DNA of 59,254 bases from a bacterium (GTDB taxonomy: Bacteria; Patescibacteriota; JACMRA01). Of this stretch, positions 1 through 59,254 are shown one piece after another. The number at the start of each line of letters is the position of its first letter. Positions within the stretch are counted from its first letter, which is position 1. Where the stretch lies: assembly GCA_043778555.1 (NCBI GenBank), contig JAYWFY010000045.1, positions 1 through 59,254 on the forward strand. The letters run 5' to 3'. The position numbers and the translations under genes are program-made. The notes below the pieces were generated by a model. That model worked only from the letters and a program-made list of their open reading frames with translations. It ran no database searches and was not told the origin of the DNA.

Positions 1-98
1 AGCCGTAACCCTGAGCTCCAAAGCGAATTAGCTTGATTCTGTTTCCCAACTTTGCCAACACCGCCGCTTTTTTGGTTAGGTGGTCTGGTGTCATTTTG
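1..98. repeat. Terminal overlap, copy 1 (identical to 59157-59254)
   Basis: Hand alignment: agccgtaaccctgagctcc...ggtctggtgtcattttg occurs at both window ends. An ORF reads straight through it, so I read it as a circularisation or assembly overlap. Confidence 0.95.
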
Positions 99-874
99 GG
101 TTTGTTATACCCTTCAAAAGTGATTCCGCCTTTGGTGTATTCATTAGCTTTACACTCAAAACTAAACTCAAACCCAACTTTTTCTTTTGCCTTAAATTCA
201 AAATCTGGAATGTCAAACGATATTTTTTGACTTGCCTTAAATTCCGTTTCTTTGATTTCTTTATTTTCCAGTTTGTCTGTTTCTTTGACCACCTCAATAT
301 CATTACAATCTGGATTTCTAGGGCTTGGTGTAAAAGTCAAAAGTACATCTTCAATCTCAGTGTACCACTTGATTTTTAGCTTTTCGTTAATCATTGCTGT
401 TCCAGTCCAAAGCATAGAAAATCCTGTCAATTTGCCATTCTGGATATATTCAATAGCTAGCTTGTCAATTACTTTACTCGTTGCCTCTACTCTAGTTTGT
501 GGAATTGTAGTTGGCGTAACGGTGTTCATGTCCAGATCCTTTGGAGTGTAATCAAGCTCAATAACTGTTCCTACGATTCGGTCTGCAAATTCTGGCATTA
601 CCCACTTGTCTCCCTTACTCTCGTCAAAAGGTCGTTGGATTGGTGCAAGTGTTTGCCCTCGTATGTCTCGAAAGTAGGCGTGCTGGACATCGTTTTCAAT
701 CACTTTGTTTTTGGCTAGGTATTCCTTAAAAGCGTTTGGAGTAATTAGAATTTCATAACCTTGGTCGTCTCGTGAGTTGGTGGTTGCCGTTCCTTTGACA
801 ATCAAAAACTCCCCCTCTTGTTGGATTTGTTTTTGGTCAATTTCAAAGTTGATTGTGATTGGTTGTAGTGTCAT
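1..874 (-). CDS. Prohead protease (HK97/S78-like) fused to a DUF5872-like C-terminal domain; 5' part of a 338-aa ORF continuing at 59156..59014
   Basis: Hand translation from the ATG at 874-872 shows no stop down to base 1 (MTLQPITINFEID..DVQHAYF..LTGFSMLWTG..LLTFTPSPRNPD..FEGYNKPKMTPDH). Position between portal and scaffold fits a protease. The ORF track misses it because it runs off the window edge. Confidence 0.65.
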   Translation of the reverse strand, partial: MTLQPITINFEIDQKQIQQEGEFLIVKGTATTNSRDDQGYEILITPNAFKEYLAKNKVIENDVQHAYFRDIRGQTLAPIQRPFDESKGDKWVMPEFADRIVGTVIELDYTPKDLDMNTVTPTTIPQTRVEATSKVIDKLAIEYIQNGKLTGFSMLWTGTAMINEKLKIKWYTEIEDVLLTFTPSPRNPDCNDIEVVKETDKLENKEIKETEFKASQKISFDIPDFEFKAKEKVGFEFSFECKANEYTKGGITFEGYNKPKMTPDHLTKKAAVLAKLGNRIKLIRFGAQGYG

Positions 875-879
875 GTTAA

Positions 880-3390
880 TTAGTTTTGGGTTTCGTTATC
901 AAAAAATACTTTTATTCCGCACTTACAGTTTATTTCAGTGTTCGGGAATGGATAGCCAATAGAAAATGGTTTATTATAATCTACAATCTCGCCATAAATT
1001 GCTTGGTGGTTTAGTCTTCGCTCTTTGGAGATACTTGGTAGCCATTGTTTTTTCTTTGCTCCAAATTCTCCAGCACTAATTGCACTACCTGCTCCAAAAG
1101 CTGTGATTGCTTCGTTGCTGGCTATTAGCTCCGAACGGTTGTCAATATCCACTTCAATAGCTTGATTTATTTCAGCTTCAAAATCAGTGTTACTTGTTAG
1201 GTTTTGGTAGGCTCGGTCAATTATTTCTATCAGATTATTTCGTGTCGTGTCCAAAATTGAATTTTCAAAGCCTGGATTTCGTACATCTTTAGAATTAGGC
1301 TTGTTTTCTAGCCCTGAAAGGCTGTTTAGTCTCTGAGCGGTGTATTCGTCAAAAGAATTATTAACCGCTGTTCTATCGTCCTGTGTAAAGTCGTTTTTTC
1401 CTTGTTCTTTGGCTTGTCTCAAAACATCCTCTTTTCCGAGATTTAGATAGTACAAAAATGAGTTAGAAATTGGTAACCACGCTTTTTTGTCATCTTGAAC
1501 TAAGATATTTACATAATCAGCTATATTTTCTGAAGTGTAGTCAATCTCGTCTTCAAACCCTGCTTTTAGTTCTACATTTTTTTTGAGTGGAGATAGGTCA
1601 ATTTTGTACATCTTTTTTAGAATGCCTTTGACCTGATTTTTGAGTTCGTCTTTTTGGGTTCCAAGTAATATCTGATCGCAAAGTGAGTATTCCCTATTTT
1701 GACCTTTGACCGAATCCAAAAAGCTAAACAGTTTCTTTTTTTGTTGAACACTGAATTTTGGCAAGTCATTTTTATTAAACTTAGAGTAGCCGTTAACCTT
1801 ACTTTCTGATTCCTTTTGATCTTGATCCGTCCAAACTTCTTTTGCCGTTTCTAATAGTTTTCTTTTGCCTGTGTCTTCTTTTAGCTTTGGTTCGGTAAAG
1901 GTTAATGGCTCCACATCAACTGCAAATGGTTTTAAGTTATTGATAATTTTTACAGGTTCGGCTTGTTTTTCTAGTTTGGTTTCAACTGGATTTTCAACTA
2001 TGATTTCTTTTTGTTCTGGTGCATTTTGGTCTTTAATTTCGTCTTCTACACTTTCTCGCACCGTCTGGACCAAAGTTTCATCGTCAATCTTCTCGTCCAC
2101 ATTATCCGTCAAGCCCTCGTCTGAGTTACCTTCTTTGAGTTCTCCTTCTTTAATGACCGTCAAATTGTTTGGCATTACCCTAAAATTATCTTCTTCGGTC
2201 GTTTCCTGCTCATCAATTCTGTACCCTAGCATTTTGACCTGTTTAGCTGTCCAGATACCGTTTTTGTAGCCTTCGGTGTATCTGTTGATAATATCACTAT
2301 CGCTTTCCACCTGCATTTGTACCGCTTTTGCAGTATGTTCTGGATAGAATATAGGTAGTACCCAAGAATTGTAAAGCTCCTCAAGCTTCTTTTGCATTTG
2401 AACGATTGCAAGATCCTTTAGATTCTGTCGGTGTGTGATTTGCTCTCCTGAGCCCAACGCTCCAGTGTTCGGATTTCCAAAGAAAGTAGGCACGCCATAG
2501 ACCTGGTAGATACTGTCTTTGATATATTGTTTGTCCGCAATACTTAGTCGGTGTTCAATGCCTTGTTTGATTTGCTCTATTTTGTCCACTCCATAAACTA
2601 CGCTTGCCTTATATCTATTTTCTGATTTGACCAATTCGGATTCCATTCGTTTCAAGATTGACAATTCTTCTAAATCTAAACCATCTTTGGCAAAAATAAC
2701 CGTGCCAAAAAAACTATTATTCTCCAGAAATTTGTTGAAGTTTTGGTTGTCGAGATTGAGCGTGTTTAATTCATCGTAAAGCGTATTAAGTGGAGACAAA
2801 CCAAAATACTGCGAGCTGATATTGGCTTTTTTGAATACCTTGAACGATCCAGCATTTACTTTTTTGCTGATAACTTCGCCTGCATAAATCCACCAAAAAC
2901 TATCAATCTTAAATCTCTTGGCTTGGAACAATGAAACTTGATGAGCTGGAATATTCCTTAAATATAATTCTTTTTCTTCGTTCTCAAAGATTGTCGGCAT
3001 TGCCTGACCATAAACAAGGATATTCTGACAAAATAGCTCGTTAAAAGTATGGTAACCATCAGCCAACTTTTCTGTAAAATCCAGCTCAACTTCCTCTTTA
3101 TCTTTGTTGTAAAATTTCAAACCTAAATTGGTTGTGATTTTGGTTATAAGATCAACGCAGCTGACAACCTCGTCAAAAATCTGGTAATAATTCCAGTATG
3201 TCCAGAACTTAGGAACTTGAATTGTCGACTTTATGCTGTCATCTTCATCAACCGCTTGCCTGACTTCAAGATTAGTATTCTTTGCCGTTTTATTTTCTCC
3301 ACCAAATCTAAACCTGTCATAAAAATTTGACGGCGATACTCTGCTAATTGCTTTCGATTCAAGCTGTTTTGATTTGTTTTTTTTTGGCAT
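880..3390 (-). CDS. Portal protein fused to a MuF/SPP1-gp7-like minor head domain
   Basis: 836-aa ORF just downstream of terL. It has a portal-sized N-terminal part and an acidic low-complexity linker (EGELKEGNSDEG..DEIKDQ). The C-terminus ..ERRLNHQAIYGEIV..NTEINCKCGI resembles the Phage_Mu_F signature. Confidence 0.7.
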   Translation of the reverse strand: MPKKNKSKQLESKAISRVSPSNFYDRFRFGGENKTAKNTNLEVRQAVDEDDSIKSTIQVPKFWTYWNYYQIFDEVVSCVDLITKITTNLGLKFYNKDKEEVELDFTEKLADGYHTFNELFCQNILVYGQAMPTIFENEEKELYLRNIPAHQVSLFQAKRFKIDSFWWIYAGEVISKKVNAGSFKVFKKANISSQYFGLSPLNTLYDELNTLNLDNQNFNKFLENNSFFGTVIFAKDGLDLEELSILKRMESELVKSENRYKASVVYGVDKIEQIKQGIEHRLSIADKQYIKDSIYQVYGVPTFFGNPNTGALGSGEQITHRQNLKDLAIVQMQKKLEELYNSWVLPIFYPEHTAKAVQMQVESDSDIINRYTEGYKNGIWTAKQVKMLGYRIDEQETTEEDNFRVMPNNLTVIKEGELKEGNSDEGLTDNVDEKIDDETLVQTVRESVEDEIKDQNAPEQKEIIVENPVETKLEKQAEPVKIINNLKPFAVDVEPLTFTEPKLKEDTGKRKLLETAKEVWTDQDQKESESKVNGYSKFNKNDLPKFSVQQKKKLFSFLDSVKGQNREYSLCDQILLGTQKDELKNQVKGILKKMYKIDLSPLKKNVELKAGFEDEIDYTSENIADYVNILVQDDKKAWLPISNSFLYYLNLGKEDVLRQAKEQGKNDFTQDDRTAVNNSFDEYTAQRLNSLSGLENKPNSKDVRNPGFENSILDTTRNNLIEIIDRAYQNLTSNTDFEAEINQAIEVDIDNRSELIASNEAITAFGAGSAISAGEFGAKKKQWLPSISKERRLNHQAIYGEIVDYNKPFSIGYPFPNTEINCKCGIKVFFDNETQN

Positions 3391-3414
3391 AATCTAGCAG
3401 TCGGCTTTGTTTTA

Positions 3415-3444
3415 ATTTTACACTGTACCCCCTAAAGTTTGCAA
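3415..3444 (-). promoter_or_regulatory. Late promoter copy c (upstream of portal)
   Basis: Minus strand: TTGCAA-actttAGGGGGTACAGTG-TAAAAT, with an 18-nt spacer. Confidence 0.55.
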
Positions 3445-3924
3445 TTTCTTTAGATTAAATTTAGTATATTCTTTATCTCCAACTTTTTTAACTATAATAG
3501 TTTTAAATATTACTCTTGCCTGAAAATTATAAAAATCGTTAATAATCAAAGAAAATACTTGAATTAGCTTAGTAACATCACAACAATAATACTTGACCCC
3601 AAACTCAATATTTAGCTCGAATTGATTGGATCTCATATAATCTTTTTCTAGTTCTGATATTATTGGTAATTCAGCGATTACAAGAGCTTGATATTCTCTA
3701 TATTCCTTTTTTTGACTAAAATAGTCGTTTCTTCTGAATGCTTCATGTGAGCTAAGTGGTCTTAGGTTTATGTAGATCTCTCTAGCCAACAACGGGTTTT
3801 GCATCTCCTCAATTAACCTTTTTTTGAGTTTGGCTATTCTAGTGGTGCTTTGAGTTGGATTATTCCTTGCCTTCTTTGCCACGGGGTGCTGGGTTAAAAA
3901 TTCACTGATAGTAATTTTGTTCAT
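3418..3924 (-). CDS. Hypothetical protein between terL and portal
   Basis: 168-aa ORF tightly packed in the late operon. No motif recognised. Its 3' end overlaps a late-promoter copy. Confidence 0.55.
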   Translation of the reverse strand: MNKITISEFLTQHPVAKKARNNPTQSTTRIAKLKKRLIEEMQNPLLAREIYINLRPLSSHEAFRRNDYFSQKKEYREYQALVIAELPIISELEKDYMRSNQFELNIEFGVKYYCCDVTKLIQVFSLIINDFYNFQARVIFKTIIVKKVGDKEYTKFNLKKLQTLGGTV

Positions 3925-3936
3925 TGGATTTAATTG

Positions 3937-5187
3937 TTAATTTTGATCTGGGAATAATAGTTTAAGTTTGGCGGTTCGGTCGTTTTTAGGCTTTGTAAAG
4001 TGTTGCAGTGAATAGCGTAGGGAATCACAACAATCATCCAAAACCTTTACAGGTTCATCTTTAATACCATCTTTATTTGTTGCCCATTGGTAGTTTTCAA
4101 CTTCTTTAACTAGATTTTTTGACCCTGCTACGATTTTTAATTTGTAGTTTTGCATGGCTGTGATTCCTGCCAATACTGAACCCGCTCCTTTGTCCGCTGC
4201 CTTTGCCTTGTATCCTGCTTTGACAAGGGTTTCAATTAGTTCTGGTCTGGCTCCATCACAGATAATTGGTATAGTTTTTTCAATCTTTAGGGCATTAAGT
4301 TCAGCAACTAGCATATCGCCAGTCAAACCCCTCTTGTAGAGCATTTCTTGTCCGTAAAGTTCCTTGACTTCCTTATCAATTACCCCAGTCTTGACCATCG
4401 CTGTAGGGTGGTTAAACCCAAAATCCAAACCATAGCAAAAGTCAATGTCTGGAAATTCTGGCACGGTGTCATATTCAGGGAATATCAAGCCCTCTAGTTT
4501 TTGACCCCATTCGCCTTGAGCGTAAATTTTGTAATAATTTGGATTGGTTTTGGCAAAGTCTTCAAGCGTTTTGACATAGTTTTTGTCTAGGAATTTGTTG
4601 TCTTTGTAAGTAGTTTTCAAAATAAAATGATCATCAGGTAGCTTGTCGTGAATCTCTTTTTTGAGCCAGTGATTGACTGAGATTGGATTGTACATCAGCG
4701 TAATTTGCACTTCTTCAAAGCCTCTTAAACGGAGTGACAATTGGTCTAGCTTGTCTCGGCTCTTGATATCCGTGGCTTCTTCAATTACAATTCTGTCCGC
4801 TCCAGAGATAGATTTGACCTTTTCTGGGTCGTCCAAACCTAGAAATATAAATTCCACCTCGGTTAGTTTGTTGATTACGGACAGTGGCGAAACTGTAAAA
4901 GTAAAGTATTGCTGGATATTCCAATCGTTAATTAGTGATTTGATTTGGTTGTAGCAAGAGTTCTTGAGTGTTGAGTAATACTCACGGATTACCAGCGTTT
5001 TGCGTCCTTTGCGTCGATAATCAAAAGTCAAGGCAATTTCTTTTTGAAACTCAAAGACAGATTTTCCACTTCCAGCCGAACCCACAAGGTGCAAAAACCT
5101 TGCTTTATTCTCAAACAAAGGAATATATACTGAGTTGTACAGATCAGGATTAGAAAAATCAAAAGTTTGTTTTTGAATATTTGGCAT
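3937..5187 (-). CDS. terL: Terminase large subunit
   Basis: 416 aa with Walker A-like LVGSAGSGKS and a C-terminal nuclease-like acidic region (ICDGARPE, LDDCCDSLRY). It sits upstream of the portal gene. Confidence 0.85.
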   Translation of the reverse strand: MPNIQKQTFDFSNPDLYNSVYIPLFENKARFLHLVGSAGSGKSVFEFQKEIALTFDYRRKGRKTLVIREYYSTLKNSCYNQIKSLINDWNIQQYFTFTVSPLSVINKLTEVEFIFLGLDDPEKVKSISGADRIVIEEATDIKSRDKLDQLSLRLRGFEEVQITLMYNPISVNHWLKKEIHDKLPDDHFILKTTYKDNKFLDKNYVKTLEDFAKTNPNYYKIYAQGEWGQKLEGLIFPEYDTVPEFPDIDFCYGLDFGFNHPTAMVKTGVIDKEVKELYGQEMLYKRGLTGDMLVAELNALKIEKTIPIICDGARPELIETLVKAGYKAKAADKGAGSVLAGITAMQNYKLKIVAGSKNLVKEVENYQWATNKDGIKDEPVKVLDDCCDSLRYSLQHFTKPKNDRTAKLKLLFPDQN

Positions 5188-5192
5188 TATAT

Positions 5193-5213
5193 AATACTAT
5201 ATGTAGGGGTTAG
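5193..5213. repeat. 21-nt direct repeat, copy 1 (AATACTATATGTAGGGGTTAG)
   Basis: Identical to 5338-5358. It ends 5 nt from the terL ATG. Confidence 0.85.
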
Positions 5214-5311
5214 CTTAATTTTTTTGCAATAGCCTTGTTTTTGCTATTTTCCCAGTGTCGGGAAATTGAGTAAATTAAAAGTTTTCTCGGTGTTTTTGGA
5301 CTTTGGGAGTG

Positions 5312-5346
5312 ATTATATCATTTTAGGTCGTTGCCTAAATACTATA
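5312..5346 (-). promoter_or_regulatory. Extended -10 promoter in the terS-terL gap
   Basis: Minus strand: ..aaaaTGaTATAAT.. with a weak -35 (TTTAGG). Confidence 0.4.
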
Positions 5347-5358
5347 TGTAGGGGTTAG
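5338..5358. repeat. 21-nt direct repeat, copy 2
   Basis: Overlaps the terS stop codon. Confidence 0.85.
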
Positions 5359-5825
5359 TCATCTAACGATTCTAGCCATTGTTGTTTAGGCGTGATTAGT
5401 ACTGGTTGAACCTGAATTGGATTATCTTTATCGCCGCCGTGATTATTTGTTGATTTGCCTGTTGCAAGTCTTAGTAGGTCGTAGCCAACTTTAATCTTTG
5501 GTAAATCCTCAACTTTGAATTGAGTGTTAGATCCTAACAATTGAGCAACTTTAATTTCAATGTTTGAAAGTGATTTTGCAAGTAATTTAGCCTGTAGTTC
5601 CACATCTGGTTGTTCTAGCTTTTTCTCTTGAATCTTGTTTTGGATCTGTTCAATGTAAAGATTTTTGTCATTTCTCCAACCTTTTGTCCGTGTCTTTTTG
5701 TCGGCTCCTAAAGGCTTTGTAGGGTCAAGTTGTAAGAAAGTTATAAGAAAATTTTGGACTTCTAACACCTCACTTTCAAAGTATTTTTGTTTGATTTCTT
5801 CCCAGTTATATTTTGCGGTTGGCAT
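5355..5825 (-). CDS. Putative terminase small subunit
   Basis: 156-aa ORF immediately upstream of terL and basic in its middle. Assigned by position only. Confidence 0.4.
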   Translation of the reverse strand: MPTAKYNWEEIKQKYFESEVLEVQNFLITFLQLDPTKPLGADKKTRTKGWRNDKNLYIEQIQNKIQEKKLEQPDVELQAKLLAKSLSNIEIKVAQLLGSNTQFKVEDLPKIKVGYDLLRLATGKSTNNHGGDKDNPIQVQPVLITPKQQWLESLDD

Positions 5826-5830
5826 AAGGT

Positions 5831-7435
5831 TTAGTTTAATTTTTCTACATCAAAAGGTTCTCCGTTGAGTGTAAGTTTGTAAGGTTTGTCATTTTTGGTT
5901 AGATAGACTGTAGCTCGTTTGATTATTACTTCTACATATACAGGATCTAGCTCTAACCCAAAACATCGCCTGCCAGTTTGAATTGAGGCAATAAGTGTTG
6001 AACCTGAACCAAGAAAAAAATCAATGATTAGCCCAAACTCTGGACAACTAGATTTTATTGCTCGTTGACACAGCGGCAAAGGTTTTGGTGTGGCGTGGTT
6101 ACCTTCATCTCCTTGTTTTGCGTGTCTTTCAAAATGCCAAACATTGTTCATATTCTCGTGGGTGTTGTTAAAGTATGCTCTGGTTGAGTTATATTCTGTT
6201 TGGAGTTGATTGTATTCTTTTTTGAAAGCATCTATGTTGTTTTGTTTTGCGTATTGTTGTAGTTTTAAGTAATTTTGAGCAGCAATAAGTGTCCATTGAC
6301 TTCCTGTTGGGCTTATATGGTGAGCATACATTCCTCCTCCACTAGTTTTAAGACCAAGTGCTGTGTTAAATGAATTTGAGTTAGCTATTTGGCATTTTAC
6401 ACTTTCATTGTACAAATAATCCCTAATCGGCTCCCATCCTTCAAAATAGTTATCAGCGTTGTTATTAGATCCTTGCACTCCACTCATAACAAAAAGACAT
6501 TTTTCATCTGCTATCGCAAAACTTCTAGTATTTTCTGAATTTTGACCTTGACCATGTGCTTTGTCCCAAGTTATCAAATTTCTAAAAGTTGCTTTTTGAT
6601 CCGATACAAGTGGCTTAATAATTTGGCTATAAATGTCCATCAGTGGTTCATCAATACCCCAGCAATACCACGAACCATTGTCTTTGATATATTGCCACTG
6701 TAGGAATATCCAGTCTTTATTAAATTGTAATAGGTCTTCATAGTTCATATTGTCGCCAATGACACCATCTTTTTCTTTCTTCATACCATAGGGGGGATCG
6801 TTGTGTGCAAGGTCAGCTTTTTGTCCGTTCATTAACTTTTCTACATTGTCAACAACAGTGCAATCTCCGCACATTACACGACTTTTTAGACCATCCACTT
6901 CTAACTCAAAAATATCCCCAATTTGAACCAACTTTGCCTTTCTATCTGGAGGGGGTGTATCATTTATTTCTTCATCTGGTAATTGCTCGCTTTCTAGTTG
7001 CTCCAGCATAAAATCCAAACTTCCCATACTCACTTCTTGCAAAGCCATTTCTTGCAATTCCTCTAAATCAAAATCAAAGCTCGTAAAATCTGCCAAACTT
7101 GTCTGAGTTATCTCGCCGTGCTGTGAATTGATCAATAGTACAATCTTTTTGGCTTCCTTGATATTTTTGGCTTCAAAGAATAAAACAGGCAAATCTGGTA
7201 TCGTATAGCCTTCTTTTGCAAGTTCTGCAAGTGCTTGCCTTCTACCTGTTCCATCTGCTACATAATCTTTCCAAGCCAAAATGGGAGTGGTAAATTGTGA
7301 TTTTAGGATTGACTTTTTGAGTTTGGATACATCTCTGTTCTCGTTAGATTTCAAAGTGTTAAAATCCATTTTGACAAAATCTGTGTACGGTACAAATTCC
7401 AGTTTTTGCTTTCTGATAGATATTGTTTTTGACAT
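5831..7435 (-). CDS. ParB-like nuclease domain / DNA methyltransferase fusion
   Basis: The N-terminal part is ParB/Srx-like (..VADGTGRRQAL..). Motif IV is NDPPYG and motif I FFLGSGST lies near the C-terminus, the beta-class order of an N6A/N4C methyltransferase. Confidence 0.8.
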   Translation of the reverse strand: MSKTISIRKQKLEFVPYTDFVKMDFNTLKSNENRDVSKLKKSILKSQFTTPILAWKDYVADGTGRRQALAELAKEGYTIPDLPVLFFEAKNIKEAKKIVLLINSQHGEITQTSLADFTSFDFDLEELQEMALQEVSMGSLDFMLEQLESEQLPDEEINDTPPPDRKAKLVQIGDIFELEVDGLKSRVMCGDCTVVDNVEKLMNGQKADLAHNDPPYGMKKEKDGVIGDNMNYEDLLQFNKDWIFLQWQYIKDNGSWYCWGIDEPLMDIYSQIIKPLVSDQKATFRNLITWDKAHGQGQNSENTRSFAIADEKCLFVMSGVQGSNNNADNYFEGWEPIRDYLYNESVKCQIANSNSFNTALGLKTSGGGMYAHHISPTGSQWTLIAAQNYLKLQQYAKQNNIDAFKKEYNQLQTEYNSTRAYFNNTHENMNNVWHFERHAKQGDEGNHATPKPLPLCQRAIKSSCPEFGLIIDFFLGSGSTLIASIQTGRRCFGLELDPVYVEVIIKRATVYLTKNDKPYKLTLNGEPFDVEKLN

Positions 7436-7472
7436 AGTTATTTTTTAATTATTATTAAGTTTTTTATTCTGA

Positions 7473-8018
7473 CTAGACGAATTTATCTGCTAAACCATTT
7501 TCTATAATATCCTGCCCATAAATTCTATAATTATCATCTAGGATAACTTCGTTTAAGTTTTTAACTGTAGCGTATTTGACATACATTTTTTTTACCCATT
7601 CAAAGTGTTCTTTAAGATAGGCTGTATTTCTATCTAATTGAAGAGGTGTATAGGCAGTAAAACCAGCTGAACCATAGTGTATCAGATGCTGGGCATGTTC
7701 ACTTATATATCGATTGCCTTTTGTACCTGACATTGCCAGTATTGACCCCGCTGAATAAGCGTTTGAATGCACTATAGTTTTCACAACTATATTTAATGTT
7801 TTTGCTTTTTCAATTTCAGTTAATAGAATTTTTAGCATATCTGTTTGACCTCCGTCTGAATTAATAATAAAAGTTATTTTAGGATCTGTTTTTTTGCTTT
7901 CGGTTTCAATAAGCCTTCTTAATTCTGACAAAATATCTACAATTGAACTGTCAAAAGCACCACAAATATATATTTCGTTATTTTGTATAAAGTTTTTAGG
8001 ATTTTTATTTTCTGTCAT
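7473..8018 (-). CDS. ClpP/S14-like serine protease homologue
   Basis: 181 aa with FIINSDGGQ, SNAYSAGSILAMSG (candidate Ser) and QHLIHYG (candidate His), a ClpP-family pattern. Confidence 0.65.
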   Translation of the reverse strand: MTENKNPKNFIQNNEIYICGAFDSSIVDILSELRRLIETESKKTDPKITFIINSDGGQTDMLKILLTEIEKAKTLNIVVKTIVHSNAYSAGSILAMSGTKGNRYISEHAQHLIHYGSAGFTAYTPLQLDRNTAYLKEHFEWVKKMYVKYATVKNLNEVILDDNYRIYGQDIIENGLADKFV

Positions 8019-8020
8019 AA

Positions 8021-8347
8021 TTACTTTTCGCTTTTAATACCTTTAATCCTATCTTTAAACCCTTTGCCAAACTGTGTTTTTACAGCATTATATGCTGGTA
8101 TAGTCATTGGTTTTTTTGTGGCAGGATTATACCCTTGTCGTTGTTTTCTCAGCCTTTTTTCAAAAGTACAAAAGTTGATGAGGTGGACTGTATTGCCCAG
8201 CGTTACTTGATAGACAATTTCACCTAGTAAAGTTTTAATAAATCCTTTGACTGTGTGTTGAGTTATCGCTTGCGACTGAGTATTATCTGGATTTTTTGTA
8301 GCTATTATGGCTGCAATATCTTCTATTGTTTTTTGGTTGAGATTCAT
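8021..8347 (-). CDS. HU/IHF-family DNA-binding protein
   Basis: 108 aa. ..GNTVHLINFCTFEKRLRKQRQGYNPATKKPMTIPAYNAVKTQFGKGFKD matches the HU beta-arm pattern (R.GRNP.T....I.A..V..F..G..lK). Confidence 0.75.
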   Translation of the reverse strand: MNLNQKTIEDIAAIIATKNPDNTQSQAITQHTVKGFIKTLLGEIVYQVTLGNTVHLINFCTFEKRLRKQRQGYNPATKKPMTIPAYNAVKTQFGKGFKDRIKGIKSEK

Positions 8348-8553
8348 GTGAAAATTTTAATTTAAGATTATTAAAGTTGTGATATATAGTATTGGTGTAA
8401 TTACCCAAAAAGCAATAATCGCTCCTGCAAGGTGGTTGATTGTCATAGGCTTGATGAATGGATTTCGTGCATAATTTTAATTAATTGTTTTTATTAGTTC
8501 ATTGTTTTAAGGTCGTTGTAGATTTGTTCGTTCATAATAGTTAAAAATAAAGT

Positions 8554-8829
8554 TTAAAATTCTAGCTCACTTGAGCCTTTTTCTTCTTTAAAATGATTGA
8601 GATTTAATCCACAAAACTCATTGATTTCACTATACGAAAATTCAACCTCAAAAGATTCTGATTCTTTCCAGGCAGGCTTGTTGACTTGGGTTAATCTCCA
8701 CCAGCCGTTTTTTAATTCTGTAAAGTAGTCACTTGGTCTAAGCTTTATAGGCTCACTGAGATTAGTGCCAAATACACCTTTGTAGTCTATCTTGCAGCGT
8801 TGGGTGATTGTGATTGTGTGTGGTTGCAT
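8554..8829 (-). CDS. Hypothetical early protein
   Basis: 91-aa ORF in the co-directional early operon. No motif recognised. Confidence 0.55.
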   Translation of the reverse strand: MQPHTITITQRCKIDYKGVFGTNLSEPIKLRPSDYFTELKNGWWRLTQVNKPAWKESESFEVEFSYSEINEFCGLNLNHFKEEKGSSELEF

Positions 8830-8841
8830 TTGATTGATAGG

Positions 8842-9048
8842 TTATTTGTTTATAATATCAAGGCTTTTTGCACCTTCAATTGTACCAATGTGCATACCTA
8901 GCCACATTTTTGCTTCTTGAAGTTTGGTAATCACAAGCGATAATTCTCTTGAGCCTGTTTCTTTTCTTAGCTCGTTAATTAGATTTTGAATTTCAATTCT
9001 TTTTTCTGTAAATTGAGTTGTTGTTGGATTGTTGTTAATATTTTGCAT
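8842..9048 (-). CDS. Hypothetical early protein
   Basis: 68-aa ORF in the early operon. Confidence 0.5.
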   Translation of the reverse strand: MQNINNNPTTTQFTEKRIEIQNLINELRKETGSRELSLVITKLQEAKMWLGMHIGTIEGAKSLDIINK

Positions 9049-9208
9049 AAGATTACTAAGTTATTTTTTATGGTTTTGAAGACTAGTTGGGTTCACCTTG
9101 GGATATAAGATTATTTTTTAAAATTGATAGGCTGCAGTAAGTATTGAAGTAAAAGAAGTATAAAAAAGATAATTGCTCCAGTTATAAAAACAAGTGAGAT
9201 TAAAGCTA

Positions 9209-9409
9209 TTATTTGGAGTGGTGATATTTGACACAGGCTAGTATTGCACATATAAATAAGATTATAAACAGTATTGCCATGTTACGAACATTGATTATTA
9301 CTGCTAAAAATACTGACATAGTTAGATTTGGATATTTGTACCAAACACATAATGAAAAGAAGATTATGGCGAGCAACAAGGCGGAGATTTTGAGTTGGTT
9401 ATTTGGCAA
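9209..9409 (-). CDS. Small membrane protein (start uncertain: TTG, or internal ATG)
   Basis: 66 aa with two hydrophobic stretches (ALLLAIIFFSLCVW, ILFIILFICAILAC). The start listed in the track is a TTG. Confidence 0.4.
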   Translation of the reverse strand: MPNNQLKISALLLAIIFFSLCVWYKYPNLTMSVFLAVIINVRNMAILFIILFICAILACVKYHHSK

Positions 9410-9611
9410 GGTATAGGCTGGTTTTAGGGTTTGTAGAGTAGTTTATTGTCATTTCAGACAGGGTCAACTGTTACGTCAATTGTTTTATTTAATTCTATTA
9501 TTGACGACTAACAGAGGCATGTTTAGGGCTTTAAACCAATATCATCTCTTAAACTACTATTAAAATCTACTCTTAAAAGTTCTATTAAACTGTTTTGACA
9601 GCGGTTAAATT

Positions 9612-9782
9612 TTAGTTATTGTTTAAAGTTTTAAGATATTCTCGTTTAATAAACTTTTTATCTATTTTCTCACCAGTGTACGGGTCAAAAATAAACCAAG
9701 TAAAGTCAACTTTTTTAGTAAACATTTTAATGTTCATATTTTTTACATCACTAAATAATTTAGTTTTTGTGCTGTAGCTCAT
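9612..9782 (-). CDS. Small ORF (56 aa), below the ORF-track cutoff
   Basis: Hand translation: MSYSTKTKLFSDVKNMNIKMFTKKVDFTWFIFDPYTGEKIDKKFIKREYLKTLNNN*. It fills a gap upstream of rusA. Confidence 0.35.
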   Translation of the reverse strand: MSYSTKTKLFSDVKNMNIKMFTKKVDFTWFIFDPYTGEKIDKKFIKREYLKTLNNN

Positions 9783-9835
9783 AGGCAAATAAAAGTCTTT
9801 AACAAAGAAGTTTATTCTCGTTGCGGAGAAAAATT

Positions 9836-10234
9836 TTATGATTTAATTATTAGAGGTTCAAGAAATATCTCTACCCGAGGGTTATCTTTATCAATCTGCA
9901 CTGGCATTTGGATATGAAAATCAACCCATTTGTCTTCTGTATAAACATTGCCTTTACACCAGTCTTTGAGGGCTTTGGTGAAGTTGGAGATGTCAGTACG
10001 CTTTGATGCCATAAATATTTTGATTTGATACACGTGCTGTCGCTCAAATGTAGGAACATCTAATTGCCATTTTTGATTGTCAAGTAACTTTTCTTGGAAT
10101 TTAAACCATTCGCAGTGACATTGATTTTCCCAATAACGATAGACTTTAGATTTTACCATACCCGCTTTACCACCCCTTGCTGTTGGAATGCGGAGGTTAT
10201 TGTCTGTTGGTGGAAGTGGAAGAGTTAGGATCAT
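9836..10234 (-). CDS. rusA: RusA-like Holliday-junction resolvase
   Basis: 132 aa with N-terminal LPLPPTDNN and central TDISNFTKALKDW..YTEDKWV, resembling the RusA D..N..K..D....DD pattern. Confidence 0.55.
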   Translation of the reverse strand: MILTLPLPPTDNNLRIPTARGGKAGMVKSKVYRYWENQCHCEWFKFQEKLLDNQKWQLDVPTFERQHVYQIKIFMASKRTDISNFTKALKDWCKGNVYTEDKWVDFHIQMPVQIDKDNPRVEIFLEPLIIKS

Positions 10235-10236
10235 TG

Positions 10237-10614
10237 TTATAGTTTTTTAATTGCTTTGATTAGCTCTTCTAAGATTGTATCTGTTAGACCATCAAGAGCA
10301 ATATTTATTTTGTAATAATCCTTATTTGACAAGTTACAACGACCCCATCTTGGATCTTCCCGCTCGTCCTTTTCTTGGCTTGGTAAAGTCTTATCCACCC
10401 ACTCACTAAAGCGGTTTTGGTTAAGGTCGATTGCAGGCTTTATTAAATAACAGTCTTCACTTGCATATCTAAAATATTCAATTTGAAAATCGTCTCCTTT
10501 CATATATTGAATTATATAATTATCTGACTCCCACATCGGCAAGCCTTTAGCTTGCACAAGTTCTGCGAGGTCTAGTTGAAGTTTTAGGTTGGTTTGGGTT
10601 GGTTGTGTGGGCAT
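10237..10614 (-). CDS. Hypothetical early protein
   Basis: 125-aa ORF with a 2-nt gap to rusA. Confidence 0.55.
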   Translation of the reverse strand: MPTQPTQTNLKLQLDLAELVQAKGLPMWESDNYIIQYMKGDDFQIEYFRYASEDCYLIKPAIDLNQNRFSEWVDKTLPSQEKDEREDPRWGRCNLSNKDYYKINIALDGLTDTILEELIKAIKKL

Positions 10615-10619
10615 AATGA

Positions 10620-11006
10620 TTATATTTTTTTAATTTCTTCGATTATCATTTTTGGTACTCCAGTTTCATGTTTAACCACATGACTATACACATTTTTGGT
10701 ATTCTTATGTAAATACTCCAAAATATCACGGTAAGTCTGGTAAGCAAGCGGATTAGCACTACCTGCCCACATTTTCGTTGAAGAGGTAATAAGTTTTTCT
10801 TGACACATTTGTTCAAGTACTAGCATTTCTTCATAACTGCATTCTTTTTCTATCTTGTCATTAATTTTTATCTCTTGATTCTTATATTGAACTTCATCAA
10901 AAAGTGGTGTGAATTGACCACATACTGCCCTGTGTACTAGCTCAACTGAGTTAGCTATGAGGTGTAATTGTTCTTCTGTAATTGTTATTTGGTAAATTTT
11001 TGACAT
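10620..11006 (-). CDS. Hypothetical early protein
   Basis: 128-aa ORF, tightly packed. Confidence 0.55.
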   Translation of the reverse strand: MSKIYQITITEEQLHLIANSVELVHRAVCGQFTPLFDEVQYKNQEIKINDKIEKECSYEEMLVLEQMCQEKLITSSTKMWAGSANPLAYQTYRDILEYLHKNTKNVYSHVVKHETGVPKMIIEEIKKI

Positions 11007-11010
11007 AGGC

Positions 11011-11574
11011 TTATAGTTTTTTAACTTCTTCCAACCCAGCGATTGCCGAGTCGTATTCTGATTTTAAGTAGATTTTGCCGTGGACTTTAATTGTCTGAGG
11101 CTCTGATTCTGGTGGTTCAACACGCTGGACGGCGTAGTAGGGAAAGAACATATAGCATAACTCATATGAGATACCATAACAGGTATCATGCGTTTCTGTA
11201 ATTTGGCATTCTTGACCTATTATGTTAGGTTGAGTTATTAACCAACTTTCATAATCTTCACATTTTTTAGCCTCCTCAGTAACCACAACCCAATCCCCAA
11301 CCGCATATACCTCAGGCTTGACAGTAGCTGGTTCTACTAGCTCGAATCTGCCTTTGTAGTTGTCTCGCCATTCATACCAAGCAGAGTAGTCAATTCCCTC
11401 AATATCGCCTTGCCCGTACCATTTTGTTGATACATAGCCATTTTTAAGTGGTAAAAATATCAAGACTTGCACTTTACCTTCTCCCCACGGATTACTCTGA
11501 ATTTTGACATGCACACCGACTTTTGATTCCTGTACGATTTTTTGTAGTTGTCTGTAAGTTACAAATTTTGACAT
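11011..11574 (-). CDS. Hypothetical early protein
   Basis: 187-aa ORF, tightly packed. Confidence 0.55.
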   Translation of the reverse strand: MSKFVTYRQLQKIVQESKVGVHVKIQSNPWGEGKVQVLIFLPLKNGYVSTKWYGQGDIEGIDYSAWYEWRDNYKGRFELVEPATVKPEVYAVGDWVVVTEEAKKCEDYESWLITQPNIIGQECQITETHDTCYGISYELCYMFFPYYAVQRVEPPESEPQTIKVHGKIYLKSEYDSAIAGLEEVKKL

Positions 11575-11600
11575 AATTAGTTATTTTTTAAAGTTTAAAA

Positions 11601-11951
11601 TTAGTTTGAGATTCCCAAAAAAGATTTGATTTTCTGGAGTATGTTTGGTTTAGCAAATTGGTCACGCCTGATCTTTTGTTCATTCCAAAAGTCTTGATCT
11701 CGTTTTGAGGTTTGAAGATTTGTAAGTGTTTGCTCAAACCATTTACCGTGTTCGTCTTCCATGATTTCCGCTGCAATTTCCTCTGTGGTTTTGACACCGA
11801 CAACACTTGGCATCTGATTTTTGTGATTTTCTGGGAAAGGTTTGGTTGAAGTTTTTTTGTAAGTTGCTCCGTAATCGTAATCACTGATTTCAATTACTGA
11901 TTTGTTTTTACGATTGGTTTGAGGAGTTTTGGATTTGTTGGATTTGGTCAT
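11601..11951 (-). CDS. Hypothetical early protein
   Basis: 116 aa. Preferred over the overlapping 11588..11893 frame, whose product is K/Q/S-rich and looks like junk. Confidence 0.5.
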   Translation of the reverse strand: MTKSNKSKTPQTNRKNKSVIEISDYDYGATYKKTSTKPFPENHKNQMPSVVGVKTTEEIAAEIMEDEHGKWFEQTLTNLQTSKRDQDFWNEQKIRRDQFAKPNILQKIKSFLGISN

Positions 11952-11962
11952 TGGTAGGGTTG

Positions 11963-12592
11963 TTAAAAGGTTTCTTGTTGTTTTACTGCAATCTGTCGAA
12001 GGGTTAATCGGTAACTTTCAGCCATAAACTTGGTTGGAACACACAAGCCCAAAATCCTGTCTACAATTCGCCTGTAGTCTTCATCTTTGTTTTGCAGATC
12101 TTCTAGTACAAGGTTAGTAGTGATGATTGTCTGTAGATTTTGGTTATACCGATAGTCAAAAATCTCAAACAACTCCCTCTTGATTGCCTGTATAGCTCGA
12201 GGTGTGCCTTGCACTTCCCAAAGATCGTCTAGGATCAATAAATCTGCTGTTTTAGCTTCTTCAATGGTTATTCTCGCAGCGTATCGTCTATCTTCTTCAA
12301 ACCCGTTCTTGTCGGCAACATAGTTCTCAAAAAATGCCATTTCAAGGAATGTTGGTAACTCTCGGTACCTTGCAACTTCAAAACCGCTTGGAAACTTGTC
12401 ACATATCCAATCTCTCAAAAAAAGTATTGCTTGAGTAGTTTTACCGTTGCCAGAAGTCCCAAAAAGTATCCTAGAATCTGTAAGTTTGATTCTTTGATCT
12501 CTCTCAGTTTCTGAGATAAGGTTGCCTGTCAATCTAGGGTTTTGGAAGTGTCCAAATTCTAGGAATGATTTGATTATTTGGAGTTTAGTCAT
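11963..12592 (-). CDS. DnaC/IstB-like AAA+ helicase loader
   Basis: Walker A LFGTSGNGKTTQA and Walker B LLILDDLW. It lies directly downstream of the initiator gene. Confidence 0.65.
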   Translation of the reverse strand: MTKLQIIKSFLEFGHFQNPRLTGNLISETERDQRIKLTDSRILFGTSGNGKTTQAILFLRDWICDKFPSGFEVARYRELPTFLEMAFFENYVADKNGFEEDRRYAARITIEEAKTADLLILDDLWEVQGTPRAIQAIKRELFEIFDYRYNQNLQTIITTNLVLEDLQNKDEDYRRIVDRILGLCVPTKFMAESYRLTLRQIAVKQQETF

Positions 12593-12597
12593 AAATT

Positions 12598-13404
12598 TTA
12601 AAATACGTCGTAATGAATTTTTGGTTGTGGTTTTTCGGGCTGTACCCAGGCAGATTTGGTTGATTTGTCTTTAGGTTTTTGATTAAAATTTTGTGGTTCT
12701 TGGTACTCAAAAACTCCCGTCCATCCGTTTTTGATTGATTTTTCGATAGCTCTTTTTTGCTTATCAATATCTCCAATATGCCAAGATTCAAGGTCTTTTA
12801 CGATCAAATCTATAGCTTTTTGAGTAGTTGGAGTTTTTTTACACTTCCTGACTTCTACCAAATCCAGTAAAGAATTTTTTACTTCTAAATTTATCTCTAA
12901 AGATTTTAAATATTCTTCTGCATCAAATTTTTGAACAACTTTTTTTATTTCTTTTTTTATTGAGTTATCTTTTCTTGTGAGTTCTATTTGTTCTTGTGAG
13001 TTAGAGTAAACGTCATTTACTAGGGGGGGTAAATCTCCTTGACTACCCTTGTCAATCTCCTTTACTAGGGGGTAAATCTCCTTTACCGCTATTTCGTCTT
13101 CGTGATCTTGGAGTTTTACTGCTTTTGCCACCTTGATATTCTCAGTACAGATAGTGTAAAAACTACTTGAAAATCCCCCATCTTTACGTACAATCTTCTT
13201 TCTGTTTATCACTTGCTTTTCTACCAGATAGTTCAAAGCTTTGATGACCGTTGGTTTGGACAAGTCAGTGTCTTCACAGATTTTATTGATACTTGGAAAA
13301 CAAGTCTGGTTGTTATTAGCTCTCATGGCTATAGAGCGAATCAAAACTATAAAAGCGTGGTTGTCTGTTACTTGTTGTAATATTTCTTGAGTTAGTATGA
13401 TCAT
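12598..13404 (-). CDS. Replication initiator-like protein (N-terminal winged HTH)
   Basis: N-terminal wHTH-like segment (FPSINKICEDTDLSKPTVIKALNYLVEKQVI). The gene is paired with the loader and contains iteron-like repeats. Confidence 0.5.
   Translation of the reverse strand: MIILTQEILQQVTDNHAFIVLIRSIAMRANNNQTCFPSINKICEDTDLSKPTVIKALNYLVEKQVINRKKIVRKDGGFSSSFYTICTENIKVAKAVKLQDHEDEIAVKEIYPLVKEIDKGSQGDLPPLVNDVYSNSQEQIELTRKDNSIKKEIKKVVQKFDAEEYLKSLEINLEVKNSLLDLVEVRKCKKTPTTQKAIDLIVKDLESWHIGDIDKQKRAIEKSIKNGWTGVFEYQEPQNFNQKPKDKSTKSAWVQPEKPQPKIHYDVF
13016..13083. repeat. Iteron-like direct repeats inside the initiator gene
   Basis: TTTACTAG-G7-TAAATCTCCTT (13016-13040) and TTTACTAG-G5-TAAATCTCCTT (13061-13083), with an extra AATCTCCTT between them. 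Confidence 0.7.
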
Positions 13405-13405
13405 T

Positions 13406-14365
13406 TTAGTTTAAAGTTAATTGGTTTGTAGTAGGGTCTCCGTTTAAAATGGAACACTTTAGCATGCCTAATTTCTTCAAAAGCCAGTTTTGACCTTTCT
13501 CAGTTATTAGAGTTTGATATGATACTTTTTTCTCACCATATTTGTCTCTCCAAGGTTTAGGAATTACTTCAAAATATTTGTCATCTACATAATTTTGGTA
13601 TGGGACATTATTCATTCTCAAAATATTTAGATCTCTGCACTTCTCAAAAAGTGTATTGCGACCAAAAGGTAATCTCATGAGTTGAGCTGCTAGAGAAAAG
13701 TCAAAAGCATCTTTGGATTGTAGCAAGTGATCTGCAAATTCTACCTTTGGAGCGTCAACTTGTATCTTTTCTAGTAGTGGCTTCGTTTCTAGCTGTACAA
13801 GGGTCTTGTATGCCGTGGCAACTTCTGCACTATCATTAGAAAAAAGTTTGAGTAATAGAGCTTGACGTTGGTCTACGACTGGTTGAATAATTTGTTTGGA
13901 CTTTTCCTCACAGGCTATAAAATACTTACGAGCCTCTTTACCTTTTTTGGTTTTGGACACCATACAGATTTCTTTTGCCATATCAATTGACAAGTAATAA
14001 TCTGTTTTGTTGTTTTCATGCGGTTTCTCAAATTTGAGAAAGTCTTTTTGACTTGCAAACTCATAATCTGTGATCAGTCTTTTAATCCAATCTGCAAATT
14101 TAGTTCGAACTTGTAAAAATTTGTGTAAATTCTCACCGTCAACTCTACCATTTGGTAAAACTTGGATGAGTGATAAGTCAACTTCTTGACTAGATTTATT
14201 ATTTTGTTCAGTATTAGATAAATATCCTATACTAATTTCAGCTCTCTCGTAGGAGCTGTTTTCATTGGGCTGGTTTGGTGTGAACATAAAATGTTGGGGG
14301 GGTTTATAATATCCTATACTTTTTGAACCGATTAAGATTCTTAAAAAGCTAGTTGCAATTCTCAA
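13406..14365 (-). CDS. Antirepressor (AntA/B-like N-terminal part plus KilA-C/ANT C-terminal part)
   Basis: ..HKFLQVRTKFADWIKR..DYYLSIDMAKEICMVSKTKKGKEARKYF.. and ..ADHLLQS..FSLAAQLM..FGRN.LF..CRDLNIL... The track start is a TTG. An ATG at about 14287 (MFTPNQP) is more likely. Confidence 0.6.
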   Translation of the reverse strand: MRIATSFLRILIGSKSIGYYKPPQHFMFTPNQPNENSSYERAEISIGYLSNTEQNNKSSQEVDLSLIQVLPNGRVDGENLHKFLQVRTKFADWIKRLITDYEFASQKDFLKFEKPHENNKTDYYLSIDMAKEICMVSKTKKGKEARKYFIACEEKSKQIIQPVVDQRQALLLKLFSNDSAEVATAYKTLVQLETKPLLEKIQVDAPKVEFADHLLQSKDAFDFSLAAQLMRLPFGRNTLFEKCRDLNILRMNNVPYQNYVDDKYFEVIPKPWRDKYGEKKVSYQTLITEKGQNWLLKKLGMLKCSILNGDPTTNQLTLN

Positions 14366-14398
14366 ACTACTGGAGAACTACAATCAGCTTTCTAGGCT

Positions 14399-14632
14399 TT
14401 AATTTTGCTTTTTAGATTTACAAATATTTTCCCACTCAGGATTAATTATCCAGCCCTGCTCAGTCTTTACAAACTTTTCTTTTTCAGGGTTTTGGTCGGG
14501 ATAGGTCAAAAGAGATTCTAGGACACGGATGAGCTTGTCAGCACTGTCTTTGAATTGGTTTTGACTAACCTCTTTGTGGACTTGTTCCAGTGCCATTTCA
14601 GCGGTTTGGGGGTACTTGGTGAAGACAGACAT
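14399..14632 (-). CDS. Hypothetical first gene of the leftward early operon
   Basis: 77-aa ORF bordering the divergent regulatory region. Confidence 0.5.
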   Translation of the reverse strand: MSVFTKYPQTAEMALEQVHKEVSQNQFKDSADKLIRVLESLLTYPDQNPEKEKFVKTEQGWIINPEWENICKSKKQN

Positions 14633-14752
14633 ATAGATTATTTTGGCAATACAAAACCTGTCCCTGTTTTGGGTTTGGCTTGGCTGTAGATTTAGAGATT
14701 GTTATTTTTACCTTTTACGCCATGCAGGCTTACCGAGGGTTTATTTTTAAAG

Positions 14753-14826
14753 TCTCAGTAGATAGTCCCCTCTTCTTTCCAACTTGTAATTGACATACTT
14801 GGGAGTGGTAAGACTATCTACTCAGA
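14753..14826. repeat. 15-nt inverted repeat TCT(C/G)AGTAGATAGTC in the switch region
   Basis: Arms at 14753-14767 and 14812-14826 (14/15 complementary) enclose a TTGACA. Confidence 0.75.
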
Positions 14827-14835
14827 TTTCATATT

Positions 14836-14864
14836 TTGACACATTGAGTTTTTGGATAGATAAT
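14836..14864 (+). promoter_or_regulatory. Rightward promoter of the switch region
   Basis: TTGACA-17-GATAAT. Confidence 0.5.
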
Positions 14865-14914
14865 TGTTTTTGGTATCAGTTTTGATTTTACCATTTACAA
14901 TTACCTTTTTACTT

Positions 14915-15100
14915 ATGAATACCGATTCAGAAAACCAAAATAAAACTTTAACTAAAAAACTAATCGCTAATAAAGAAAGTCTAGTTGAGGCTTTCAACAA
15001 AGCTAATTTGTCACCTGAGCAATTTGAGATTATTTCACAACCGCTTGAGACTTACATCAAAACTTGGCAAGAAATAGCAGAGTTTATAGCTACTCTTTAG
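14915..15100 (+). CDS. Hypothetical small protein (rightward from the switch region)
   Basis: ATG at 14915 (MNTDSENQNK..), in frame inside track ORF 14864..15100. A promoter lies at 14836-14864. Confidence 0.45.
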   Translation: MNTDSENQNKTLTKKLIANKESLVEAFNKANLSPEQFEIISQPLETYIKTWQEIAEFIATL

Positions 15101-15311
15101 TTGCGGAGTCTCTAGTTTCCTGAGCAGTCCACATTCCTTTTTTGACTTCATTCATCATATATAAGATTTTGGATCTGTTATCAATAAGGTCAATATTACT
15201 TGGCTGTAGTTCTTGTTGGACTGTTTCCAGCAAGCTTAAAATATTTTTTAGCTTGGTCTCTGCCTCACTAGTGTCAAGGTCGAGCTTGGCATGAATTATT
15301 GTATCAGGCAT
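15090..15311 (-). CDS. Hypothetical small protein
   Basis: ATG (MPDTIIHAKLD..) inside track ORF 15090..15383. Helical, coiled-coil-like sequence. Confidence 0.45.
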   Translation of the reverse strand: MPDTIIHAKLDLDTSEAETKLKNILSLLETVQQELQPSNIDLIDNRSKILYMMNEVKKGMWTAQETRDSATKE

Positions 15312-15416
15312 AAGAAAAATTAGATATTTAGATTTCAAGATTAATGTACAACAGCCAGTCACAAGTTTGATATTACCCCACACTCAGTAGCGTTTGACTG
15401 TTGCATTCATAATCTA

Positions 15417-15526
15417 TTTGGAGTTTTCTATTGCCTCGTAAATTCTGAAATTCCCTTTCTAACAAAAAAGCTTGTGAGATTTCATATTTTTACTTGGCTA
15501 GTGACAATCACTTAGAAAACTCCAAA
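15417..15526. repeat. 14-nt perfect inverted repeat TTTGGAGTTTTCTA / TAGAAAACTCCAAA
   Basis: Arms at 15417-15430 and 15513-15526, separated by 82 nt. Confidence 0.75.
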
Positions 15527-15536
15527 AGAATTACTT

Positions 15537-15565
15537 TTGACTGGATAGTAGATTTGGGATTTAAT
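15537..15565 (+). promoter_or_regulatory. Promoter for 15616..15879
   Basis: TTGACT-17-TTTAAT. The spacer contains GATAGTAGATTT. Confidence 0.4.
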
Positions 15566-15615
15566 TTTACTTGGTAGTCCGACAAGATTAACCAAAACCC
15601 AAATTATTTTATTTT

Positions 15616-15879
15616 ATGCTTACACCTTTCCAAATAGCTGAACTCAAAAGAGTGGCTACAAGTTACAAAGATCTAACTTCTTTAATCGTTTCTAACAACC
15701 AAAGTGTACATGAGCTTATCAATACTTTTTTACCAGAAGAGTTTAAAGTCCAAAATCGAGATATTTTATTATCAATTGTTTCAGAAGCAAAAAATCTAAA
15801 TACTAAGATTGAAAATCATACCCAGCTACTTACTAGCCTTGTTGAGTCTCTAGACCAAGATTACCCTGCATCTTTGTAA
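15616..15879 (+). CDS. Hypothetical small protein
   Basis: 87-aa ORF downstream of the promoter at 15537-15565. Confidence 0.5.
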   Translation: MLTPFQIAELKRVATSYKDLTSLIVSNNQSVHELINTFLPEEFKVQNRDILLSIVSEAKNLNTKIENHTQLLTSLVESLDQDYPASL

Positions 15880-16068
15880 GTTTTTTTTGCATTTTTTTAA
15901 TCATTCTTAAAGTTTTTTTTATATCAATGGTGACTTTAAACTCTTCAGTTTTTAGGACATTGGTTATTTTGTTGTCTAATATTGTTAAAGTTGGATCTTT
16001 CATAAAGTTATTGATTTTAATTTACCCATCACGCCATTATTACGACGATCAAGCGATTATTGGACATT

Positions 16069-16098
16069 TTGACAAAACATTAAAAATCTGATTATTAT
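16069..16098 (+). promoter_or_regulatory. Promoter of a candidate small transcript
   Basis: TTGACA-18-TATTAT. Confidence 0.4.
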
Positions 16099-16225
16099 AC
16101 TTCTTACTTGAAGGACTAAACACACTTAAGAATCCTATATTTTAACCTATATTTTGCTATGTTTGACTTTCTCGTCGAACGTTGGACTGTATTTTCCAAT
16201 TTCGACTCCAGCTAAATTATTTTAC

Positions 16226-16279
16226 AACGCTGCTTTGCGTTACTTTTTTTGCTCACTTTTTAGTGGGTGAGACTTTTTT
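16226..16279 (+). terminator. Tandem terminator-like hairpins
   Basis: AACGC-tgcttt-GCGTT plus T7, then CTCAC-N10-GTGAG plus T6. Confidence 0.4.
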
Positions 16280-16511
16280 GACTGTGAAATATTGGCTACA
16301 AATTGATATTTACTAGCTAATAGGATTATAAGAAAAATTGCAAATGTTGTCAATTCACTCATAGAACTTGACTAATTATAGCAATATGTTTTATAGTTAA
16401 ATAAAGCTTAAATCAATACATATATTACAAGTAAATTACTAATTAATACTTTCATATTTTTAATCAATTAGTCAAAGTACATTGACATAACTAACAAAAC
16501 CTATTAACATT

Positions 16512-17006
16512 ATGATACAACCTAAAAAACAATTTTTAGAAACACTTACAAAGCTAAATTATTTAGAAATGACAAATCACGATTTATTGTGGGACATGAT
16601 GGCTAAAACTTTTCATGAAAATATTCCCAAACCAAAATACGATACAAAATACAGGGGTTATGTTGATTGCAAAACTACACTTGCAATTGTCAACGCTGGT
16701 ATAAAAGACGGCTGGGTAAGAACTATCCCAAACCCTGAAGCAAAAAGCTCAAAAGAAGATGAAAATGTTTTGGTAGCTATTGAAGATGTCGATTTTTACC
16801 GCCACATTGCCACTATGTTTTCCAAGGCTAAGTCCAAAGAAATTATTAAAGAAGTGGAAATCATGGGCTTAAAAAAGTATGAAGTCGTAAGTTTTAAATC
16901 TCAAGGAAAAAGTTTAGCAAAACATAAGTCCAAAATTATGGCTGATTTTGTCGATGACTATCTCAAAACTTTTTATAATGTTGACCTCCAAAGCGTTTTA
17001 AAATAA
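16512..17006 (+). CDS. Hypothetical accessory ('moron') protein
   Basis: 164-aa ORF in the plus-strand island. No motif recognised. Confidence 0.55.
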   Translation: MIQPKKQFLETLTKLNYLEMTNHDLLWDMMAKTFHENIPKPKYDTKYRGYVDCKTTLAIVNAGIKDGWVRTIPNPEAKSSKEDENVLVAIEDVDFYRHIATMFSKAKSKEIIKEVEIMGLKKYEVVSFKSQGKSLAKHKSKIMADFVDDYLKTFYNVDLQSVLK

Positions 17007-17011
17007 AAAGC

Positions 17012-17042
17012 TTGACAACTAATCCCAAACCATCTTTAATAT
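17012..17042 (+). promoter_or_regulatory. Promoter for 17085..17708
   Basis: TTGACA followed at 17-19 nt by TTTAATAT. Confidence 0.45.
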
Positions 17043-17084
17043 TAGTAACTCACTCAGAGTTATTTTTTGTTGTTTATCCCCTTT

Positions 17085-17708
17085 ATGTCTGAAAATTCTT
17101 CAACCGTCGTCAAACCAAAACCTTGGTACACCAAAAAACGCTTTATTATTCCATTAGTTTTAGTTGGGATTGGAATAATCGGTAATCTTACAGCCCCAAA
17201 ACCAGCCCCTACATATATTGTTAATGGTGCAAATGCTACAACAAGTGCAGGAGCGTCAATTATCACAAACAACCAACCAAAAAGCGGTGAGGTTATTGTT
17301 GATTTTAATACTGTATTTCCAATTGACGGATTCAATCTTAAAGTGGAAAAAGCTGAATGGCTGGATAATATCGTAAATGATAATCAGTTTTTCAAACCAT
17401 ACGAAGCTAAGAAGAAAATATTAAAACTAACTTTTGACGGCGAAAATACAAGTAAAGTAGGTAAAAATTTGTCATTCTACAACGCTAAAATAAACACTAA
17501 AGACGGCTTTGAGTTCTCAAAGATTCAAGATATAAATGTGACTAGCATGGAACAAGTCAAAGATTTGCCAAAAGGTTACACTGGCTGTCTATCGTGCAAA
17601 GTAGAGCCGCTAGGGAAAGCAAAAGAATATATATATTTTGATATTCCTGAAAAACCTTTAACCGATTTAAATTTATCAATTAGAGATACAAAAATTAAAC
17701 TTCAATAA
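17085..17708 (+). CDS. Membrane-anchored DUF4352-like (Ig-like beta-sandwich) surface protein
   Basis: ATG at 17085 (MSENSS..; the track start at 17067 is a TTG). TM segment FIIPLVLVGIGIIG, then a beta-rich domain with ..KILKLTFDGENTS..YIYFDIPE... It has its own promoter and terminator. Confidence 0.55.
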   Translation: MSENSSTVVKPKPWYTKKRFIIPLVLVGIGIIGNLTAPKPAPTYIVNGANATTSAGASIITNNQPKSGEVIVDFNTVFPIDGFNLKVEKAEWLDNIVNDNQFFKPYEAKKKILKLTFDGENTSKVGKNLSFYNAKINTKDGFEFSKIQDINVTSMEQVKDLPKGYTGCLSCKVEPLGKAKEYIYFDIPEKPLTDLNLSIRDTKIKLQ

Positions 17709-17732
17709 TCTTACACATTATTTGATAACTCT

Positions 17733-17762
17733 ACCCCCTCCAAAGGTGGTTTTTTATTGCCT
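17733..17762 (+). terminator. Cassette terminator, copy 1
   Basis: ACCCCC-tccaaa-GGTGGT hairpin with one internal mismatch, then TTTTTATTGCC. Confidence 0.5.
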
Positions 17763-17777
17763 ATCCTCTTTCCAAAG

Positions 17778-17807
17778 TTGACACTTCAAGTCAAAAAATG
17801 ATAAGAT
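17778..17807 (+). promoter_or_regulatory. Promoter for 17814..18722 (leaderless)
   Basis: TTGACA-18-TAAGAT, with the ATG 6 nt downstream. Confidence 0.55.
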
Positions 17808-17813
17808 TAAACA

Positions 17814-18722
17814 ATGTCAAAAAACTTACTCGAGCTCAAATATCAGGGTCAAGCTGTTGATGATGGCTCTATTGATTTGCAAGATTTAATCCCTGCTTTG
17901 ATAGGAATGGACGAGATTTTACAAAGAATTAACAAGCTTATTAATGGCGAAAGCTCAAGGTTAATAGTCAAAGCCCAACCCCTAGAAAAAGGTTCTGTAG
18001 TTATTACTTTGGAGTTGGTGACCAATTTTATCCAAACTCTTTTTTCTGGTGTAGATACAGTTCAGGCTAGTGCCAAAATTCTTGAAGTACTTCTTGGTAC
18101 TGCTGGCGTAGCTGGCTTGATTAAAGCTATCAAAATGAAGGCTAGCGAGGATTTGTCAACTATTGAGTATTTTGAAAATGATGACGGCAAAACTGTTACA
18201 ATGAAGACAGCAAAAGGACAAATAGCAATTTGCAAAGAAGGACTGATATTGTTAGGAGATAAAGATATGGTTAAAGCTATAAAAAAAGTAATTGTAGATC
18301 CTATTCAAAAAAATAACTTAGATCAATTAATAATCTCTAAAATTCAGGATAGTAATAAAATATCAGAAAGTATTACTTCTCAAGAGGTGAGCTATTTTGA
18401 TTTTGAGCCATTGTCAAAAGAAAGCCAGCTAGATGACCAAACTGGAGAAGACTATTTGCAAGTGATTAGCCCAAACCTAGATCCTGACAAACAACTCAAA
18501 TGGGAATTCCGAAGGACAGGTTCAAAGATATTTGCAAATATGAACGATGCTGACTTTTGGGCAAAATTAAAGAATGGAGATCAAAAAATATCAGTCAACG
18601 ATATTTACAAATGCAAAATTACTACCAAATACTGCGTCAAAGGCGGAGAGGTCAAAGGCGATGTATCTATAGATAAAGTACTTGAAGTTATCAACAATGA
18701 CACTAGCCAAAAATTGTTTTAA
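17814..18722 (+). CDS. Hypothetical 302-aa accessory protein (leaderless, own promoter and terminator)
   Basis: ORF track. TTGACA-18-TAAGAT lies 6 nt upstream of the ATG, and a terminator follows at 18741-18770. Confidence 0.6.
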   Translation: MSKNLLELKYQGQAVDDGSIDLQDLIPALIGMDEILQRINKLINGESSRLIVKAQPLEKGSVVITLELVTNFIQTLFSGVDTVQASAKILEVLLGTAGVAGLIKAIKMKASEDLSTIEYFENDDGKTVTMKTAKGQIAICKEGLILLGDKDMVKAIKKVIVDPIQKNNLDQLIISKIQDSNKISESITSQEVSYFDFEPLSKESQLDDQTGEDYLQVISPNLDPDKQLKWEFRRTGSKIFANMNDADFWAKLKNGDQKISVNDIYKCKITTKYCVKGGEVKGDVSIDKVLEVINNDTSQKLF

Positions 18723-18740
18723 TATTAGCAAGTACCCTTC

Positions 18741-18770
18741 ACCCCCCCTAATAGGTGGTTTTTTGTTGCC
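18741..18770 (+). terminator. Cassette terminator, copy 2
   Basis: ACCCCC-cctaata-GGTGGT, then TTTTTGTTGCC. The 18-mer AGGTGGTTTTTTRTTGCC is shared with copy 1. Confidence 0.5.
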
Positions 18771-18816
18771 CACCCTACTGCAAATAGTAAAAGTGGATTT
18801 GACTGGTTAATAAGTT

Positions 18817-18846
18817 TTGACAAAATGATATAAAATAGTATATAAT
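18817..18846 (+). promoter_or_regulatory. Promoter for 18855..19868 (leaderless)
   Basis: TTGACA-18-TATAAT, with the ATG 8 nt downstream. Confidence 0.65.
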
Positions 18847-18854
18847 GATATAGT

Positions 18855-19868
18855 ATGAAATTATCACAATATGCAAAATTAAAAGGAGTATCCTATTTGA
18901 CAGCCAAAAAATGGTTTCACGCTGGAGATATTAAAGGTGTACAAATGCCGAGCGGTACAATTGTTATTGACGAATTAATCCCCGAAAAATTAGTTGATCC
19001 AAATATTATTAAAGTATCCCACCAAGGAAAAATTACAATTGGAGATTTCAAATTACCTTGTTATGTGCTAGAAAATGGATTGAGAGTTTTGTCAGGGCGT
19101 GGCATGCAAGCCTCTTTATCTATCAACAACACTGGCGGCCAAAAAATGGTCAGTTTTATAACCAAAAGTAGTTTAAAACCTTTTATTGACGCTGAAATAA
19201 TTGCGGCCATAAACACTCCGATGCAATTTGCAAATAAACAAGGAAAAATAGGATATGGTTTTGAAGCAAAAATATTAAATAAAATATGTTCAAATTTGTT
19301 GTCATATAGAAGGCATTGTTTACAAAACAATATGGCTATTTCTGATTCAGAAAATAGGATAATTAGTCAATGTGAGATTCTTCAAGGTGGATTTGCTGAG
19401 GTTGGTATTATAGCCCTCGTTGACGAAGCCACAGGCTATCAAGGAGATAGGCAAAAAGATGAGCTTCAAAAGATCCTTAGTGCATATATTTCTAAAGAAC
19501 TTTTACCTTGGCAAAAACGATTCCCAAATGAGTATTACGAGCAAATATGCAGACTTAGAGATTGGAATTATGATCCTCTTACTCAAAAAAGACCACAAAT
19601 CATCGGTAAAATTACAAATCAGATTGTGTATAAACTATTGCCAGACGGCATTTTAGAAGAATTAAGGAAACTTAATCCACCAAATGAGAATGGTAATAGA
19701 TCGCAAAACCATCACCAATTTTTGACACTTGATATTGGTAATATTAATCTTGAAAGGCACTTAGCTCAAGTCATAGTTTTGATGAGAATTTGTAAATCTT
19801 GGGTAGAGTTTGAAGAAAAACTATACGACGCTTTCCCCAGATTTGGTCAACAAGAAAAATTATTTTAG
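18855..19868 (+). CDS. P63C-domain protein with N-terminal excisionase/MerR-type HTH
   Basis: N-terminus MKLSQYAKLKGVSYLTAKKWFHAGDIKG. C-terminal P63C-like block ..ALVDEATGYQ..WQKRFPNEYYEQICRL..NHHQFLT... The final G of the TAG stop is the first base of the IS inverted repeat. Confidence 0.65.
   Translation: MKLSQYAKLKGVSYLTAKKWFHAGDIKGVQMPSGTIVIDELIPEKLVDPNIIKVSHQGKITIGDFKLPCYVLENGLRVLSGRGMQASLSINNTGGQKMVSFITKSSLKPFIDAEIIAAINTPMQFANKQGKIGYGFEAKILNKICSNLLSYRRHCLQNNMAISDSENRIISQCEILQGGFAEVGIIALVDEATGYQGDRQKDELQKILSAYISKELLPWQKRFPNEYYEQICRLRDWNYDPLTQKRPQIIGKITNQIVYKLLPDGILEELRKLNPPNENGNRSQNHHQFLTLDIGNINLERHLAQVIVLMRICKSWVEFEEKLYDAFPRFGQQEKLF
19858..19867. repeat. Target-site duplication, left copy (AATTATTTTA)
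   Basis: Immediately abuts the left TIR. Identical to 21932-21941. Confidence 0.8.
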
Positions 19869-19879
19869 GTAATTATCCC
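19868..19879. repeat. IS left terminal inverted repeat GGTAATTATCCC
   Basis: Perfect reverse complement of 21920-21931. Confidence 0.8.
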
Positions 19880-19908
19880 TTGACAACACTTAAATAATAT
19901 GATATAAT
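19880..19908 (+). promoter_or_regulatory. Transposase promoter abutting the left TIR
   Basis: TTGACA-17-TATAAT, starting 1 nt after the TIR. Confidence 0.65.
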
Positions 19909-19929
19909 TATAGGGTAATAAACAACCTT

Positions 19930-20841
19930 ATGATTCCTCAAAAATTCGTCAAATATACTATAAAAGAATTTCGTAAAAACTTTGCCACAGATGACATTTG
20001 CCTAGATTATCTATTCAAACAGTTCTACGGTCATTTGAGTGATTTTGATAAATACTACAAAATTAAAGGTCGTAAAGAATATGTACACTCTGTAACTGGA
20101 GAGCATATCTCGCCAACTGCAAATAGTATTTTTCATAAATCTAGTACTCCTTTGACAACTTGGTTTGAGGTAATCTACAAGTTCTGTAATAGTCGAAATG
20201 GTGTTAGTGCAATGGAAATAATGCGTGATTTTGGTATGACCTACAAATGTGCTTGGAGAGTTGCAAATCAAGTAAGAAGTCTGTTTGGATCAAATAAAGC
20301 TGACAAACTAGCTGGAATTATAGAGGCGGACGAAACTTACATCGGAGGCAAAGAAGGTAATAAAAAACTAAGTAAAAGACAAAAAGGAACTCAAGGTAGA
20401 AGCTCCAAAACAAAAACTCCAGTGATAGGAGTTGTAAAGCGAACTGATGAAGATTCTAAGTCTGAAATTCGAGCTAAAGTAGTCGCTGATACTTCACGAT
20501 CAACAATAATGCCATTTGTCAAAGCAAATGTAGAAATCAATTCTAGTTTGATGACTGATGAATATCAATCTTACAACGGAGCATATAGTGCTGGATATGA
20601 CCACCAAAGAGTAATCCATAGCTCTAGCCAATATGTCCTTGGAAATGTTTATACAAACACTTTGGAGGGCTTTTGGTCACTGCTTAAATGTGGAATTACT
20701 GGAACTTATAGAATGGTCTCACCAAAGTATCTACAAATGTATGTCAATGAGTTTATGTATCGTTACAATCACGACCATAGCAAATCTCATTTGTTTGACA
20801 CTGTACTTTGTAATTTAGTTAAGAATGATTTAATTGTTTAG
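19930..20841 (+). CDS. IS1595-family (ISXO2-like) DDE transposase
   Basis: 303 aa. ..LAGIIEADETYIGGKEGNKK.. and ..LMTDEYQSYNG..HQRVIHS..TNTLEGFWSLLK fit the DDE_Tnp_IS1595 pattern. Confidence 0.8.
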   Translation: MIPQKFVKYTIKEFRKNFATDDICLDYLFKQFYGHLSDFDKYYKIKGRKEYVHSVTGEHISPTANSIFHKSSTPLTTWFEVIYKFCNSRNGVSAMEIMRDFGMTYKCAWRVANQVRSLFGSNKADKLAGIIEADETYIGGKEGNKKLSKRQKGTQGRSSKTKTPVIGVVKRTDEDSKSEIRAKVVADTSRSTIMPFVKANVEINSSLMTDEYQSYNGAYSAGYDHQRVIHSSSQYVLGNVYTNTLEGFWSLLKCGITGTYRMVSPKYLQMYVNEFMYRYNHDHSKSHLFDTVLCNLVKNDLIV

Positions 20842-21869
20842 TCAAAAAGTGGGATTGGCTGAGGAGTATTTGGATATGGTATCCTCTCGTTTAACCTAGC
20901 CATCGCTTCGTTCATATCGCCTCCAGAATCAGCTGTTTGTTCAAAAATCAATTCTGCTTTCCCAAGTACATATTTCATTTGTTCTCTTCCATAATCTGTG
21001 AGGTTTTGGTGTAACCTGTGTTTATATCCTCCATTTTTTGATTTAATTGCCCTATCTTTTAACTCTTCTAAAATAACTGAGCCAGCAGGAAGGCGTTTAT
21101 AAAGATCATTTGTTATCCAAGAAACACATTGAGGGTGGTTTATTTTCTCGAGTGAATAATGATCCCATTCCCAACTATAAAGCCTATAAATCTGTTTATA
21201 AAACTCTTCAGGAAATAATTTTAACCAAGGTCTCAGTGCGTCTGCTATATTTTTCTTAATTACTTCTTGCCATTCATTTATTCTTTTTTCATATCCAGTT
21301 ACTTCATAAATCAACGCTTTGATTCCTATTTCCGCGAGTGATTCAACAAGTATTTCTGTCTGTTTTACTAGTAATAAAGACAATTTTGGGTCAGGTAAAA
21401 TTTTGTAATCGCTACTTTTTTCGCGATTGATTCTTGTAATTGCTGTACAAAGTTTAGGTAAAATTTCAGCTGGAATAAGAGCTGTTTTCATACCTCCTCC
21501 TTTACCTCTTTTCCCGTACAGAGGATATTTAATTGAGTTTAATACATCTTGAGTAATTAATGACCTAAAAATTACTTTTCCAAAAAGTTCTTCTAAGGCA
21601 GTTCCTCGTTTTGAATCTAAAAAAAACAATTTTTGTACATCATTTCTAGCTAAAAGAGTTATTGCTTCATTATTTTCATTTTTTCCTACATAGCATTCTA
21701 AACTTATTTCTCCAAGATTTAGCTGGTTTTCTGGCTCACCTGCAATTATTGGAATAAGGTCAGCCCTTTTAGCTTTTTTAAGTGTTTCGTTTATTTGAAT
21801 TTGAAATTGTTCTCGCTCTTTATTAAGCTCTTCATCATTTTGAAGTTGGCTAGATGTAGTTGTAATCAT
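20838..21869 (-). CDS. P63C-domain protein (IS passenger gene)
   Basis: ATG at 21869 (MITTTSSQ..). ..ALIYEVTGYE..WLKLFPEEFYKQIYRL..HRLHQNLT.. is paralogous to 18855..19868. A promoter lies 8 nt upstream. Confidence 0.65.
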   Translation of the reverse strand: MITTTSSQLQNDEELNKEREQFQIQINETLKKAKRADLIPIIAGEPENQLNLGEISLECYVGKNENNEAITLLARNDVQKLFFLDSKRGTALEELFGKVIFRSLITQDVLNSIKYPLYGKRGKGGGMKTALIPAEILPKLCTAITRINREKSSDYKILPDPKLSLLLVKQTEILVESLAEIGIKALIYEVTGYEKRINEWQEVIKKNIADALRPWLKLFPEEFYKQIYRLYSWEWDHYSLEKINHPQCVSWITNDLYKRLPAGSVILEELKDRAIKSKNGGYKHRLHQNLTDYGREQMKYVLGKAELIFEQTADSGGDMNEAMARLNERIPYPNTPQPIPLFD

Positions 21870-21877
21870 ACCAGATA

Positions 21878-21907
21878 ATTCTACAATAAAAATTACCACT
21901 ATGTCAA
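21878..21907 (-). promoter_or_regulatory. Promoter of the IS passenger P63C gene (leaderless)
   Basis: Minus strand: TTGACA-18-TAGAAT, with the ATG 8 nt downstream. Confidence 0.6.
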
Positions 21908-21919
21908 AAGTGGCGTTAG

Positions 21920-21931
21920 GGGATAATTACC
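21920..21931. repeat. IS right terminal inverted repeat GGGATAATTACC
   Basis: Perfect reverse complement of 19868-19879. Confidence 0.8.
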
Positions 21932-21941
21932 AATTATTTTA
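21932..21941. repeat. Target-site duplication, right copy (AATTATTTTA)
   Basis: Immediately abuts the right TIR. Confidence 0.8.
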
Positions 21942-22064
21942 AACTATATTAATTTTAGCTTTAGATCCACAAACAGGGGTTTTTCTCACGCCCAAAAACC
22001 AGTGCAAAAATAGAAAAGTGTGTAAATAAACAGAATAACTAACTATTCAAGCAACTTTCTTTAG

Positions 22065-22082
22065 AGGTGGGTTTTTATTGCA
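22065..22082 (+). terminator. Cassette terminator-like copy 3 (stem unclear)
   Basis: AGGTGGGTTTTTATTGCA lies about 125 nt beyond the IS. It is probably the original terminator of 18855..19868. Confidence 0.35.
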
Positions 22083-22097
22083 TTATTTTAGTAGACC

Positions 22098-23294
22098 CTA
22101 CTTTTTGACAGCCTCTCCACCACTGGCAATACAAGCCTCCATAGTGTCATAATTTGTCCAAGTTTTGGTCGTGCTATATCCTGCTGTTCCTCTAAAGTGA
22201 CATTTGCCAGAGCTGGCAGTTTTGATCACTGCACTTTTCTCAAGGCTGGTTGGGTTGGTAACTTTTGGAGTTTCTATTATTTGAGCTTTTGGTGTCTCTA
22301 ATTTTGGTGATGTTATAGCTGGTGTCTGTGCAACTGGCGGAATTAAGACATTAGTTTTAGTATTTTCTTTGCTTGCTTGAGTTGTATCTCCGTTACAAGT
22401 GTCAGCCGACCACAATCCTCTTTGGTTCTCTCTAGCAGATTTTTGAGCATTTAGATAAATTTCTGATCTTGGATGCGGAAACTTCACATAGGCGTTGGCA
22501 TAACCGTCTAGTATAGCATTGTAATTGTAATCATAGCCTGTTTCTGTAGTAATATATGCCAAGACTCTATTGTATTTGTCAATCCTGTCCGAAGGGTTAA
22601 ATTCTAGTTTGACTTTTTGACCGTCAAGTTTATTGTGAGCATTTTGACTAGCTTCTTTTCCAAAACATTGCACTACTTTGCGCGGATCTTTGGTTTCGGG
22701 TGTGTCTATGCCTATCAATCTCAGTGTTCCATACTTTTCTACTTTGACAGTATCTCCATCTACCACTTTCAAGATTTTGACATATTCTCCAATAGGCAAT
22801 GTATTTATAACTTTTTCCACTTCTTTTATATCATTGACAACCTCTACTTTTTGACCGTCGTTGTCTATGGTTTTGCCCTGTTCTAGTTTGATATATTCAG
22901 AGCTTGAGACAGTGACTGTTTGACTAGATGTTGCGATTATAGAGCTACTTGATAGCCTAGCGTCTTTTGTGCCAGATTCAGGTAATAAAGAACTTTGTAC
23001 GCTACTTGAGCTTAGTATGCCCAAAGTTTGTTTTGCATCTTTTACAGGATCTATCTTATTTGTTCCAGTTACTACTGCCGTCCAAGCCGTGCCGACTATA
23101 CCTAGGAAAAATATTGGCAAAATTAAAATTGCTACTTTTGCCCACTTTGGCATTTTGAGTTTCCAAACAAATCTTATTAGAAAATATCCAAGTACAAAAA
23201 ATAAAGCGTAAAAGCAAACCATTAATGCTAAGATATAGCAAATGATTCCCAGGATTTTGTTTTTTGTGTAAATTGATTTTAATTTTTGTATCAT
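22098..23294 (-). CDS. Membrane-anchored thermonuclease (SNase-like) with a Cys-containing C-terminal module
   Basis: N-terminal TM helices and an S/T-rich linker. The SNase core is ..VDGDTVKV..LRLIGIDTPETKDP..R.LAYI... The C-terminus SGKCHFRGTAGYSTTKTW..ACIASGG is sunset-domain-like. Confidence 0.7.
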   Translation of the reverse strand: MIQKLKSIYTKNKILGIICYILALMVCFYALFFVLGYFLIRFVWKLKMPKWAKVAILILPIFFLGIVGTAWTAVVTGTNKIDPVKDAKQTLGILSSSSVQSSLLPESGTKDARLSSSSIIATSSQTVTVSSSEYIKLEQGKTIDNDGQKVEVVNDIKEVEKVINTLPIGEYVKILKVVDGDTVKVEKYGTLRLIGIDTPETKDPRKVVQCFGKEASQNAHNKLDGQKVKLEFNPSDRIDKYNRVLAYITTETGYDYNYNAILDGYANAYVKFPHPRSEIYLNAQKSARENQRGLWSADTCNGDTTQASKENTKTNVLIPPVAQTPAITSPKLETPKAQIIETPKVTNPTSLEKSAVIKTASSGKCHFRGTAGYSTTKTWTNYDTMEACIASGGEAVKK

Positions 23295-23304
23295 AATAAC
23301 TCAA

Positions 23305-23333
23305 ATTATACCGTTTATAAAGGTTTTGGTCAA
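23305..23333 (-). promoter_or_regulatory. Thermonuclease promoter
   Basis: Minus strand: TTGACC-17-TATAAT, with the ATG 10 nt downstream. Confidence 0.65.
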
Positions 23334-23472
23334 AATTAAATACAAAGAAAATACACAATTTTGTATATTTATTCATAGTAATTTAGTATTCTATAATGCA
23401 ATCAATACTCTTTTTAATGGCTTATTACAGGTTTTTATAGCTTTAAGTAATTAGTAATCTACTATGAGTACC

Positions 23473-23501
23473 TTGACATAACAAAAAAAGTTATGTATAA
23501 T
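23473..23501 (+). promoter_or_regulatory. Promoter of the recombination operon
   Basis: TTGACA-17-TATAAT, followed immediately by the conserved 38-mer. Confidence 0.65.
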
Positions 23502-23539
23502 TAGATAGTTAAGTAATTAATAATTTGACAGCTAAGAAA
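23502..23539 (+). promoter_or_regulatory. Conserved 38-mer leader/operator, copy 1
   Basis: TAGATAGTTAAGTAATTAATAATTTGACAGCTAAGAAA, matching 26604-26641 at 35/38 positions. Confidence 0.7.
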
Positions 23540-23712
23540 AACAACCCCTCATAGGGCAGTAAAAAAATATGACTATTAGTTTGTTTTCCAATCCGTGCGA
23601 TTGAGACCAGATGATCATATCCATAGCAACTTGCTAGCAATCTATATTGTGCTAGTAACAAGCCAGCCCGTCAATAATTAATCAAATTTCTTTCAAAACA
23701 ACTTTATGCCAG

Positions 23713-23946
23713 ATGAATACCAAAACTTTTACCTTGATTCAATCACCCCACAATCGGAATTTGATCAAGATCCGGTTCAACCTGAAGAAGGAGATTTTAC
23801 TTTTGCTTCAGAAGATTGATCTTATTTCCATATTATTGTTAGTCATACTTTTCTTTGCTTTCCAATATGCAGTGAATAATGATTGCAATATGACTTGGAA
23901 TCAATGTGATTCCCACGGAATCATCCAAACTATAAACCAAAAATAA
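23713..23946 (+). CDS. Small membrane protein (alternative: overlapping 36-aa acidic ORF 23706-23816)
   Basis: 77 aa with the TM segment LISILLLVILFFAF. It ends 6 nt before the next gene. The overlapping frame MPDEYQNFYLDSITPQSEF.. resembles the leader ORF at 26781. Confidence 0.35.
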   Translation: MNTKTFTLIQSPHNRNLIKIRFNLKKEILLLLQKIDLISILLLVILFFAFQYAVNNDCNMTWNQCDSHGIIQTINQK

Positions 23947-23952
23947 CCTTTT

Positions 23953-24897
23953 ATGTCAGAAATTGCAACCGTCGCCAACCCTCAAATCCAGAATGATAGC
24001 CTCGCTTCATTCCAAGTCCTAGCCTCATTCGCTAATCAATTGTGTAAATCAGAGGCACTCCCAGCTTGCTATAAAAATGCAGCCAACGTTTTAGTAGCTC
24101 TCCAAACAGGCAAAGAAATGGGATTGCAGCCAATGGAGTCGCTCAACTCACTGTATATTGTAAATGGTAAAATCCAAATTTGGGGATCAGCTCAAATCAA
24201 ACTATTAAAGCTAAATGGCTGGAAACTTAATGTCAGAACAACAACAGACAAACTTTGTGACCTGCAAATCACCAAAGGAGATGAGTCATTTGACTATCAA
24301 ACCAAATTTGAAGAATTACCTACATCATCAAAAGCAAAGGCGTTCGCTCCAAAAGAAAAACTATATTATCACACAGTTAGCAGATTGATAAGATTTTACG
24401 TTCCTGAAGTATTAGGTGGTCAACACCTTTATAATGAGGTAGAAATTGCAGATATTGAGCCGACAGTAACAGTAACACAGCTAGGAGACAACGAATCCTT
24501 AATCAAATTCATCAGTACAGCCAAGTCAATTGACGTTTTAAAAAATATTGAATCTCAATGTAAAACTGACAATGAAAAATTAGCTTACTCAGAAAAACTA
24601 AATACTTTTTTAGCAGTTGTTGAAAAACCTGTAACACCAGAAGTTGAAACAACTCCTATAGAAGTAGAAACTCCTGTTACGATTGCATCTTTACCAGTAA
24701 TTGATCTATTTGAACAGCCAAAAGCTTGTCACCTCAAATTGTACAGTGTTTTAGGTTTAGCTTATCCAGAGCCTGAAACTTACCAGCGAGCAATTGGATT
24801 AATTTCAGAGCAATATGGTATGGAGCTAATTGAAGACTTGACCGAAGCACAGTGCCAAGAGCAAATTAATTTAATCCAAAAAGTAATCAAAAACTAG
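23953..24897 (+). CDS. RecT-like single-strand annealing protein
   Basis: ..VLVALQTGKEMGLQPMESLNSLYIVNGKIQIWGSAQIKLLKLNGW.. is an SSAP-like core. The gene is paired with a nuclease gene. Confidence 0.55.
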   Translation: MSEIATVANPQIQNDSLASFQVLASFANQLCKSEALPACYKNAANVLVALQTGKEMGLQPMESLNSLYIVNGKIQIWGSAQIKLLKLNGWKLNVRTTTDKLCDLQITKGDESFDYQTKFEELPTSSKAKAFAPKEKLYYHTVSRLIRFYVPEVLGGQHLYNEVEIADIEPTVTVTQLGDNESLIKFISTAKSIDVLKNIESQCKTDNEKLAYSEKLNTFLAVVEKPVTPEVETTPIEVETPVTIASLPVIDLFEQPKACHLKLYSVLGLAYPEPETYQRAIGLISEQYGMELIEDLTEAQCQEQINLIQKVIKN

Positions 24898-24900
24898 CCT

Positions 24901-25563
24901 ATGGATTTTTCAAACTATCAATTCAGGTGTTCACAACTTCCGCTTTTAATGACTAAATCAAAGAAAGCTGGAGAGCTATCTGAAACTGTCAAAACAGTTC
25001 TCCAAGAAATTTGGATCAAAGAAATCTATTTTAGAGAAAAAATCATCACTTCTAAGTACCTTGAAAAAGGTATAAACCAAGAAGACAAATCAATCGAATT
25101 ATACAATGAGTATAGTCAAACATTTACAACCAAAAATAGTCAAAAGTTTTTTGGTGAATATTTAGTTGGTACTCCAGATATAATCCGAGAAAACTCAGTC
25201 GATGACATCAAAACTTGCTGGGATATTTGGAGCTTTTCCAAAAAGTCTTATGATACAGCTAAAAAAGATTATTACTACCAATTACTAGCCTATATGATCC
25301 TTACTGAGCGTCAAGAAGCCTCTATTGTCTATTGTCTATTAAACAACTCAGAAGAGATTATAACAAAAGAATCTTGGGGGATGAATGAAGCTCAAATTGC
25401 TCAAGTGAGATACAACAATACTTATGATGACATTCCAGTTCATGATAAAGTCAAAGTATTCCATTTTAGCTACGACAAAGACGAAGTTGCAGCAGTTTAT
25501 GCGCAGCTAGATCTATGCCGAGAATATCTTAAAAATATAAAATATGAATCCTTTAACCAATAA
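24901..25563 (+). CDS. PD-(D/E)XK exonuclease (YqaJ/lambda-Exo-like)
   Basis: ..GTPDII..(9)..DDIKTCW.. gives a D..D-x-K motif. The gene lies 3 nt downstream of the SSAP gene. Confidence 0.55.
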   Translation: MDFSNYQFRCSQLPLLMTKSKKAGELSETVKTVLQEIWIKEIYFREKIITSKYLEKGINQEDKSIELYNEYSQTFTTKNSQKFFGEYLVGTPDIIRENSVDDIKTCWDIWSFSKKSYDTAKKDYYYQLLAYMILTERQEASIVYCLLNNSEEIITKESWGMNEAQIAQVRYNNTYDDIPVHDKVKVFHFSYDKDEVAAVYAQLDLCREYLKNIKYESFNQ

Positions 25564-25568
25564 ATTTT

Positions 25569-25673
25569 ATGATTATTTATACTATCAAAAACCACCAAGT
25601 TCTTGTTTCAGATTCGATCATTTTTAGTGACAATTTAATCAATTACTATTTCTTCAAAAAAATCTATTATTAA
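25569..25673 (+). CDS. Micro-ORF (34 aa)
   Basis: Hand translation: MIIYTIKNHQVLVSDSIIFSDNLINYYFFKKIYY*. It starts 5 nt after the exonuclease stop. Confidence 0.3.
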   Translation: MIIYTIKNHQVLVSDSIIFSDNLINYYFFKKIYY

Positions 25674-25674
25674 A

Positions 25675-25764
25675 ATGCTCTCTATGGACTTTATTTACTC
25701 ATTATTCCCTTGTATTACAGGCTTCATAATTGGTAGTTTAATTGCAAAACACATCTTAAAATAA
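25675..25764 (+). CDS. Micro-ORF (29 aa), single-TM peptide
   Basis: MLSMDFIYSLFPCITGFIIGSLIAKHILK*. It starts 1 nt after the previous stop. Confidence 0.35.
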   Translation: MLSMDFIYSLFPCITGFIIGSLIAKHILK

Positions 25765-25775
25765 CCCTTTATAAC

Positions 25776-25880
25776 ATGACTAACTCACAAACCATAATTA
25801 ACTTCATAATCTGGTTAATCCTAGCAGGCTATTTTTTAGCCATCTTTACCTATTTTCTATTCCATTCAGGAGTTCAGTGA
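25776..25880 (+). CDS. Micro-ORF (34 aa), single-TM peptide
   Basis: MTNSQTIINFIIWLILAGYFLAIFTYFLFHSGVQ*. Confidence 0.35.
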   Translation: MTNSQTIINFIIWLILAGYFLAIFTYFLFHSGVQ

Positions 25881-25922
25881 TAAAAAGCTTATAAGAATCG
25901 ACAAACTTGCTTTGGGAAAAAT

Positions 25923-26156
25923 CTATAATCCACCAAGCATTTCAAAAAAAGTTTCTTCATCTAGTCCTATTTGTTTCAGATATGTTTTTACATGAAACGG
26001 TGGTATATTTTTATCTTTTGGCTTGACAATCAGTGGTCGTTTATCTCCTATACGAGCGTAAAAAAAGTGGCTACCAGTAGATCTGATAAACACAAACCCT
26101 AGCAGTTCTAATATTTTTACAAAATCTTTAGTTTTGATAGGAGGGAACGGCGGCAT
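25923..26156 (-). CDS. hicA: HicA-family mRNA interferase toxin
   Basis: 77 aa. ..KDFVKILELLGFVFIRSTGSHFFY..PLIVKPKDKNIPPFHVKTYLKQIGL matches the HicA pattern (GSH...; vp.H...l..g.l..ilkq.g). Confidence 0.75.
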   Translation of the reverse strand: MPPFPPIKTKDFVKILELLGFVFIRSTGSHFFYARIGDKRPLIVKPKDKNIPPFHVKTYLKQIGLDEETFFEMLGGL

Positions 26157-26490
26157 GAGTAGCTGGTTTAAAAGATAACAATGTTTTTATTACAAAAGGT
26201 GGAATAATCGTCACTTCATGATCGTTCTCTATTACTTTCCAGCCACATTCGCTCATTACTTCGTTCAGTGTGCCAAGATCCATCAAAGTTTCAAAAAACC
26301 CTTGCAAAGCCTCATTCATCTCGGTAAAACAACCTTCTTGAGTATCTGCCCAAGTTGAGACTTCCAAATCTGGACATTCTACTAGCCATAGACCGTTTTC
26401 TTGTAAAGATATTTCAATAGGTACACCACCCATCAGCTGGATTTGTTTTGTGACAGTGTTCACTTTACAGATTTTGTTATTATTTTTCAT
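26128..26490 (-). CDS. hicB: HicB-family antitoxin
   Basis: ATG at 26490 (MKNNNKICK..; the track start at 26580 is a TTG). ..GLWLVECPDLEVSTWADTQEGCFTEMNEALQGFFE.. is a HicB/UPF0150-like fold motif. It overlaps hicA by 29 nt. Confidence 0.6.
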   Translation of the reverse strand: MKNNNKICKVNTVTKQIQLMGGVPIEISLQENGLWLVECPDLEVSTWADTQEGCFTEMNEALQGFFETLMDLGTLNEVMSECGWKVIENDHEVTIIPPFVIKTLLSFKPATHAAVPSYQN

Positions 26491-26500
26491 ATGTAATTGT

Positions 26501-26529
26501 ATTATATCACACTTTTTGTTATTACACAA
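26501..26529 (-). promoter_or_regulatory. hicBA promoter
   Basis: Minus strand: TTGTGT-17-(TGa)TATAAT, with the ATG 10 nt downstream. Confidence 0.55.
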
Positions 26530-26603
26530 ATATTGTTTATTTTCAAGCTCTTTGTCAAATTGTAGAAACTCACGTAGCAATTGATCAGCAGTAAAATCTT
26601 CAC

Positions 26604-26641
26604 TAGATAGTTAAGCAATTAATAATTTTACAGCCAAGAAA
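26604..26641 (+). promoter_or_regulatory. Conserved 38-mer leader/operator, copy 2
   Basis: TAGATAGTTAAGCAATTAATAATTTTACAGCCAAGAAA. Confidence 0.7.
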
Positions 26642-26654
26642 TCAAAACTTTAAT

Positions 26655-26722
26655 TCTATTCATTAATCCAGTGAATAGAGCCTAAGGTTTTTACCTTAAT
26701 CCGTTGCCGACAAAAACAACGG
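26655..26722 (+). promoter_or_regulatory. Three consecutive hairpins in the envelope-operon leader
   Basis: TCTATTCA-N9-TGAATAGA, then TAAGGT-tttt-ACCTTA, then CCGTTG-N10-CAACGG. AATCC(A/G)T occurs in or next to the loops. Confidence 0.5.
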
Positions 26723-26780
26723 TGGAAACAAATACAAACAAGTGGACATACTTTTACAACCAAAACAAACAACAAACATT

Positions 26781-26882
26781 ATGCCTGAATTCATGCAGCA
26801 ATACATCTCACCAACATCTACACCAGTGCCACCATCTGACGCTGAAATCCTAAATACTATTACAAACCAATTATCAAAATAA
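26781..26882 (+). CDS. Leader micro-ORF (33 aa)
   Basis: MPEFMQQYISPTSTPVPPSDAEILNTITNQLSK*. Its start context CAAAACAA..TTATGCC is shared with 23706. Confidence 0.3.
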   Translation: MPEFMQQYISPTSTPVPPSDAEILNTITNQLSK

Positions 26883-26954
26883 ACATTATGTTAGAAATAT
26901 ACATCAGAACTGAAAGCGGCAATGCTACTGGTTCAATTTGCAACCAATAAAAAA

Positions 26955-27131
26955 ATGAGCTTGTTACAGCTCACTAATAAATTTCTTTCAAAAAATTCAC
27001 TTTTAATTATGACCCAAACCCAACAAACAGTCAAATCAAAATTAGTATTAATCCTCAAAATCTTAGCCTCTATCCTTACAGCTAAGTATTTTTTAGACAT
27101 TTTTTTCTACTTTTTAACAAACACCAACTAA
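26955..27131 (+). CDS. Small membrane protein
   Basis: ATG inside track ORF 26922..27131. TM segment LVLILKILASILTAKYFLDIFFYFL. Confidence 0.4.
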   Translation: MSLLQLTNKFLSKNSLLIMTQTQQTVKSKLVLILKILASILTAKYFLDIFFYFLTNTN

Positions 27132-27138
27132 TTCTAAA

Positions 27139-27360
27139 ATGACAAACACAAGCACAAAAGAGGAGATCCTTCTCGAAAACAAAAAGTTTACAGCCAGCTT
27201 GATTTTTATTCCAATGCTCGCAGTGTTGATCGCTGGAGTAATAGGCGGTATCAACCAACAGCCAAGCCCTCAGTATCCAGATTTGCCAAAAGGTTGCACT
27301 CCAACTTCACGGTCAATGTTTTGTCCAAACTGGTACCAAAATTCTATCAATCTCAAATAA
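27139..27360 (+). CDS. Small single-TM protein with an extracytoplasmic Cys pair
   Basis: 73 aa with TM LIFIPMLAVLIAGVIGG, then ..GCTPTSRSMFCPNWY. Confidence 0.55.
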   Translation: MTNTSTKEEILLENKKFTASLIFIPMLAVLIAGVIGGINQQPSPQYPDLPKGCTPTSRSMFCPNWYQNSINLK

Positions 27361-27370
27361 CCAAGCCAAA

Positions 27371-27613
27371 ATGTCTCTATATATATTTTTAGGTTTTATT
27401 GCTTTTATCGCAATAGCCAGCTCCAAAAAACCACAAACAAAATCATCCAACAACCACGCCAATCAGTTAGCTCCTACAGCTTACCACGCTCAGTCTATGA
27501 GCCACCTTGAAGGCGTAGGTACAATGGCAACCCAAATCACCAACAACGCCAGCTTTGGCAAGTTCCAAGGTTTAGATGGGACTATTGTCAACTGGTCAAT
27601 CGAAAAAAAATAA
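27371..27613 (+). CDS. Small N-terminally anchored or secreted protein
   Basis: 80 aa with N-terminal hydrophobic MSLYIFLGFIAFIAIASS. Confidence 0.55.
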   Translation: MSLYIFLGFIAFIAIASSKKPQTKSSNNHANQLAPTAYHAQSMSHLEGVGTMATQITNNASFGKFQGLDGTIVNWSIEKK

Positions 27614-27621
27614 ATACATAT

Positions 27622-28041
27622 ATGCCTACCATCACACTACCTCGCTTTTCAGATATGCTTAAAAAACAGCCAACCGAGAAGGATCTCAATGACCAGCGTG
27701 TCCGAGATCAATACAAAAAAGAAGCTATTACTCAAGCCGACCTAGAAGCTCAAAAGCAAATAGTCAAAAGTAATATACCATCTTTAATCTTTGTACTTTT
27801 AGTCGTTGCAGCAACAATTTATGGTTATTTTAGTCAAGAATTTGTAGCTAGATTTTTTACAGAATTAATTATTAGCTGGATTGATCAAGCCAATTTATTT
27901 ATCAGAACTCCTCAGGGCATTTTGATATTGGCAATGTTTATCTACATTGTAGCCGTGACCAAGTTTCCAGCTCAAACACATTTTATACAAACAAAAACAT
28001 CAACATTATGGTCAAAACTATCCTCATTATTGCAGCGGTAA
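27622..28041 (+). CDS. Membrane protein (2 TM)
   Basis: 139 aa with TMs IPSLIFVLLVVAATIYGYF and GILILAMFIYIVAV. Confidence 0.55.
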   Translation: MPTITLPRFSDMLKKQPTEKDLNDQRVRDQYKKEAITQADLEAQKQIVKSNIPSLIFVLLVVAATIYGYFSQEFVARFFTELIISWIDQANLFIRTPQGILILAMFIYIVAVTKFPAQTHFIQTKTSTLWSKLSSLLQR

Positions 28042-28670
28042 TCTATGTCTTTGTGACTTTTATAGCTCCAATTCCAAAAGATATACAAGCCAAGCAAGCC
28101 TATGGTCTTACTTCTAACAAAGTTATTCCAATTACAGCTCAAGCTCAAACCAATATTACTCAGATTATAGGCAACAAACTCAAAGAAGCTAACCCAGCCC
28201 AGTATCTAGGTCAAAGCATCAAAACTTCTAGTATTGGTCTAGTGGACAACCAAACCCTAGATTGTGTGGATCTGTTTAATGTTGATCTCTTCAACCGTAC
28301 AGGCATCAAACCCAAGATTAAAGTTGGCGGTGCAAAACAAATCTGGAATAATCCAAGCCTAGAGATTGACCAAAGTATCAAATTTGAGAAAATTCTAAAC
28401 AGCCCAGACTTTGTACCTAAAAAAGGTGATTATCTTGTTTGGACTACTTACCCAGAAAGTGATAATCCAAAGTTTAAGTCCAAAGACGGTGCAGGCAATG
28501 TTTTAGCAGGTGACAGCGATTATGGTCACGTGGCTATAGACAGCGGAGAATCAACTTCTAATATGCTTATTGATTACGAGCAAGATACCTTTGCAAATGT
28601 TCCAACTTACAAAGCAGAAAGATCTTATCACAATCTTGCAGGCGTAATCCGCTTAATTTCAATCAATTAA
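28008..28670 (+). CDS. Exported/anchored CHAP-domain peptidoglycan hydrolase
   Basis: N-terminal signal anchor ILIIAAVIYVFVTFIA. Candidate catalytic Cys in ..TLDCVDLF.. and His in ..DYGHVAID.., a CHAP pattern. Confidence 0.65.
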   Translation: MVKTILIIAAVIYVFVTFIAPIPKDIQAKQAYGLTSNKVIPITAQAQTNITQIIGNKLKEANPAQYLGQSIKTSSIGLVDNQTLDCVDLFNVDLFNRTGIKPKIKVGGAKQIWNNPSLEIDQSIKFEKILNSPDFVPKKGDYLVWTTYPESDNPKFKSKDGAGNVLAGDSDYGHVAIDSGESTSNMLIDYEQDTFANVPTYKAERSYHNLAGVIRLISIN

Positions 28671-28680
28671 CAAAAATAAA

Positions 28681-29460
28681 ATGTCCAACATCAAAACATA
28701 CATGTTTGTAGCAGGTTTTATTATCCTTGCAGTAGTTGCAATTAATAACCCAAGACAAACACCAAACAAAACAGCTCAGGCACAAGTGACAGCCCAGTCA
28801 AGTATTTCTAATGTTTCAAGCGTTTCAAGCATTCCATCCAGTAAAACCAAAACTGAAACTATCAAAGTAGAAGCCCAAAGCGAGCCAACACTAGCTCAAA
28901 GTACAGACGATAATGTCAAAGCCGAAATGTTAGCCAAAGCGGATCAAAAATTCAGCTGGAACGCCAGCAACTCTACAGTAGCTAATGTTGTTATTCCAGA
29001 AGTCAAAGCCACAAGTTGCAATACCACTGTTGACGCTCATAGCTTAAAAAACGATATGCAAAAGGGCTCAGAACAGATCAATTTCTTTTTAGATTATTTT
29101 ATAGACAAAGGCTTTACTTGCAACGGTGCTAGCTACATGACAGCCTCACTAATTACCGAATCAAGTTTAAATTCTCTCAAAGATGAAAAGTGTGGCTTTG
29201 GTTTTTGTGGTGAATCTGAAGGGCTAGCTCAGTGGCGATCTACTAGACTCAAGGAACTCCGCAAAACCTGCGACCCGCAAGGCGACCGTGACTGTCAACT
29301 AAAGTTTTTGATACAGGAACTCAAACAGCGAGGTCAATATCAACCTTTTCTTACAGACGATGTAGACAATATAAAATCTACAATTGCCAAGTACGAAGGG
29401 TATGCCACACCGGGTGACCGCTTTGAGATAGCCACCAAAATTTTAAACAATCTAAAGTAA
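28681..29460 (+). CDS. Exported phage-tail-lysozyme-like (lysozyme-fold) protein
   Basis: Signal peptide (..FIILAVVAINN..KTAQAQV) and an S-rich linker. ..ASLITESSLN..GFGFCGESEGLAQWRSTRLKEL..CQLKFLIQELK.. resembles the Phage_lysozyme2 pattern (ES...G.GiaQW...R...L...Ql.f...El). Confidence 0.55.
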   Translation: MSNIKTYMFVAGFIILAVVAINNPRQTPNKTAQAQVTAQSSISNVSSVSSIPSSKTKTETIKVEAQSEPTLAQSTDDNVKAEMLAKADQKFSWNASNSTVANVVIPEVKATSCNTTVDAHSLKNDMQKGSEQINFFLDYFIDKGFTCNGASYMTASLITESSLNSLKDEKCGFGFCGESEGLAQWRSTRLKELRKTCDPQGDRDCQLKFLIQELKQRGQYQPFLTDDVDNIKSTIAKYEGYATPGDRFEIATKILNNLK

Positions 29461-29471
29461 TTCTAATTTTT

Positions 29472-29576
29472 ATGTCACATTACGATCACAAGATCTATTC
29501 AACTATTGTCTATCCAACAATCTCAATCCTCATTTTTTCAACAATTTTATTCATCTATTTTCTTTTTAAACTCTAA
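29472..29576 (+). CDS. Micro-ORF (34 aa), hydrophobic peptide
   Basis: Hand translation: MSHYDHKIYSTIVYPTISILIFSTILFIYFLFKL*. It ends 5 nt before the next ATG. Confidence 0.3.
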   Translation: MSHYDHKIYSTIVYPTISILIFSTILFIYFLFKL

Positions 29577-29581
29577 CTATT

Positions 29582-29824
29582 ATGTCCAAAATTATCAAAT
29601 TATCAATCACCATTTTTTGTTTTCTCACTACTTTTTTTGTAGCAAATGCAATATCTCAATCTTACCAATTAGACAGCTTACTTGTCCAAGCTAACCGTCA
29701 CCAAAGCGTCATAAACAAAACAATGACGAACGGCTCTTGCCAATCTGTCAACGCTTGCACAACCAGTCAAAAAGGAGTAGGTTTGGCTGCCAACGATTGC
29801 AAGCCTACAGAAACTTGCCAATAG
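29582..29824 (+). CDS. Small secreted Cys-rich protein
   Basis: 80 aa with signal peptide ..ITIFCFLTTFFVANA and a mature part with 4 Cys (..GSCQSVNACTT..NDCKPTETCQ). A terminator follows. Confidence 0.55.
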   Translation: MSKIIKLSITIFCFLTTFFVANAISQSYQLDSLLVQANRHQSVINKTMTNGSCQSVNACTTSQKGVGLAANDCKPTETCQ

Positions 29825-29829
29825 ACTTA

Positions 29830-29854
29830 GACCGCCTCACCAGCGGTTTTTTTT
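29830..29854 (+). terminator. Terminator of the envelope operon
   Basis: GACCGC-ctcacca-GCGGTT plus T8, then GTTGCT. Confidence 0.6.
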
Positions 29855-30022
29855 GTTGCTCAAATTCCAAGCAAAAAATCATTTGTCAAAGTGGCGTTAT
29901 GGAATGGTGCAAATAACCTTGTGCAGTTGCTAATGCCTTGTTATTGTTGGTTATATGCCGTTTGTTGTCAAATAGTCTTGACAAGTTAAACTCAAAGTGT
30001 CAATATTATATTAAGTAGAAGT

Positions 30023-30046
30023 TGTAATTAATTAATGTTAATTACA
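30023..30046. repeat. AT-rich palindrome TGTAATTAA-ttaatg-TTAATTACA (attP core or sRNA hairpin candidate)
   Basis: 9-bp perfect arms, 42 nt from the int stop codon. Confidence 0.6.
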
Positions 30047-30050
30047 TATT

Positions 30051-30077
30051 GCCCCTCGATTTGAGGGGTCTTTTTTT
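30051..30077 (+). terminator. Strong intrinsic terminator next to the 3' end of int
   Basis: GCCCCTC-gattt-GAGGGGT plus T7. Confidence 0.7.
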
Positions 30078-30088
30078 ATGCCCAAAAA

Positions 30089-31756
30089 TCACACTTTCAA
30101 ACTCATAATCACACCGACCCGCTCTTGACAAAACTGTAATAAATAATCAACCTTAAAAGGTTCAATATTGACCCGCTCAGTTGCACCATTGACAAATTCA
30201 TCATCTAATTCACCCCAAAAGTCCCTTAACAAAGGGCTTTTTTGTTGGTTCAATACAACCACTTTGTCATCTTTCTTATAGACTACAAATCCTTCAGGAA
30301 AAAGCAAGTTCAAAAGCTTTTTTTTAGTGGTATTATTGGCTTGATTAAAGCGTTTGTCAATTTCTATAGCTTCATCCAAACAAAGGTTCAATACATCTCC
30401 GACTTTGGCTTTTGGCTCACTAGATAATTTAATCAATTCTTTTTTGTATTCTAAAATCTTATTATTGTTTTCTACAGATTTTTTTTCAATAGCTTTCACC
30501 AAAGCTGGAGAATCAACAAGTAATATTTTTGCCACTGCCGTTTCATTTTCGATTTCAATATCTTTAATTTTTCGTTTAATCTTATCAATTTCTTTTTGGT
30601 TTTCAGCTTGTATATTTTTAGCTTTCTCTCCGAGGTATTTTTGCAGGTATTGAATAAATTTCAATGACAATACTTGTTTGGACAAATAGTTCAAAACTTC
30701 AAGCTCTATGAGTTCAGAGCGTATTGTCTTTGATTGCTGGTTACAGCCACGAGTGGGGCAAGCGTAATATTGCCACTCCAAAACACTCCCATTTTTTAAT
30801 GTTTTCTTTTTTAATTGTGTTGTCATGAAGTTTTGACACTCACTACATTTAGCGCAGCGTTTAAATATAAATTGATTATTGTTATTTTTCATGTATGCTG
30901 ATCTTTGAGATTTATTAATTCTTTCTAATATTTTTAAGTAAGTGTTTAAATCGATAATAGGCTTGTGAAGAGCATTTGACTTTGGGAAATTTGTTTTTTT
31001 GTCTACATTCTTTGGGTCGTACATATCTACGCCTTGGTTGGGTTTGTGGATAAATCCAGCATACAGAGGATTGGTGAGCATATCTTTGACATCCTCTTGT
31101 CTCTTGTTTATTCCAAGGCTTCTCAGATACTTTTGAACCTCTGCGCAACCTGAATAATTCCCATTAGCAAAGTCTTCTAGTAGCTCTTTAACTACAGGGG
31201 CTTTATCATTTTGTTGCATTATTTTAAGTTGTGATTTACCACTATTGTCATAGCCAAGTGGTGAGCCATAAAACCAATAACCTTGCTGGAGTCTCGCTTT
31301 TGACCGCTCCTTGGCTGTAGTAAGGTTAGATTTACGCATAAACTCATCTTGCCCACCCATCATCGTGAGCATTAACCAGCCAGCGTCAGTTTTCATATCT
31401 ACACCGTGCAGGTTAAAAAATTGAACATCATAATTATAGTCTTTTGTCAGTGTATCTACTGTAGAAAGCAGGAATATTACATCCCGAGCTAGCCTTGAAG
31501 TAGAAGGAAACAGCACCGTCAGATTTGGATTTTCTTTGCATTTTACTAGCAACAAATCAATCCCCTCTCGCTGTCTATTTCCTCCGCTAATAGCTTCATC
31601 TTGGAATGATTCCATGATCATATACCCATATTTTTTGGCATATTCCTTGCACTCTTGTAGCTGTGAACTCAGACCATTACCTTCGGTGACTTGCTTCCGT
31701 GATGACACTCTGCAATAGGTAAAACAGGGCTTTAGTTCTTGGACTTGGTCGGACAT
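30089..31756 (-). CDS. int: Large serine recombinase (integrase)
   Basis: 555 aa. N-terminal resolvase motif ..FTYCRVSSRKQ... It also has a recombinase domain, a zinc ribbon (CAKCSEC..YYACPTRGC) and a C-terminal coiled coil. Confidence 0.85.
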   Translation of the reverse strand: MSDQVQELKPCFTYCRVSSRKQVTEGNGLSSQLQECKEYAKKYGYMIMESFQDEAISGGNRQREGIDLLLVKCKENPNLTVLFPSTSRLARDVIFLLSTVDTLTKDYNYDVQFFNLHGVDMKTDAGWLMLTMMGGQDEFMRKSNLTTAKERSKARLQQGYWFYGSPLGYDNSGKSQLKIMQQNDKAPVVKELLEDFANGNYSGCAEVQKYLRSLGINKRQEDVKDMLTNPLYAGFIHKPNQGVDMYDPKNVDKKTNFPKSNALHKPIIDLNTYLKILERINKSQRSAYMKNNNNQFIFKRCAKCSECQNFMTTQLKKKTLKNGSVLEWQYYACPTRGCNQQSKTIRSELIELEVLNYLSKQVLSLKFIQYLQKYLGEKAKNIQAENQKEIDKIKRKIKDIEIENETAVAKILLVDSPALVKAIEKKSVENNNKILEYKKELIKLSSEPKAKVGDVLNLCLDEAIEIDKRFNQANNTTKKKLLNLLFPEGFVVYKKDDKVVVLNQQKSPLLRDFWGELDDEFVNGATERVNIEPFKVDYLLQFCQERVGVIMSLKV

Positions 31757-31910
31757 ACTGTATATTGTCGTACAAAAAGTAAGATCAAGTCAAGACGACA
31801 AAAAACACCCTAAAGTAGAGTGAAAAATCTTTCGCCATTTTTTTTATTTTCTATTATAATGTAGAAAAATATAACTATTGTCAAAACTAATAAAAAATGC
31901 TCAAAGCTCT

Positions 31911-32216
31911 TTATTTTATTTTATCGGTTTGAACTTTTATAAGCTCCTGCTTGGTCATGATTATCGTGACGCTTTGCTGCAACGCTTCTGATGCTTCTAC
32001 GCTTTTTTCTAGGGCGTTTATAGACCTACTTGTCAGTTCGATCAAGGTTTTATTACTTTCTTTCATCTCAGTTTTGAATTCTCCATCGAGAGTGTCATAC
32101 CTAAAATTGTTCTCTTTTTGAGTTTGCGAAATATATCGAGTGATAAAGTATGAAGCAACCCCGACCGCACCAAGAACGGGGAACTGATCAAGAATGTGAA
32201 TATATATTTGTTCCAT
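31911..32216 (-). CDS. Lysis-associated single-TM protein (holin or spanin-like candidate)
   Basis: ATG (MEQIYIHIL..) just after the endolysin stop. TM FPVLGAVGVASYFI, then a coiled coil. Confidence 0.45.
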   Translation of the reverse strand: MEQIYIHILDQFPVLGAVGVASYFITRYISQTQKENNFRYDTLDGEFKTEMKESNKTLIELTSRSINALEKSVEASEALQQSVTIIMTKQELIKVQTDKIK

Positions 32217-32223
32217 TGACGAT

Positions 32224-33252
32224 TTATTTTTTAATAATATTTTGAGATAGATCAACAACTCCTTGAGCAACTAGGTAAGTCAAGAATGAGCTGTACGCTG
32301 GCAGTAACATTGCCGACCACTCTGGATTTATACCAACCAAAGCAGAAGGAATTAATCCGCCAAAGATAAAAGATAAGAATTTCTTAGATTGATACCATTT
32401 TTTAGAAGTGCTGGTCGGGGCTTGAGCAAGTTGGACTCGTAACTCCTTGTTTTGCTCTTGGCACTCGGTGAGATTGTCAGATTGAACTTGTAGATCTTTT
32501 ATATGTGCTTGTTGAACAAGCTGAACATTATTAGCCGCTACAATTAAACCATCTTCAGCAGTCTTTTTATCCGCTTTTATTGCTTCGTATTTGTCTTGAA
32601 GAATGCTATAATCAGATTTATATTTCATCAACAATTCATCTCTAGGCAGTACATAATCAATCATTATCATTTCTGCCACTGCTCCACATCCGTGGATTTG
32701 CCGACCCAAAACAAACGGCTGATCAAGCCCTGGATACTGTCCTTTATACTTGGCTACAAATTCTTGCATAGTAGTTTGTACTGGAATTTGGACAGTTTCT
32801 TGAGGCTGGGAAACCGATTGATTTTCTGGCTTTTTACGTAACCACCCTAAGACATTTGTGTACTCATATTCTCCCCCCATGATAGCGTCGTTATTACCAT
32901 ATTTGTTTTGCTCGGTTACATAAACTTTATCCAGAGTTGCACTGTTGACAATTGCAATATGACCATAGCCACCACCCATATTTGTGTTAAAAACAACAAT
33001 ATCACCTTGCTGCGGAGTATTGTCAGGTCGGTTTTTGATTAGCTCGACAAGGTCAGAGCGACCGTTGATAAGGCTGGTCGGATAGTCAATGTAAGCGTCC
33101 ACTGCTCCACCTATGTCATTAAATCGAGAGCTGGTCATACCCCAAACTTCTTCTACATATAGCCGAGGGTAGTCCACACATTGTACATCATTGTTGCGAT
33201 CAAAATCCTGTTTGGTTCCGACGTATTTATTGATAAATTGTTGATAAGTCAT
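32224..33252 (-). CDS. CHAP-domain endolysin with coiled coil and two C-terminal hydrophobic helices
   Basis: N-terminus ..DVQCVDYPR.. (Cys) and ..GGYGHIAIV.. (His). C-terminus ..FLSFIFGGLIPSALVGI..AMLLPAYSSFLTYLVAQGVV. Confidence 0.7.
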   Translation of the reverse strand: MTYQQFINKYVGTKQDFDRNNDVQCVDYPRLYVEEVWGMTSSRFNDIGGAVDAYIDYPTSLINGRSDLVELIKNRPDNTPQQGDIVVFNTNMGGGYGHIAIVNSATLDKVYVTEQNKYGNNDAIMGGEYEYTNVLGWLRKKPENQSVSQPQETVQIPVQTTMQEFVAKYKGQYPGLDQPFVLGRQIHGCGAVAEMIMIDYVLPRDELLMKYKSDYSILQDKYEAIKADKKTAEDGLIVAANNVQLVQQAHIKDLQVQSDNLTECQEQNKELRVQLAQAPTSTSKKWYQSKKFLSFIFGGLIPSALVGINPEWSAMLLPAYSSFLTYLVAQGVVDLSQNIIKK

Positions 33253-33256
33253 AAAA

Positions 33257-33475
33257 TTAAGATATAGGTAAAATTGGGAAAATATAGAAAATTAAAACGA
33301 GGATTGTCACCAAAGCAATTACAAAAGCTACAACTCCTATGAATCTAGCCAAAAAGCTAAATACAAAGGCAAAGATTGATAGACTAAAAAAAGCAATGAT
33401 TATTTGAATTAGTGAATTTGTTGGTGGTTTATAGTAGATCATAGGGTTATTGATTAATTTTATCCGATTCTCCAC
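33257..33475 (-). CDS. Holin candidate (2 TM, 72 aa)
   Basis: LIQIIIAFFSLSIFAFVFSFL and VVAFVIALVTILVLIFYIF. It lies directly upstream of the endolysin. Confidence 0.55.
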   Translation of the reverse strand: MENRIKLINNPMIYYKPPTNSLIQIIIAFFSLSIFAFVFSFLARFIGVVAFVIALVTILVLIFYIFPILPIS

Positions 33476-35835
33476 GCTGTGCCATCACTATAGACAGGAA
33501 CATTATTGATTCCTGCTCCTACGACAGCCGTGCCAAAGGTTGTAAGGGTGGCATCGGTCACAAAGCTTCTTGCTCCAGCTCCGACAGTTGTAGCTGACAA
33601 CAATGTTGCTACTGTTTTTGTTGTAGTTTTTACAATACCTCCAGTTACAGTACCTGTTGGTGAGACACTAAAAGTTACTACTCCATTATTTTTACCAGTA
33701 AAATTATTTCCTGTTCCTGCGTTATCAGCGACAAAAACATCACCGCTGTCACTTCCATTTAAAAATTTACCTTCAAAGTAATTTCCAGAATGAGCATAGT
33801 TAGTTGCATTAGTTACGTTAATAGCCTTGTTTGTTCCTGCTGTAGAATCAATTACAATATCACAAGCGTTTCCAGTTTGCCCACCTCTTAAACTTTTTTT
33901 ATTATATACATTTATAAAATTCACCATTGTATTCTCAAACTGTATATTATTTTTAGGATCAATAACCTCAGTTGTATTACCTGAAATATTACCACCAATA
34001 AACATATTACCAACACAAGTGTTTCCATTGATAGATTCTACTCCTACAAAGTTGTTTTCGTAATAACAGTTGTGGAAAATGTTGTGCTTAGTGTTAGTCC
34101 CAAGATAAACAGCTCTTGTGTTTGCGATAGTCCCAATAGGCTCACAAGCATGAATTGAGATTAAATTATTTTCTGCATTTTGTAAGTATATTCCAGTATT
34201 CCCTAAAGTCTGACTGCTTACATTTCCTCGTTTAATTATAAACTCATTAAAATTTACTGGTAGAGAGGTTGACTCGACATATACTTGATAATTACAGTTA
34301 TAGCTATAAAATTCAAATTTGTTATAAAAAGTTGTGTTTGAAGTATCATTAAACCTTACGCCTTTGTTAAATGCAGAGATTAGTGTATTTTCACTTATTC
34401 CACCACCTCCAATGTTTGACCAGTCAAAACCTATCCCTGAACCAATAGTTCCAGTGTTGCGAACAGTCCCTCCACACCAATAAACATCTTGTAAATTGCC
34501 AACTCCTTTTATTAAGGTTGGAACAGCAGCTCCATCACACTGAACAAAAACAGCCTCACTTTCACATTCAATTATTAAATTAGAAGATTTAATTAAAAGT
34601 CCAGTGGTTATGGTGTGCGTAAAATTTTTGAGATGTATTCTGCATCCATTTGGATAAGTCAGAGCTGCTGCGTCAAGAGCAGGCTGAATTGTGTCATAAT
34701 CTGCTCCATTGGGTCCTACATAGATGGTTGCAAGATCAAGAGTTAAATTTTTCCATTTACTTCCCGTCCATTTGTACAAAGCTGTAGAAGAGTCAGTAGG
34801 TATTCCAATCTGCCCAACTATATTCCCTTGTGTAGCTGCTGTTTGAGTGCCTGTAAGCTGAGCATTAGTCAAGTCAACTCTATAACCAAGGACATTTTCC
34901 ACCCCTGTATCATCTTTAATATACAAATTTTTATCTGGCTTTGCATACATTGATACTTTACCAGTTGCAGGAGTCGCTGAGGCTGCTCCAGTGGGAAACA
35001 ACAACCCTTTTCCTAGCTCCATGATTTTGGTTGTAGCATCTACTACCCACCCTAGTACATAAGTTTGCACGCCATTATCCTTGAACCAAAGACCTACTTT
35101 TCTATGTATTCCTGTGCCTTCTGCAAGTGATACAAATCCTGCAGCTTGCCCTACATCTGTTGGTGAACCTGGATAATTTTGTGAAAAACTATCTAATCCC
35201 TCTCTATTACCAGCCCCATCTTCCCTTATTAACGCAAGGGCAGCCCCGCTATTATCAGTAGCAAGATTTGTAATATTCTTTGGACTGATATCAACAACAT
35301 GATCACTTCTTTTGAAGCTCTTTATTCTTGTTGTCAAGGCGTCACTTGCCGCAGCATCTACCGCATAAAAACTAGATATAGTATCTTTTGCAGCGTTTTT
35401 AATATTGATGGCAGCTGTGTCAATAGTGTTAGCTTGTAAATCGCTATCTCCCAATCTACTAGGTCCAAAAGCAGGTACACCAACTCCCAATCTACCTGTA
35501 GTTTGAGTATGAGCAGAACTAAATGTCTTTTCACCTGCAACAGTCTGATCTGTGTTTAGGTCAACATAAGTAATTTTCCACGCCGTCCCATTCCAGCTAT
35601 ACACTTTCCCAGTATCACTAGCAACCGTCAGTTGACCGTTAGCTATGCCAGCCGTACTATTTGCAACCAGTTGAGCGTCCGTGAGATGTACCCAATATTC
35701 TACTAGTTTTTCCACCCCAGCACTATCCACCGATTTCAAAACACCGTTTTTGTTGCCCAAGCCAATCGTTCCAGCTGGTGCAGGTTGTAAAGCGGTTTGA
35801 GATTTTATGTTGACTTGATTGTTGAGCGTGGACAT
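33460..35835 (-). CDS. Tailspike/depolymerase with pectate-lyase-like right-handed beta-helix
   Basis: 791 aa with repeated PbH1-like turns (..NCYYENNFVGVES..GNMFIGGNISGN..). The N-terminal fibre motif ..GKVYSWNGTAWK.. is repeated. Confidence 0.6.
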   Translation of the reverse strand: MSTLNNQVNIKSQTALQPAPAGTIGLGNKNGVLKSVDSAGVEKLVEYWVHLTDAQLVANSTAGIANGQLTVASDTGKVYSWNGTAWKITYVDLNTDQTVAGEKTFSSAHTQTTGRLGVGVPAFGPSRLGDSDLQANTIDTAAINIKNAAKDTISSFYAVDAAASDALTTRIKSFKRSDHVVDISPKNITNLATDNSGAALALIREDGAGNREGLDSFSQNYPGSPTDVGQAAGFVSLAEGTGIHRKVGLWFKDNGVQTYVLGWVVDATTKIMELGKGLLFPTGAASATPATGKVSMYAKPDKNLYIKDDTGVENVLGYRVDLTNAQLTGTQTAATQGNIVGQIGIPTDSSTALYKWTGSKWKNLTLDLATIYVGPNGADYDTIQPALDAAALTYPNGCRIHLKNFTHTITTGLLIKSSNLIIECESEAVFVQCDGAAVPTLIKGVGNLQDVYWCGGTVRNTGTIGSGIGFDWSNIGGGGISENTLISAFNKGVRFNDTSNTTFYNKFEFYSYNCNYQVYVESTSLPVNFNEFIIKRGNVSSQTLGNTGIYLQNAENNLISIHACEPIGTIANTRAVYLGTNTKHNIFHNCYYENNFVGVESINGNTCVGNMFIGGNISGNTTEVIDPKNNIQFENTMVNFINVYNKKSLRGGQTGNACDIVIDSTAGTNKAINVTNATNYAHSGNYFEGKFLNGSDSGDVFVADNAGTGNNFTGKNNGVVTFSVSPTGTVTGGIVKTTTKTVATLLSATTVGAGARSFVTDATLTTFGTAVVGAGINNVPVYSDGTAWRIG

Positions 35836-35853
35836 AGTTAGTGGTTATTCACG

Positions 35854-36198
35854 TTAGATTAAATCCAAAGCTGACACCCCAGCTAAGATTTCAACAAGTG
35901 ATTTTGAGTTGATTTGAAGTGCTAGAATATCGCCTTTGATTGTGTTAGAATCTGGGATAGTGTTAAAATACGAATCTTGATTGATTAACAATTCTGTTCC
36001 TGCTCTGACTGCTGGGGTAGTATCTCCAGCAATAATTTGCCGAGCTAGATTGTACCTTTTGGTTTGTGCTTTGACTGGAAAGGTTGCGTTTTCCTGCAAT
36101 AAATCCACTGCAATTGAGGCTAGGGCTTGATGTACTGCTGTTTTGACCGCTTCTGATTTTGCGATTGATGTTAGGTTTGAAATGTTTGGTTGAGCCAT
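35854..36198 (-). CDS. Hypothetical structural protein
   Basis: 114-aa ORF in the fibre region. Confidence 0.5.
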   Translation of the reverse strand: MAQPNISNLTSIAKSEAVKTAVHQALASIAVDLLQENATFPVKAQTKRYNLARQIIAGDTTPAVRAGTELLINQDSYFNTIPDSNTIKGDILALQINSKSLVEILAGVSALDLI

Positions 36199-36256
36199 AT
36201 TATTTTAATTTAGATTTATAATTTGCTATTTTGACGGCATAGTTGCCTTGATTTTG

Positions 36257-36439
36257 CTAGCCCATCGGTTTTGCAAAGATTTTACCTTCTCCCAAAAGCT
36301 GGTTAGCTTTGATGATTTTGGCTTCGAGGACTGCTTTGTCAAATGCTATTTTGTCCTTGTTTGGCTTGACTTTGACCTCAAATATCTTGTGGCTAAGGTC
36401 GATTGTAACGTTGTCTAAAATGTATAATTGTGTTGACAT
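36257..36439 (-). CDS. Hypothetical small protein
   Basis: 60-aa ORF in the fibre region. Confidence 0.4.
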   Translation of the reverse strand: MSTQLYILDNVTIDLSHKIFEVKVKPNKDKIAFDKAVLEAKIIKANQLLGEGKIFAKPMG

Positions 36440-36459
36440 ATAATTTGATAATTTAATTT

Positions 36460-37401
36460 TTAGTATTCGATCCAGGTTGCTTTATACCCACAACTCATTA
36501 AACCTACACCACCTTGATTTGCATTACTTACTGCAATTATATCTCCAGCTCCTCTTAAAGACATTGGTTGAATTGGTGTAGTAAAATAATTCATTGTCTG
36601 TGTTATTGCTGTGTGATTATGTACACTATATACCTGTTGTAATTGAGTGGGAGATGCAGCTCCTGTTAATGTTCCAGATGCGCTTCTATATTGAAGAGCA
36701 GCTAAACTCGCAGGAAATGATAAATCTGTTGCATTTACTGTACTTAATTGAGTTGCACCGCCTGTTACAAATCCTGTACATCTTTGAAAGTTATTAACCA
36801 TATTACCATAATTATTAGCAACAACAGTTCCATTTTGGCTATGTATTTCAAAACTTTCTAAAACAATATTTATTTTATTACTACCACCTAACCAAAACAT
36901 TCCTGTCATGTTAACCATATTAGTGCCTATTGATTGCGTAAATGCTTGGTATCTTGCAAATTGTACATCTGTTGGAAATAGACTTTGGCTACTATTCAAA
37001 GTTACAACTGCCGTGCCTGACACAGTACCACTTAGACAACAAATTCTAACCGCACTAAATCCTTCATTTTTGATTGAATATGTTCCAGTCTGTCCTGATT
37101 GAATATTTGATTTCCAAAGTTTAGGTGGTGTAAAAGTAGGGTTTGTTCCTATATTAGTTGCAATTTGTGCAAATTTATCTAAGGTTACCCAGTTTGTACC
37201 GTCTACTGTGGCTTGGGCTATAAGACCAAACAAAGTACCTGCTGCACCGCTTGTATATGTACCTGCAACTTGCACGCCAATTGTCTGCGTCAATGCGTCA
37301 ACTGGAATTACCACTGCTGAATTAGCTGTGGCGTTTCCCAGTGATGGTATTAAATTTTGTGTGGTTATATTACCAACTATTTTATTATTTATTTGAGACA
37401 T
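36460..37401 (-). CDS. Hypothetical tail-fibre-associated protein
   Basis: ATG (MSQINNKIVG..) downstream of the stop of the 1515-aa gene. G/T/S-rich, beta-type sequence. Confidence 0.5.
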   Translation of the reverse strand: MSQINNKIVGNITTQNLIPSLGNATANSAVVIPVDALTQTIGVQVAGTYTSGAAGTLFGLIAQATVDGTNWVTLDKFAQIATNIGTNPTFTPPKLWKSNIQSGQTGTYSIKNEGFSAVRICCLSGTVSGTAVVTLNSSQSLFPTDVQFARYQAFTQSIGTNMVNMTGMFWLGGSNKINIVLESFEIHSQNGTVVANNYGNMVNNFQRCTGFVTGGATQLSTVNATDLSFPASLAALQYRSASGTLTGAASPTQLQQVYSVHNHTAITQTMNYFTTPIQPMSLRGAGDIIAVSNANQGGVGLMSCGYKATWIEY

Positions 37402-37414
37402 ATTATTTAAGTTA

Positions 37415-40400
37415 TTAAGCATTATATAAAAATCCACTTACTGATATTGTTAAACTTTGCGGTGTTAAATTACTAGACCAAGCATAAAGATTTATAATTG
37501 TACCTGCTGGTAAATCAAAACCTGTTTGGCTACTAGAACCTCCAAAATGCAAACCATTTACTGTACCTGAACTACCTCCTATAAATCCTCCACTACCTTG
37601 TACTGATATTGCTCTAGGACTACTTACCGTTGGTGCAGTAGTTCCATAATTGATAGAAAACCCGTTACCTACTTGATAACCTGTTGTAATTACACCTGTA
37701 AATTCTACAAAGTCAAAAGAAACTAATCTTAATATTTTACCTACTGGTACAGTATAAGTAGTTAGTCCTGTTGTAACTGTATTACCCACAGCTACTGATA
37801 AAGCACCTCCAGCATACATACCATTAGCACCTAAACTTCCTATTGGTGAAGTGTTGTACATATTCCAAGTTTGTTTTCCATTATCTGTTAAAGGAAACCT
37901 TGTATTCCATAAATTAGTCCTATTAGGAGCAACTGTTAATCTTATTCCTGTCGTCATGTTAATCCATTCAGAATTATAAACACCTGCTCTCACACTCTCA
38001 ATAAGTTTAAGAAACTCTCCTTGATTAGCTGTTGGTGTGCCTGTTGCTATATTTACTTTATAAATTTCTTGTACATCACTTGTGCTGTTACTAGCCAATA
38101 CTATTGGATAACTGTTAGCTGCAGGTTGTACCCCTGCTGGTGTTGCTCCGTTCACGAACAAAGTGCTACCGCTAACCGTTGGCTGATTCCATTCTTGAGC
38201 AAAATAGCTCGCTCCTTGTTGAGAACAAAAAATGCTAATTGCTGTTGTAGTAAATGGATTTGGTGTCCAAGTTTCATTTGGGAATAATGTATAATCGCTA
38301 TTACCACCTGTTGCAACTCCGATCTCGGAAATGAACATACTAGACACGGATTTGTTGGTAATCGTCCAACCACCTCTGTTAGGATTTGCCACCATTACAT
38401 TTTGAGCTGTATTGGCTGTGGTAATAGTTCCACTTCTATCTGTTTTGACTATTTGACCGTTGATTGTTCCACCCTGCACTGGATAGATTGTATTGACTGT
38501 TGGCGGTGTTCCTAATGTAGTTATTGCATTTGGGTTGGTAATATTTCGCCACGCTGTGCCACTAAATTCTAAAAGGTCATTGACTGCATATCCTGTACCA
38601 GATGTTGACGCTCGGAATAATTGCGTACCACCACCAGCAGCTCCGCCACCTTCCATTATTGCAACTTTGAGATTCCCAAGATTAGTCAAGTTAGTAGGTA
38701 ATGTTTCCATTATACCAAGATAAGAACTAACTAAAAATGACGTAGTCGTAGCTAATCCTGTATTTTGCACCGTGACCTTAAAATAGTTTCCAGATAGTTT
38801 AATCGGAGTGTTTAACCCTGCATTAGCAAGTCTAGTAAATGTAGAAGTTTCAACTAGCTTTGTCCCTAGCAAATCATCATACTGAAGAATATTAATTGTT
38901 GTAGCTTGGTCTGCTAGCACCGTCAAGACAAGCGTAGGAAATTGTAAAGCATCTTGAATAGTACCTATAAATGTAATCCCTGTTGCCAAATTAGCTGTTG
39001 AACTATTACCAGGCGATAAGGTATATTCAATTTTACCAAGTTTTGTAATTTGGTTGCCGTCTGTCAGGGCTTTTAATCTATCATAAATTCCTGATAGCCA
39101 ACCTCTAATTCCAGTACCTCCAGTTGGTTGTGTAATTGCTGTTCCATCTGTTCCTTCAAGGGTAGTTTGTTTTTGTGCTATTCTTTGTAATCTTCCATTA
39201 AGTCCAGAACTAGCCGTATCGGTTGTTGGTGCTGTTTCGGTTAATGAGCCAATTTTGGTGTCAATTCCTCTTTGCACATCTAAAGCTACATCTTCAATCT
39301 CTTTACAATCAGTTCCGACAACTGGTAAGGTTGCCAAAGTTGCACCTGTGAAGTTGTTTTGCCAAATTGTACCCGTAATTGTTGGGGTTGCTGAAATAGT
39401 AATAATCTGGATTCGTTCCAAAGCGTCTCCAACAGTCCAAAATCCAGCACTTGTAGTAGTCGCCTCAAACATTGTACTTTTTAGAACCAAAGGCTTGTCT
39501 GGGCTTGCTACTGAGATTGGTTGGACTGGTGTAAAGGCTAAACCAGCCGTTGTCAAAGTTGTTGAAGTCCCTAAAATTTTGTCAAATTTAATTACAAATA
39601 CTGCACCAGTTGCGTCTTCTGCGAGTTGTAATTCAAACTTATCAACTGAAGTATTAGATACAATCTTTTTGGTAAGCCCAATAAGTGTATTTGCTGTATC
39701 AAGATCCGCCTGTGTTCCAATCGCGTTGTTCAAAGTCTTGTCCAAAGTGTCTAAAGCCTGAGTGTTGACATCAACATTTGTACTGGTGGGATTCCCAACA
39801 AGAGTTGTACCTTTGCTCGCAGTTGTTAGGTTAGTTGGTGCTGTGGCGACTGGAAATACAAAATTAGATTTTGACGATACGATCTTGACATTTGCTGTTC
39901 CAGATGTCCAAGTTGTTGCTATCACTCTTGCAGTATCTACTCCAGCGGATTCAATAAAGTATGTTCCGTTCGTAGTAATCGTACTTCCTGCCAAATATGT
40001 CTTTGTATTAGCGTTGTAAATTGTGCCAGCTACTACACTATTAAAGATATTATTTCTAAATAGTTGAGGAGTAATTACTCCAACCCAAGTTCCAGTTATC
40101 TCAATCTGTGTTAGATTTCTATTAGATCCGAAGTTGGTTGTTACTGAGTCATTAACAAGACTCATAAATCCAAATTGTTCTTTGTCCGCAAAAACAAATT
40201 CGTTAATAAAGTTACCACTTCCATCTCGCAGCGAAACCGCCTGAGCTTTGATCCCAGAACCAAGAATATCAATTTGAGCCTTATTAGAATCATAAAAATC
40301 AGTCTCAGAAGCTGTAAGTGTGATATTTGGGTTAGGGTTGCCTGGAATTGGAGCTTGAAATGTGTTTAATACCTCTATACGGTCGCAGTTAAGAGTCGGA

Positions 40401-41962
40401 ATAACATAGGTTTGGTTGCCTCCAATAACAGAATCATTGACCATTGTACTGACATTGATTTGCAGGATATTCTTTGCCAAAATCCTTGTTGTTCCATAGT
40501 ATCTAGCTATCTCGTAAGTACCAATAGCATTGTTGTTGAATGCAATACTAACTGTATTATACCCACCTAAATCTGTAATTTCTACTGTGCTTGTCAAACC
40601 TAAAGCTGGAATATTGACGACTTTATTTGTCTTTCCAAAACTTGCTGGGTTACCGTTAGAATCTACAATTTGGGTCGTTTGAGATCCATCTGTTATTTTA
40701 TTGAGCTGGTTTTTAACCTGATTCAAAGTCGATTCGGTCGCAAAGTCTTTATCTACTAAATCGTTCAATCTAGCGTTGGTACTTGTCAATTTTAGGTCGA
40801 TAGAATCTTGAACCAAAGCGTCTGCGTCTAGTTTTGTTTTAATATCCTCTAATTTAGAACTTTGGTTTTGTTGTTCTGCAAGGGTAGCTGTTACAAATAA
40901 GGTAATATGAGCATTTGTAGGTGGTGCTACTAGAATTGTTTTTTTAGTTCGGTTAAAAAAATTCGTAGCGGTTACTGTTTGAACTGTAGTGTTAAAAGTT
41001 TCGACTTTATCAATTACATCTCCAGCTGAATAAATTAAACCATTAGTCGTAACCGCTTCGTATAGAGTTGAAATTAACTCAAAATCTACTGGCTCAATAA
41101 GATTATCTAATACGATATTTGCTGGTGTTGGTGTTGGAATTGGTGGTGTGTTTTGAGTTCTGTTGATCCAAATACTATTATCAATTACCATTGTCCCAGT
41201 ATTCAACGACTCTACTTTTTGCAGTTTATCGCCAATAACATATCCAGTACCTGCAATAGTTGCTCTATAAGTAGTTGTCAAAAGTTCATAAACTGGTTTT
41301 TGAGCGTCAAAATCAATACTAACATTAGCAAATGGTGGTGGTGTAGCTGGAATTGTATTTTTGGTTTTGTTTGTCCAAATAGTGTTGATAATCGCTCCAA
41401 TAGTAGTGTTGATTGTTATCAAGTTTCGCACTTTATCATTTACTGACCACCCTGTAGTTGCTGTAATGACTTTGTAATCATAACTATCTACTTTGAGATT
41501 AAGATTAGATTCGGCTGGTAATAGTGTCAAACCAGTTACATTGGCTGGCGTTCCGTCAACATTCTTAAAAGTCAAAGTTACAACCTGCGTGCCTTGGTTG
41601 ATTTTTGGTGTTCGGATATAGAAGTTAGTTGGAATATCTTTATCATACCAAACCGTCTCAGTAAATTGAGAATCAACCTGCAATTGATTGTAGATCTGCG
41701 TCAACTTTGTATTTGCAACAGTTTGAAGAGCGGCACTAGCATCTCCACCACCACCACTGACAACAGAGCTTGAAACGATTGGAGAAACGGCTGTAATGTT
41801 TCCAGAACCGTCAACATTTGACACAACATACTCTTCTGTAAGCACGATATTATACGCTCCAGTACCGCCAAAAGACACTCTAGCTCCAGTTGCGTCAAAG
41901 TAGTTTTCGCCGTCTATTCTGGATATTCTATTACTTGAGATTTTGTCGCCAATTTGTGCCAT
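37415..41962 (-). CDS. Large tail fibre / host-specificity protein (1515 aa)
   Basis: Very long T/N/G/S-rich ORF with internal tandem domain repeats and a coiled segment (LAEQQNQSSKLEDIKTKLDADAL..). Confidence 0.65.
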   Translation of the reverse strand: MAQIGDKISSNRISRIDGENYFDATGARVSFGGTGAYNIVLTEEYVVSNVDGSGNITAVSPIVSSSVVSGGGGDASAALQTVANTKLTQIYNQLQVDSQFTETVWYDKDIPTNFYIRTPKINQGTQVVTLTFKNVDGTPANVTGLTLLPAESNLNLKVDSYDYKVITATTGWSVNDKVRNLITINTTIGAIINTIWTNKTKNTIPATPPPFANVSIDFDAQKPVYELLTTTYRATIAGTGYVIGDKLQKVESLNTGTMVIDNSIWINRTQNTPPIPTPTPANIVLDNLIEPVDFELISTLYEAVTTNGLIYSAGDVIDKVETFNTTVQTVTATNFFNRTKKTILVAPPTNAHITLFVTATLAEQQNQSSKLEDIKTKLDADALVQDSIDLKLTSTNARLNDLVDKDFATESTLNQVKNQLNKITDGSQTTQIVDSNGNPASFGKTNKVVNIPALGLTSTVEITDLGGYNTVSIAFNNNAIGTYEIARYYGTTRILAKNILQINVSTMVNDSVIGGNQTYVIPTLNCDRIEVLNTFQAPIPGNPNPNITLTASETDFYDSNKAQIDILGSGIKAQAVSLRDGSGNFINEFVFADKEQFGFMSLVNDSVTTNFGSNRNLTQIEITGTWVGVITPQLFRNNIFNSVVAGTIYNANTKTYLAGSTITTNGTYFIESAGVDTARVIATTWTSGTANVKIVSSKSNFVFPVATAPTNLTTASKGTTLVGNPTSTNVDVNTQALDTLDKTLNNAIGTQADLDTANTLIGLTKKIVSNTSVDKFELQLAEDATGAVFVIKFDKILGTSTTLTTAGLAFTPVQPISVASPDKPLVLKSTMFEATTTSAGFWTVGDALERIQIITISATPTITGTIWQNNFTGATLATLPVVGTDCKEIEDVALDVQRGIDTKIGSLTETAPTTDTASSGLNGRLQRIAQKQTTLEGTDGTAITQPTGGTGIRGWLSGIYDRLKALTDGNQITKLGKIEYTLSPGNSSTANLATGITFIGTIQDALQFPTLVLTVLADQATTINILQYDDLLGTKLVETSTFTRLANAGLNTPIKLSGNYFKVTVQNTGLATTTSFLVSSYLGIMETLPTNLTNLGNLKVAIMEGGGAAGGGTQLFRASTSGTGYAVNDLLEFSGTAWRNITNPNAITTLGTPPTVNTIYPVQGGTINGQIVKTDRSGTITTANTAQNVMVANPNRGGWTITNKSVSSMFISEIGVATGGNSDYTLFPNETWTPNPFTTTAISIFCSQQGASYFAQEWNQPTVSGSTLFVNGATPAGVQPAANSYPIVLASNSTSDVQEIYKVNIATGTPTANQGEFLKLIESVRAGVYNSEWINMTTGIRLTVAPNRTNLWNTRFPLTDNGKQTWNMYNTSPIGSLGANGMYAGGALSVAVGNTVTTGLTTYTVPVGKILRLVSFDFVEFTGVITTGYQVGNGFSINYGTTAPTVSSPRAISVQGSGGFIGGSSGTVNGLHFGGSSSQTGFDLPAGTIINLYAWSSNLTPQSLTISVSGFLYNA

Positions 41963-42044
41963 ATATATTTTTTAAGTTAATGATTTATTGATTGTAATTC
42001 CAATAGCCTAAACCCCTCGAATTGTAGGGGGTTAGAGATTAGAA

Positions 42045-42983
42045 TTAGTTAGTTGGTTGAATTACTGCGGTATATCCGTTATTGGCAATAATAGAGCCAC
42101 CTGTTGCAATTAACACGGTATTGACCGTTGGTCTTGACACATCAAAAAGCTCAGTTTCATTGGTAGTATTATTGATACACTCAACCAAAACACTTCTTGT
42201 TCCGTAGCTATGTGTAACCGTAGCCGAGCTTGTTGTACCATCACCAAAAACAAAACTATTTCCTTTTTTGGCAAAATTAACTAAACTTGCTGAAGTGACG
42301 GCTTTCAGTGTATCAGTCTTAGCGTCTGCCTCTGCTATTGAAGCCGTTTTGACCAGCCCTAAAGTGGTGTTAGTTGCTTGATCTCGATTAGCCTCTCCAT
42401 CTGCCCAGTTAGTTGGTGTTTGAGCTGGAGTGTCAGCCAAAGCACGGATTGTATCTCCTACTGCGTAGGTTCTGGTTCCGATTGTACCTGCAACCGAAAT
42501 TTGCCAAATATCGCCTTTAAGTACCGCTCCAGAAGTTCCAGAACCACCTGTAGTTGGGTAAGTTCCAACACTTGCGTCATAGTTTCCACGGTCGTCATAT
42601 AGACCAGTAACTGCAAGATTAATTGCATTATTGACTGCCAAAGCTGTTGGAATTTGTGTTGCTGTAGAAGAACTGTTGACTGTAGTCGAAATGACCCCAG
42701 TAGCAAAGTCCGCAGTTTCAAGATTGGTGATTGAGTTACCAACACCGTTAGCGTCAATGGTTTTATTTGTAAATGTGCTAACAGATGAAGCGGTGACCGT
42801 TCCTGCTGCATTAGTAGGATAAACCCATGCTGTTCCATTATAGTACCCCTGTTGATTTAGCACTGTGTCAAAATAGATTTGACCTGCTACTGGTGAGGCT
42901 GGGGCTGACGCTAAGTTTTGAATTCTAGTATTTAGAAGTTCATTTTTTTTAAGGTCAATGTTAGTGTTAAATGTTTTGGACAT
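42045..42983 (-). CDS. Tail fibre protein
   Basis: 312 aa. The N-terminus ..[40 protein letters not shown] is a typical fibre N-terminal motif. Confidence 0.55.
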
Positions 42984-43005
42984 AATAAATTGTTATTAAT
43001 AGTTG

Positions 43006-43269
43006 TTAGTTCGCTGTTGCGTATCCGCTTGTTAATCCTAGCCAGCTGGCAAAAGCTGTATTGAGATCAATATGTACAATATCATCGCCTTCAAATTGCC
43101 TGTTGGTAGAATCAAATAATTGGATTGCTGGATACTTGCCTAGATTGTGAGTGATCGTTACCGAAGTTCCGACTGGAAACGCTTGAGTGTAGGTTTTGTC
43201 CCCTGTCGCTCCAGTGCTATCAATATTAATTGCAATTCCATTAAAGGTTGGTTGTGTATCGCAGTTCAT
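43006..43269 (-). CDS. Hypothetical structural protein
   Basis: 87-aa ORF. Confidence 0.45.
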   Translation of the reverse strand: MNCDTQPTFNGIAINIDSTGATGDKTYTQAFPVGTSVTITHNLGKYPAIQLFDSTNRQFEGDDIVHIDLNTAFASWLGLTSGYATAN

Positions 43270-43271
43270 AA

Positions 43272-43838
43272 TTAGGTTATTTGGTTTATATCGATTGATA
43301 TTAGTTCTGTGTCCACTTTAATATTTTCAAACTTGTTGCCTAAAGAATCTACGATCTGGAATACTTGATAATACTTTCCAACTGGTAGGGTCGCCGTTAC
43401 AGTTTGATCAATAGCAACCGTGATTCGGTTTGTTGGTTGGTTCGGCTGCAAAGTATAAGTTTGGAGAGGATAAACAATATCTATAGCTTGTGGATTATCA
43501 ACTTTGTTTTTGACAATTAGCATTTGGAGCTGATAGCCTGTCCAGTCAAAGTCGTTGTTAGATTCTTTGTTGGTATAGATCATACTGTTTTGACCAGTTC
43601 CTGATAGTTTTGTTAGAACTCCTTTAGGATAAAGGTTGTCAATAATGCAATTACTCACACATTTTATTTTGTTGCCTGCTATTCCAATTACCCAAAAAGT
43701 ATAGTTTTCAGATTTATAGCTTGCACCGATTTGTGGTAATAAATACAAGTTTTGAATATCAAAAACAAAGATTTTAGACGGCATTTTTGGTCTGATTATT
43801 CTCTGATAGGGCGAACCTCGAATGATAATGTTTGACAT
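43272..43838 (-). CDS. Hypothetical structural protein (leaderless start behind a late promoter)
   Basis: ATG at 43838 (MSNIIIRGSPYQ..) lies 8 nt downstream of the TAGAAT of a late-promoter copy. The longer track start would place the promoter inside the CDS. Confidence 0.5.
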   Translation of the reverse strand: MSNIIIRGSPYQRIIRPKMPSKIFVFDIQNLYLLPQIGASYKSENYTFWVIGIAGNKIKCVSNCIIDNLYPKGVLTKLSGTGQNSMIYTNKESNNDFDWTGYQLQMLIVKNKVDNPQAIDIVYPLQTYTLQPNQPTNRITVAIDQTVTATLPVGKYYQVFQIVDSLGNKFENIKVDTELISIDINQIT

Positions 43839-43846
43839 CTGATATA

Positions 43847-43876
43847 ATTCTACACTGTACCCCCTTATAATTTCAA
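43847..43876 (-). promoter_or_regulatory. Late promoter copy b
   Basis: Minus strand: TTGAAA-ttataAGGGGGTACAGTG-TAGAAT. The ATG lies 8 nt downstream. Confidence 0.55.
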
Positions 43877-43883
43877 CCAAATT

Positions 43884-43902
43884 AAAAACCCCCATTTGGT
43901 GG
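43884..43902 (-). terminator. Weak hairpin plus U-run after 43903..44307
   Basis: Minus strand: CCACC-aaat-GGGGG-TTTTT (one mismatch), directly upstream of late promoter b. Confidence 0.4.
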
Positions 43903-44307
43903 CTAGATAATATTTAGTAATTCTCTGCTAAAGTAATATTTCGGCGAATCCTGAGGCGAGTTGCAGTCAATCCATCTGTCAAGTTCAGATATAAAAATAA
44001 ATGATTTGCCTAGTGTCTTGTTTTCAAATCCTAGCAATTCCTTATCGTTCGGTGCTACTTCATAGCCTTTCTCAACCATCTTTTCTATGACTTGAGTGTA
44101 GTATAGCTCTACCGCTGGTTTGCCGATATTTTCAATCTCGGTTCGGCTATTTGCAATTTCCATCAGTTTTGCCAATTCTTCCTTAGATATTGTCTCTGAC
44201 AAAGATTTTGGTGCAGTTAGTTTGTTTAGCTGTATAATCTGTTCTGGTGTTAGTTTTAGCATTAAATCCTGAATTTGCTGAAGCGGTGGTTTGGTTGTTG
44301 TAGGCAT
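43903..44307 (-). CDS. Hypothetical protein
   Basis: 134-aa ORF followed by a hairpin plus U-run. Confidence 0.5.
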   Translation of the reverse strand: MPTTTKPPLQQIQDLMLKLTPEQIIQLNKLTAPKSLSETISKEELAKLMEIANSRTEIENIGKPAVELYYTQVIEKMVEKGYEVAPNDKELLGFENKTLGKSFIFISELDRWIDCNSPQDSPKYYFSRELLNII

Positions 44308-44315
44308 AATAGTTA

Positions 44316-45074
44316 TTAAATTTTACTGATATAGTTGTATTCGTAATTACATACGAGATTGATTTGACTTGCTGAGTTCAAAAAGCTGATTGCAGCAGGT
44401 GTAAGGTTGGTCTGGTCGATAAACACCCCTTGACCTAGTTGTTTTTTGGTAGGATCTAGTATTCGTGCTAATTGATTTTCTGATAGCCTGTACGGCTGGT
44501 TTATCCAGTCTTTGATTTGTATTTTGTCTAATAGATTCAGAAACTGATTTGAGCTAGTATCCAAAAAGAATACATTTTGAGCTGTTTTGTATTTAAGCGT
44601 TCCGATTAAAGTTGACAATAAAGGTTCAAATACTGGCTGTACAGGACGGTTGTTGACCAGCGTTTCGTACTGGGTATTTTGTGAGAATATCACTACTGAA
44701 AAATAGATAGGGGCTTCAAAGTCAATCCCTGCTGCCGTTCCAAGCGGTGTTGGCTGGTTCCATTCCAGATTGTATTTTAAGTTCAGTAGCGGAACATCGG
44801 TATTTGCCAGTTGACTAAGTGAAATGTAATTATATTGACTAGGATCGGCTGCAAAGATAGCTCCTACTTTGGTTGTATCCGTATTGTTTGGCACTACTTT
44901 GATTTTACTGACAAAGTTTCCTCTTTCCCTTGATAGATTTTTAGATTGACTAGGCTTTTCTACAAAGTCCTTGATTGCCTTTTGACCTGTCCAAAAAGCA
45001 TTTTCCATTGGGTTGGTCATTGCCAGTAGATTGGCGGTTGGTTCTTTAACACAGATTGCTGATACATTGTACAT
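44316..45074 (-). CDS. Hypothetical baseplate/tail protein
   Basis: 252-aa ORF in the tail-tip module. Confidence 0.5.
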   Translation of the reverse strand: MYNVSAICVKEPTANLLAMTNPMENAFWTGQKAIKDFVEKPSQSKNLSRERGNFVSKIKVVPNNTDTTKVGAIFAADPSQYNYISLSQLANTDVPLLNLKYNLEWNQPTPLGTAAGIDFEAPIYFSVVIFSQNTQYETLVNNRPVQPVFEPLLSTLIGTLKYKTAQNVFFLDTSSNQFLNLLDKIQIKDWINQPYRLSENQLARILDPTKKQLGQGVFIDQTNLTPAAISFLNSASQINLVCNYEYNYISKI

Positions 45075-45079
45075 ATTGA

Positions 45080-46198
45080 TTATTTTTTAAGTTTGGCTAG
45101 GTCAAATTTTAAGGCTCGTAGGGTGTAGTCTTCGTCAATGTTGAATAGTAGCCGTTCTGTTCCATCTACTTCAAGCTGATTGTACTTGTATTGTACCCTG
45201 ACCTTTTCGCCTGGCAAAACTATTCTAGGAAAGGTAAAGTCAAAAGAATAAGCATTTTTGTCTCGCTGTTTTTTGAGGTGTGAGATTCCTTCGTAATACA
45301 GTTGTTTGAGAGATGAACACGGACTGACCACAAAAGTCTCAAATTTGTTAGTGGTAGGATCTGCCAAAGTATCTTGAATATAGTAGGCTGTTTGATTGTT
45401 GATTTCTTGCCCTTTGTCCACTAGTGGAAATGTAGGCTGGACAAACTGACCAGCGTTATCATTGAGATAAAACACCGTTGACGAATCTGAACCGTTGCCA
45501 GTATCTCCAAGCACCATTAGATAGTTGACCGAATCTCCAGAATAGTTGTTTTTGAGGCTATTGATTTTGATAGACACATCGTCAAAAGGGTCATCACTTT
45601 TTGAGATATTATTTGCCCTGTATAGCGTTGGCAAAACACTAAAATCTCCATACTGAATCAAGACTTTGTCTATTCCGTTTTGATTGATTATGCCATATTC
45701 TCGGAATGTCCAGCCTCCAGCCGATTTGCAAATGTCCTCCAGTAGCTTGAGATTATCCACCACTCCAGTATTGAATTTTATGCTTCGGTCATCCGAAATA
45801 CACTGAAATATGATTTTGGTTGTATTTAAGTATTTGACAATATCGTTTGCTGATCCGTCATATTCCAGATTGAAAGGAACTAACCGCTGTGAATACTTAA
45901 GATTCCAAAGGTAAGAGTAAAATGACAATTCTGTTAGTCCAGTTTGTCGGTCAATCTGTGGTTGTCTATTCTTTGTAAAGGCAATATCAACACCATAGTC
46001 AGTAGTGAGCCGAATATCCCAGCTACCTTGCTTGAGATAGTCAAAACCAGTGCCTAAGCTAGGTGTAATGTTTAGCTTGAGTTCATACGCTCCACCCAAG
46101 TCCATTGACAATTGCACATCAGTTATCCCCCCTGTCTCGACTAGAAGAGGGCGGATTTTAGAAAGTTTAGAATCAATGGTTGATAGGGTAAAGGACAT
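45080..46198 (-). CDS. Tal-like (tail-associated/baseplate hub N-terminal domain) protein
   Basis: 372 aa. N-terminus MSFTLSTIDSKLSKIRPLLVETGGITDVQLSMDLGGAYELKLNI resembles the prophage-tail (gp27-like) N-terminal pattern. Position is downstream of the TMP and Dit genes. Confidence 0.4.
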   Translation of the reverse strand: MSFTLSTIDSKLSKIRPLLVETGGITDVQLSMDLGGAYELKLNITPSLGTGFDYLKQGSWDIRLTTDYGVDIAFTKNRQPQIDRQTGLTELSFYSYLWNLKYSQRLVPFNLEYDGSANDIVKYLNTTKIIFQCISDDRSIKFNTGVVDNLKLLEDICKSAGGWTFREYGIINQNGIDKVLIQYGDFSVLPTLYRANNISKSDDPFDDVSIKINSLKNNYSGDSVNYLMVLGDTGNGSDSSTVFYLNDNAGQFVQPTFPLVDKGQEINNQTAYYIQDTLADPTTNKFETFVVSPCSSLKQLYYEGISHLKKQRDKNAYSFDFTFPRIVLPGEKVRVQYKYNQLEVDGTERLLFNIDEDYTLRALKFDLAKLKK

Positions 46199-46199
46199 A

Positions 46200-46856
46200 T
46201 TACGAGATATTGCCGTTAGTCACATCATAGATTACATTTGACCTAGATGGTATAAACTTATAATCATAATTGGCATTTACTTGAGCTAAGTTACTTTTGA
46301 ATTTTAGCCTATAATATGCAAGACCTCCTGATAATGGAACATTTTTATCAAAAATTTGAATCGGAACTGCTTGGGCTTGCGAATTATTTTGTCCATAACT
46401 GTGAAAGGTTAAAAACTGAATATCATCAGTCGCAGTGTTGCTCGCCACTGTTACAGGTGCTAAAAATGCGTTTGTCGTGTCTCTTTCAATTGTAAAGGTC
46501 AAAAGATGATTCCATTGATTCACATTAGGGAATCCGTCAATTTGCAACTGCAAAAACTGCATAATACTCGCATTATTAAAGGTTAATGGTACAGTCCAGT
46601 TCAAAAGAGTGTAAGATGTGGCGGCAGCAAAAGGTGGAACAATATCTGATCCTGTAAATTTAATTACATCTCGTTGCGGTCTATGGTGTCGTGCCAAGAT
46701 TGCCTGACTAGATATTTCTGCCGAATCAGTAGAAGATAGCAAGAATGCCTGTATCCAGTTGTTGACTGCAACAAAGTTGCTTTGTAGTGGTGTTGCGTCA
46801 AGCGGTGTGTTGTTAACGATTGTATTTGGTATTCCTGCGAAAGTTGGTTTGGACAT
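46200..46856 (-). CDS. Hypothetical tail protein
   Basis: 218-aa ORF with a 1-nt gap on both sides. Confidence 0.5.
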   Translation of the reverse strand: MSKPTFAGIPNTIVNNTPLDATPLQSNFVAVNNWIQAFLLSSTDSAEISSQAILARHHRPQRDVIKFTGSDIVPPFAAATSYTLLNWTVPLTFNNASIMQFLQLQIDGFPNVNQWNHLLTFTIERDTTNAFLAPVTVASNTATDDIQFLTFHSYGQNNSQAQAVPIQIFDKNVPLSGGLAYYRLKFKSNLAQVNANYDYKFIPSRSNVIYDVTNGNIS

Positions 46857-46857
46857 A

Positions 46858-48510
46858 TTAGTGGAAAATGTGTAGGTTTTTAATAAAGATTGATATTGGG
46901 CTGGCTGTATTTTTGGTAATTTCTAGGGTGTCAATTGGGTTTGTTTCGTACAAAAATGTATTTATTCGGCTGTCAAAAGTAAGTTGACCTTTGAGGGCTG
47001 TTTCGATTTTGACTAGTTCGTCCTCTGGATTGATTTCGTACCCTGTTGTGACATCGAATAGTTGCCCTTTGTGTGCATATAGCAACAGCCCTTCTTTGAC
47101 GACTTTGCTGGATAGCCACGTGATTTTGTATCCTGTTTGGTTGTCTAGGTTTAGTATCTGTATTGACTCGCCATATTTTAGTTGTGGTATTCTTACCAGA
47201 ATATACTTTGACTTAAAACTATTTTTGAGACTTAGCGATGTGGTAGTGTACCGTGTCGGGCTGTTGTTATTGATTTGACATTTTAGAACTCCTATCCCGT
47301 TCATTTCGTACAATTCATTACTAATTGTGGTTTGGTATTGGGTCGCCTGTATTCCTTGCTCCATTTGTGGTCTCCAAATCGTAAAGCTAACGGCTGTTTG
47401 TGGCGAATCGTTGGATAAATAAAACTTGATATTGGCAGTGGTAGAGTTAGGAACTAGCCCTTGCACTGCTATTTTTTGCCAATTACCGTCAAAAGTAACT
47501 ATTTGGCTATAATCATTCAAGATTGCACCTAGGTTATCCGAGGCATTAAATCCGATTTTGAGTGTTTGCCCTGATACTCCTTTAGCCCAGATTGAGGCGG
47601 TCAAGGTTAGATTGATAAAATTCCCTGACAAGATCTGGAATAGCCTTGAATTAAGATTATTAAAAGTAACTTTGGTGGCTGTATTAGTGCCATTTGGTGC
47701 TAGTTCTTGAGTATTGGCTGGCAATATCTGACCACCTCCCCATAGTAGTCCACCGCTCCAAGTTCCACCTCCACCCCAAAGGTTATTACTGGTTATTTGC
47801 CATACCGAATCAGTCAAGTCATCGGTACGATTAAGGAAGTTATAGCCTCGATTGGTATTTGTAACATTAAGGTATCTGTCGGTATACACCAGCTTTAATC
47901 GTTCTTTTTTGCTTTTGAGTTTGATTGTCAATTCCGAATCGGTGAATGTATTTAGCCGTACAAAATGGTCAAAATTACTTGACCCCCAGTATTTGGTAGC
48001 TTGTCCCCAAGTCAACCCTGCCTGACCATATGTCAAAATTGCATTAGATTTATACAACGCTTCGTCAACCAAAAAAATGTTGTCGTTGGCTTCATAAAAA
48101 AACGGGCTAAACATTCCAAACTTTACTTTGACCATCTTGTTTTTTTGTCCTAGGCTTTCGCTTTGGCTAGCGTCCTGCTCAAAACTCAAACACTCTGCAT
48201 AGTTCCAAAACACTTTGGTATAAACATTTTTGTTGTCGTCCGAATACTCCGCCGTAAAGAAAATCAGCTGTGGCTCGTTGACGAACTCATACTGTATCTT
48301 GTCTATATTCTCATACTCATCTGCCAAAAAACTAACATCAAACTCATAGTTGTTTTTGTAGTTTCTACGCCGTCCATTAACTCTGGCATTACCATCCATA
48401 AAGTCTTGATTTTCCTGCACGGTCTTAAATCCACCTGACACTTTACTGGTTAGGTTTTGTTTGTTGAACACATATTGTCCAAATTGGTAGATTTGTTTGA
48501 CACCGTACAT
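46858..48510 (-). CDS. Distal tail protein (Dit)-like with an extra domain
   Basis: 550-aa ORF immediately after the tape measure. The N-terminus is Sipho_tail-like by position. Confidence 0.45.
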   Translation of the reverse strand: MYGVKQIYQFGQYVFNKQNLTSKVSGGFKTVQENQDFMDGNARVNGRRRNYKNNYEFDVSFLADEYENIDKIQYEFVNEPQLIFFTAEYSDDNKNVYTKVFWNYAECLSFEQDASQSESLGQKNKMVKVKFGMFSPFFYEANDNIFLVDEALYKSNAILTYGQAGLTWGQATKYWGSSNFDHFVRLNTFTDSELTIKLKSKKERLKLVYTDRYLNVTNTNRGYNFLNRTDDLTDSVWQITSNNLWGGGGTWSGGLLWGGGQILPANTQELAPNGTNTATKVTFNNLNSRLFQILSGNFINLTLTASIWAKGVSGQTLKIGFNASDNLGAILNDYSQIVTFDGNWQKIAVQGLVPNSTTANIKFYLSNDSPQTAVSFTIWRPQMEQGIQATQYQTTISNELYEMNGIGVLKCQINNNSPTRYTTTSLSLKNSFKSKYILVRIPQLKYGESIQILNLDNQTGYKITWLSSKVVKEGLLLYAHKGQLFDVTTGYEINPEDELVKIETALKGQLTFDSRINTFLYETNPIDTLEITKNTASPISIFIKNLHIFH

Positions 48511-48511
48511 A

Positions 48512-51500
48512 TTAGATTAGTTGGAATTGATTAGACATAAAAATAGGTTTGGCATTCCCAAAGTTCTGGAATGTTTGATTTGTGCTGTTATTTTGGTTAT
48601 TGTTTATTATACTTGATTGATTTGAGATATTTTGACCATAACTAGGTTTATTTCTTTTTTGGTCGTTCAAGTACCTTGTAATATCTAGGTCAATCTTTTG
48701 CCCTTGATTGTTGATCAAGCCTAGGTTAATATTTTCTTTTTGCTTGCCTAACTGTGCTAATTGCTTTTCGTAGTCATCTTCCTTTGCCTTGATTTGCTTT
48801 TCCAACTCAAAAGCCTGTAATTTATACGCTTTGTCCTCATCTTCACGCTTTTTCTTTTTGAGTTCATAATCTGCTTTTTCTTTGTCCTCTTGAGCCTTGA
48901 TTTCATCTTTTTTAGCTAGGATTTGGGCGTTTAGTTGTGCTTCAATGTTCTTGTCTGTATTGAGTGCTTTTTGACGCTGTAATAGCTCTAATTGGTCTTT
49001 AAGTACATCGCTTTTGCTTTGGTCAATTTTAAGGCTTTCTTCATTGATATTTTTTAGCTTTTCGGCGTTGTTTAGTAGCTCTAATTTGTCTTTGATACCG
49101 TCAACCTCTAGCTTTTCCTTCTCTTTGAGCTGTGCAGTTTGATCGTCCAAGACTTTCTTTGCCAGTAGTTCCTTTTCCTTCTCAATCTTGAGTTGCTCGC
49201 TTGCGTCTTTTAGGGCTTTTGCTGTGTCGCCTGCTCCACCTTTGCCACCGCCTGATCCTTTGCCTGCTTTTTCATTTCCACCTTGTTCAGCTGAATTCAT
49301 ATCCTTGAAAAAATCTTCTTGTTGCTTTTCCACTGTATCCATAATGCCACCTTCTCCTTGGTAGCCTTCAACTCCACCTTGTCCATTGTTGGTTTCTGGT
49401 AACTCGTTACTATCTCCAAAGCCCAATAACCCTTTTAGCATTCCAATCGGATCTTGCACCGCTCCAAGGTTAACGCCTTTTGTAAAATCTCCAGCAATAT
49501 TTAGCCCCCCAGCAAGTGAAGTTAAAGCATTTTTGATTCCGTCCCTTGCTCCTGCCCCTAATTTCTCAATTGCGTCTCCCACTTCAGTCTTTAACAATCC
49601 TTCTCCAAACTTATCTGTGTCAAACTCATCAACATCATTTTCTAATCCTTCAAAAGCTCCTTTTAATTGCTCTTTGGCTCCTCCTAATTGATTATTACTT
49701 TTTTTTGAGTTCAAAAATGCTTTTGCTCCTGCGATATTGCCCGACACTGCCCCTGCAAAGTTACTTGTACCAACTCGTGAGATACTGACACCACCAAGAC
49801 CAAACAATTTTAATCCTCCTTGAGCTAACGGATTATTGAGCAAACCATTGATCATATCAATAACTGCGTTTATTGCATCTCCAATAGTATTGACCACTCC
49901 GTCAAAAACACGAGCAACACCACCACCAATACCGCTCATAGCATCCAAAATACCTAATGCCATATTTCTTGCACCATCTGGAACTTTACCCTGAAATACA
50001 TCTACTACACCTTGAGATATGTCCAAAACAAACCCATAAAAGTTTTTGTATCCACCAATTACACTTTTTAGAGTGCTTTTAATAATTCCACCAAACTTCT
50101 TAAATACTGTGCCAACTCCAACCAAAAATGCCCTTCTTAAAAATCCTACAAAACCATTAAAAGCTCCAATCATTCCATTTACTCCATTAAAGATTCCATC
50201 AACAATGCCCTCCATATTAGCCAGTAAATACTGAGCCATACTCTTAAATGCTCCAGCAATCCATTGCACCGCTCCATTCACGACATCACGGATACCCAAA
50301 AAGTTCGTTTGCCATGCTAGGAATAAAGCTCCTAAAGCTCCAATAACAAGAACAATAGGGCTGGTTATAAAGCCAACAACGGACATAACCATTCCTTTGA
50401 CAAGCCCAAGTATTCCAGCAATTCCACCTTTGGCAATTCCAATAACTGACGAAAATATACCTCTAAATCCCCTTGTGAATACTCCTTTTAATCCACCAAT
50501 TCCACTAGCAATTTTACCCCTTGCTCCACTGGCAATTCCACCTAATCGTTCTTTGGCGATCATTGACTGTAACTGTATTTCTACATTCATTTTGGTTAAT
50601 CCAAGTCTAGCACCACCTGCAAGCTGACCAAATTTGAGCGTAAGGCTAGAAATAGCACTAGATATTTTCTTAAATGCTACAACTGCCAAAAACGCTGCAA
50701 TTCCAACCGCTCCAAGTGGCGAATTAATCGCTTTGGCAATCAACCCAGCTCCTTTGCTCAGTATGTCAAATGTGAACTTAAAAGCATTACCCAAGCTAGT
50801 TATTGTTGACCGTGTTTGTTTTGAAATTCCTAATAATCTTAAAAACTCTGAAAAATCAAGTTTGCCTTTAGTTAAAGCAACAAAGTTTCCCATAGCCACC
50901 ATAGCGGAACCTGCCCCTGTTTTAATTTTCTCAAAAAAGCCATTTTTAATTATGTCTCCATTTTCTTCAATTCCAATAATTGATCTACTAAGAACACCAA
51001 GACCGTCTTTAATGTTTGACATCGTACCGTTGAATGTTTTAGATTGAGCAATCATGTTGCCAAAGAATCTTCCACCCTTTGAACTCATGGCAAAAAGGAC
51101 TTCTTGAACCGCTTGATAAGAAACTGCCCCATCACTAATCATTTTTCTCATAGCTGAACCTGTTAATCCAAACTTTTTTTCCAATTCTCCAAGTAAAGGA
51201 ACACCTGCGTTGTTGAATTGCATTAAGTCTTGTGTCATCAATCTACCTGCTGTTTTGACTTGACCCAAAGCGTAGGCAATTCTATTTAGCGATTCTGGTG
51301 TGCTTGAAATATTACCTAGTGAGTTCAAGATCGGTAATAGTTGCTGAGTATTAAAACCTACCGCCAAGAGCTGTTTTGAGATTGTTTGTAATTGTGGCAA
51401 TTCAAACGGCGTGATTAAGGCAAATTTTGACAGGTTATCAAGTGCAACTTTTGCATTTTCTGCACCTCCACCAAGAATATCAAAGCTAGATCTAATAGAT

Positions 51501-51796
51501 TCTAGGTTACCTGCCATTTCAATTGAGGAACTTATAGCTTCTTTTGTACCTGATACAAAGCTAGAAAATATGTTAGCCAAACTTATACCACTAGCAATTT
51601 CAAAGATTCTTAGTAGGCTTTGTTGTAGCCCGGTCATTGCGTCCGAACCCCTGTCAATACCATCTTTCAACCCATCTCCCAGTGCTTTGCCTGAGTTTTT
51701 AGCCATTGCGTCAATCTTAGATTCAATTTCGGCAACCTTTGCCAGCACCCTGTCGGTGTCTGAAAGTTGGAGTTGAACATCAAAGATTTCTGCCAT
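48512..51796 (-). CDS. Tape measure protein
   Basis: 1094 aa with G/A/I-rich hydrophobic repeats and a long K/E coiled coil. It lies directly downstream of the G/GT chaperones. Confidence 0.85.
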   Translation of the reverse strand: MAEIFDVQLQLSDTDRVLAKVAEIESKIDAMAKNSGKALGDGLKDGIDRGSDAMTGLQQSLLRIFEIASGISLANIFSSFVSGTKEAISSSIEMAGNLESIRSSFDILGGGAENAKVALDNLSKFALITPFELPQLQTISKQLLAVGFNTQQLLPILNSLGNISSTPESLNRIAYALGQVKTAGRLMTQDLMQFNNAGVPLLGELEKKFGLTGSAMRKMISDGAVSYQAVQEVLFAMSSKGGRFFGNMIAQSKTFNGTMSNIKDGLGVLSRSIIGIEENGDIIKNGFFEKIKTGAGSAMVAMGNFVALTKGKLDFSEFLRLLGISKQTRSTITSLGNAFKFTFDILSKGAGLIAKAINSPLGAVGIAAFLAVVAFKKISSAISSLTLKFGQLAGGARLGLTKMNVEIQLQSMIAKERLGGIASGARGKIASGIGGLKGVFTRGFRGIFSSVIGIAKGGIAGILGLVKGMVMSVVGFITSPIVLVIGALGALFLAWQTNFLGIRDVVNGAVQWIAGAFKSMAQYLLANMEGIVDGIFNGVNGMIGAFNGFVGFLRRAFLVGVGTVFKKFGGIIKSTLKSVIGGYKNFYGFVLDISQGVVDVFQGKVPDGARNMALGILDAMSGIGGGVARVFDGVVNTIGDAINAVIDMINGLLNNPLAQGGLKLFGLGGVSISRVGTSNFAGAVSGNIAGAKAFLNSKKSNNQLGGAKEQLKGAFEGLENDVDEFDTDKFGEGLLKTEVGDAIEKLGAGARDGIKNALTSLAGGLNIAGDFTKGVNLGAVQDPIGMLKGLLGFGDSNELPETNNGQGGVEGYQGEGGIMDTVEKQQEDFFKDMNSAEQGGNEKAGKGSGGGKGGAGDTAKALKDASEQLKIEKEKELLAKKVLDDQTAQLKEKEKLEVDGIKDKLELLNNAEKLKNINEESLKIDQSKSDVLKDQLELLQRQKALNTDKNIEAQLNAQILAKKDEIKAQEDKEKADYELKKKKREDEDKAYKLQAFELEKQIKAKEDDYEKQLAQLGKQKENINLGLINNQGQKIDLDITRYLNDQKRNKPSYGQNISNQSSIINNNQNNSTNQTFQNFGNAKPIFMSNQFQLI

Positions 51797-51833
51797 AGTG
51801 TTGAATTATAAAGTTATAAAAGTTTTGTTTAGA

Positions 51834-52786
51834 TTAGATTAGTTCGTAGCCTGCAATCTCTACGAACTCTGCATATTTGTCGTATCGTACCAGCCATTTT
51901 GGAGGTTCTTCTGGTGGTTCTGGGTCTTCTACCCTGCCAATTAATGACAAGTACCTGTCATATTGTTTTTCGTAGCGTTCATCGGCTTCACGATTAACAA
52001 TTAAAAAATACTCAGTTGCCATATTCCACAGTGTCCAAGTGTTGACTAATTCTAAGCCATAAATCCGCACTAATTTGTTCAAAATAGCGTCTGGATAATA
52101 CGATTCAGTTATTTCAATGTATTCTTGAGATTGTCCTTCATCTTCTTGACTATCTCCGCTTTTTGAGTAGCCCTCGAAGTAAAAAAATCAATATGCCATT
52201 CGTTGTTTTGTTCAGTTTTGACCAGTAATATCTCCATTTCGTCCGTGTCTAGTTCGTTGACATCTATCTTGAGATAATCACAAATCATTTTTATAACTTG
52301 GATTTCTAGCTTTTGGATTTTATCCGCAATTGGCTCGATTTCATTGGCTTTTTCCAGTGCCTTTTGTTTGCACTGAGCGTATAATTGATCGTCAAAGTTA
52401 ATAATTTTTTGTAATAATTGCTCTATTTTAATTCCAACCTCTTTAGATTTTTTGTCTTCTTTGTTATTCGTTAATATCAACAAACCAACTGCATATACTA
52501 ACTGAGTTACTGTACCATCAATATTGTATTTACTATCAAATTCTTCTAAGGTAATTTCTTTGTCAAAAGCCAGTTGCAAACAAGGGTAAGCTCTTAGAAC
52601 TGGTAACATTAGGATTTCCTGCATTGCTTGATACTCATCGAGTTTTAGATCTGAGATTCGTTCAAATACACCTCGGATTTCCTTTGCTGTAATTCCTTTG
52701 AATTGATATTGAGCAAAGCCAATTGGCTCTAAAATTGAGCCAGATTTAACTTCTAGTAATGTTTTAGGTTTTTTAGAAACTGACAT
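51834..52786 (-). CDS. Tail assembly chaperone GT (-1 programmed frameshift product)
   Basis: The frame of track ORF 51834..52082 stays open upstream to 52187 and is the -1 frame of G. After the slip it reads ..DFF|YFEGYSKSGDSQEDEGQSQEYIEITESYYPDAILNKLVRIYG... Confidence 0.65.
52109..52786 (-). CDS. Tail assembly chaperone G
   Basis: 225-aa ORF upstream of the TMP gene. It contains the slippery run gaT TTT TTT act (..IDFFTS..). Confidence 0.7.
   Translation of the reverse strand: MSVSKKPKTLLEVKSGSILEPIGFAQYQFKGITAKEIRGVFERISDLKLDEYQAMQEILMLPVLRAYPCLQLAFDKEITLEEFDSKYNIDGTVTQLVYAVGLLILTNNKEDKKSKEVGIKIEQLLQKIINFDDQLYAQCKQKALEKANEIEPIADKIQKLEIQVIKMICDYLKIDVNELDTDEMEILLVKTEQNNEWHIDFFTSRATQKAEIVKKMKDNLKNTLK
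52181..52187 (-). promoter_or_regulatory. Slippery heptamer T TTT TTT for the G/GT -1 frameshift
   Basis: Seven A's on the plus strand. Zero-frame codons are gat ttt ttt act, and the -1 frame continues tac ttc gag. Confidence 0.65.
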
Positions 52787-52792
52787 AATAAT

Positions 52793-52963
52793 TTAGTTTT
52801 TAATATTGTATAAAATTGTATAAAGTAGTTGATTGTCTGATATAATTACAAGATCCGTCTTAATCAAAACAAAGTCCCCTAGACCAGAAAAAAAACTGTT
52901 AAATTCTTTTTCTAAATCTTTAGGGGTTGCAACCAAAAAGGTTTTAATTTGTACTTTGTTCAT
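52793..52963 (-). CDS. Small ORF (56 aa), Cse60/DUF2758-like
   Basis: Hand translation: MNKVQIKTFLVATPKDLEKEFNSFFSGLGDFVLIKTDLVIISDNQLLYTILYNIKN*. It fills the gap between the tail-tube and chaperone genes. Confidence 0.35.
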   Translation of the reverse strand: MNKVQIKTFLVATPKDLEKEFNSFFSGLGDFVLIKTDLVIISDNQLLYTILYNIKN

Positions 52964-52980
52964 AATGATTATAAGTTGGA

Positions 52981-54285
52981 TTATCTGATTACAGTTGTAG
53001 TCAACCGCTTGTTTAATCTGCCGTTTTCGACTACATCCACTGGCAATACCATAAACTCGATTTCGTACTCGACTTGACCTTTAGCTTGTTTTTTCTTTAC
53101 ATCTACAATCTGCGTCTTATATGCGATGACAGTTTCCTTTTTGGTTGCGTCTCGACCAAATTCAAACTGTCCAAAGACAGAATTTCCAAGGTTTTGAACG
53201 GAGTAATATGTTCCTTGCTCTTTTGTCATATACGAACCTTGTGGGATAACGCCGTTGAGAACCCCAGTAGCAAAAGTAATAGCTCCAGTCGGTGCGTTGT
53301 ACAAAAATTGACCGCCATCTACTAGCTGATCAGCTGAAAATACAGAAACTAAGTCAACGCCGTTGATTGTTAGCTGAATTGCAGAAGTTTCCAAAAGGGC
53401 TGGGAATGTTCCTGCTGGAATTGTGTTTGAGGCAATAGCTGGGCAAACAACATCTTTTCGGATTGGTGCTAGACCATTTCTAAGGATCTGACCTTCCAAA
53501 AGTGCTTCAATCTGGTAAGAAGTTCTGGCAGTCTTGACTTTGAACGACATTTCTTGCTCGGTGTTGATTGTTCCATCGACATAGTTAAAACACATCAATT
53601 TTTCAATCTTACGCTTGTTTTCCTCGTTCCAGTCAAGGTAACAGTCAAAAGTCTCACGAATTTCTGATCCGACAAAACATTGGTCGTTATTAGCAAAACT
53701 AGCTTCATAAACCGCAAGTGTTCCCACAGCTCCAAGGGTGTAAGAAAAGTTCTTGGTACCTACTGTATAAACAAAGGCTCCAGTTTTAGTCATTTTTGCT
53801 ATTGGGATTCTGACGATGTTCCATTGATTAGCTTTAAGTGTGCCTGTTGTATATGATAGATTTGCGGTAGTTCCATCATCAATTTTAACAGTTACAGCCA
53901 TTGCTACAGATGGATAAAGAGGTAATGAAATATAGTCATTAAAATCAAAACCAAAAGTTGCTCCGCTGTATTTTCGACCATCTCCAGCGGCTATAGCTGT
54001 GATTTGGGGGTAGCTTTGAGAACCTGAAACTACAAGTGGCTGGCTATTTAGCTGTCTGTCAAAAGAAAACAGTGAATAAGCGTTTGGAGAGCTAGGCTGT
54101 CCTGATACTTGAGTTACTTCCGTACCGCCTGCGATAGCTGTTGACACGAGATTTTGAGGATAAATAGTAGTGTCCACCATTTCGGTGTTAGTGTTGTATG
54201 CACTGAATTTAGCAGGCTTTTTAGCAAGTTCTTGCATTGTTCCTTTTCTTTCTTTTTGAAGAATATTTAGTGGGATTCGTGGCAT
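52981..54285 (-). CDS. Major tail protein (tube), large form
   Basis: 434-aa ORF, the only large gene between the neck genes and the chaperones, with no separate sheath or tube pair. Confidence 0.5.
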   Translation of the reverse strand: MPRIPLNILQKERKGTMQELAKKPAKFSAYNTNTEMVDTTIYPQNLVSTAIAGGTEVTQVSGQPSSPNAYSLFSFDRQLNSQPLVVSGSQSYPQITAIAAGDGRKYSGATFGFDFNDYISLPLYPSVAMAVTVKIDDGTTANLSYTTGTLKANQWNIVRIPIAKMTKTGAFVYTVGTKNFSYTLGAVGTLAVYEASFANNDQCFVGSEIRETFDCYLDWNEENKRKIEKLMCFNYVDGTINTEQEMSFKVKTARTSYQIEALLEGQILRNGLAPIRKDVVCPAIASNTIPAGTFPALLETSAIQLTINGVDLVSVFSADQLVDGGQFLYNAPTGAITFATGVLNGVIPQGSYMTKEQGTYYSVQNLGNSVFGQFEFGRDATKKETVIAYKTQIVDVKKKQAKGQVEYEIEFMVLPVDVVENGRLNKRLTTTVIR

Positions 54286-54300
54286 AATTGTGTTGTTAAA

Positions 54301-54942
54301 TTAGTTGATTTGATTTGTTTGGATTTCAAAAATTATTTGAAATTGGTAAAAATACCAGTTGGTTGTTGGGTCAATTATCAAGTCGTTAGTTTGAACAAGC
54401 GGATCCCAGTTGTGAAAGCAAGTTGATTTGTATTCTTGACCTGACCAGTTCTGGTCAACGCCTAGTATTTCAACAAATTCAAAATCATTTCTGGTTAGAT
54501 TGTCTTTAAGGTATTTTACGATTTGCTCTACATAACCTTTTTTGCCTAATTCTCTTTGGTGCCTGATTCTAATATCGGTGGCAATAGCGTACTGTCGGCA
54601 GTTACAAGAGATTGATTCTGCTTCTAGGCTAATATTGTTTGGATTAGATTTGTCAAAATCCAGAGTAATTAAGGTGTTATAATTGGTTGGTTGAGTTTCA
54701 CCGCTTGCTACCGTCAAGAAGTTGTCTTTAATTGCTCCAATGTTAGCGTCCGTTTCTTCTGATTGAATAAGTACTTTAGCAAATAGTGAGGGTTTGGGAA
54801 TTGTTGGATTATTGCTATTCCAGTTTATAACTCCGTCAATCTCATTTTTTGCTAGTTCGTTAATCATTCTACAAATAAACTCACGCAGTTCGGGAAACAA
54901 TTTGTAGTTAGGTTTGTGAAGTAGGTTAGATTGAAAAATCAT
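54301..54942 (-). CDS. Tail terminator/completion candidate
   Basis: ATG (MIFQSNLL..) forms an ATGA overlap with the upstream stop. Assigned by position. Confidence 0.4.
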   Translation of the reverse strand: MIFQSNLLHKPNYKLFPELREFICRMINELAKNEIDGVINWNSNNPTIPKPSLFAKVLIQSEETDANIGAIKDNFLTVASGETQPTNYNTLITLDFDKSNPNNISLEAESISCNCRQYAIATDIRIRHQRELGKKGYVEQIVKYLKDNLTRNDFEFVEILGVDQNWSGQEYKSTCFHNWDPLVQTNDLIIDPTTNWYFYQFQIIFEIQTNQIN

Positions 54943-55301
54943 TGTAAGATTTTGATTAGTTCGTTTGACATTTGATTTCGCCAACTTTCTTTCATCGGAT
55001 CTCGTTGACCGTACTTTCTATTCGTTCCTAGACCGTATCTAAAGAATGTTGCTTGTGGAGTGTCAATTTTGTACTGTAAGTTAGCTGATTTTAATCCGTT
55101 TATAACCTCCAAAACCGCTGTGGTGCTTGCTTTAGATTCTCCGCTGTCAACAGGGGCTTTTGTGAATGCTGGGCTGTTGTACTCTGCTTTTGCATAGTCT
55201 GTAGCTTTTTGTTCAATCTGGCTTTTGTTTTTTTGCAGTTTATCAAAGAATAAGTTTGATATGCTTAGTGTTACATCAGCAGTAGATCGTCTAAAGGGCA
55301 T
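54939..55301 (-). CDS. HK97 gp10-like neck/tail-completion protein
   Basis: 120 aa. ..FTKAPVDSGESKAST.. resembles the gp10 'aPvdTG.l..si' motif. Confidence 0.45.
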   Translation of the reverse strand: MPFRRSTADVTLSISNLFFDKLQKNKSQIEQKATDYAKAEYNSPAFTKAPVDSGESKASTTAVLEVINGLKSANLQYKIDTPQATFFRYGLGTNRKYGQRDPMKESWRNQMSNELIKILQ

Positions 55302-55302
55302 A

Positions 55303-55743
55303 TTATGAGCTAGTAATTGAGGTTAGTTGAATATGTTTAAGCCTTATTCCGTTTGGAGTATCCACATCAATGATTTTGAGTTCTGTAAAAGGTTTTGTAT
55401 TATCAAATAGTTTTTTACCGTGAATGTCCGAATATTTTACATATAGTTCTGGTAATAATTCTTTGGTAATTTGTCCCGCTTTACAGTTCCTCAGATCAAT
55501 GTAGATGGTGTAGCCTCCGCCGTGGTTGTAGCCATATTGACCAGTTTCTTTGTTGTACTCTCTAATTCCATCGTCAATTAGTGCCAAACCTTCCCAAATT
55601 ACAGATTCGTTGTTTGCCTCTGTCGTTTGGTTAGCTCCAATATACTCGCCGTCGTACTGATTCGCTGTAATGTTACCAGCTATCTTTGGAGTTAGCTTTT
55701 GAATTACTTTGATTCCAGTCTTAGGCAAGTGTCGTGGTAGCAT
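55303..55743 (-). CDS. Head-closure/neck protein candidate
   Basis: 146-aa ORF in the head-tail joining cluster. Confidence 0.4.
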   Translation of the reverse strand: MLPRHLPKTGIKVIQKLTPKIAGNITANQYDGEYIGANQTTEANNESVIWEGLALIDDGIREYNKETGQYGYNHGGGYTIYIDLRNCKAGQITKELLPELYVKYSDIHGKKLFDNTKPFTELKIIDVDTPNGIRLKHIQLTSITSS

Positions 55744-55948
55744 TTTTGATAGGTTTGGTTTCTTCGACTTTGGCAGGTTTGACTTCTGGTTTTGGCTCTT
55801 CGGCTAGCTTTACCCAACCGTTATCAAGAGCGTTCTGGATTACTTCACCGTCAAAGTTAATCGTATCAATTTCGGTTTTGACCGCAAAAGGTAAAAACAA
55901 ACCTTGGTTGGTCGTAAGTGAACAGTTTTGAGTCGTTATTAAGATCAT
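55721..55948 (-). CDS. Hypothetical small structural protein
   Basis: 75-aa ORF. Confidence 0.4.
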   Translation of the reverse strand: MILITTQNCSLTTNQGLFLPFAVKTEIDTINFDGEVIQNALDNGWVKLAEEPKPEVKPAKVEETKPIKNATTTLA

Positions 55949-56598
55949 AGTGGATAGTGATAGTTGACTTTGTAAGATTTGATTAGGCTGTCGAACTGAG
56001 GAACAAGCTGAGGACTGTAGATATTAAGAGAATTTAATGGATTAAGTTCGTTGTTAATTTTGATTGATAAGTTACCTGACCGCTCTGAATCTTCAACAAT
56101 CCCATCATTCACAGTAAAATTGTATGCTGACCTAACCAATTCTTGAATAAAGGAATAAAGTATTGGAGATAAAAAGTTTGTAGCTTCTGTACCTCCGATT
56201 CCTTTTGTTCCTGTGATTCTAAGTTTCGAGCATTTAGCAAAACAATTATTACCACAACAATCCAAAGATTTAACTTCAAAAATGACATTTTTATGGGCTT
56301 TTAATCGTCCAAAAATAAAGTCAACTTCTTCAGTAATTTCAGAATACGCTATTGATCCAAAAGCTCCGATTTCTACCTTAGTAACATTTTGCCACGCTCC
56401 GATATTAAAGGTAGTGTCGCAAAGCTCCTTAGTGGTAAAAGTTTCGCTAGTACTTAGCCCTGTAAATTCGTCAAAATACAGTCCAGTTTGCTCTTGTAAA
56501 GTGTCAAAAATACCGTTGACATACGAGGTCAAAAAAGCGTCTGCTGAATTATCACAAATGTTTAATGATTCTCGTATATCTTGAATATTGATTGACAT
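55945..56598 (-). CDS. gp6-like head-tail connector (adaptor)
   Basis: N-terminus ..IQDIRESLNICDNSADAFLTSYVNGIFDTLQEQTG resembles the Phage_connect_1 pattern. Confidence 0.5.
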   Translation of the reverse strand: MSINIQDIRESLNICDNSADAFLTSYVNGIFDTLQEQTGLYFDEFTGLSTSETFTTKELCDTTFNIGAWQNVTKVEIGAFGSIAYSEITEEVDFIFGRLKAHKNVIFEVKSLDCCGNNCFAKCSKLRITGTKGIGGTEATNFLSPILYSFIQELVRSAYNFTVNDGIVEDSERSGNLSIKINNELNPLNSLNIYSPQLVPQFDSLIKSYKVNYHYPL

Positions 56599-56599
56599 A

Positions 56600-57025
56600 T
56601 TACTCGGCTTGCTTTTCTAATTCAGTTTTCTTTTCCAGAATTTCGGCTTTTAGAGATTTTAACCCTTTTCGCTGATCAGCTTCCTTGCCAAATAGTTCTA
56701 AATAGACTTCTTTGGCTAGTTTTAGCTCCTCGTTTTGGGCTGCTTCTCTGTCTGCAATTTCCTGTTCGGTTTCTGCTTTCGGTTGATTCCCACCTATTGC
56801 GGGGTCTAGTTCAGTAGCTTCAGATCTTTCAAACCTATGCGGTTCAATAGTAATCTCAACTGGTGGCAAATTAGACGGAAAATCAGAAGAATTAACTCCT
56901 AAAATTCTATCAAATAAGTTAGATTGATGATTACCAATTTCCTGCAATACCTCAGCCGTTAGTACATCGCCTGAAGTATAAAATACTCCATTAAATATAA
57001 ATGCGTTTTGTACGATTCCTGTCAT
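56600..57025 (-). CDS. Hypothetical head-associated protein (decoration candidate)
   Basis: 141-aa ORF directly after the capsid gene. The C-terminal part is an acidic coiled coil. Confidence 0.4.
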   Translation of the reverse strand: MTGIVQNAFIFNGVFYTSGDVLTAEVLQEIGNHQSNLFDRILGVNSSDFPSNLPPVEITIEPHRFERSEATELDPAIGGNQPKAETEQEIADREAAQNEELKLAKEVYLELFGKEADQRKGLKSLKAEILEKKTELEKQAE

Positions 57026-57046
57026 AATAATTAAGTAAAGTTAGAT

Positions 57047-58246
57047 TTAGATTGCGAAGTATTTGATAGCTTCAGTGGCAATTACGCCTGCACCCATTCC
57101 TGTTGCCATTCCGATTCGGAAGTCATCATTTGCAAATGAAGTCCAGTCCTTAGATGTATCTGAGTTGTAGATTACATCTTCGTTGGTAGATCCTGCAACA
57201 AGTCCTAGGTCTGACATATCTCCAACAATAAATACTGTTTTAGCATTTCCTGCTGTTGGTACATCATAAGTAACCACTGCTGAGTTAGTGATTTTTGGAT
57301 TAGCCGCAACTGGTGGAGTAGATAATACAACGCCTGACGCACTAATTTTGTAAGAATTACCAAGAGCTTTGTTAGGAACAATAAATACTGGAGTACCGTT
57401 AAAATAACCAACTGCTTTGTTGTCTCGAATGTTGCCATTAAGATTGATTGCGTCGTAGTTAAATCCATAGTTCGCCATATTAATTGGTCGTCCTTGTGAG
57501 TCTCGCTCGTTGATCAATCTGCTAAATCCTGTGTAATTACACATAATCGCAACATTGTTGGAATACTGAGAAACATTGAGAACGGTATCATTACAAAGCT
57601 GTAAGATTTTACCGTTGGTAATAGTAACTAAACTTGCGTCAATCGCCTCGACATTAGGATTGGTCAAAACTGCGTCAACACATAGCCTGTCTGACAAAAG
57701 TCGTTTACGGTTCTCAAGTGCAGCACTAAAGATCGCAACAAGTTCGCCAGCGTTTCGTGATTGCTGTAAAAGTGAACGGCAAGCGTCAAGATAGGCAATA
57801 TATCGGTAAGGAACGACAACGGCTGTTTTGGTTGTACCTGTGATGTCATTAGTAGTAGCTGTTCCACACACTGCTGGTACAAAGTCACCCATTCCTGAAA
57901 GTGAAGTAAAACTAGCTACGCCACTAAAGTTGTTAAGAAATTGCACGCCTGCACCGATAAAAGCACCGCCGTTGACATCTCGATATACTGGAGGCAACAC
58001 AATGTTTGAGATTAAGCCTTCGCCTGATCCAAAACCAGTTCCTGTAAGTGCTTGAGCTTCAAAATCTGCTCCTGCTTTTGCTTCAAATTGAGTAACGATT
58101 TCAGCCTCGTTTAGGGCGGTTAGTTGTGGAAATTTAGAAATACCTTTGCCCATCTTTTCTGAGACATAAGCTAACATTTCTAACCCTGATTGTGGTAAAG
58201 ACATTTTAGATTTAATTTGAGGTTTTCGAAAATCGTATAGATTCAT
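57047..58246 (-). CDS. Major capsid protein (HK97-fold candidate)
   Basis: About 399 aa from MNLYDFRKPQ.. (the track start at 58279 is a TTG overlapping the scaffold gene). It follows the protease and scaffold genes. Confidence 0.7.
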   Translation of the reverse strand: MNLYDFRKPQIKSKMSLPQSGLEMLAYVSEKMGKGISKFPQLTALNEAEIVTQFEAKAGADFEAQALTGTGFGSGEGLISNIVLPPVYRDVNGGAFIGAGVQFLNNFSGVASFTSLSGMGDFVPAVCGTATTNDITGTTKTAVVVPYRYIAYLDACRSLLQQSRNAGELVAIFSAALENRKRLLSDRLCVDAVLTNPNVEAIDASLVTITNGKILQLCNDTVLNVSQYSNNVAIMCNYTGFSRLINERDSQGRPINMANYGFNYDAINLNGNIRDNKAVGYFNGTPVFIVPNKALGNSYKISASGVVLSTPPVAANPKITNSAVVTYDVPTAGNAKTVFIVGDMSDLGLVAGSTNEDVIYNSDTSKDWTSFANDDFRIGMATGMGAGVIATEAIKYFAI

Positions 58247-58251
58247 AAGAT

Positions 58252-58809
58252 TTATTCTTTGTTCGCAAGTAATTCCCAAACTGGTTTTCGGACTTGAACA
58301 CTAGCTTTCGCCTCTGGTTCTTTGTCTTCGACTTTTGGAGTTTCCTCGACTTTTGGTTCTGCTTTAGCCTCTGGTGCTTTGACCATACACGCTTTGATTT
58401 CTTTTAGCTCCTTACCCATATTTTCCATCTCTGCTTTCATTTCTGAACACATAGATTTCAATTCTGAATAATCTTTAGCTTTGGCTTCTTCGACCTTTGA
58501 TTTTTTAGCCATTTCTTCCTCTGATTTAGTTTCAGCGACTACTTTTGCCTTTTTGGCTTCGGTTTCTTCGCTTGATTCCTTTTCATCGGCTACTGGAGCT
58601 TCTTCGGTGATTTTGCCATCTGTCTCATACTTTCCTTCCGCTGTTGGCGTAAATGTCAAAATGTATTCTTTGGTGTCTCCTTCAAGTTGAAATTCAACCT
58701 GTACAGATTCATCTTTTAGAACACAGATCTCAACACAGTCCGTCAAAACTGCTTCTGGATTAGAAGTTGATAAAGATTGCTTTAGAGCGTTAATAAGTTT
58801 TTCGTACAT
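58252..58809 (-). CDS. Scaffolding protein
   Basis: 185 aa, highly acidic and K/E-rich helical (..EEMAKKSKVEEAKAKDYSELKSM..). It lies between the protease and capsid genes. Confidence 0.6.
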   Translation of the reverse strand: MYEKLINALKQSLSTSNPEAVLTDCVEICVLKDESVQVEFQLEGDTKEYILTFTPTAEGKYETDGKITEEAPVADEKESSEETEAKKAKVVAETKSEEEMAKKSKVEEAKAKDYSELKSMCSEMKAEMENMGKELKEIKACMVKAPEAKAEPKVEETPKVEDKEPEAKASVQVRKPVWELLANKE

Positions 58810-58843
58810 AAATAATGCGAACTTTTTATTTTCGTTCTTTGTA

Positions 58844-58873
58844 ATTCTACACTGTACCCCCTTGTAATTTCAA
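58844..58873 (-). promoter_or_regulatory. Late promoter copy a (upstream of scaffold/capsid)
   Basis: Minus strand: TTGAAA-ttacaAGGGGGTACAGTG-TAGAAT. Confidence 0.55.
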
Positions 58874-58884
58874 TAATTTTGCAC

Positions 58885-58906
58885 AAAAAAAAGACCCTTG
58901 ATGGGT
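58885..58906 (-). terminator. Weak hairpin plus U8 after the protease gene
   Basis: Minus strand: ACCC-atcaa-GGGT-cTTTTTTTT, upstream of late promoter a. Confidence 0.4.
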
Positions 58907-59013
58907 TTTGATACTTTTTGGCTTTGTTTAATTACTTTGTAATTTCAAATAATCCTTTTTGTAGCTTCACTATTACTTGATCGTTTGGTTTGTCGATTTT
59001 GACATTCACACAC

Positions 59014-59254
59014 CTACTTTTTCGGTGGTTGGATTACTGGCGAACTTGGCGACCACAAAAACTTATTTGCCCAATATCCAGCGGTCATTACTGAGCCGTT
59101 AATGTCCTTAGCGTGGCGTTGTTTGTACTGCTTTCTAGCTTCTAGTGAATAATTAGAGCCGTAACCCTGAGCTCCAAAGCGAATTAGCTTGATTCTGTTT
59201 CCCAACTTTGCCAACACCGCCGCTTTTTTGGTTAGGTGGTCTGGTGTCATTTTG
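59014..59254 (-). CDS. 3' part (DUF5872-like domain) of the junction-spanning protease ORF
   Basis: ..KLIRFGAQGYGSNYSLEARKQYKQRHAKDI..TAGYWANKFLW... Its listed Met (59250 = base 94) is internal codon 261 of the ORF starting at 874. Confidence 0.65.
   Translation of the reverse strand, partial: KMTPDHLTKKAAVLAKLGNRIKLIRFGAQGYGSNYSLEARKQYKQRHAKDINGSVMTAGYWANKFLWSPSSPVIQPPKK
59157..59254. repeat. Terminal overlap, copy 2 (identical to 1-98)
   Basis: Same 98 nt as 1-98. This implies a genome unit length of 59,156 bp. Confidence 0.95.

Follow-up and report, generated by a model that had tools for sequence, protein, structure and literature searches.

How genes are expressed when no Shine-Dalgarno (SD) sequence precedes them, and when promoter boxes end only 6-10 nt before several start codons, is the question raised by this stretch of DNA. 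The window, i.e. the whole 59,254-nt stretch that was analysed, is a closed 59,156-bp genome in circular form plus a 98-bp assembly overlap (1..59254), and it comprises the entire genome of a temperate siphovirus whose integration proceeds via a serine integrase. With a home-made caller and a naive first-start rule, 72 genes were called; a search for relatives of the phage found none. The reading that we favour, with a probability of about 0.75, is that the phage and its host share one architecture, in which SD pairing is absent and initiation follows two modes, one leaderless and one SD-independent.

Prophage junctions and the host

The attP core (Table 1) recombines with the GCACCA that forms the 3' end of the host tRNA-Leu(GAG), at C63:6116-6121. 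One junction (L010) joins C45:18681-30203 to C63:6116-15393 and the other, on the integrase side (L036), joins C45:43252-30183 to C63:6132-1, both with 99.9-100% identity; the integrase-side type is present in three assemblies and the L010 type in two. The integrated copies of these other assemblies sit at tRNA-Leu(GAG), with flanks 99.9-100% identical to contig C63 of the same bin as the window. The host is therefore proven by the recombination site together with both prophage junctions. The search for prophage copies proposed in the first-pass annotation has thus led to bin G000, and the expectation that the host would be neither of the Bacteroidota type nor an SD-dependent Firmicute is borne out by a Patescibacteria metagenome-assembled genome.

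The host is an ultra-small Patescibacteria (CPR) bacterium. Its bin, which also contains the phage contig, has about 1-1.2 Mb, 35% GC and the standard code; the sampled Patescibacteria genomes, from 30 families, are all of 0.5-2 Mb. The nearest named relatives of its EF-Tu are 'candidate division SR1' (85%) and 'Patescibacteria group' (83%). The ribosomal protein uL30 is absent from the bin, and bS21 (PF01165) was not found in it at a completeness of ~76%. The host 16S is divergent: its tail is GGAUUACCUCCUUU, with CCUCC retained, and it has GAUUACCUCC in place of GAUCACCUCC. Unusual bases are also seen in its decoding centre (U1400, A1405).

Shine-Dalgarno pairing and start context

The first-pass annotation had reported no GGAGG-like site before the starts that it inspected, and this extends to the whole set: GGAGG, AGGAG, GAGG or AGGA occurs between -20 and -1 at 0/71 phage starts, and GGAG at 1/71, a doubtful 62-aa ORF opening with TTG. 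The scan of anti-SD complementarity against controls, also suggested there, revealed that phage starts pair more weakly than random positions. In fact, their mean duplex energy with the whole 13-nt tail of the bin's own 16S is -1.54 kcal/mol, against -2.69 for random 20-mers and -3.72 kcal/mol for regions before internal ATGs of the same window, and Firmicutes prophage loci, a positive control under the same naive start rule, reach -6.3 kcal/mol. The host gives the same picture, with a mean of -1.53 over 776 genes versus -2.73 at random, and none of the SD-core motifs (GGAG, GAGG, AGGA), taken singly, is found in more than 9 of the 776. SD enrichment was likewise not seen in G025, which belongs to the same family. 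SD-independent initiation in the phage and its proven host is thus supported statistically at the level of sequence.

The mRNA could also pair with the 16S in a non-canonical manner, for example through UAAUC and the lineage-specific GAUUA just 5' of CCUCC, as the altered 16S segment (GAUUACCUCC, not GAUCACCUCC) might invite; a few phage genes do have GUAAUC-type or AGGGUAAU matches of -6 to -7.6 kcal/mol. However, the duplex test covered the entire tail and pairing still fell below random, no localised TAAT, TAATC or GTAAT peak was found upstream of 611 host starts, and the k-mers enriched there are diffuse and A/C-rich. Pairing of this kind is highly improbable.

Phage starts are marked by A at -3 (63%), T at -1 (74%) and C at +5 (61%), and by a G content of ~5% from -25 to +18. 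The start context of the host is identical, with A-3 at 51%. Folding energy over 40 nt is about -1 kcal/mol at starts versus -3 to -5 elsewhere, ATG trinucleotides are depleted 3-8 times around starts, and genes within phage operons have a median spacing of 5 nt.

Promoters adjoining start codons

All six near-consensus -35/-10 pairs described in the first-pass annotation as ending 6-10 nt before an ATG were confirmed by hand-checking of coordinates; an independent promoter scan recovers five of them, missing 26490, whose -35 box has three mismatches. The integrase gene adds a seventh case (Table 1). The further claim that many genes are leaderless holds for roughly a third of transcription units but was overstated for genes, since only about 7/72 are concerned. 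Not every promoter of the phage has this geometry: the IS1595 transposase gene is not leaderless, its predicted leader being ~14 nt, and the late promoter before 43838 recurs before 58809 (gap 34) and 3390 (gap 24). For the promoter-abutting genes the spacing predicts 5' UTRs of 0-3 nt; with gaps of 8-10 nt, transcripts may begin 1-3 nt before the AUG.

Table 1. Promoters, start codons and attP core in the window (gap: nt from the -10 box to the ATG)
Feature	Position	Strand	-35 box	Spacer	-10 box	Gap	Remark
DUF7946/phrog_3243 gene 17814-18722	17778..17816	+	TTGACA 17778-17783	18	TAAGAT 17802-17807, TGa extension	6	leaderless-geometry promoter
First P63C-domain gene, ATG 18855	18817..18857	+	TTGACA	18	TATAAT 18841-18846	8	perfect 12/12 promoter
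IS1595 transposase, ATG 19930	19880..19932	+	TTGACA	17	TGaTATAAT	21	perfect extended -10 promoter
Second P63C gene, ATG 21869	21867..21907	-	TTGACA 21907-21902	18	TAGAAT 21883-21878	8	promoter adjoining ATG
SNase-domain nuclease, ATG 23294	23292..23333	-	TTGACC 23333-23328	17	TATAAT 23310-23305	10	promoter adjoining ATG
HicB-like antitoxin, ATG 26490	26488..26529	-	TTGTGT 26529-26524	17	TGaTATAAT, -10 at 26506-26501	10	extended -10 promoter
attP core GCACCA	30183..30188	.					within 3' end of int ORF
Serine integrase (int), ATG 31756	31754..31822	-	TTGACT 31793-31788	18	GACAAT 31769-31764 (weak)	7	seventh leaderless-geometry gene, absent from the first-pass annotation
Gene at ATG 43838	43836..43876	-	TTGAAA	18, GGGGGTACAGTG	TAGAAT	8	copy of phage late promoter

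Boxes of this kind might stand beside ATGs by chance in A/T-rich DNA, in which case the genes would have their true promoters elsewhere and leaders of the ordinary kind, though again no SD. The window does contain 61 promoter-like sites (at most 2 mismatches), many of them inside genes, and the overall excess in the scan is modest (89 versus 65.9 +/- 8.7). Their placement argues otherwise. An ORF-opening ATG lies 5-10 nt past the -10 at 5/61 sites against 0.9 expected (P = 0.002); a -10 box at a gap of 5-10 precedes 5/20 phage transcription-unit heads versus 1-2/20 in control windows; and the 14-32 kb segment holds four perfect 12/12 promoters, where ~0.05 would be expected by our own arithmetic. 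In the host the gap between -10 and ATG peaks sharply at 6-9 nt (46/217 strong promoter-gene pairs), and 44 of these 46 pairs start with ATG; under a strict count of the -10 alone the signal is modest, with the leaderless distance in 14% of transcription-unit heads versus 7% background. The arrangement is also conserved across genera: among IleRS orthologues of the host family, 11/18 keep TTGAC(A/G) 31-36 nt before the ATG with diverging spacers. Finally, a terminator-like hairpin (31822-31806) lies directly upstream of the int promoter and therefore leaves no space for a leader from farther upstream. Chance is a very unlikely explanation.

The boxes resemble sigma-70-type promoters, exact TTGACA being present upstream of 8/71 phage and 171/775 host (22%) genes. 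The search for Bacteroidia-type -33/-7 promoters gave a negative result, with TANNTTTG in 1/71 phage and 41/775 host (5%) upstream regions.

A different doubt concerns the start codons: the promoters could be real and the annotated starts wrong, with translation from the next in-frame ATG (codons 25-32) behind leaders of 70-95 nt. Such ATGs exist 82-99 nt past the -10 for 17814, 18855 and 23294, and three of the seven leaderless-geometry starts are already ambiguous, as the ORFs of 21869, 43838 and 26490 each have a possible start codon farther upstream. Homology nevertheless fixes several N-termini. The phrog_3243 alignment begins at residue 3 of the 17814 protein, whose length of 302 aa is also that of the public gene call; the 18855 protein matches PF10546 and phrog_2384, with its residue 49 opposite profile position 42, as fits ATG 18855; the profile offset of 23294, whose ORF has no earlier start codon, matches the long form as well. 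The Resolvase catalytic domain of Int begins at residue 12, and public calls for the integrated copy use the same ATG 31756. Moreover, the proposed ATGs carry the start-context signature (T-1, C+5, G-poor). Downstream starts are accordingly very improbable, and the reading that promoters abut the ATGs is supported, by the homology at 17814 and Int as by the host gap peak, the near-exclusive use of ATG within that peak and the IleRS orthologues.

Concerning the ambiguous starts, the alternative ATG 43895 would place the promoter of the 43838 gene within the ORF. The HicB-like antitoxin gene, which is followed by HicA (25923-26156, PF07927), has an upstream alternative TTG 26580, and the public annotation has a product of 120 aa beginning at 26490. 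The phrog_2384 offset does not discriminate ATG 21869 from GTG 21899 as the start of the second P63C gene; this GTG falls within the promoter and was chosen by the public caller (353 aa), an example of how starts in such phages will be misplaced by gene callers and host predictors built on the assumption of SD sites.

Transcription start sites and the mode of ribosome binding we infer as follows. In the leaderless mode, about a third of the phage transcription units would be driven by a sigma-70-type promoter (TTGACA-17/18-TAnAAT) whose end lies 6-10 nt short of the ATG. Most of these units are stand-alone genes of the accessory and early kind between 17.8 and 26.5 kb; int and one late unit complete the set. 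Transcripts would begin at the AUG or 1-3 nt before it, and the ribosome would bind the mRNA directly via its 5'-terminal AUG, as for leaderless mRNAs of other bacteria. The remaining genes, behind leaders of 14-300 nt or packed in operons, would be initiated independently of SD in a G-depleted, A-rich, unstructured and AUG-poor window with A-3, U-1 and C+5, where accessibility, the Kozak-like context and termination-reinitiation coupling would select the start.

Comparison with known systems

The kind of architecture is known, whereas the lineage that shows it here is new. A limited literature search, which is no proof of novelty, retrieved no paper describing SD-free, leaderless-rich expression for Patescibacteria. 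The present result places Patescibacteria, whose ribosomes are reduced, among the lineages in which translation proceeds without SD and many mRNAs are leaderless; it is relevant to the question of whether leaderless initiation is an ancestral trait or has arisen repeatedly through genome reduction. Start sites with these marks (no SD, T-1, C+5, promoter-abutting ATGs) provide a host-linking signal that can be checked here against a proven prophage junction, and the compact promoter-ATG cassettes of the phage could serve as genetic tools in CPR co-cultures.

In GeneMarkS-2 group C (Actinobacteria, Deinococcus-Thermus), the first gene of an operon has a Pribnow-type -10 box 6-8 nt ahead of its start codon (PMC6028130); in this group, of which Mycobacterium tuberculosis is an example, leaderless operons make up a quarter to a half of the total, with AUG as start (PMC6028130; Cortes et al. 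2013, cited therein). The -10 adjoining the AUG of first genes, in excess over other distances, is alike. However, SD sites are used there for leadered and internal genes, whereas no gene class uses them here, and the present host is an A/T-rich (35% GC) member of Patescibacteria whose features are mirrored in its phage. In Bacteroidia (Flavobacterium johnsoniae), mRNAs lack SD while the 16S anti-SD is kept (Baez et al. 2019, PMC6847099; Jha et al. 2020/21, PMC7797042); starts are A-rich, weakly structured and AUG-depleted with A-3, promoters are of the -33/-7 (TAnnTTTG) type, 87% of transcripts have leaders >10 nt, and the anti-SD is sequestered with bS21 (PMC6847099; PMC7797042). SD-free mRNAs with CCUCC kept and A-rich, unstructured, AUG-poor starts with A-3 are common to both, but here the promoters are of the TTGACA/TATAAT type, and a sizeable group of them directly adjoins the ATG.

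It is conceivable, though on balance unlikely, that a whole family within the Patescibacteria and its temperate phage gave up SD-anti-SD pairing while keeping CCUCC, apparently without bS21. In that case the ribosomes of the family would be SD-blind through a mechanism unlike that of Bacteroidia, starts would be selected by promoter-adjacent 5'-AUGs and a G-free, unstructured start window, and the 16S bases U1400 and A1405 might belong to the adaptation.

The archaeon Haloferax volcanii reportedly combines a leaderless majority with SD-independent leadered mRNAs (Kramer et al. 2014; Babski et al. 2016). This type of expression corresponds to GeneMarkS-2 group D (PMC6028130). The combination of leaderless with leadered non-SD transcripts is the same; in contrast, its TATA/BRE promoter lies ~26 nt upstream and the machinery is not homologous.

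Since the host is built like the phage, with no SD and with promoter-abutting ATGs, the phage copies the expression style of its host, which is unusual but not unprecedented. Phage morons are stand-alone accessory genes with their own promoter and sometimes a terminator. The cI mRNA of lambda made from PRM is leaderless, a regulatory gene being translated from a 5'-terminal AUG; there it stands alone in a genome that otherwise relies on SD, whereas here the design is repeated and matches the genome-wide habit of the host.

Gene content and Shine-Dalgarno avoidance in the phage

The window, one of 66 contigs in a 0.96-Mb bin, carries its first 98 bases again at its end and thus closes into a circle of 59,156 bp. 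Family searches identified structural and packaging genes (large terminase, portal, major head protein, tape-measure protein), a DNA methyltransferase, a RecT-like protein with an exonuclease, an SNase-domain nuclease, two P63C proteins, an IS1595 transposase, a HicA/HicB pair and a large serine integrase (Int); judged by this gene set, the window is a temperate siphovirus-like phage. Code 11 fits the phage, in which TGA behaves as a true stop; an alternative code with TGA as sense, as in SR1/Gracilibacteria, was rejected because 11% of host genes end in TGA and frames close after a median of 6.5 codons. A nucleotide search of the phage against a phage collection gave no match, and searches of IMG/VR with Int and with the SNase protein yielded no relatives. 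In named genomes the terminase gene terL matches only Firmicutes prophages at about 35% identity, which is uninformative for the host, and among 27 genomes of the host's order its only match is the phage's own contig.

A simple codon-bias caller gave 72 phage genes, and the sequence upstream of each was listed. The first-pass annotation had seen no Shine-Dalgarno (SD) sequence before the starts it inspected, and this was borne out: GGAGG, AGGAG, GAGG and AGGA occur within 20 nt upstream of none of the 71 testable starts, and the sole GGAG precedes a doubtful 62-aa TTG ORF. The mean duplex energy with the 16S tail of the host bin, GAUUACCUCCUUU, is -1.54 kcal/mol upstream of phage starts, versus -2.69 kcal/mol for 20-mers drawn at random from the window and -3.72 upstream of internal ATGs; the G content of positions -20 to -1 is about 5%, versus about 21% ahead of internal ATGs. 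SD-like sequence is therefore avoided before phage starts, beyond being merely absent. The same procedure gave -6.3 for four Firmicutes prophage loci, where 62% of the starts score -6 or lower, so the method detects SD sequences where they are present. No ATG-start phage gene is preceded by a stronger anti-SD match than the one in the leader of the IS1595 transposase, where AGGGTAAT is complementary to GAUUACCU in the host 16S at -7.6 kcal/mol but stands at a distance of 12-19 nt from the ATG. This gene starts at 19930, and its predicted transcript begins about 14 nt before the ATG.

Promoters abutting start codons

The six promoter/ATG arrangements reported in the first-pass annotation, before the genes starting at 17814, 18855, 21869, 23294, 26490 and 43838, are present exactly at these coordinates, and the integrase is a seventh gene with the leaderless geometry, in which the -10 box ends 6-10 nt before the ATG. 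Four perfect TTGACA-17/18-TATAAT promoters occur in 14-32 kb, where by our estimate about 0.05 are expected by chance. An ORF-opening ATG stands 5-10 nt past the -10 box at 5 of 61 sites with at most two mismatches, versus 0.9 expected (P = 0.002); of nine sites in 14-32 kb with at least 11 of 12 matches, three open ORFs of at least 337 aa at gaps of 8-10 nt (P ~3e-4, by our own arithmetic). A stricter count of -10 boxes only gave 25% of the heads of phage transcription units at the leaderless distance versus 5-10% in control windows.

A late promoter with the spacer GGGGGTACAGTG and TA(G/A)AAT occurs in three copies. Judging from its distances to the ATGs, it would drive the leaderless unit 43838 as well as units 3390 and 58809, with leaders of roughly 17 and 27 nt, so that the expression apparatus evidently copes with units of either kind. 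Downstream of two perfect TTGACA-17-TATAAT promoters, about 200-300 nt of untranslated sequence precede the next called gene, and these long stretches may be regulatory leaders or small RNAs.

As regards the start codons, phrog_3243 aligns with the 17814 protein from its residue 3 onward, the 18855 and 23294 proteins have profile offsets consistent with their long forms, the Resolvase catalytic domain of Int extends from residue 12, and independent public gene calls agree on 17814, 18855, 23294, 26490 and 31756. Two starts are ambiguous. For 21869 the public call takes GTG 21899, inside the promoter, and the N-termini of the two P63C paralogues, compared for this choice, do not align; with ATG 43895 as start in place of 43838, the late promoter falls inside the ORF. 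The HicB-like antitoxin (120 aa, leaderless geometry) and the HicA toxin (77 aa, PF07927), whose genes overlap by 29 nt, are a phage-borne toxin-antitoxin pair.

Table. Positions of phage features in the window
Feature	Position	Strand	Remark
Late promoter copy	3415-3444	minus	24 nt before ATG of portal gene
Late promoter copy	43847-43876	minus	8 nt before ATG of tail-region gene
Late promoter copy	58844-58873	minus	34 nt before ATG of gene at 58809
Perfect promoter	16325-16353	minus	
Perfect promoter	23473-23501	plus	
Leader of IS1595 transposase	19909-19929		
HicB-like/HicA genes	25923-26490	minus	
attP core	30183-30188 (within 30089-30203)		inside 3' end of integrase ORF; host C63:6116-6121
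Integrase start	31756		TTGACT-18-GACAAT, 7 nt, then ATG
Terminator-like hairpin	31822-31806		directly before int promoter

The host and its expression signals

We looked for integrated copies, as the first-pass annotation had suggested, and found both prophage ends in other assemblies. An identical terL lies on a 107.8-kb contig of another assembly, and the ends were reached by walking from two phage genes. One locus (L010) joins C45:18681-30203, on the phage contig, to C63:6116-15393, on another contig of the bin, and a second (L036) joins C45:43252-30183 to C63:6132-1, both at 99.9-100% identity; three independent assemblies contain the int-side junction (L036 type) and two contain the other. 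Host and phage are carried by the samples ERZ27314329, ERZ27314327, ERZ28573618, ERZ28573732 and SRR14689466. Crossover takes place at the core GCACCA, which forms the 3' end of tRNA-Leu(GAG). On these junctions and this core, the organism of bin G000 is identified as the host. CRISPR or other short matches between phage and bin were only chance 20-24-mers. The core regenerates the encoded CCA end of the tRNA. The integrase is 555 aa long when encoded by the circular phage and 529 aa long when encoded by integrated copies; its C-terminal ~30 residues are thus exchanged upon integration.

The host has a genome of about 1-1.2 Mb, 35% GC and the standard code. Its size, its very divergent 16S, the absence of uL30 from the bin, the genome sizes in its order (27 species genomes, 0.8-1.6 Mb) and phylum (30 sampled families, 0.5-2.0 Mb), and the nearest EF-Tu records ('candidate division SR1 bacterium', 85%; 'Patescibacteria group bacterium', 83%) together place it by sequence in the Patescibacteria (CPR). 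The ribosomal-protein order at host C44:5967-10124, with identities taken from N-terminal sequences only, is unusual: L6-L18-S5, EF-Ts-like, L25-like, then L15, with no uL30.

SD-core motifs are nearly absent upstream of 776 host genes, and their pairing energy is -1.53 versus -2.73 for random sequence. Phage and host have the same start context (T-1 74% vs 69%; A-3 63% vs 51%; C+5 61% vs 42%), favour TCA and TCC as second codons and contain about 5% G from -25 to +18; the folding energy of 40-nt windows is about -1 kcal/mol around starts versus -3 to -5 elsewhere, and ATG trinucleotides next to starts are depleted 3-8 times. Exact TTGACA precedes 22% of host genes versus 5% for TANNTTTG, so host promoters are not of the Bacteroidia type. 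In 46 of 217 strong host promoter-gene pairs the -10 box ends 6-9 nt before the start, a density of ~11 per nt versus 0.5-2 per nt at other distances, and 44 of these 46 starts are ATG, versus 77% of all naive starts; the stricter -10-only count at host transcription-unit heads gave 14% versus a background of 7%.

A localised non-SD motif or UAAUC pairing was sought as an initiation signal and not found. A four-domain S1 protein is present; bS21 was not found in the incomplete host bin, nor was a release-factor gene whose prfB frameshift site might explain anti-SD retention. The host 16S (C55:32222-33714, L002) has ACACACTGCCCATCA in place of the ACACACCGCCCGTCA of most bacteria, differences that we take to be U1400 and A1405 in E. 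coli numbering; its 515 region contains GCAGCAGCGGTGA. One member of the family and two further members of the phylum share U1400; A1405 was seen in the host only.

In a complete genome of another genus of the family (G025, 400 kb sampled) there is no SD enrichment and the 6-9-nt peak is weaker. Among 18 IleRS orthologues, drawn from several species and genera, 11 have TTGAC(A/G) ending 31-36 nt before the conserved ATG, while the sequence between box and ATG has diverged, as expected of a promoter that initiates at the AUG or immediately ahead of it. In samples of 100 kb per family, too small to reveal leaderless peaks, eight further families of the phylum are SD-poor, near the random level, without being SD-depleted, and one makes moderate use of SD; in its extreme form the trait has therefore been demonstrated for the host's family only. 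CACCUCCUUUC is kept in nearly all of the sample and lost in one. In genome G051 of the same phylum the 16S 3' end lacks CCUCC (…GTAGACTATTTCATTTTTTT; locus L049), which fits the anti-SD loss reported in some Parcubacteria (PMC9297842).

Proposed initiation modes and known systems

Two modes, neither with SD pairing, would account for these data. Promoter-abutting genes, 7 of ~20 phage transcription units, would be leaderless; the remaining genes would use SD-independent initiation at an accessible G-free window, aided by tight coupling. Phage genes have a median intergenic spacing of 5 nt, and of the operon-internal ones 76% either overlap the gene upstream or are separated from it by at most 15 nt. 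Both the transcription start site positions and the ribosomal mechanism are what we infer from sequence.

The combination of abutting promoters and SD-free starts is real and was correctly read by the first-pass annotation. The architecture is already known in kind and the lineage is new; in the literature searched we found no paper describing leaderless or SD-free expression in Patescibacteria. GeneMarkS-2 group C has a similar promoter geometry but is defined by SD use for the remaining genes, which is not seen here. Group B (Bacteroidia) shares the SD-less context but has its own promoter type and is mostly leadered, neither of which applies here (PMC6028130, PMC6847099); the same start context, weak folding and ATG depletion have been reported for SD-less Bacteroidia (PMC6847099). 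In haloarchaea the combination of leaderless and SD-independent expression is a functional resemblance.

Follow-up and report, generated by a model that had tools for sequence, protein, structure and literature searches.

According to Siguier, Gagnevin and Chandler (2009, Res Microbiol 160:232, as cited in PMC12561309), the IS1595 family of insertion sequences includes members with passenger genes; an insertion sequence that holds such a gene inside its ends is a transporter. Target-site duplications in the family are A/T-rich and typically 8 bp long, or 7-9 bp in the IS1016 group (PMC12561309), a length that is typical of the family and does not define it. The IS1016-group member ISApl4 is a 712-bp chromosomal element without cargo that has perfect terminal repeats starting with GG, prefers A/T-rich 8-bp duplications, and moves resistance genes only as a two-copy pseudo-compound transposon (PMC12561309). 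Phage genomes tolerate insertion sequences poorly (PMC3429520). Two further points of comparison come from the phages: the morons of temperate phages, which are single genes with their own strong promoter between phage modules and have no transposase gene or inverted repeats of their own, and the solo P63C genes (PF10546, PHROG 2384), whose products are about 300-350 aa long. The name P63C derives from p63 of Myxococcus phage Mx8.

We find that positions 19868-21931 of the window, by which we mean the whole 59,254-nucleotide stretch of DNA analysed here, constitute an intact IS1595-family transporter (Table 1). Its order is left repeat, promoter, transposase gene, convergent P63C gene with its own promoter, and right repeat, and genes for a large terminase, portal, tape measure and large serine integrase place it in a phage. 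The element belongs to a known kind, the insertion sequence with a passenger. With the IS1595 family it shares the transposase type, the catalytic residues, short repeats starting GG, a passenger inside the repeats, A/T-rich targets and, in its sister copies, 8-bp duplications. It departs from the family norm in its phage-type P63C cargo, its phage carrier, its 10-bp duplication and the lack of a PF12760 zinc ribbon. ISApl4 resembles it in transposase family, terminal repeats and duplication preference, and differs in size, cargo, chromosomal location and the manner in which it moves other genes. Like a moron, the passenger is a single gene with a strong promoter between phage modules, and unlike a moron it has its acquisition machinery attached and intact. 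Both P63C proteins of the window have the full-length architecture of the solo phage proteins, from which they differ in that one copy rides inside a transposon. The locus is a clean case of accessory-gene delivery to a phage by a transposon that has kept its delivery machinery. Other moron-like genes occur in the same region (17067-18722 and 22098-23294).

Table 1. Features of the element and its surroundings, in window positions.
Feature	Position	Strand	Remarks
Promoter-like site of resident P63C gene	18817..18846	+	TTGACA, 18-nt spacer, TATAAT; 12/12
Resident P63C gene, 337 aa	18855..19868	+	PF10546 E 1e-33, PHROG 2384
Target-site duplication, left copy AATTATTTTA	19858..19867		10 bp; direct reading
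Left inverted repeat GGTAATTATCCCTTGACAACACTT	19868..19891	+	holds -35 hexamer of transposase promoter; same 24-mer in L007, L011, L013
Transposase promoter-like site	19880..19908	+	12/12; TG before -10 hexamer; -35 hexamer inside left repeat
IS1595-family DDE transposase, 303 aa	19930..20841	+	PF12762, NF033547
Cargo P63C gene, 343 aa	20838..21869	-	PF10546 E 9.4e-17; most likely ATG start at 21869
Cargo promoter-like site	21878..21907	-	TTGACA, 18-nt spacer, TAGAAT; 11/12; -10 ends 8 nt before ATG
Right inverted repeat	21908..21931	-	20/24 vs left repeat; outer 12 nt perfect
Target-site duplication, right copy AATTATTTTA	21932..21941		10 bp; direct reading
18-mer	22064..22081	+	common to 3' flanks of two upstream + strand genes (17743, 18752)

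The boundaries of the element are defined by direct reading of the window, which gives a length of 2,064 bp. The element begins with GGTAATTATCCC (19868-19879) and ends with GGGATAATTACC (21920-21931), which are inverted repeats without a mismatch, and a repeat search extends them to 24-nt arms with 83% identity (19868-19891 and 21908-21931). When the left 24-mer was scanned over the whole window, just two sites were found, at 24/24 and 20/24, with all others at 15/24 or less, and shuffles with the 24-mer gave 0.4 sites at 17/24 and none higher; the terminal repeats are therefore beyond chance. The element's terminus also recurs at loci L007, L011 and L013. Ends of the ISNwi1 subgroup (ISfinder) have the form GGnnatTAT, and the window terminus GGTAATTAT presumably fits this consensus. 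Abutting both termini is a 10-bp direct repeat, and the 8-, 9- and 11-mers that touch the two ends differ from each other. A first-pass annotation of this DNA had described perfect 12-bp terminal repeats flanked by a 10-bp direct repeat around a 2,064-bp element with a DDE transposase and a convergent P63C gene; exact re-reading bears out the repeats base for base, and the coordinates and profile matches agree with the rest. Its suspicion that 10 bp is atypical was also well founded, given that eight sister insertions have 8-bp duplications (L007, L011, probably L016, and five in a second IS1595 lineage). This mismatch counts against reading the element as an intact IS1595 transporter. A duplication of 8 bp with two extra bases carried at the right end would leave the same sequence, but it requires an extra unusual event and is less likely.

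The transposase exceeds the cut-offs of both family profiles, PF12762 (DDE_Tnp_IS1595; E 4.5e-43; score 147.3 bits, cut-off 27) and NCBIfam NF033547 (score 193.7 bits, cut-off 75), in line with its initial assignment to the IS1595 type. Residues D134 (motif ExDETYIGG), D210 (TDE), N243, E246 and K253 are invariant in 17 close and 11 divergent sequences; we take these to be catalytic, following the IS1595 family pattern D, D, N/E...K. Profile search detected no zinc ribbon (PF12760) in the window transposase or in its 25 closest homologues, and alignment shows that the zinc-ribbon cysteine pairs are missing from the clade of the window transposase, while more distant relatives have PF12760. This N-terminal domain is common in the IS1595 family, not universal. 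The near-consensus promoters earlier proposed for the two genes, each just inward of a terminal repeat, are present, the transposase site matching at 12/12 positions and the cargo site at 11/12.

The element lies exactly at the end of a second P63C gene, which we call the resident gene. Its protein scores 116.2 bits against PF10546 (cut-off 26.1), and the last base of its reading frame, 19868, is the first base of the element, so that the TAG stop consists of TA from the target and G from the inverted repeat. Removing the element and one copy of the duplication in silico leaves ...AAA TTA TTT TAA. Both observations agree with the first-pass annotation, which placed the insertion on the stop codon of a P63C paralogue and reported that deletion restores TAA. 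Because TAG is rebuilt at the same codon, the resident protein is unchanged. The L007 orthologue of this protein shares 91% identity with it and terminates at that codon too, on a TAG of its own (dN/dS of the resident gene 0.045). Resident and cargo proteins of the window share 30% identity over 254 aa; the closest relatives found for the resident gene are instead the cargoes of sister elements (L097 62%, L013 54%, L184 48%), and it is nearer to these (54-62% for the first two) than to its neighbour.

From these features we propose a route of arrival. The DDE transposase would have opened an A/T-rich stretch among the accessory genes of a temperate, siphovirus-like phage, with the cut falling after the TA of the resident TAA stop; repair of the staggered cut would give the 10-bp duplication, and the first G of the element would rebuild TAG at the same codon. 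In place of its former 3' flank, the resident gene now has the element behind it.

The element is mobile. Loci L007 and L008 hold a copy of it in a related phage, with 96% transposase identity and 91% DNA identity. The L007 copy has perfect 24-bp repeats (24/24) and an 8-bp duplication, ATATTTTT, and sits 318 bp past the stop codon of the resident orthologue, inside a BstA_C-domain reading frame. This is the variation among relatives to which the first-pass annotation had looked as a mark of transposition. Since the L007 resident gene ends naturally at the homologous codon, L007 can stand as an unoccupied equivalent of the window site. At L011 a sister element sits in bacterial chromosomal surroundings, flanked by the 8-bp duplication GTAAATAA. 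Between the window and L007, dS is 0.48 for both element genes and 1.26 for the resident gene, so the ancestor of the two element copies is younger than that of the phage backbones; the equal dS of transposase and cargo (0.485 for the latter) means that the two genes travelled together. A true empty site was absent from the 12 contigs of the window phage, 12/12 of which carry the insertion, and this weighs against our reading. Searches with the exact empty-site 27-mer in IMG/VR, with the element DNA in GenBank phages and PLSDB plasmids, and with the transposase as a single query in IMG/VR returned no match.

The P63C gene lies inside the repeats, and the two-gene unit occurs at two sites (window and L007), as is expected of a transporter. 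We find that P63C recurs in phages as exchangeable cargo in two IS1595 lineages and is more than an occasional passenger, which changes the significance that the first-pass annotation gave to the finding. Four further elements with related transposases (46-61% identity) have a P63C gene in the same convergent position. Such pairing is seen in every examined element whose transposase is at least 58% identical to that of the window (window, L007, L011, L013 and L096) and in L016 at 46%. At the junction the two stop codons of the window overlap by 2 nt, and the called reading frames overlap by 4 nt in L013, 17 nt in L016 and 23 nt in L011. In a second IS1595 lineage (34-37% identical), P63C directly follows the transposase gene in 13/32 loci on viral contigs, and at the three loci checked (L103, L130, L177) the transposase stop and P63C start overlap. 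P63C cassettes have moved from one transposase to another, both among close relatives and across the two lineages: the transposases of L011 and L013 are 82% identical and their P63C genes 30%, those of L199 and L201 76% and 39%, and over 105 pairs the two identities correlate weakly (r = 0.44). DNA methyltransferase genes are an alternative or additional cargo, with some close relatives carrying a methyltransferase or nothing. Two IS1595 lineages that carry P63C, and sometimes methyltransferase genes, point to a route for the spread of accessory genes among phages that is apparently undescribed in the literature searched.

The cargo is a functional gene. Compared with L007 it has a dN/dS of 0.055, and it is therefore under purifying selection, as is the transposase gene (dN/dS 0.038). 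Its reading frame stays open as far as a GTG at 21899; alignment with L007 favours the ATG at 21869 over that GTG as the most likely start codon. The cargo protein scores 61.9 bits against PF10546 (cut-off 26.1), and both P63C proteins of the window match PHROG 2384, a family without assigned function, over nearly their full length. The model of the cargo protein has a beta-rich N-terminal domain followed by the helical P63C region, and in fold it is similar to Mx8 p63 (E 2e-6), with weak matches to Bro, Bro-N and antirepressor N-terminal proteins. Pfam searches of the N-terminal 135 aa were empty for both P63C proteins even with E relaxed to 1, NCBIfam gave no match for P63C, and PADLOC defence-system models gave none for any of the three proteins at E up to 0.01. 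Against the PDB, the best P63C hits had E 0.24 in a profile search of sequences and E 0.3 in a fold search, with query-normalised TM-scores no higher than 0.17. The negative PADLOC and PDB searches are points against our reading. Database look-up gave no record of the exact passenger protein, and the literature searched held no functional or mechanistic paper on P63C or ISNwi1 and no link between P63C and a transposase. P63C probably acts as a DNA-binding regulator like the Bro and antirepressor proteins, or else takes part in phage-phage or phage-host conflict. The element offers a handle on this widespread phage domain.

Because the cassettes are exchanged, P63C appears to be unrelated to transposition. 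We favour, with a probability of about 0.6, the reading that the element is an intact IS1595 transporter whose exchangeable P63C cargo benefits the phage, and that no homing to the paralogue is needed. The cargo would benefit the carrier phage and would not be required for transposition. The foremost rival, which we consider unlikely, is that P63C is the working partner of the transposase, as a regulator, end-binder or target selector, in a two-component transposon adapted to phages; if true, this would be a new kind of two-component transposon. Several of the observations above point that way, namely the consistent convergent pairing, the second lineage with P63C directly after the transposase, the equal dS of the two element genes and the loss of the zinc-ribbon cysteines from the window transposase clade. 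In addition, L215 is a fusion of P63C with the N-terminal zinc-ribbon region of a transposase, and at L209 and L211 an N-terminal piece of transposase precedes P63C. The two architectures, the L215 fusion and the missing zinc ribbon fit a partnership as well as they fit cargo carriage. However, partnership is difficult to square with the swapping of cassettes, with close relatives that have a methyltransferase or nothing in place of P63C, and with the distribution of the two genes. Most P63C genes in phages are solo (77/80 viral P63C genes have no adjoining transposase; one of the solo genes, P0122, lies beside a terminase gene), and most IS1595 elements have no P63C gene: in a JGI metagenome scan of transposases at most 48% identical, P63C was found at 1/80 loci (L016) and 79/80 were without it, and in genomes of the candidate phyla radiation 6/6 transposases had no P63C gene.

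A second issue is why the element lies beside a paralogue of its own cargo. In our preferred reading the adjacency would arise from insertions being tolerated in the accessory region only, together with a preference of the element for A/T-rich DNA, and homing to P63C genes would be unnecessary to explain its position. The first-pass annotation suggested either targeted insertion or selection for P63C dosage or variation. An insertion directed to the resident locus, by sequence or protein recognition or by a local hop, would make the adjacency a product of the insertion mechanism and not of chance or selection, and would account for two independent insertions, each with an intact duplication, that follow the gene directly in the window (0 bp) and after 318 bp in L007. 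That both fall in the roughly 320 bp behind the same resident orthologue would be rare by chance over 59 kb and is a point against our reading. The resident gene also falls in the P63C clade that is the commonest cargo of sister elements (as in L097 and L013). Nevertheless, the sequence examined at nine other loci (L011, L013, L016, L096, L185, L186, L188, L190 and L210) has no P63C gene outside the element, and general targeting to paralogues is therefore unsupported. Moreover, the resident gene is distant from the element's own cargo, each insertion fell in variable accessory DNA, where the harm done is smallest, and the targets are simply A/T-rich, as reports on the family state (PMC12561309). 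We thus regard directed insertion as distinctly improbable. A composite of these two rivals, in which the Bro-like N-terminal and P63C regions form a protein that binds DNA and recruits or regulates the zinc-ribbon-less transposase and guides it to both insertion sites, would make the element one of a phage-specialised two-gene class; we hold this to be more doubtful still.

Alternatively, the resident gene could be the relic of an earlier P63C-carrying IS1595 element, making this a site of nested or serial insertion. Its closest relatives found are sister-element cargoes, and L096/L097, L007/L008 and the window phage contigs L009/L010 come from one sample series, both of which would suit a relic. 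Yet the surroundings of the resident gene hold no trace of inverted repeats (the best upstream site, at 14/24, falls short of the 15/24 that chance gives), neither the window nor L007 has remains of a transposase gene downstream of it, and solo P63C genes are common in phages, so that such a history is very unlikely. Finally, one could suppose that no transposition took place and that two ancestral P63C paralogues flank a transposase gene that has been domesticated. This would suit the identical arrangement in all contigs of the window phage, but is already contradicted by the inverted repeats with their abutting duplication, the presence of the two-gene unit at a different position in L007 and of a sister element in the L011 chromosome, the lower dS of the element than of its flank, and the intact catalytic residues.

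Downstream of the element, the first-pass annotation noted an 18-mer shared with neighbouring genes and called it terminator-like. The hairpins at these sites are weak and not significant (-5 to -8 kcal/mol, z -0.6 to +0.5), a consensus terminator scan found none there, and the copy at 22064 has no convincing hairpin, so we reject it as a terminator. The sharing itself stands, with three copies (17743, 18752 and 22064) against 0.06 expected, and the insertion now separates the copy at 22064 from the resident gene.

Direct reading of the window bears out the inverted repeats, target duplication and coordinates that the first-pass annotation claimed for the IS1595-type element. Each terminus, GGTAATTATCCC on the left and GGGATAATTACC on the right, is abutted by a copy of AATTATTTTA. 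This 10-mer is the only sequence identical at both junctions; 8-, 9- or 11-mers taken at the same junctions do not match, which sets the duplication of this copy at exactly 10 bp. A repeat search of the window gives an inverted repeat with 24-nt arms (83%), and the 24-mer terminus matches only two sites in the whole window, at 24/24 and 20/24; given that all remaining sites stay at the level of shuffled sequence (at most 15/24), chance does not account for the repeat. The insertion does fall exactly on the stop codon of the resident P63C gene, as the element begins with base 19868, the last one of that open reading frame, and deleting the element plus one duplication copy in silico gives the reconstructed empty site GAAAAATTATTTTAAACTATATTAATT with TAA in the same codon. 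The resident protein would thus have been left unaltered by the insertion.

The family assignments of the transposase and of the P63C genes inside and beside the element also hold by profile search, and the two P63C proteins share 30% identity. A promoter had been proposed inside each terminus, and we find promoter-like sites there that score 12/12 and 11/12, with the -35 hexamer of the transposase promoter contained in the left repeat. The translation start of the cargo P63C gene is most likely the ATG at 21869, giving 343 aa; this is also the start in L007, a related phage with a sister copy of the element. In both copies the -10 hexamer of its promoter ends 8 nt before this ATG, a spacing so short that the P63C mRNA may be leaderless or nearly so. 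In the window sequence, the resident transcript now meets no recognisable terminator before the transposase gene, and a 12/12 promoter at 18817 could, by read-through, boost expression of the transposase. The transposase and cargo genes converge, their stops overlap and no terminator separates them; transcription of either gene would run antisense into the other and could restrain the transposase. The zinc-ribbon domain PF12760 is absent from the window transposase and its 25 closest homologues (P0001-P0025) and present in more distant IS1595 transposases; in the window's clade the cysteine pairs of this region are replaced and six residues are deleted.

Features of the window and of related loci (identities are to the window transposase)
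Feature	Sequence	Position	Strand	Remark
Element	window	19868-21931		2,064 bp
Target duplication	window	19858-19867, 21932-21941		
Termini	window	19868-19879, 21920-21931		
Resident P63C gene	window	18855-19868	+	P63C profile passed
IS1595 transposase gene	window	19930-20841	+	both IS1595 transposase profiles passed
Transposase N-terminus	window	19930-20130		lacks PF12760
Cargo P63C open frame	window	20838-21899	-	P63C profile passed
-10 hexamer to cargo ATG	window	21867-21883	-	
18-mer AGGTGG(G/T)TTTTT(A/G)TTGC	window	17743-17760, 18752-18769, 22064-22081		after each + strand accessory gene
Short accessory genes	window	16512-18722	+	own promoters
SNase-domain protein, 398 aa	window	22098-23294	-	directly downstream of element; hydrophobic N-terminal segments, membrane-anchored
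DNA methyltransferase, 534 aa	window	5831-7435	-	weaker N-terminal matches to ParB-like families
Large serine integrase, 555 aa	window	30089-31756	-	
BstA_C-domain ORF	L007	912-1208	-	interrupted at 1187
Sister element	L011/L012			transposase 59%; bacterial chromosomal context; same 24-bp terminus; 8-bp duplication GTAAATAA
Sister element	L013	5954-7909		transposase 58%; same terminus, good inverted repeats, no duplication
Sister element	L096/L097			transposase 60%; left end GGTAAGTATCCC, right end beyond contig
Sister element	L016			transposase 46%; probable 8-bp duplication TTTTAAAA
Second-lineage element	L185	3415-6166		8-bp duplication TTAAAAAT
Second-lineage element	L186	3423-7169		8-bp duplication TTCATCTT
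Second-lineage element	L188	3417-6126		8-bp duplication TTCTGTTT
Second-lineage element	L190			8-bp duplication AATTATTA
Second-lineage element	L210			8-bp duplication ATTTCTTT
N6/N4 DNA methyltransferase gene	L184	4410-5294	-	within inverted repeats, alongside P63C
N6/N4 DNA methyltransferase gene	L098	3338-4243	+	
Single fused ORF	L215	3447-4877		transposase N-terminal zinc-ribbon region joined to P63C domain
Transposase fragment, then P63C gene	L209	3498-4890		N-terminal fragment
Transposase fragment, then P63C gene	L211	3492-4929		N-terminal fragment

Comparison with the sister copy shows that the element is mobile. A 96%-identical transposase occurs on two metagenome contigs (L007 and L008), and the L007 phage has a resident P63C orthologue with 91% protein and 83% DNA identity. 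Its resident gene carries no element at the homologous codon and ends there with ...GAC AAA TTG TTT TAG; the element (91% DNA identity, perfect 24-bp repeats, 8-bp duplication ATATTTTT) lies 318 bp past the resident stop, so that relatives vary in the arrangement. By hand translation, the BstA_C-domain ORF that this insertion interrupts stays open across the reconstructed junction to the contig end; BstA is a prophage abortive-infection protein. Between the window and L007, dS is 0.483 for the transposase, 0.485 for the cargo P63C gene and 1.26 for the resident gene. Given that the element's genes have equal dS, below that of the resident gene, the two travelled together, and the common ancestor of the element copies is younger than that of the phage backbones. 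Strong purifying selection acts on all three genes (dN/dS of 0.038, 0.055 and 0.045, respectively).

P63C is not an occasional passenger, as sister elements repeat the layout of a transposase gene facing a convergent P63C gene. Sister insertions that carry a duplication give 8 bp, bearing out the suspicion that 10 bp is atypical. The flanks of L013 differ, with TTTTTATG on one side and TACATAAT on the other, which suggests that the locus was rearranged afterwards or that copies recombined; a duplication is likewise missing in L184 and L189. P63C is absent from 79 of 80 JGI metagenome loci with transposases 34-48% identical to the window's and from six candidate-phyla-radiation genome loci (37-44%). 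One transposase relative at 55% has an N6/N4 DNA methyltransferase gene in place of P63C, and another at 51% has no recognisable cargo. The association recurs in a second IS1595 lineage. Three of 80 IMG/VR P63C loci (L103, L130 and L177) have an IS1595 transposase gene directly upstream in the same direction, with its stop overlapping the P63C start; these transposases are of the zinc-ribbon type and 34-37% identical to the window's. A search seeded with them found 32 viral loci (L184-L215), with P63C immediately after the transposase in 13. Judged by their ends (CGGAATGTCCCAG...) and, in five of them, 8-bp duplications, these loci are true elements. Methyltransferase genes serve as extra or alternative cargo of related IS1595 elements, as in L184 and L098.

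Transposase and P63C identities correlate weakly over 105 element pairs (r = 0.44). For instance, L011 and L013 have transposases 82% and P63C proteins 30% identical, L199 and L201 have 76% and 39%, and L097 and L184 have 35% and 53%. The gene junctions differ too, from a 2-nt overlap between stops in the window to 23 nt between called ORFs in L011. The resident protein shares 62% identity with the cargo of L097, 54% with that of L013, 48% with that of L184 and 30% with the adjoining cargo, whose own closest relative (52%) is a solo phage gene beside a terminase gene (P0122). Taken together, these data show a two-way movement of P63C genes between phage genomes and IS1595 elements, and on this basis we read P63C as exchangeable cargo. 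A minority reading makes P63C a functional partner of the transposase, which would suit its recurrence with IS1595 transposases in two architectures, the transposase-P63C fusion protein of L215 and the fact that the window's clade has lost the zinc ribbon, but fits poorly with the exchange of P63C cassettes among elements.

Both P63C proteins fall within the unknown-function family PHROG 2384; neither matches a PADLOC or NCBIfam model, and we found no relative among PDB sequences. An AlphaFold model is confident (mean pLDDT 86.5) and has no match in a PDB fold search. Against predicted viral structures, the model hits Mx8 p63 and an unnamed protein (E of 2e-6 and 4e-7), and Bro, Bro-N and antirepressor N-terminal proteins are weak structural matches (E of 0.01-0.1). 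The charged motifs LVDEATGYQ and FPxEFY are near-invariant in the family. We infer that P63C may act in phage regulation or conflict, given that it shares elements with DNA methyltransferase genes and has an accessory-gene setting.

The position of the element beside a paralogue of its cargo had been read as a sign of either targeting or selection. We propose that it comes mainly from tolerance, because the accessory region is variable and insertions elsewhere in a phage are usually lethal, consistent with the generally poor tolerance of insertion sequences in phage genomes (PMC3429520). Insertion directed to the resident P63C locus is improbable: both independent insertions of the window-type element do lie no more than about 320 bp past the end of the same orthologous resident gene, but at nine further insertions, all of P63C-bearing or sister elements, the flanking DNA examined contains no P63C gene outside the element, so homing to P63C genes is not general, and the target sites show no more than the A/T-richness reported for the IS1595 family (PMC12561309). 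The surrounding sequence lends no support to the idea that an earlier element left the resident gene behind.

The features that define the IS1595 family are present, and the element end GGTAATTAT fits the ISNwi1 consensus. The element is of the same passenger-carrying kind as those of Siguier and colleagues (2009), as cited in PMC12561309; its 10-bp duplication and absent zinc ribbon are atypical. What is new here is a P63C passenger, the fact that such cargo recurs and is exchanged in two IS1595 lineages, and a phage as carrier; a literature search found no paper tying P63C to a transposase.

By its genes for large terminase, portal, tape measure, large serine integrase and DNA methyltransferase, we identify the window as a temperate siphovirus-like phage, with no close relative among GenBank phages. 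The element is set among short genes with their own promoters. All 12 contigs bearing the exact resident protein have the same neighbour genes, element included, and the copies in the phage's own contigs L009 and L010 show a one-base difference from the window's; the insertion looks fixed within this phage. The L009 contig (k141_1480223; 107,771 bp, nearly twice the window) carries the same phage region; it may represent a concatemer, or else a prophage integrated between stretches of host DNA. Among species-representative genomes, the nearest transposase relatives (L001-L006, 37-44% identity) are all candidate-phyla-radiation (Patescibacteria) metagenome-assembled or unclassified, which hints at the host range of the transposase lineage without pinpointing the phage's host. 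Lastly, the 18-mer noted earlier as terminator-like is a real shared sequence (three copies in the window versus 0.06 expected), but the terminator label is unsupported because the copies fold weakly, with weak hairpins, or not at all; it may mark cassette boundaries.

Follow-up and report, generated by a model that had tools for sequence, protein, structure and literature searches.

The window, by which we mean the whole stretch of 59,254 nucleotides that was analysed, is the genome of a temperate phage, circularly permuted and 59,156 bp in length, with bases 1-98 recurring as a terminal repeat at 59157-59254. All of the replication, packaging, head, tail and lysis genes, together with a serine integrase, are encoded on the minus strand, and the plus-strand units are carried on an accessory arm of about 14.4-30.2 kb. 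Identical integrated-prophage copies are present in ENA contigs. There the phage homology stops at ~30188-30203 and host RNase III and ABC-F genes follow; therefore, the second plus-strand unit lies at the right end of the prophage. The same arrangement is seen in all 11-12 contigs that carry this phage, and no natural deletion variants were found among them, the architecture being identical throughout. The phage promoters are of the canonical consensus sigma-70 type, with four perfect matches to TTGACA-N16-18-TATAAT in the window. The features of the two plus-strand units and their surroundings are the following:

22098-23294, minus strand: membrane-anchored SNase
23443-23458, plus strand: AT-rich 16-mer TTAAGTAATTAGTAAT
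23473-23501, plus strand: P1 promoter, TTGACA-17-TATAAT, 12 of 12 consensus positions
23502-23539, plus strand: copy 1 of a 38-mer, comprising a TAGATA discriminator, hairpin H0 and a box
23706-23819, plus strand: micro-ORF1, 37 aa, acidic, first ORF of the recT operon
23803-23946, plus strand: small membrane protein (TTG start)
23953-24897, plus strand: RecT-like protein
24901-25563, plus strand: PD-(D/E)XK exonuclease
25923-26490, minus strand: hicA and hicB
26604-26641, plus strand: copy 2 of the 38-mer
26654-26680, plus strand: H1, hairpin in the predicted fold of leader 2
26683-26698, plus strand: H2, hairpin in the predicted fold of leader 2
26701-26722, plus strand: H3, hairpin in the predicted fold of leader 2
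26781-26882, plus strand: micro-ORF2, 33 aa, first ORF after leader 2
after micro-ORF2 and up to 29824, plus strand: small membrane proteins, a CHAP-like protein and a lysozyme-like protein

The label "CHAP-like" is our own reading of the sequence and comes without a family match.

The two copies of the 38-mer are identical at 35 of 38 positions (92%), and copy 1 abuts the TATAAT of P1 with no gap; the first-pass annotation, which had described the repeat, was right about its location, its extent and its place next to the promoter. No further match exists in the window, none of 100 shuffles gave any, and the 38-mer is by far the top-scoring similarity between any two intergenic regions of the genome. 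Once it is left out, alignments of the two upstream flanks, of the leaders downstream and of the micro-ORF DNA score at the level of shuffled sequence (z between -0.6 and +0.2), so that the claim of two paralogous leaders shrinks to this one shared segment. A non-random repeat with such sharp homology edges argues for selection on a discrete element. The two copies form direct repeats around a discrete 3,102 bp block that contains recT, exo and hicAB. A P1-type -35/-10 pair is absent upstream of copy 2, where the sole -10 candidate, read by eye, is TAAAAT (26592-26597), with a poor -35 and no entry in the consensus scan. Copy 2 may thus be transcribed from a weak promoter, need an activator or rely on P1 transcripts that read through, the last of these being conceivable because no plus-strand terminator was found before 29829.

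Several other identities for the 38-mer were considered and rejected. A promoter inside it is not supported, as TTGACA/TTTACA is not accompanied by a consistent -10 at 16-18 nt in any copy, and neither an alternative-sigma nor a Bacteroidota-type promoter gave a match, the phage promoters being canonical. An internal 12-nt direct repeat, AYAGYYAAGNAA, was judged as a tandem operator and discarded for its weak enrichment and its lack of conservation in the relatives. HicB is not a plausible binding protein: more than 90 bp lie between the hicB promoter and the site upstream of it, and copy 1 is at a distance of 3 kb from hicAB. An att-like site or IS end was dismissed for want of attP-region similarity and inverted repeats, as was an antisense RNA of ~100 nt (23640->23535), whose promoter is at chance level and whose fold has a z of -0.3. 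Rfam gave no match at the gathering threshold in the window; the region 23300-27000 had nothing relevant at E<=5, and the three related fragments described below had no match at E<=0.1.

Homologues of the divergent SNase gene led to three related phage or prophage fragments, L020, L021 and L022/L023; the neighbouring proteins of these box-bearing phages are 62-71% identical. Two relatives have P1 and, after it, the beginning of the 38-mer in near-verbatim form, as CTTGACAAC[T/C]AAAAAAA..TTATGTATAAT and, directly after it, TAGATAGTTA[A/G]GT. The -35 of P1, its A-rich spacer (..AAAAAAAGTTATG) and the -10 are kept in L020a, L022a and L022b, and the same architecture stands directly after the -10 in L022a, L020b and L021b. 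The 16-mer TTAAGTAATTAGTAAT upstream of the -35, which the first-pass annotation had correctly noted as related, differs from the 38-mer core at one position. It is part of a block upstream that L021a has as well, and the adjoining -35 region recurs at the promoter at 16.5 kb; the block lies outside the transcribed element and is not transcribed from P1. Wider searches returned little. Scans of IMG/VR, GTDB genomes and JGI metagenomes with the exact 38-mer and with half-patterns gave nothing or a chance match in coding sequence (L016/L017), and blastn against INPHARED gave no match. RecT homologues (<=69% identity) sit in other contexts and carry no 38-mer; the single relative of the 220-aa envelope protein, L018 (47% identity), is preceded by a long leader that lacks the element, and no divergent leader was found in L026, an SNase homologue context. 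A gapped promoter-plus-box scan of IMG/VR gave 34 matches, all of which were rejected as conserved gene starts encoding FTVK.

As RNA, the 38-mer would form the first ~35 nt of two leaders and would consist of two parts. Part A is a predicted stem-loop that would start from the transcript 5' end, with an inner stem of 5 bp, a GUAA or GCAA loop and, potentially, four outer pairs more (AGAU/AUUU). Part B would follow two nucleotides further on as a conserved single-stranded box, UUU(G/U)ACAGCYAA. Five compact copies have a common layout, namely the -10, 6-7 nt, the hairpin, 2 nt and the box:

Window copy 1, 23508-23521, plus strand: inner hairpin GUUAA-GUAA-UUAAU, 6 nt after the -10, GNRA loop at 23513-23516; box UUUGACAGCUAA
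Window copy 2, 26610-26623, plus strand: inner hairpin GUUAA-GCAA-UUAAU, GNRA loop at 26615-26618; box UUUUACAGCCAA
L022a: hairpin GUUAGG-UUAAUU-CCUAAC; box UUUUACAGCUAA
L020b: hairpin AGUGA-GAAA-UCACU; box UUUUACAGUCAA
L021b: hairpin CUAGA-GGAA-UCUAG; box AUUUACAGCAAA

GNRA loops are present in four of the five (GUAA, GCAA, GAAA and GGAA), and the only difference between the window copies inside the hairpin, a T/C at position 13, falls on the N of this loop. In copy 2, the outer pairs AGAU/AUUU lengthen the hairpin to 26605-26628; in P1-type copies generally, TAGATA and AAUUU can form four outer pairs. The window hairpins are weak, with predicted energies of -1 to -4 kcal/mol that are not significant against shuffles. 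Support for the hairpin comes from compensatory base changes in the related phages, where the covariation proposed for examination by the first-pass annotation was indeed found: the stems change in sequence and stay paired. In a gap-free alignment of four sequences without L022a (A3), every cell is paired and four of the five pairs show compensatory double changes; when L022a is added (A6), all cells are again paired and compensatory changes are seen at five of five pairs, compared with at most 56% pairing in slid controls, these figures representing three independent lineages. A covariance model built from the four sequences without L022a recovers L022a (24.4 bits, E = 0.01). Covarying stems closed by GNRA loops are the signature of an RNA structure rather than of a protein-bound DNA palindrome. 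At four promoters (P1 of the window, L022a, L020b and L021b) the hairpin starts 6-7 nt after the -10, and so would begin at the expected 5' end of the transcript.

The box, TTT[G/T]ACAGYYAA as DNA, is the second conserved part, and the predicted folds of most compact copies leave its ACAGYYAA portion unpaired. The window has four matches to TTTNACAGYYAA in all, compared with 0.6 expected:

23524-23535, plus strand: box of copy 1, TTTGACAGCTAA
26626-26637, plus strand: box of copy 2, TTTTACAGCCAA
16278-16353, minus strand: perfect promoter (16353->16325), 5' hairpin and box TTTCACAGTCAA (16289->16278)
18896-18907, plus strand: box match TTTGACAGCCAA, with the perfect promoter 18817-18846 lying 50 nt upstream

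Three of the four each follow a different one of the four perfect promoters, at 22-50 nt and on the same strand; the fourth is copy 2. In L020-L022, six of eight box matches sit 24-169 nt downstream of six of the ten strong promoters, always co-oriented. The minus-strand promoter at 16353 heads a long leader that would drive the early lytic operon. The region is orthologous to L020b and L021b, both of which have the GNRA hairpin and the box; in the window, a different stem replaces the GNRA hairpin and the box is kept. The match at 18896-18907 sits within the coding sequence of an HTH/P63C gene; the box may also stand downstream of the promoter of gene 18855, its membership of the set being uncertain as coding constraint could explain the match. 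Among the relatives, L022b shows a spacing of about 40 nt between its P1-type promoter and the hairpin and box, and in L020a and L021a, which are orthologous to leader 1, an insertion relative to the window places the box ~160-170 nt from the promoter. The box is confined to leaders that are transcribed, and at least three transcription units of this phage, as well as related phages, have the module.

Behind the element stand untranslated leaders of about 170-800 nt, rich in A and C and poor in G. With ~0-15 nt, the leaders of most other accessory genes are far shorter, and the long leaders behind the module are therefore exceptional. The attenuator that had been suggested for them finds no counterpart in the sequence, as no plus-strand intrinsic terminator was found in either leader or anywhere in 23502-29828, and a plus-strand hairpin followed by a U-tract is absent from both leaders. 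Two further elements that had been taken as shared turned out to belong to the background. At least one shared 7-mer arises between the two leaders in 92% of shuffles (mean 3.7), and AATCCGT, whose recurrence is thus at chance level, is not conserved in the orthologous leaders. The A/C-rich run ending in TTATGCC reflects the start context of the whole genome: in 52 genes, none has a Shine-Dalgarno motif, the regions upstream of the starts are A-rich and G-poor, T stands at -1 in 75%, eight begin with ATGCC, and the commonest second base of codon 2 is C (58%). It is the 38-mer and its hairpins that stand out as signal against this background of AATCCGT boxes and TTATGCC/MP starts.

Judged by their codon-usage scores, which exceed those of all 82 decoy ORFs, both micro-ORFs, at the corrected coordinates 23706-23819 and 26781-26882, look like real genes. 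The similarity reported for their N-termini does not extend to the peptides, which are unrelated and give no BLASTP alignment. L020 has an acidic ORF of 38 aa at the position of micro-ORF1, with a similarity to micro-ORF1 that is not significant; homology of the micro-ORFs, whether to each other or to the L020 peptide, was accordingly rejected.

Leader 2 is predicted to fold into the three successive hairpins H1 to H3 (26654-26722), much as the first-pass annotation had it, with a z of -1.9 for the fold. This leader is homologous to the leader of L022a, which has a P1-type promoter, and the homology to the P1-type cassette begins in the window exactly at the TAGATAG of copy 2. In L022a, H1 and H2 persist through compensatory changes (a U-A pair replaced by C-G in H1, and two double changes in H2), and the counterpart of H3 is a hairpin of unrelated sequence. 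The genes that follow the two leaders are unrelated. Because a conserved leader precedes unrelated cargo, we conclude that promoter and leader form a portable cassette, which stands behind consensus sigma-70-type promoters and whose cargo differs between phages.

What could such an element do? The 38-mer is probably a shared control signal that acts at the level of the transcript and is of a type not yet catalogued. Tentatively, and at somewhat under an even chance, we favour a leader module that works as RNA and brings a factor to the nascent transcript or the polymerase, with a logic like that of nut or rrn antitermination. The nascent hairpin and box would recruit a host or phage factor to the transcript or to the elongating polymerase, and the recruited factor would bring about processive antitermination directed against Rho, so that transcription survives the long untranslated leaders. 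Long untranslated leaders that are rich in A and C and poor in G are prime substrates for Rho and for RNases. As no intrinsic terminator was found, antitermination would need Rho-dependent or unrecognised signals. The operons that bear the module, i.e. recT/exo, the envelope cluster and the putative early lytic operon, would be under joint control. Co-regulation of the first two had been proposed by the first-pass annotation and is a reasonable inference, to which the box at the presumed early lytic promoter now adds a third partner. In a bolder form of the hypothesis, which we regard as doubtful, the hairpin and its ACAG box would be the site of an undescribed anti-Rho antitermination system of temperate phages in an uncultivated, possibly Peregrinibacteria-like host that lacks Shine-Dalgarno sites, with a box unrelated to boxA, ops or put; it would license the long leaders and co-ordinate early and accessory operons. 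Pfam and PHROG scans of about 45 proteins, a part of the ORFs, found no N-, Q- or NusG-like protein and no KOW/NusG-like match; as N proteins diverge too far for such scans, the absence of an N-like match carries no weight.

Could the box act as DNA instead? It contains a -35-like TT(G/T)ACA and is equally readable in that form. A shared operator for the two operons had been the other option of the first-pass annotation, and it keeps its place among the candidates: the box would be an asymmetric operator or roadblock at which the prophage repressor, or some other regulator of the phage, stops polymerase in the lysogen as it leaves the promoter or elongates, much as at a stoperator, with the hairpin as an independent feature of the 5' end. 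In a prophage, promoters of perfect consensus have to be repressed, and the box is found downstream of strong promoters only, always in the same orientation and also at the putative early lytic promoter. Its sequence, unlike that of the stem, is conserved across phages, and another 10-mer, TACAGCCAAG, recurs in five exact copies that run in the direction of transcription. On the other hand, no HTH repressor was recognised in or near the immunity region at 14.4-17.7 kb, there are only four sites in 59 kb, and their distance from the promoter ranges from 22 to 169 nt. Moreover, the box abuts a covarying hairpin, an RNA-type signature, and it is kept among phages whose neighbouring proteins have diverged to 62-71% identity, whereas immunity specificities usually diverge. 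We therefore consider the operator unlikely, although it deserves to be taken seriously.

If the module acts on RNA, it need not act on elongation. In a purely post-transcriptional reading, the 5' stem-loop would shield the leader mRNA from 5'-end-dependent decay and the box would be a site for an RNase or an S1-type protein, elongation being unaffected. A hairpin 6-7 nt after the -10, where the transcript is expected to start at four independent promoters, would have the defining geometry of a 5' stabiliser, the stems covary, and long, untranslated, A-rich leaders are exposed to RNases. The stems are weak, however, and a conserved sequence of 8-12 nt beside the hairpin would be left unexplained; the box also persists where the hairpin is altered or distant, as in the early leader of the window, L020a and L021a. 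We hold stabilisation to be improbable as the whole explanation, though a serious rival.

Highly improbable, in our opinion, is that the 38-mer is a recombination scar or module boundary, with the cassette duplicated or exchanged when the recT-exo-hicAB block was inserted and copy 2 without function. The direct repeats do flank a discrete 3.1-kb block, copy 2 has lost its P1-type promoter, the L022a homology starts exactly at the edge of the 38-mer, and cassettes precede different cargo in different phages. Nevertheless, the 38-mer is still 92% identical between flanks that have fully diverged, copy 2 keeps all transcribed parts (hairpin, box and H1-H3) and folds as in L022a, and the arrangement is constant in all 11-12 contigs. 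The full model of the first-pass annotation, in which paralogous leaders with the 38-mer, AATCCGT boxes and homologous micro-ORFs would act as nutL/nutR or as operator plus attenuator, is scarcely credible: the 38-mer is shared and both leaders precede small ORFs with coding signal, but every other point is contradicted. That annotation had found a genuine cis-element and the right kind of logic, and had over-extended them to the whole leader. Together, these five readings take up nearly all of the probability, with a small remainder for alternatives that we have not considered.

The comparison of the module with the nut sites of phage lambda gives a mixed result. In both cases a temperate phage has the same short element in at least two of its operon leaders, with a 5-bp hairpin carrying a GNRA-type loop beside a conserved single-stranded box, as expected of a boxB. 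The two copies of the module differ by one loop nucleotide, and nutL and nutR likewise differ by one loop nucleotide. The proposed likeness to nutL/nutR holds to this extent and fails in other respects. The core of boxA, GCUCUUU, is bound by NusB/NusE (E. coli UGCUCUUUAACA, lambda CGCUCUUA; PMC3177189). The box of the module does not contain this core. Its hairpin precedes the box in every compact copy and would lie at the extreme 5' end, whereas in lambda boxA lies 5' of boxB, and neither an N-like protein among the scanned proteins nor downstream intrinsic terminators were found.

The antitermination leader of rrn operons has the hairpin first and then the linear box (PMC10250234). The module resembles this boxB-boxA-boxC arrangement, which works with Nus factors and SuhB, in having a hairpin followed by a linear box near the start of a long untranslated transcript on which Rho could otherwise act, and in part also in sequence, as UUUGACA in the module compares with UUUAACA in the 3' half of E. 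coli boxA. The 5' half of boxA, GCUC, is absent from the module, in contrast, and no boxC was identified. As the boxA test fails, the module belongs to neither the nut nor the rrn family.

Other systems share the placement of the module rather than its parts. Neither leader shows the terminator with an alternative fold that makes an attenuator. The stoperators of mycobacteriophage L5 are short asymmetric sites for the gp71 repressor, about thirty in number and co-oriented. The box resembles them in being asymmetric, co-oriented and downstream of promoters, including the likely early lytic one; it differs in that there are four sites here, no repressor was recognised and the site is joined to a hairpin whose covariation suggests RNA. 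JUMPStart/ops, an element of ~39 bp that is read by RfaH and other NusG paralogues, is found in the long 5' leaders of accessory or envelope operons. The module has about the same size, several copies per genome, a fixed orientation, a variable distance from the promoter and a long envelope-operon leader, but the consensus GGCGGTAGnnTG is absent from the 38-mer and no NusG paralogue is among the scanned proteins. Stem-loops that stabilise transcripts from the 5' end are known from the ompA leader and from the phage SP82 stabiliser. As in these, the hairpin of the module would sit at +1 with little or no single-stranded overhang; unlike in these, where no adjacent conserved box is needed, the stems are weak and a box follows.

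The nut, put, ops and rrn boxBAC elements are all leader signals that commit polymerase to long operons, and to our knowledge almost all known promoter-proximal leader signals come from a few model hosts. The module described here is supported by covariation, has no Rfam family and comes from phages whose host uses consensus sigma-70 promoters without Shine-Dalgarno sites. If it does recruit an elongation or stability factor, it would represent a new class of cis-element, provide a handle on that factor and offer a compact portable cassette. While its sequence places it in no named family, the module appears closest in its logic to the antiterminator sites of the nut and rrn type.

The promoter at 16.5 kb (16476-16498) and P1, which precedes the first copy of the 38-mer (23467-23489 in this comparison), have in common the -35 block AGTACNTTGACATAAC and part of the upstream region (z = 4.7). 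The 16.5-kb promoter is without the 38-mer, unlike P1, and the promoters look mosaic. The box, the conserved TTT(G/T)ACAGYYAA motif of the 38-mer, is overlapped in copy 2 by an exact 10-mer that occurs five times in the window. A transposase promoter is the sole perfect promoter in the window that lacks the box.

14679, 15199, 24516, 26629 and 31310, co-oriented with local transcription in all five cases: exact 10-mer TACAGCCAAG
19930-20841: IS1595-family transposase gene with its own perfect promoter
23544-23557, minus strand: terminator-like hairpin with T-tract, immediately adjoining copy 1 of the 38-mer at its 3' end

Three of the five 10-mer occurrences lie within coding sequences, and coding-strand composition bias may play a part. 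The transposase gene sits between two inverted P63C-domain genes (18855-21899). A CCCU..AGGG hairpin similar to that at 23544-23557 is found 3' of the box in L020a and L021a, the orthologues of leader 1 in two related fragments.

A second type of promoter is repeated near the structural genes, and a small antisense unit and an additional small gene were also located.

3411-3444, 43843-43876 and 58840-58873, as well as 20789-20830 and 48491-48532: recurring blocks of 30 nt, promoters when read on the minus strand
27034->26945, minus strand (L020 3223-3289): small unit with a TTGACT-17-CATAAT promoter-like sequence and a terminator hairpin
23803-23946: membrane protein of 47 aa that starts at TTG, overlapping the end of micro-ORF1 (first ORF of the recT operon) and conserved in L021

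The 30-nt blocks are TTGAAA-N18-TAGAAT promoters with the conserved spacer GGGGGTACAGTG; they lie 5' of structural genes and may represent late promoters that include a site for a regulator. The small minus-strand unit is antisense to the ORF at 26922-27131 and is 81% conserved in L020. Gene calls of the public contigs are blank at 23295-23952 and 26491-27370, where several small ORFs carry a coding signal. None of the 52 window genes has a Shine-Dalgarno motif; upstream regions are G-poor and A-rich, and T occupies position -1 in 75%. Among the accessory genes, several are nearly leaderless, with 4-15 nt between the -10 and the gene.

The first and last 98 nt of the contig (1-98 and 59157-59254) are an identical terminal duplication, and the contig is a circular genome of 59,156 bp.

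30089-31756, minus strand: serine integrase ORF
~30188-30203 (L001 16230-16250): prophage/host junction, within the last ~35 codons of that ORF

Because of this position, integration would alter the C-terminus of the integrase. The host flank beyond the junction carries genes for RNase III, ABC-F and pentapeptide proteins, and a search of the GTDB species representatives found no close relative of the ABC-F protein. One SNase homologue bears the name Candidatus Peregrinibacteria, a weak hint at a Peregrinibacteria-related host.

Long leaders were found at two further places.

16353->14633, minus strand (L020 8408-9115; L021 3389-4178): long conserved non-coding leader
L022 7770->6950, minus strand: untranslated leader of ~800 nt, 3' of a P1-type promoter and box

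We infer that the former is the leader of the early lytic operon. A ~1.3-kb insertion (16067->14780) with four small ORFs interrupts this leader in the window, and the hairpins of the leader also serve as plus-strand terminators (16226-16272). The L022 leader has no Rfam match; it is GC-richer, apparently structured and conceivably a large non-coding RNA.

Follow-up and report, generated by a model that had tools for sequence, protein, structure and literature searches.

An anchored muramidase or SLT domain combined with CHAP or NlpC/P60 is a hallmark of the T4SS hydrolases of Gram-positive bacteria (TraG of pIP501, PrgK, CwlT). An allolysis or bacteriolysin kit would have its functional analogues in the pneumococcal fratricide set (CbpD, LytC, CibAB/CibC) or the sublancin operon of SPbeta. 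In Streptococcus, a fused Phage_lysozyme2-CHAP architecture has also been described (PMC8051824).

All that the operon analyzed here has in common with Gram-positive conjugation systems is a muramidase paired with CHAP, which is a generic combination. A preliminary description had likened it to the wall-crossing part of these systems. This likeness did not hold up, as the scanned ORFs showed no T4SS family, there was no plasmid relative and the relatives of the enzymes are phage lysins. None of the operon products and 27 further ORFs of the window (the whole 59,254-nucleotide stretch of DNA analyzed), including all those >400 aa, matched a family of T4SS ATPases, coupling proteins or relaxases, in agreement with the earlier statement that VirB4 and VirD4 ATPases are absent. 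A tblastn search with the lysozyme against 72,556 plasmids gave zero matches, and the operon matched no defence system. As had also been proposed, searches of PHROGs, PADLOC, NCBIfam, INPHARED, PLSDB and a library of papers gave no known system that combines these genes.

Layout of the operon and its place in the prophage

The operon is at the attP-proximal end of a temperate siphovirus from a low-GC bacterial source. It lies between hicA (PF07927) and hicB upstream and a serine integrase gene downstream. One uninterrupted block on the minus strand comprises the late, structural and lysis genes. Within it is a complete late lysis cassette at 31.9-33.5 kb, whose CHAP endolysin gene (32224-33252) has genes for small TM proteins on either side. 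The earlier view that the operon is on the strand opposite the lytic genes is correct for the late, structural and lysis genes, but the plus strand also carries early genes (16.5-25.6 kb; RecT-like, PD-(D/E)XK exonuclease). The features are as follows.

26599..26626, plus strand: candidate sigma-70-type promoter TTCACT-16-AATAAT (consensus scan, 9/12 match)
26654..26722, plus strand: structured leader, with an 11-bp perfect-stem hairpin/palindrome (26656-26678) and two more hairpins
26781..26882, plus strand: micro-ORF of 33 aa (or 46 aa, if GTG 26742 is the start), soluble, Pro/Thr/Ser-rich
26955..27131, plus strand: small single-TM protein of 58 aa (alternative starts at 26922, 69 aa, and 27009, 40 aa)
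27139..27360, plus strand: 73-aa bitopic membrane protein (TM 17-35, KD 2.48)
27371..27613, plus strand: 80-aa protein P0001, TM right at the N-terminus with KK after it; publicly called gene
27622..28041, plus strand: 139-aa two-TM hairpin membrane protein P0002 (TM 52-70 and 99-117)
28008..28670, plus strand: signal-anchored CHAP peptidoglycan amidase/endopeptidase P0003, 220 aa (predicted catalytic C86, H174, E191)
28681..29460, plus strand: exported PF18013 (phi29 gp13-type) lysozyme P0004, 259 aa (Pfam, alignments, fold match)
29472..29576, plus strand: 34-aa hydrophobic micro-protein (codon score +0.12), a conserved putative partner gene downstream of the lysozyme
29582..29824, plus strand: 80-aa secreted protein P0005, with an N-terminal hydrophobic stretch
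29829..29857, plus strand: intrinsic terminator, 7-bp G+C-rich stem (29829-29849) and T8
30183..30188, no strand: attP crossover core GCACCA (window compared with two prophage ends, L001 and L010)

Nine coding-like ORFs are closely packed in the window at 26.6-29.86 kb on the plus strand, with the structured leader on the 5' side and the strong terminator on the 3' side. The spacings from 27131 onward are 7, 10, 8, -34, 10, 11 and 5 nt; this close packing and the one overlap indicate co-translation as a set. Codon usage was scored as log-odds, trained on the long genes of the same phage. All nine ORFs scored positive in the frame listed (0.12-0.41 bits/codon), which was the top of the six frames in each case; the 95th percentile of off-frame windows was -0.28. 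The sole ORF with a negative score was a 49-aa ORF at 26704-26853. Only five of the operon ORFs (80, 139, 220, 259 and 80 aa) are annotated by public gene callers. These results bear out the preliminary description of a tight operon with a leader and a terminator; the gaps measure 5-11 nt, with one 34-nt overlap. The operon is a self-contained transcription unit, separate from the late holin/CHAP-endolysin cassette.

The candidate promoter is divergent from that of hicBA; sigma-70 consensus matches were not enriched in the region (22 found versus 17.4 expected). The leader RNA is predicted to fold with a z of -3.1 (2 of 200 shuffles were equally stable), its palindrome occurs once within the window, and it matched no Rfam family.

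The attP core is approximately 360 bp 3' of the operon, inside the 3'-terminal part of the integrase ORF; the corresponding attB site is the 3' terminus of a tRNA-Leu(GAG) gene. In the integrated copies (L001 and L010), the operon is the final prophage module before attR, and two terminators separate it from the host gene rnc.

The two hydrolases and the small proteins encoded with them

Both enzymes are genuine, with intact catalytic residues, and look active. P0003 matched Pfam CHAP only at E 0.042, below the cut-off, and matched the PHROG endolysin family 8781 at 2e-8. Cys86 and His174 were invariant in an alignment of 28 sequences (A1), and the AlphaFold model (pLDDT 80.5) matched the CHAP domain of LysGH15/LysK in Foldseek with a probability of 1.0, as expected from the preliminary description of a CHAP hydrolase. 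The nearest relatives of P0003 are endolysin CHAP domains with a C-terminal TM, the same layout as in the endolysin of this phage. Its N-terminal anchor has a KD of 2.64 and, by eye, no -3/-1 cleavage site; Pro follows the sole candidate site. Because the anchor is strongly hydrophobic and seemingly uncleaved, P0003 should remain on the producer.

P0004 starts with a hydrophobic segment, from which about 100 aa of S/T-rich linker lead to the catalytic domain (124-258). It matched PF18013 with 32.9 bits (gathering cut-off 28.2), and E160, Q184-W185 and the Cys residues are conserved (alignments A2 and A3). The model of the domain had a pLDDT >90, and Foldseek matched it to the phi29 gp13 N-domain fold (3csq/3csr, E 2e-4). 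The proposed exported lysozyme thus stands, but its catalytic Glu is E160 in LITESS and not the one in GESEG that had been quoted. In several homologues, the hydrophobic segment is followed by a cleavage site of the TQA| type (A3, by eye). Profile searches and structure prediction with Foldseek therefore support both hydrolase assignments, and the relatives of both enzymes that are detectable by sequence and structure are phage endolysins and virion-associated lysins.

The small products are membrane or secreted proteins, and both hydrolases have an N-terminal hydrophobic anchor, in line with the earlier reading. By Kyte-Doolittle analysis, the 73-, 80- and 34-aa products and the product of the 58/69-aa ORF have one TM each, and Cys pairs are confined to predicted external portions of the operon products. 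The 73-aa protein (codon score +0.17) is predicted by the positive-inside rule to be N-in/C-out, with a Cys-x8-Cys pair in the external tail. Neither it nor P0001 matched a family in the profile searches, including PHROGs. P0002 has charged N- and C-terminal tails, and its gene is the one that overlaps the CHAP gene by 34 nt; its shape is like that of a holin or a partner protein, and neither holin nor other families matched it (Pfam, PHROGs and further family searches). P0005 has, by eye, a signal peptide ending in ANA|IS, and its mature 57 aa contain 4 Cys as two Cys-x5-Cys pairs.

The upstream micro-ORFs had no comparative support. The 33-aa ORF had a codon score of +0.38 bits/codon, the top of six frames; no homologues were found, and it is absent from public gene calls. 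The 58-aa ORF (+0.17) is a paralogue of a 34-aa ORF at 25776-25880 (BLASTP E 0.001; 30-nt DNA repeat with 80% identity).

Recurrence in other phage contigs

The set is known at four loci, all metagenomic. The CHAP enzyme, the muramidase and the small exported Cys protein recur, with varying membership, in three otherwise unrelated metagenomic phage contigs (L004, L006 and L008). tblastx showed nothing besides these genes in common between the window and these contigs. L006 encodes the CHAP enzyme, the Cys protein (E 2e-5 to 4e-4 to P0005), a TM protein, the lysozyme, the 34-aa peptide and further TM proteins; the peptide homologue, MSAYDRKIFIKIIYPTSALIAIGVCFCIKLFFQF, is equal in length and encoded directly 3' of the lysozyme homologue. 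In L008, the lysozyme is accompanied by a TM/Cys protein. L004 encodes the CHAP enzyme (47-50% identity) together with a TM/Cys protein and an anchored protein of 302 aa; after the CHAP gene comes one for an HTH_3 protein (HigA-type antitoxin-like by eye), with an adjoining serine recombinase. The endolysin of L004 is of the M23 type. In L004 and L008, weaker relatives of P0005 adjoin the hydrolases. The small TM proteins vary from locus to locus.

Based on this recurrence in unrelated contigs, the genes look like a mobile accessory set that is selected together. The 302-aa protein of L004 has a weak match to C-type lysozyme (Pfam E 9e-4, below the cut-off), and if this assignment holds, the muramidase was swapped for another type, an argument that selection acts on the pairing. 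The modules of L008 and L004 are contiguous with and 3' of replication/early genes on the same strand, so that the function could be early lytic rather than lysogen-expressed.

A more distant relative, L012, initially looked T4SS-like by gene order, but no T4SS family is recorded for its genes, and it apparently uses another genetic code.

Possible functions of the operon

We tentatively favor, with a probability of roughly 45%, a moron-type envelope module made of a membrane-tethered peptidoglycan-cutting pair and small partner proteins. Its position at the prophage end, its accessory neighborhood (hicAB here, HTH_3 and recombinase genes in L004) and its separation from the late genes argue for this, as do the genuine enzymes, the membrane or exported nature of all products and the recurrence in unrelated contigs, together with the lack of defence, T4SS or plasmid signals that would assign it otherwise. 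The module, at the attP-proximal end and with its own promoter region, long structured leader and terminator, would position two enzymes at the external side of the cytoplasmic membrane, where the stably N-anchored CHAP amidase/endopeptidase would cut the peptide part of the wall and the exported gp13-type muramidase, on its long flexible linker, the glycan strand. There would be five to seven small membrane or secreted partners: the 2-TM hairpin translationally coupled to CHAP, the 34-aa peptide coupled to the lysozyme, the small disulfide-type secreted protein and additional single-TM proteins. These small proteins, which fall into no recognizable family, most likely tether, gate or neutralize the enzymes, a partner or immunity role that we purely infer. 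Expression would be independent of the late lysis cassette and probably from the prophage. The action of the enzymes would be local: they would either remodel the wall of the lysogen itself or serve in superinfection exclusion there, or they would attack neighbors that lack immunity. The alternatives named in the preliminary description, a bacteriolysin with immunity and superinfection exclusion or envelope remodelling, are the leading candidates. Given the late cassette, the operon hydrolases may be dispensable for lysis, as had been proposed, but they may also assist in it.

In a stricter version of killing, the lysogen would export the muramidase, the Cys-rich peptide and possibly released CHAP as an allolysis or bacteriolysin kit that damages non-lysogenic kin, with the small membrane proteins as immunity. 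We consider this unlikely. The plausible cleavable signal peptide and small mature double Cys-x5-Cys peptide of P0005 fit it, as do the cleavage sites in the lysozyme homologues, but the CHAP anchor is apparently uncleaved. The similarity of CHAP to endolysins laid out like the phage's own suggests the host's own wall type as the target; neither enzyme, however, has a cell-wall-targeting domain (SH3b, LysM, choline-binding). Variation of small TM proteins between loci is a frequent trait of immunity proteins, and the prophage-terminal location is beside a toxin-antitoxin pair, yet there is no FemABX-type immunity gene, ABC exporter or double-glycine leader, and the weak Pfam matches, to YxzE-like bacteriocin with an E of 0.018 and to Colicin_V production with an E of 0.013, fall well short of the cut-off.

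An auxiliary lysis function also seems improbable to us. Hydrolases loaded into the envelope in the course of lytic growth would be unleashed by membrane depolarization, as are signal-peptide/SAR endolysins, with P0002 as the holin or pinholin. The two TMs and charged tails of P0002 and the overlap of its gene with a hydrolase gene are a typical holin-endolysin arrangement, but no holin family matched, and the CHAP anchor is strongly hydrophobic, in contrast to Gly/Ala-rich SAR domains. Both enzymes have lysis or virion lysins as their relatives, but a complete late cassette is already present on the other strand. The contiguity with early genes in L008 and L004 would suit such a function, but here a convergent hicAB pair lies between the early genes and the operon, which has its own terminator, and the genes transfer among phages independently of lysis cassettes, as with the M23 endolysin of L004.

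Packaging of both enzymes in the virion, where they would pierce the wall at infection, is highly improbable: nearly all phage relatives in PF18013 are tail or baseplate lysins, tape-measure domains or internal virion proteins, but both enzymes are small and stand-alone, both start with a hydrophobic export/anchor segment, and the genes of both lie with those of small membrane proteins in a separate plus-strand operon, some 4 kb away from the closest tail gene and opposite all structural genes. The wall-crossing part of a conjugation or T4SS-like apparatus, in which the anchored enzymes would open the wall and the small TM proteins would form the channel, is hardly credible: the pairing typical of TraG, PrgK and CwlT and the streptococcal fusion favor it, but VirB4, VirD4, VirB6, VirB8, relaxase and oriT were not detected in the scanned ORFs, the plasmid search was empty, the related loci are phage contigs without T4SS genes, and those large ORFs that had matches encode a portal protein, a terminase, a methyltransferase, a tape measure protein and the CHAP endolysin, with no match for the others.

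The operon and its place in the phage genome

The operon consists of nine consecutive open reading frames (ORFs) on the plus strand, with hicBA on one side and a serine integrase gene on the other.

Features of the operon and its neighbours (positions in the window)
25923-26156, minus: hicA (PF07927)
about 26128-26490, minus: hicB, neighbour of the operon
26654-26722, plus: leader with three hairpins (RNA fold z = -3.1)
26781-26882, plus: ORF of 33 aa (46 aa from GTG 26742)
26955-27131, plus: ORF of 58 aa (other possible starts at 26922 and 27009)
27139-27360, plus: ORF of 73 aa
27371-27613, plus: P0001, 80 aa
27622-28041, plus: P0002, 139 aa
28008-28670, plus: P0003, CHAP protein, 220 aa
28681-29460, plus: P0004, lysozyme, 259 aa
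29472-29576, plus: ORF of 34 aa
29582-29824, plus: P0005, 80 aa
29829-29849, then T8, plus: strong operon terminator
30089-31756, minus: serine integrase, neighbour of the operon

The genes are tightly packed, with intergenic spacings past 27131 of 7, 10, 8, -34, 10, 11 and 5 nt. Public gene callers recorded only five of the products (80, 139, 220, 259 and 80 aa). We scored codon usage as log-odds with 35 long genes of the same phage as the training set, and found that all nine ORFs were positive in the frames listed (0.12-0.41 bits/codon) and that the listed frame was in each case the best of six. In the calibration, windows from true genes had a mean of 0.37 and a 5th percentile of 0.16, and the 95th percentile of off-frame windows was -0.28. 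An alternative ORF of 49 aa (26704-26853) had a negative score. The junctions at 27126-27138 and 29455-29471 have TAATTCTAA in common, made up of two in-frame stop codons separated by TTC; at both it directly precedes the start codon of the next gene and is part of a 26-nt direct repeat (73% identity).

The first hairpin of the leader is a perfect 9-bp palindrome. It occurs once in the window, and we rejected a repeated operator site on that basis; a riboswitch or other known leader RNA was rejected because no Rfam family matched. The promoter candidate of the operon (26599-26626), sigma-70-like and weak, is arranged back-to-back with a better candidate for hicBA. The mechanical ORF of hicB starts at TTG 26580 (150 aa) and the public gene callers start it at ATG 26490 (120 aa); taking the start at 26490 puts a TTGACA-18-AATATT promoter match (26558-26529) ahead of hicB and not inside it. 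Two hydrophobic micro-ORFs with coding-like codon usage, 25675-25764 (29 aa) and 25776-25880 (34 aa), lie on the plus strand downstream of the exonuclease gene, and the 34-aa one is paralogous to the C-terminal portion of the operon ORF at 26922-27131.

The sequence in the window represents a temperate siphovirus in its circular form. A single long minus-strand block encodes terminase, portal, capsid, tape measure, tail fibre, a 72-aa two-transmembrane (TM) protein, a CHAP endolysin and the integrase. The early genes at 16.5-25.6 kb are also on the plus strand, so the operon is not the sole occupant of that strand. In the early region, an IS1595-family (ISXO2-like) transposase gene (19930-20841, plus) is flanked by two divergent P63C-domain genes and looks like an insertion sequence within the phage.

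The operon is the last module of the prophage ahead of attR. An integrated copy of the same phage is present in a 107,771-bp metagenome contig, with host genes (rnc, ABC-F and others) directly after the operon and, on the other side, the integrase followed by tRNA-Leu(GAG), tRNA-Leu(TAG), tRNA-Ser and serS. By comparing the junctions, we placed the crossover core, GCACCA, at 30183-30188 of the window and at about 11500 and 11570 in L001 and L010, the two ends of the integrated copy. attB is the 3' end (with CCA) of the host tRNA-Leu(GAG). The attP core lies within the 3' end of the integrase ORF, so integration swaps the C-terminus of the integrase, which measures 555 aa in the circular phage and 529 aa once integrated. 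The operon ends about 360 bp from the core, and two terminators, the operon's own and another at 30051-30069, stand between it and host DNA.

A possible small-RNA unit (29965-30078, plus) lies between the operon terminator and attP. In it, a TTGTCAA-N6-TTGACAA inverted repeat overlaps a TTGACA-18-AATATT promoter match, and the predicted transcript of about 60-70 nt has two hairpins and a strong terminator at its end (z = -5.1). An analogous repeat, promoter and terminator directly follow the lysozyme gene of the metagenomic contig L008 (4480-4585), in sequence that can barely be aligned with that of the window.

The host has a GC content of 35%, and the standard genetic code is used. A Shine-Dalgarno motif was absent upstream of about 42 phage genes and of six host genes in the host flank (L001 11520-20780). 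Upstream regions are A/T-rich, A is common at -3, and in several genes a TATAAT box lies only 6-20 nt ahead of the ATG; these genes may have leaderless or short-leader mRNAs. The host ABC-F protein had no relatives among GTDB representatives, and relatives of the terminase are scattered over many phyla.

Two hydrolases with export or anchor segments

P0003 belongs, by conserved catalytic residues and predicted structure, with the CHAP hydrolases, as had been proposed from the sequence. It matched PHROG endolysin family 8781 (E 2.2e-8), and the match to Pfam CHAP (PF05257) was itself below the cut-off (E 0.042; 14.8 bits against 26). P0003 and P0004 were concatenated and run as one query in an exhaustive HMMER search of 1.84 billion representatives. 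For P0003, the hits comprised many CHAP endolysins and one full-length homologue, P0010 from the metagenomic contig L004, with an identity of 50% according to the HMMER table and of about 47% by BLASTP. In an alignment of 28 of these sequences, C86, H174 and Q192 were invariant, E191 and D193 lay on either side of Q192 with the motif aligned, and a 19-residue insertion ahead of the catalytic His was common only to P0003 and P0010. The predicted active-site pattern reproduces the Cys-His-Glu(-Asn) set of CHAP enzymes. The AlphaFold model (pLDDT 80.5) gave 4olk, 4csh, 6ist and 5udm as best Foldseek matches in the PDB (probability 1.0, E down to 6e-6), and the predicted fold matches the CHAP domains of LysGH15, LysK, LysIME-EF1 and PlyPy.

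P0003 has the CHAP fold, the Cys-His-Glu set and the GDxxVW and YGHVAI motifs in common with CHAP endolysins (LysK/CHAPK, LysGH15, PlyPy) and with the phage's own endolysin, to which it is 25% identical. Unlike these enzymes, it has an N-terminal TM anchor and no wall-binding domain, and is encoded outside the lysis cassette. The anchor, TILIIAAVIYVFVTFIA, has a Kyte-Doolittle (KD) value of 2.64 and looks uncleaved by the -3/-1 rule applied by eye. The main endolysin itself (32224-33252, minus) begins with a CHAP domain, continues through a coiled-coil stretch and finishes in a hydrophobic membrane segment at the C-terminus, an unusual layout also present in the distant relatives P0014, P0015 and P0040.

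P0004 is an exported lysozyme-fold protein, as the preliminary description had it: residues 137-225 matched PF18013 (Phage_lysozyme2) above the gathering score (32.9 bits against 28.2; E 8.5e-8), the precomputed assignment concurs, and key residues and the predicted fold are those of phi29 gp13. E160, Q184 and W185 were invariant in a 25-sequence alignment; with 44 sequences, Q184 and W185 were invariant and E160 was at least 90% conserved. The modelled domain (124-258) had pLDDT above 90, and its best Foldseek matches were 3csq/3csr, the N-terminal lysozyme domain of phi29 gp13 (E 2e-4), then a fungal muramidase and lambda lysozyme. P0004 and its relatives P0011, P0012, P0013 and P0016 have a common layout of hydrophobic N-terminus, low-complexity linker and catalytic domain, the last with E160, S161, Q184-W185 and three invariant cysteines (C147, C197, C205) conserved. 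The hydrophobic segment of P0004 (KD 1.97) is rich in Phe, Ile, Leu and Val. By eye and the -3/-1 rule, P0004 has a possible cleavage site between VVA and I, and homologues have sites after TQA.

Relatives of P0004 in BFVD and INPHARED are tail or baseplate lysins and tape-measure domains, for example a baseplate-module protein of 868 aa in cyanophage Syn1. With phi29 gp13 and other virion-associated PF18013 hydrolases, P0004 shares the lysozyme-like fold and the Glu and AQW motifs, and in both gp13 and the operon glycan cutting goes with a peptide-cutting activity. Unlike gp13, the operon divides the two activities between separate small proteins, which both begin with an export or anchor segment and whose genes lie amid those of small membrane proteins, away from the structural module; its peptidase is CHAP, not M23.

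Other searches for relatives returned little. Word-based protein searches returned only P0004 itself and, with a P0003/P0010 profile, only P0003 and P0010. There was no relative of P0004 in a GTDB scan, no match for P0003 by tblastn against phages, nothing significant for either in PDB sequence searches, and no match in two JGI metagenome scans or in IMG/VR single-protein and profile scans (P0004, P0003, the RecT-like protein and alignment A4). The DNA of the operon region matched none of 50,697 phage records.

Putative small partner proteins and related loci

The remaining products are small membrane or secreted proteins. By hydropathy and the positive-inside rule, the products of 58 (or 40), 73, 80 and 34 aa are single-TM proteins. 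Hydropathy also indicated a two-TM hairpin with charged tails for P0002, whose gene overlaps the CHAP gene by 34 nt, and a hydrophobic segment at the start of both enzymes. P0005 has an N-terminal hydrophobic stretch, read by eye as a signal peptide ending between ANA and IS, and two Cys-x5-Cys pairs in its predicted mature part. Cysteine pairs are confined to predicted external parts (the tail of the 73-aa protein, the lysozyme domain and P0005). The small proteins had no meaningful match in Pfam, PHROGs, NCBIfam or PADLOC, and no pilin-like processing motifs were seen in them by eye. The C-terminal CKPTETC of P0005 is similar to the CKPHDC loop of the lysozyme inhibitor Ivy; we set this likeness aside because the motif is not kept in the L006 homologue.

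In metagenome data, we found parts of the set at three further loci, the only informative ones beyond the window.

Genes of the related loci, in order
L006 (Logan, 8.4 kb)
1: CHAP gene, 3' end (41% identity to the C-terminus of P0003)
2: 98-aa secreted Cys-rich protein, relative of P0005 (E 2e-5 to 4e-4)
3: 117-aa TM protein
4: lysozyme P0011, 42% identity
5: 34-aa peptide, same length as that of the window and clearly similar (MSAYDRKIFIKIIYPT... vs MSHYDHKIYSTIVYPT...)
6 on: three further small TM proteins
L004 (JGI, 14.7 kb)
1-2: 55-aa protein, then 91-aa TM/Cys protein
3: 302-aa anchored protein with a GLFQIN motif; its match to C-type lysozyme is weak and under the Pfam cut-off (E 9e-4)
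4: CHAP homologue P0010
next: HTH_3 protein, by eye like a HigA-type antitoxin, then four small genes
last: convergent serine recombinase, then an M23 peptidase gene in the endolysin position, and tail genes
L008 (ENA, 4.6 kb)
in order: beta-clamp gene, the same 55-aa protein as in L004, 116-aa TM/Cys protein, lysozyme P0013, terminator

What recurs is an anchored muramidase together with an anchored CHAP protein and a small exported Cys protein, amid non-homologous small TM proteins. The muramidase of L004 may be of another type, its assignment being weak. The four small Cys proteins align weakly about a common C-x3-N motif. By tblastx, the window had nothing else in common with L004, L006 and L008, and the set appears to move among unrelated phages.

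Possible functions of the module

We believe, at a probability of roughly 45%, that the operon is a putative moron-type envelope module, within which remodelling of the wall in cis and allolysis are not separable. Such a module would put complementary glycan- and peptide-cutting activities outside the membrane, together with small partners; it might remodel the lysogen's wall or bring about exclusion in cis, kill neighbours that lack immunity, or serve as an auxiliary to lysis. The prophage-terminal position, the operon's own terminator, the neighbouring toxin-antitoxin genes (hicAB in the window, possibly also in L004) and the cassette-like mobility favour the moron reading, and the strongly hydrophobic anchor of the CHAP protein favours a role in cis.

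Several known prophage cassettes are similarly placed. Those next to att sites include gtrABC, for O-antigen modification in Shigella and Salmonella phages, and the sublancin operon of SPbeta; sie genes adjoin int in lactococcal and streptococcal phages. Like these, the operon is autonomous (a strong terminator, and a weak promoter candidate upstream) and att-proximal, the last module before attR in L001, with products predicted to act on the envelope; it also adjoins a toxin-antitoxin pair and appears to move between unrelated phages. Unlike the known cassettes, its cargo is a pair of peptidoglycan hydrolases with small partners, for which we found no such description. In Bacillus, SpoIID, SpoIIP and SpoIIM combine an anchored glycan cutter, an anchored peptide cutter and a multi-TM partner that act on the nearby wall. 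The combination of components in the operon is similar by analogy only, as there is no sequence or domain relationship and the biological setting is different.

More tentatively, the operon could represent a new class of phage accessory module, a prophage-expressed machine of tethered CHAP and gp13-type muramidase with micro-protein partners that remodels the wall (for example, for phage exclusion) or lyses non-lysogenic kin, and that passes in cassette form between otherwise unrelated temperate phages whose hosts belong to an uncultured bacterial lineage lacking Shine-Dalgarno sequences. Phage wall hydrolases usually serve as endolysins at lysis or as virion lysins at entry. If correct, surface export from an att-adjacent accessory operon with micro-proteins would be a third, new use and a further way for prophages to alter the host envelope or its dealings with neighbours, and would supply new pairs of anchored hydrolase and partner to study. 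The conserved 34-aa and Cys-rich micro-proteins encoded beside the enzymes are candidates for regulating or inhibiting peptidoglycan hydrolases. Both enzyme families are already well known, and pairing of muramidase and peptidase has precedents in tail lysins and T4SS hydrolases and in a fused Phage_lysozyme2-CHAP architecture reported in Streptococcus (PMC8051824). The novelty lies in the arrangement: in temperate phages, an att-adjacent operon encodes the enzymes as two separate export-anchored proteins, accompanied by conserved micro-protein partners. The set is known from four metagenomic loci only, and, in keeping with the preliminary description, we found no phage system with this gene set described in the literature.

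An auxiliary lysis module, perhaps acting early in the lytic cycle, is unlikely; it would make the operon an ordinary finding. Lys44 of fOg44 is an endolysin with a signal peptide, and the SAR endolysins of P1 and phage 21 are similar cases that work with holins or pinholins. These, too, are Sec-exported phage hydrolases ahead of lysis, and the operon has a trait of holin cassettes in the gene for a small, holin-like two-TM protein (139 aa) that overlaps the gene of the enzyme; the module is also contiguous with early genes in L004 and L008. P0002 had no match to a holin family in Pfam or PHROGs. Unlike the Lys44 and SAR sets, the operon is apart from and on the opposite strand to a complete late lysis cassette, and the integrase gene and that cassette separate it from the tail genes. 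It also has two enzymes and many more small proteins, and its anchors are not of the weakly hydrophobic, Gly/Ala-rich SAR type (KD 2.64 for CHAP, 1.97 for lysozyme).

Stand-alone allolysis, in which the products kill non-immune neighbours, is similarly doubtful. The by-eye cleavable signal peptide of the Cys protein and the possible cleavage sites across the lysozyme family are compatible with kin-directed action, but no SH3b, LysM, choline-binding or FemABX family, as looked for in class III bacteriocins, was found in the operon products. A known anti-phage defence system was rejected after PADLOC gave no match at E <= 1 for the nine products. That the enzymes are virion-associated lysins is very improbable given their export or anchor segments and the gene position.

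The wall-crossing part of a conjugation or T4SS-like apparatus, to which the preliminary description had likened the operon, is the reading we give least credence. Such systems include VirB1-type hydrolases (TraG of pIP501, PrgK of pCF10, CwlT of ICEBs1), membrane-anchored enzymes with a lysozyme or transglycosylase and a CHAP or NlpC/P60 peptidase; from the membrane they attack the wall of the cell that makes them, and their genes lie amid those of small membrane proteins. The enzyme pairing and the setting are alike in the operon. Unlike those systems, it belongs to a tailed temperate phage, and no ATPase, coupling protein, channel component or relaxase was found in the ORFs scanned, nor any plasmid relative of P0004 in PLSDB; the likeness fails where it would be defining. 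As already noted from the sequence, there was no VirB4-type ATPase or VirD4-type coupling protein (Pfam, PHROGs) among the operon products and 27 further ORFs of the window, which included all ORFs above 400 aa. No Pfam, NCBIfam or PHROG match to VirB6-, VirB8- or VirB3-like components was found among the small membrane proteins, tblastn of P0004 against PLSDB plasmids gave no match, and the related loci are all phage-like contigs, none a plasmid or ICE. We also rejected as a T4SS-like context the contig L012 (Logan SRR32206260_49127), for whose genes no T4SS family is on record and which appears to be recoded. It carries a distant PF18013 relative (2228-2863) and is mistranslated by the standard code; the ORF breaks just ahead of the conserved QW in GLAQW, which suggests stop-codon recoding in the L012 element.
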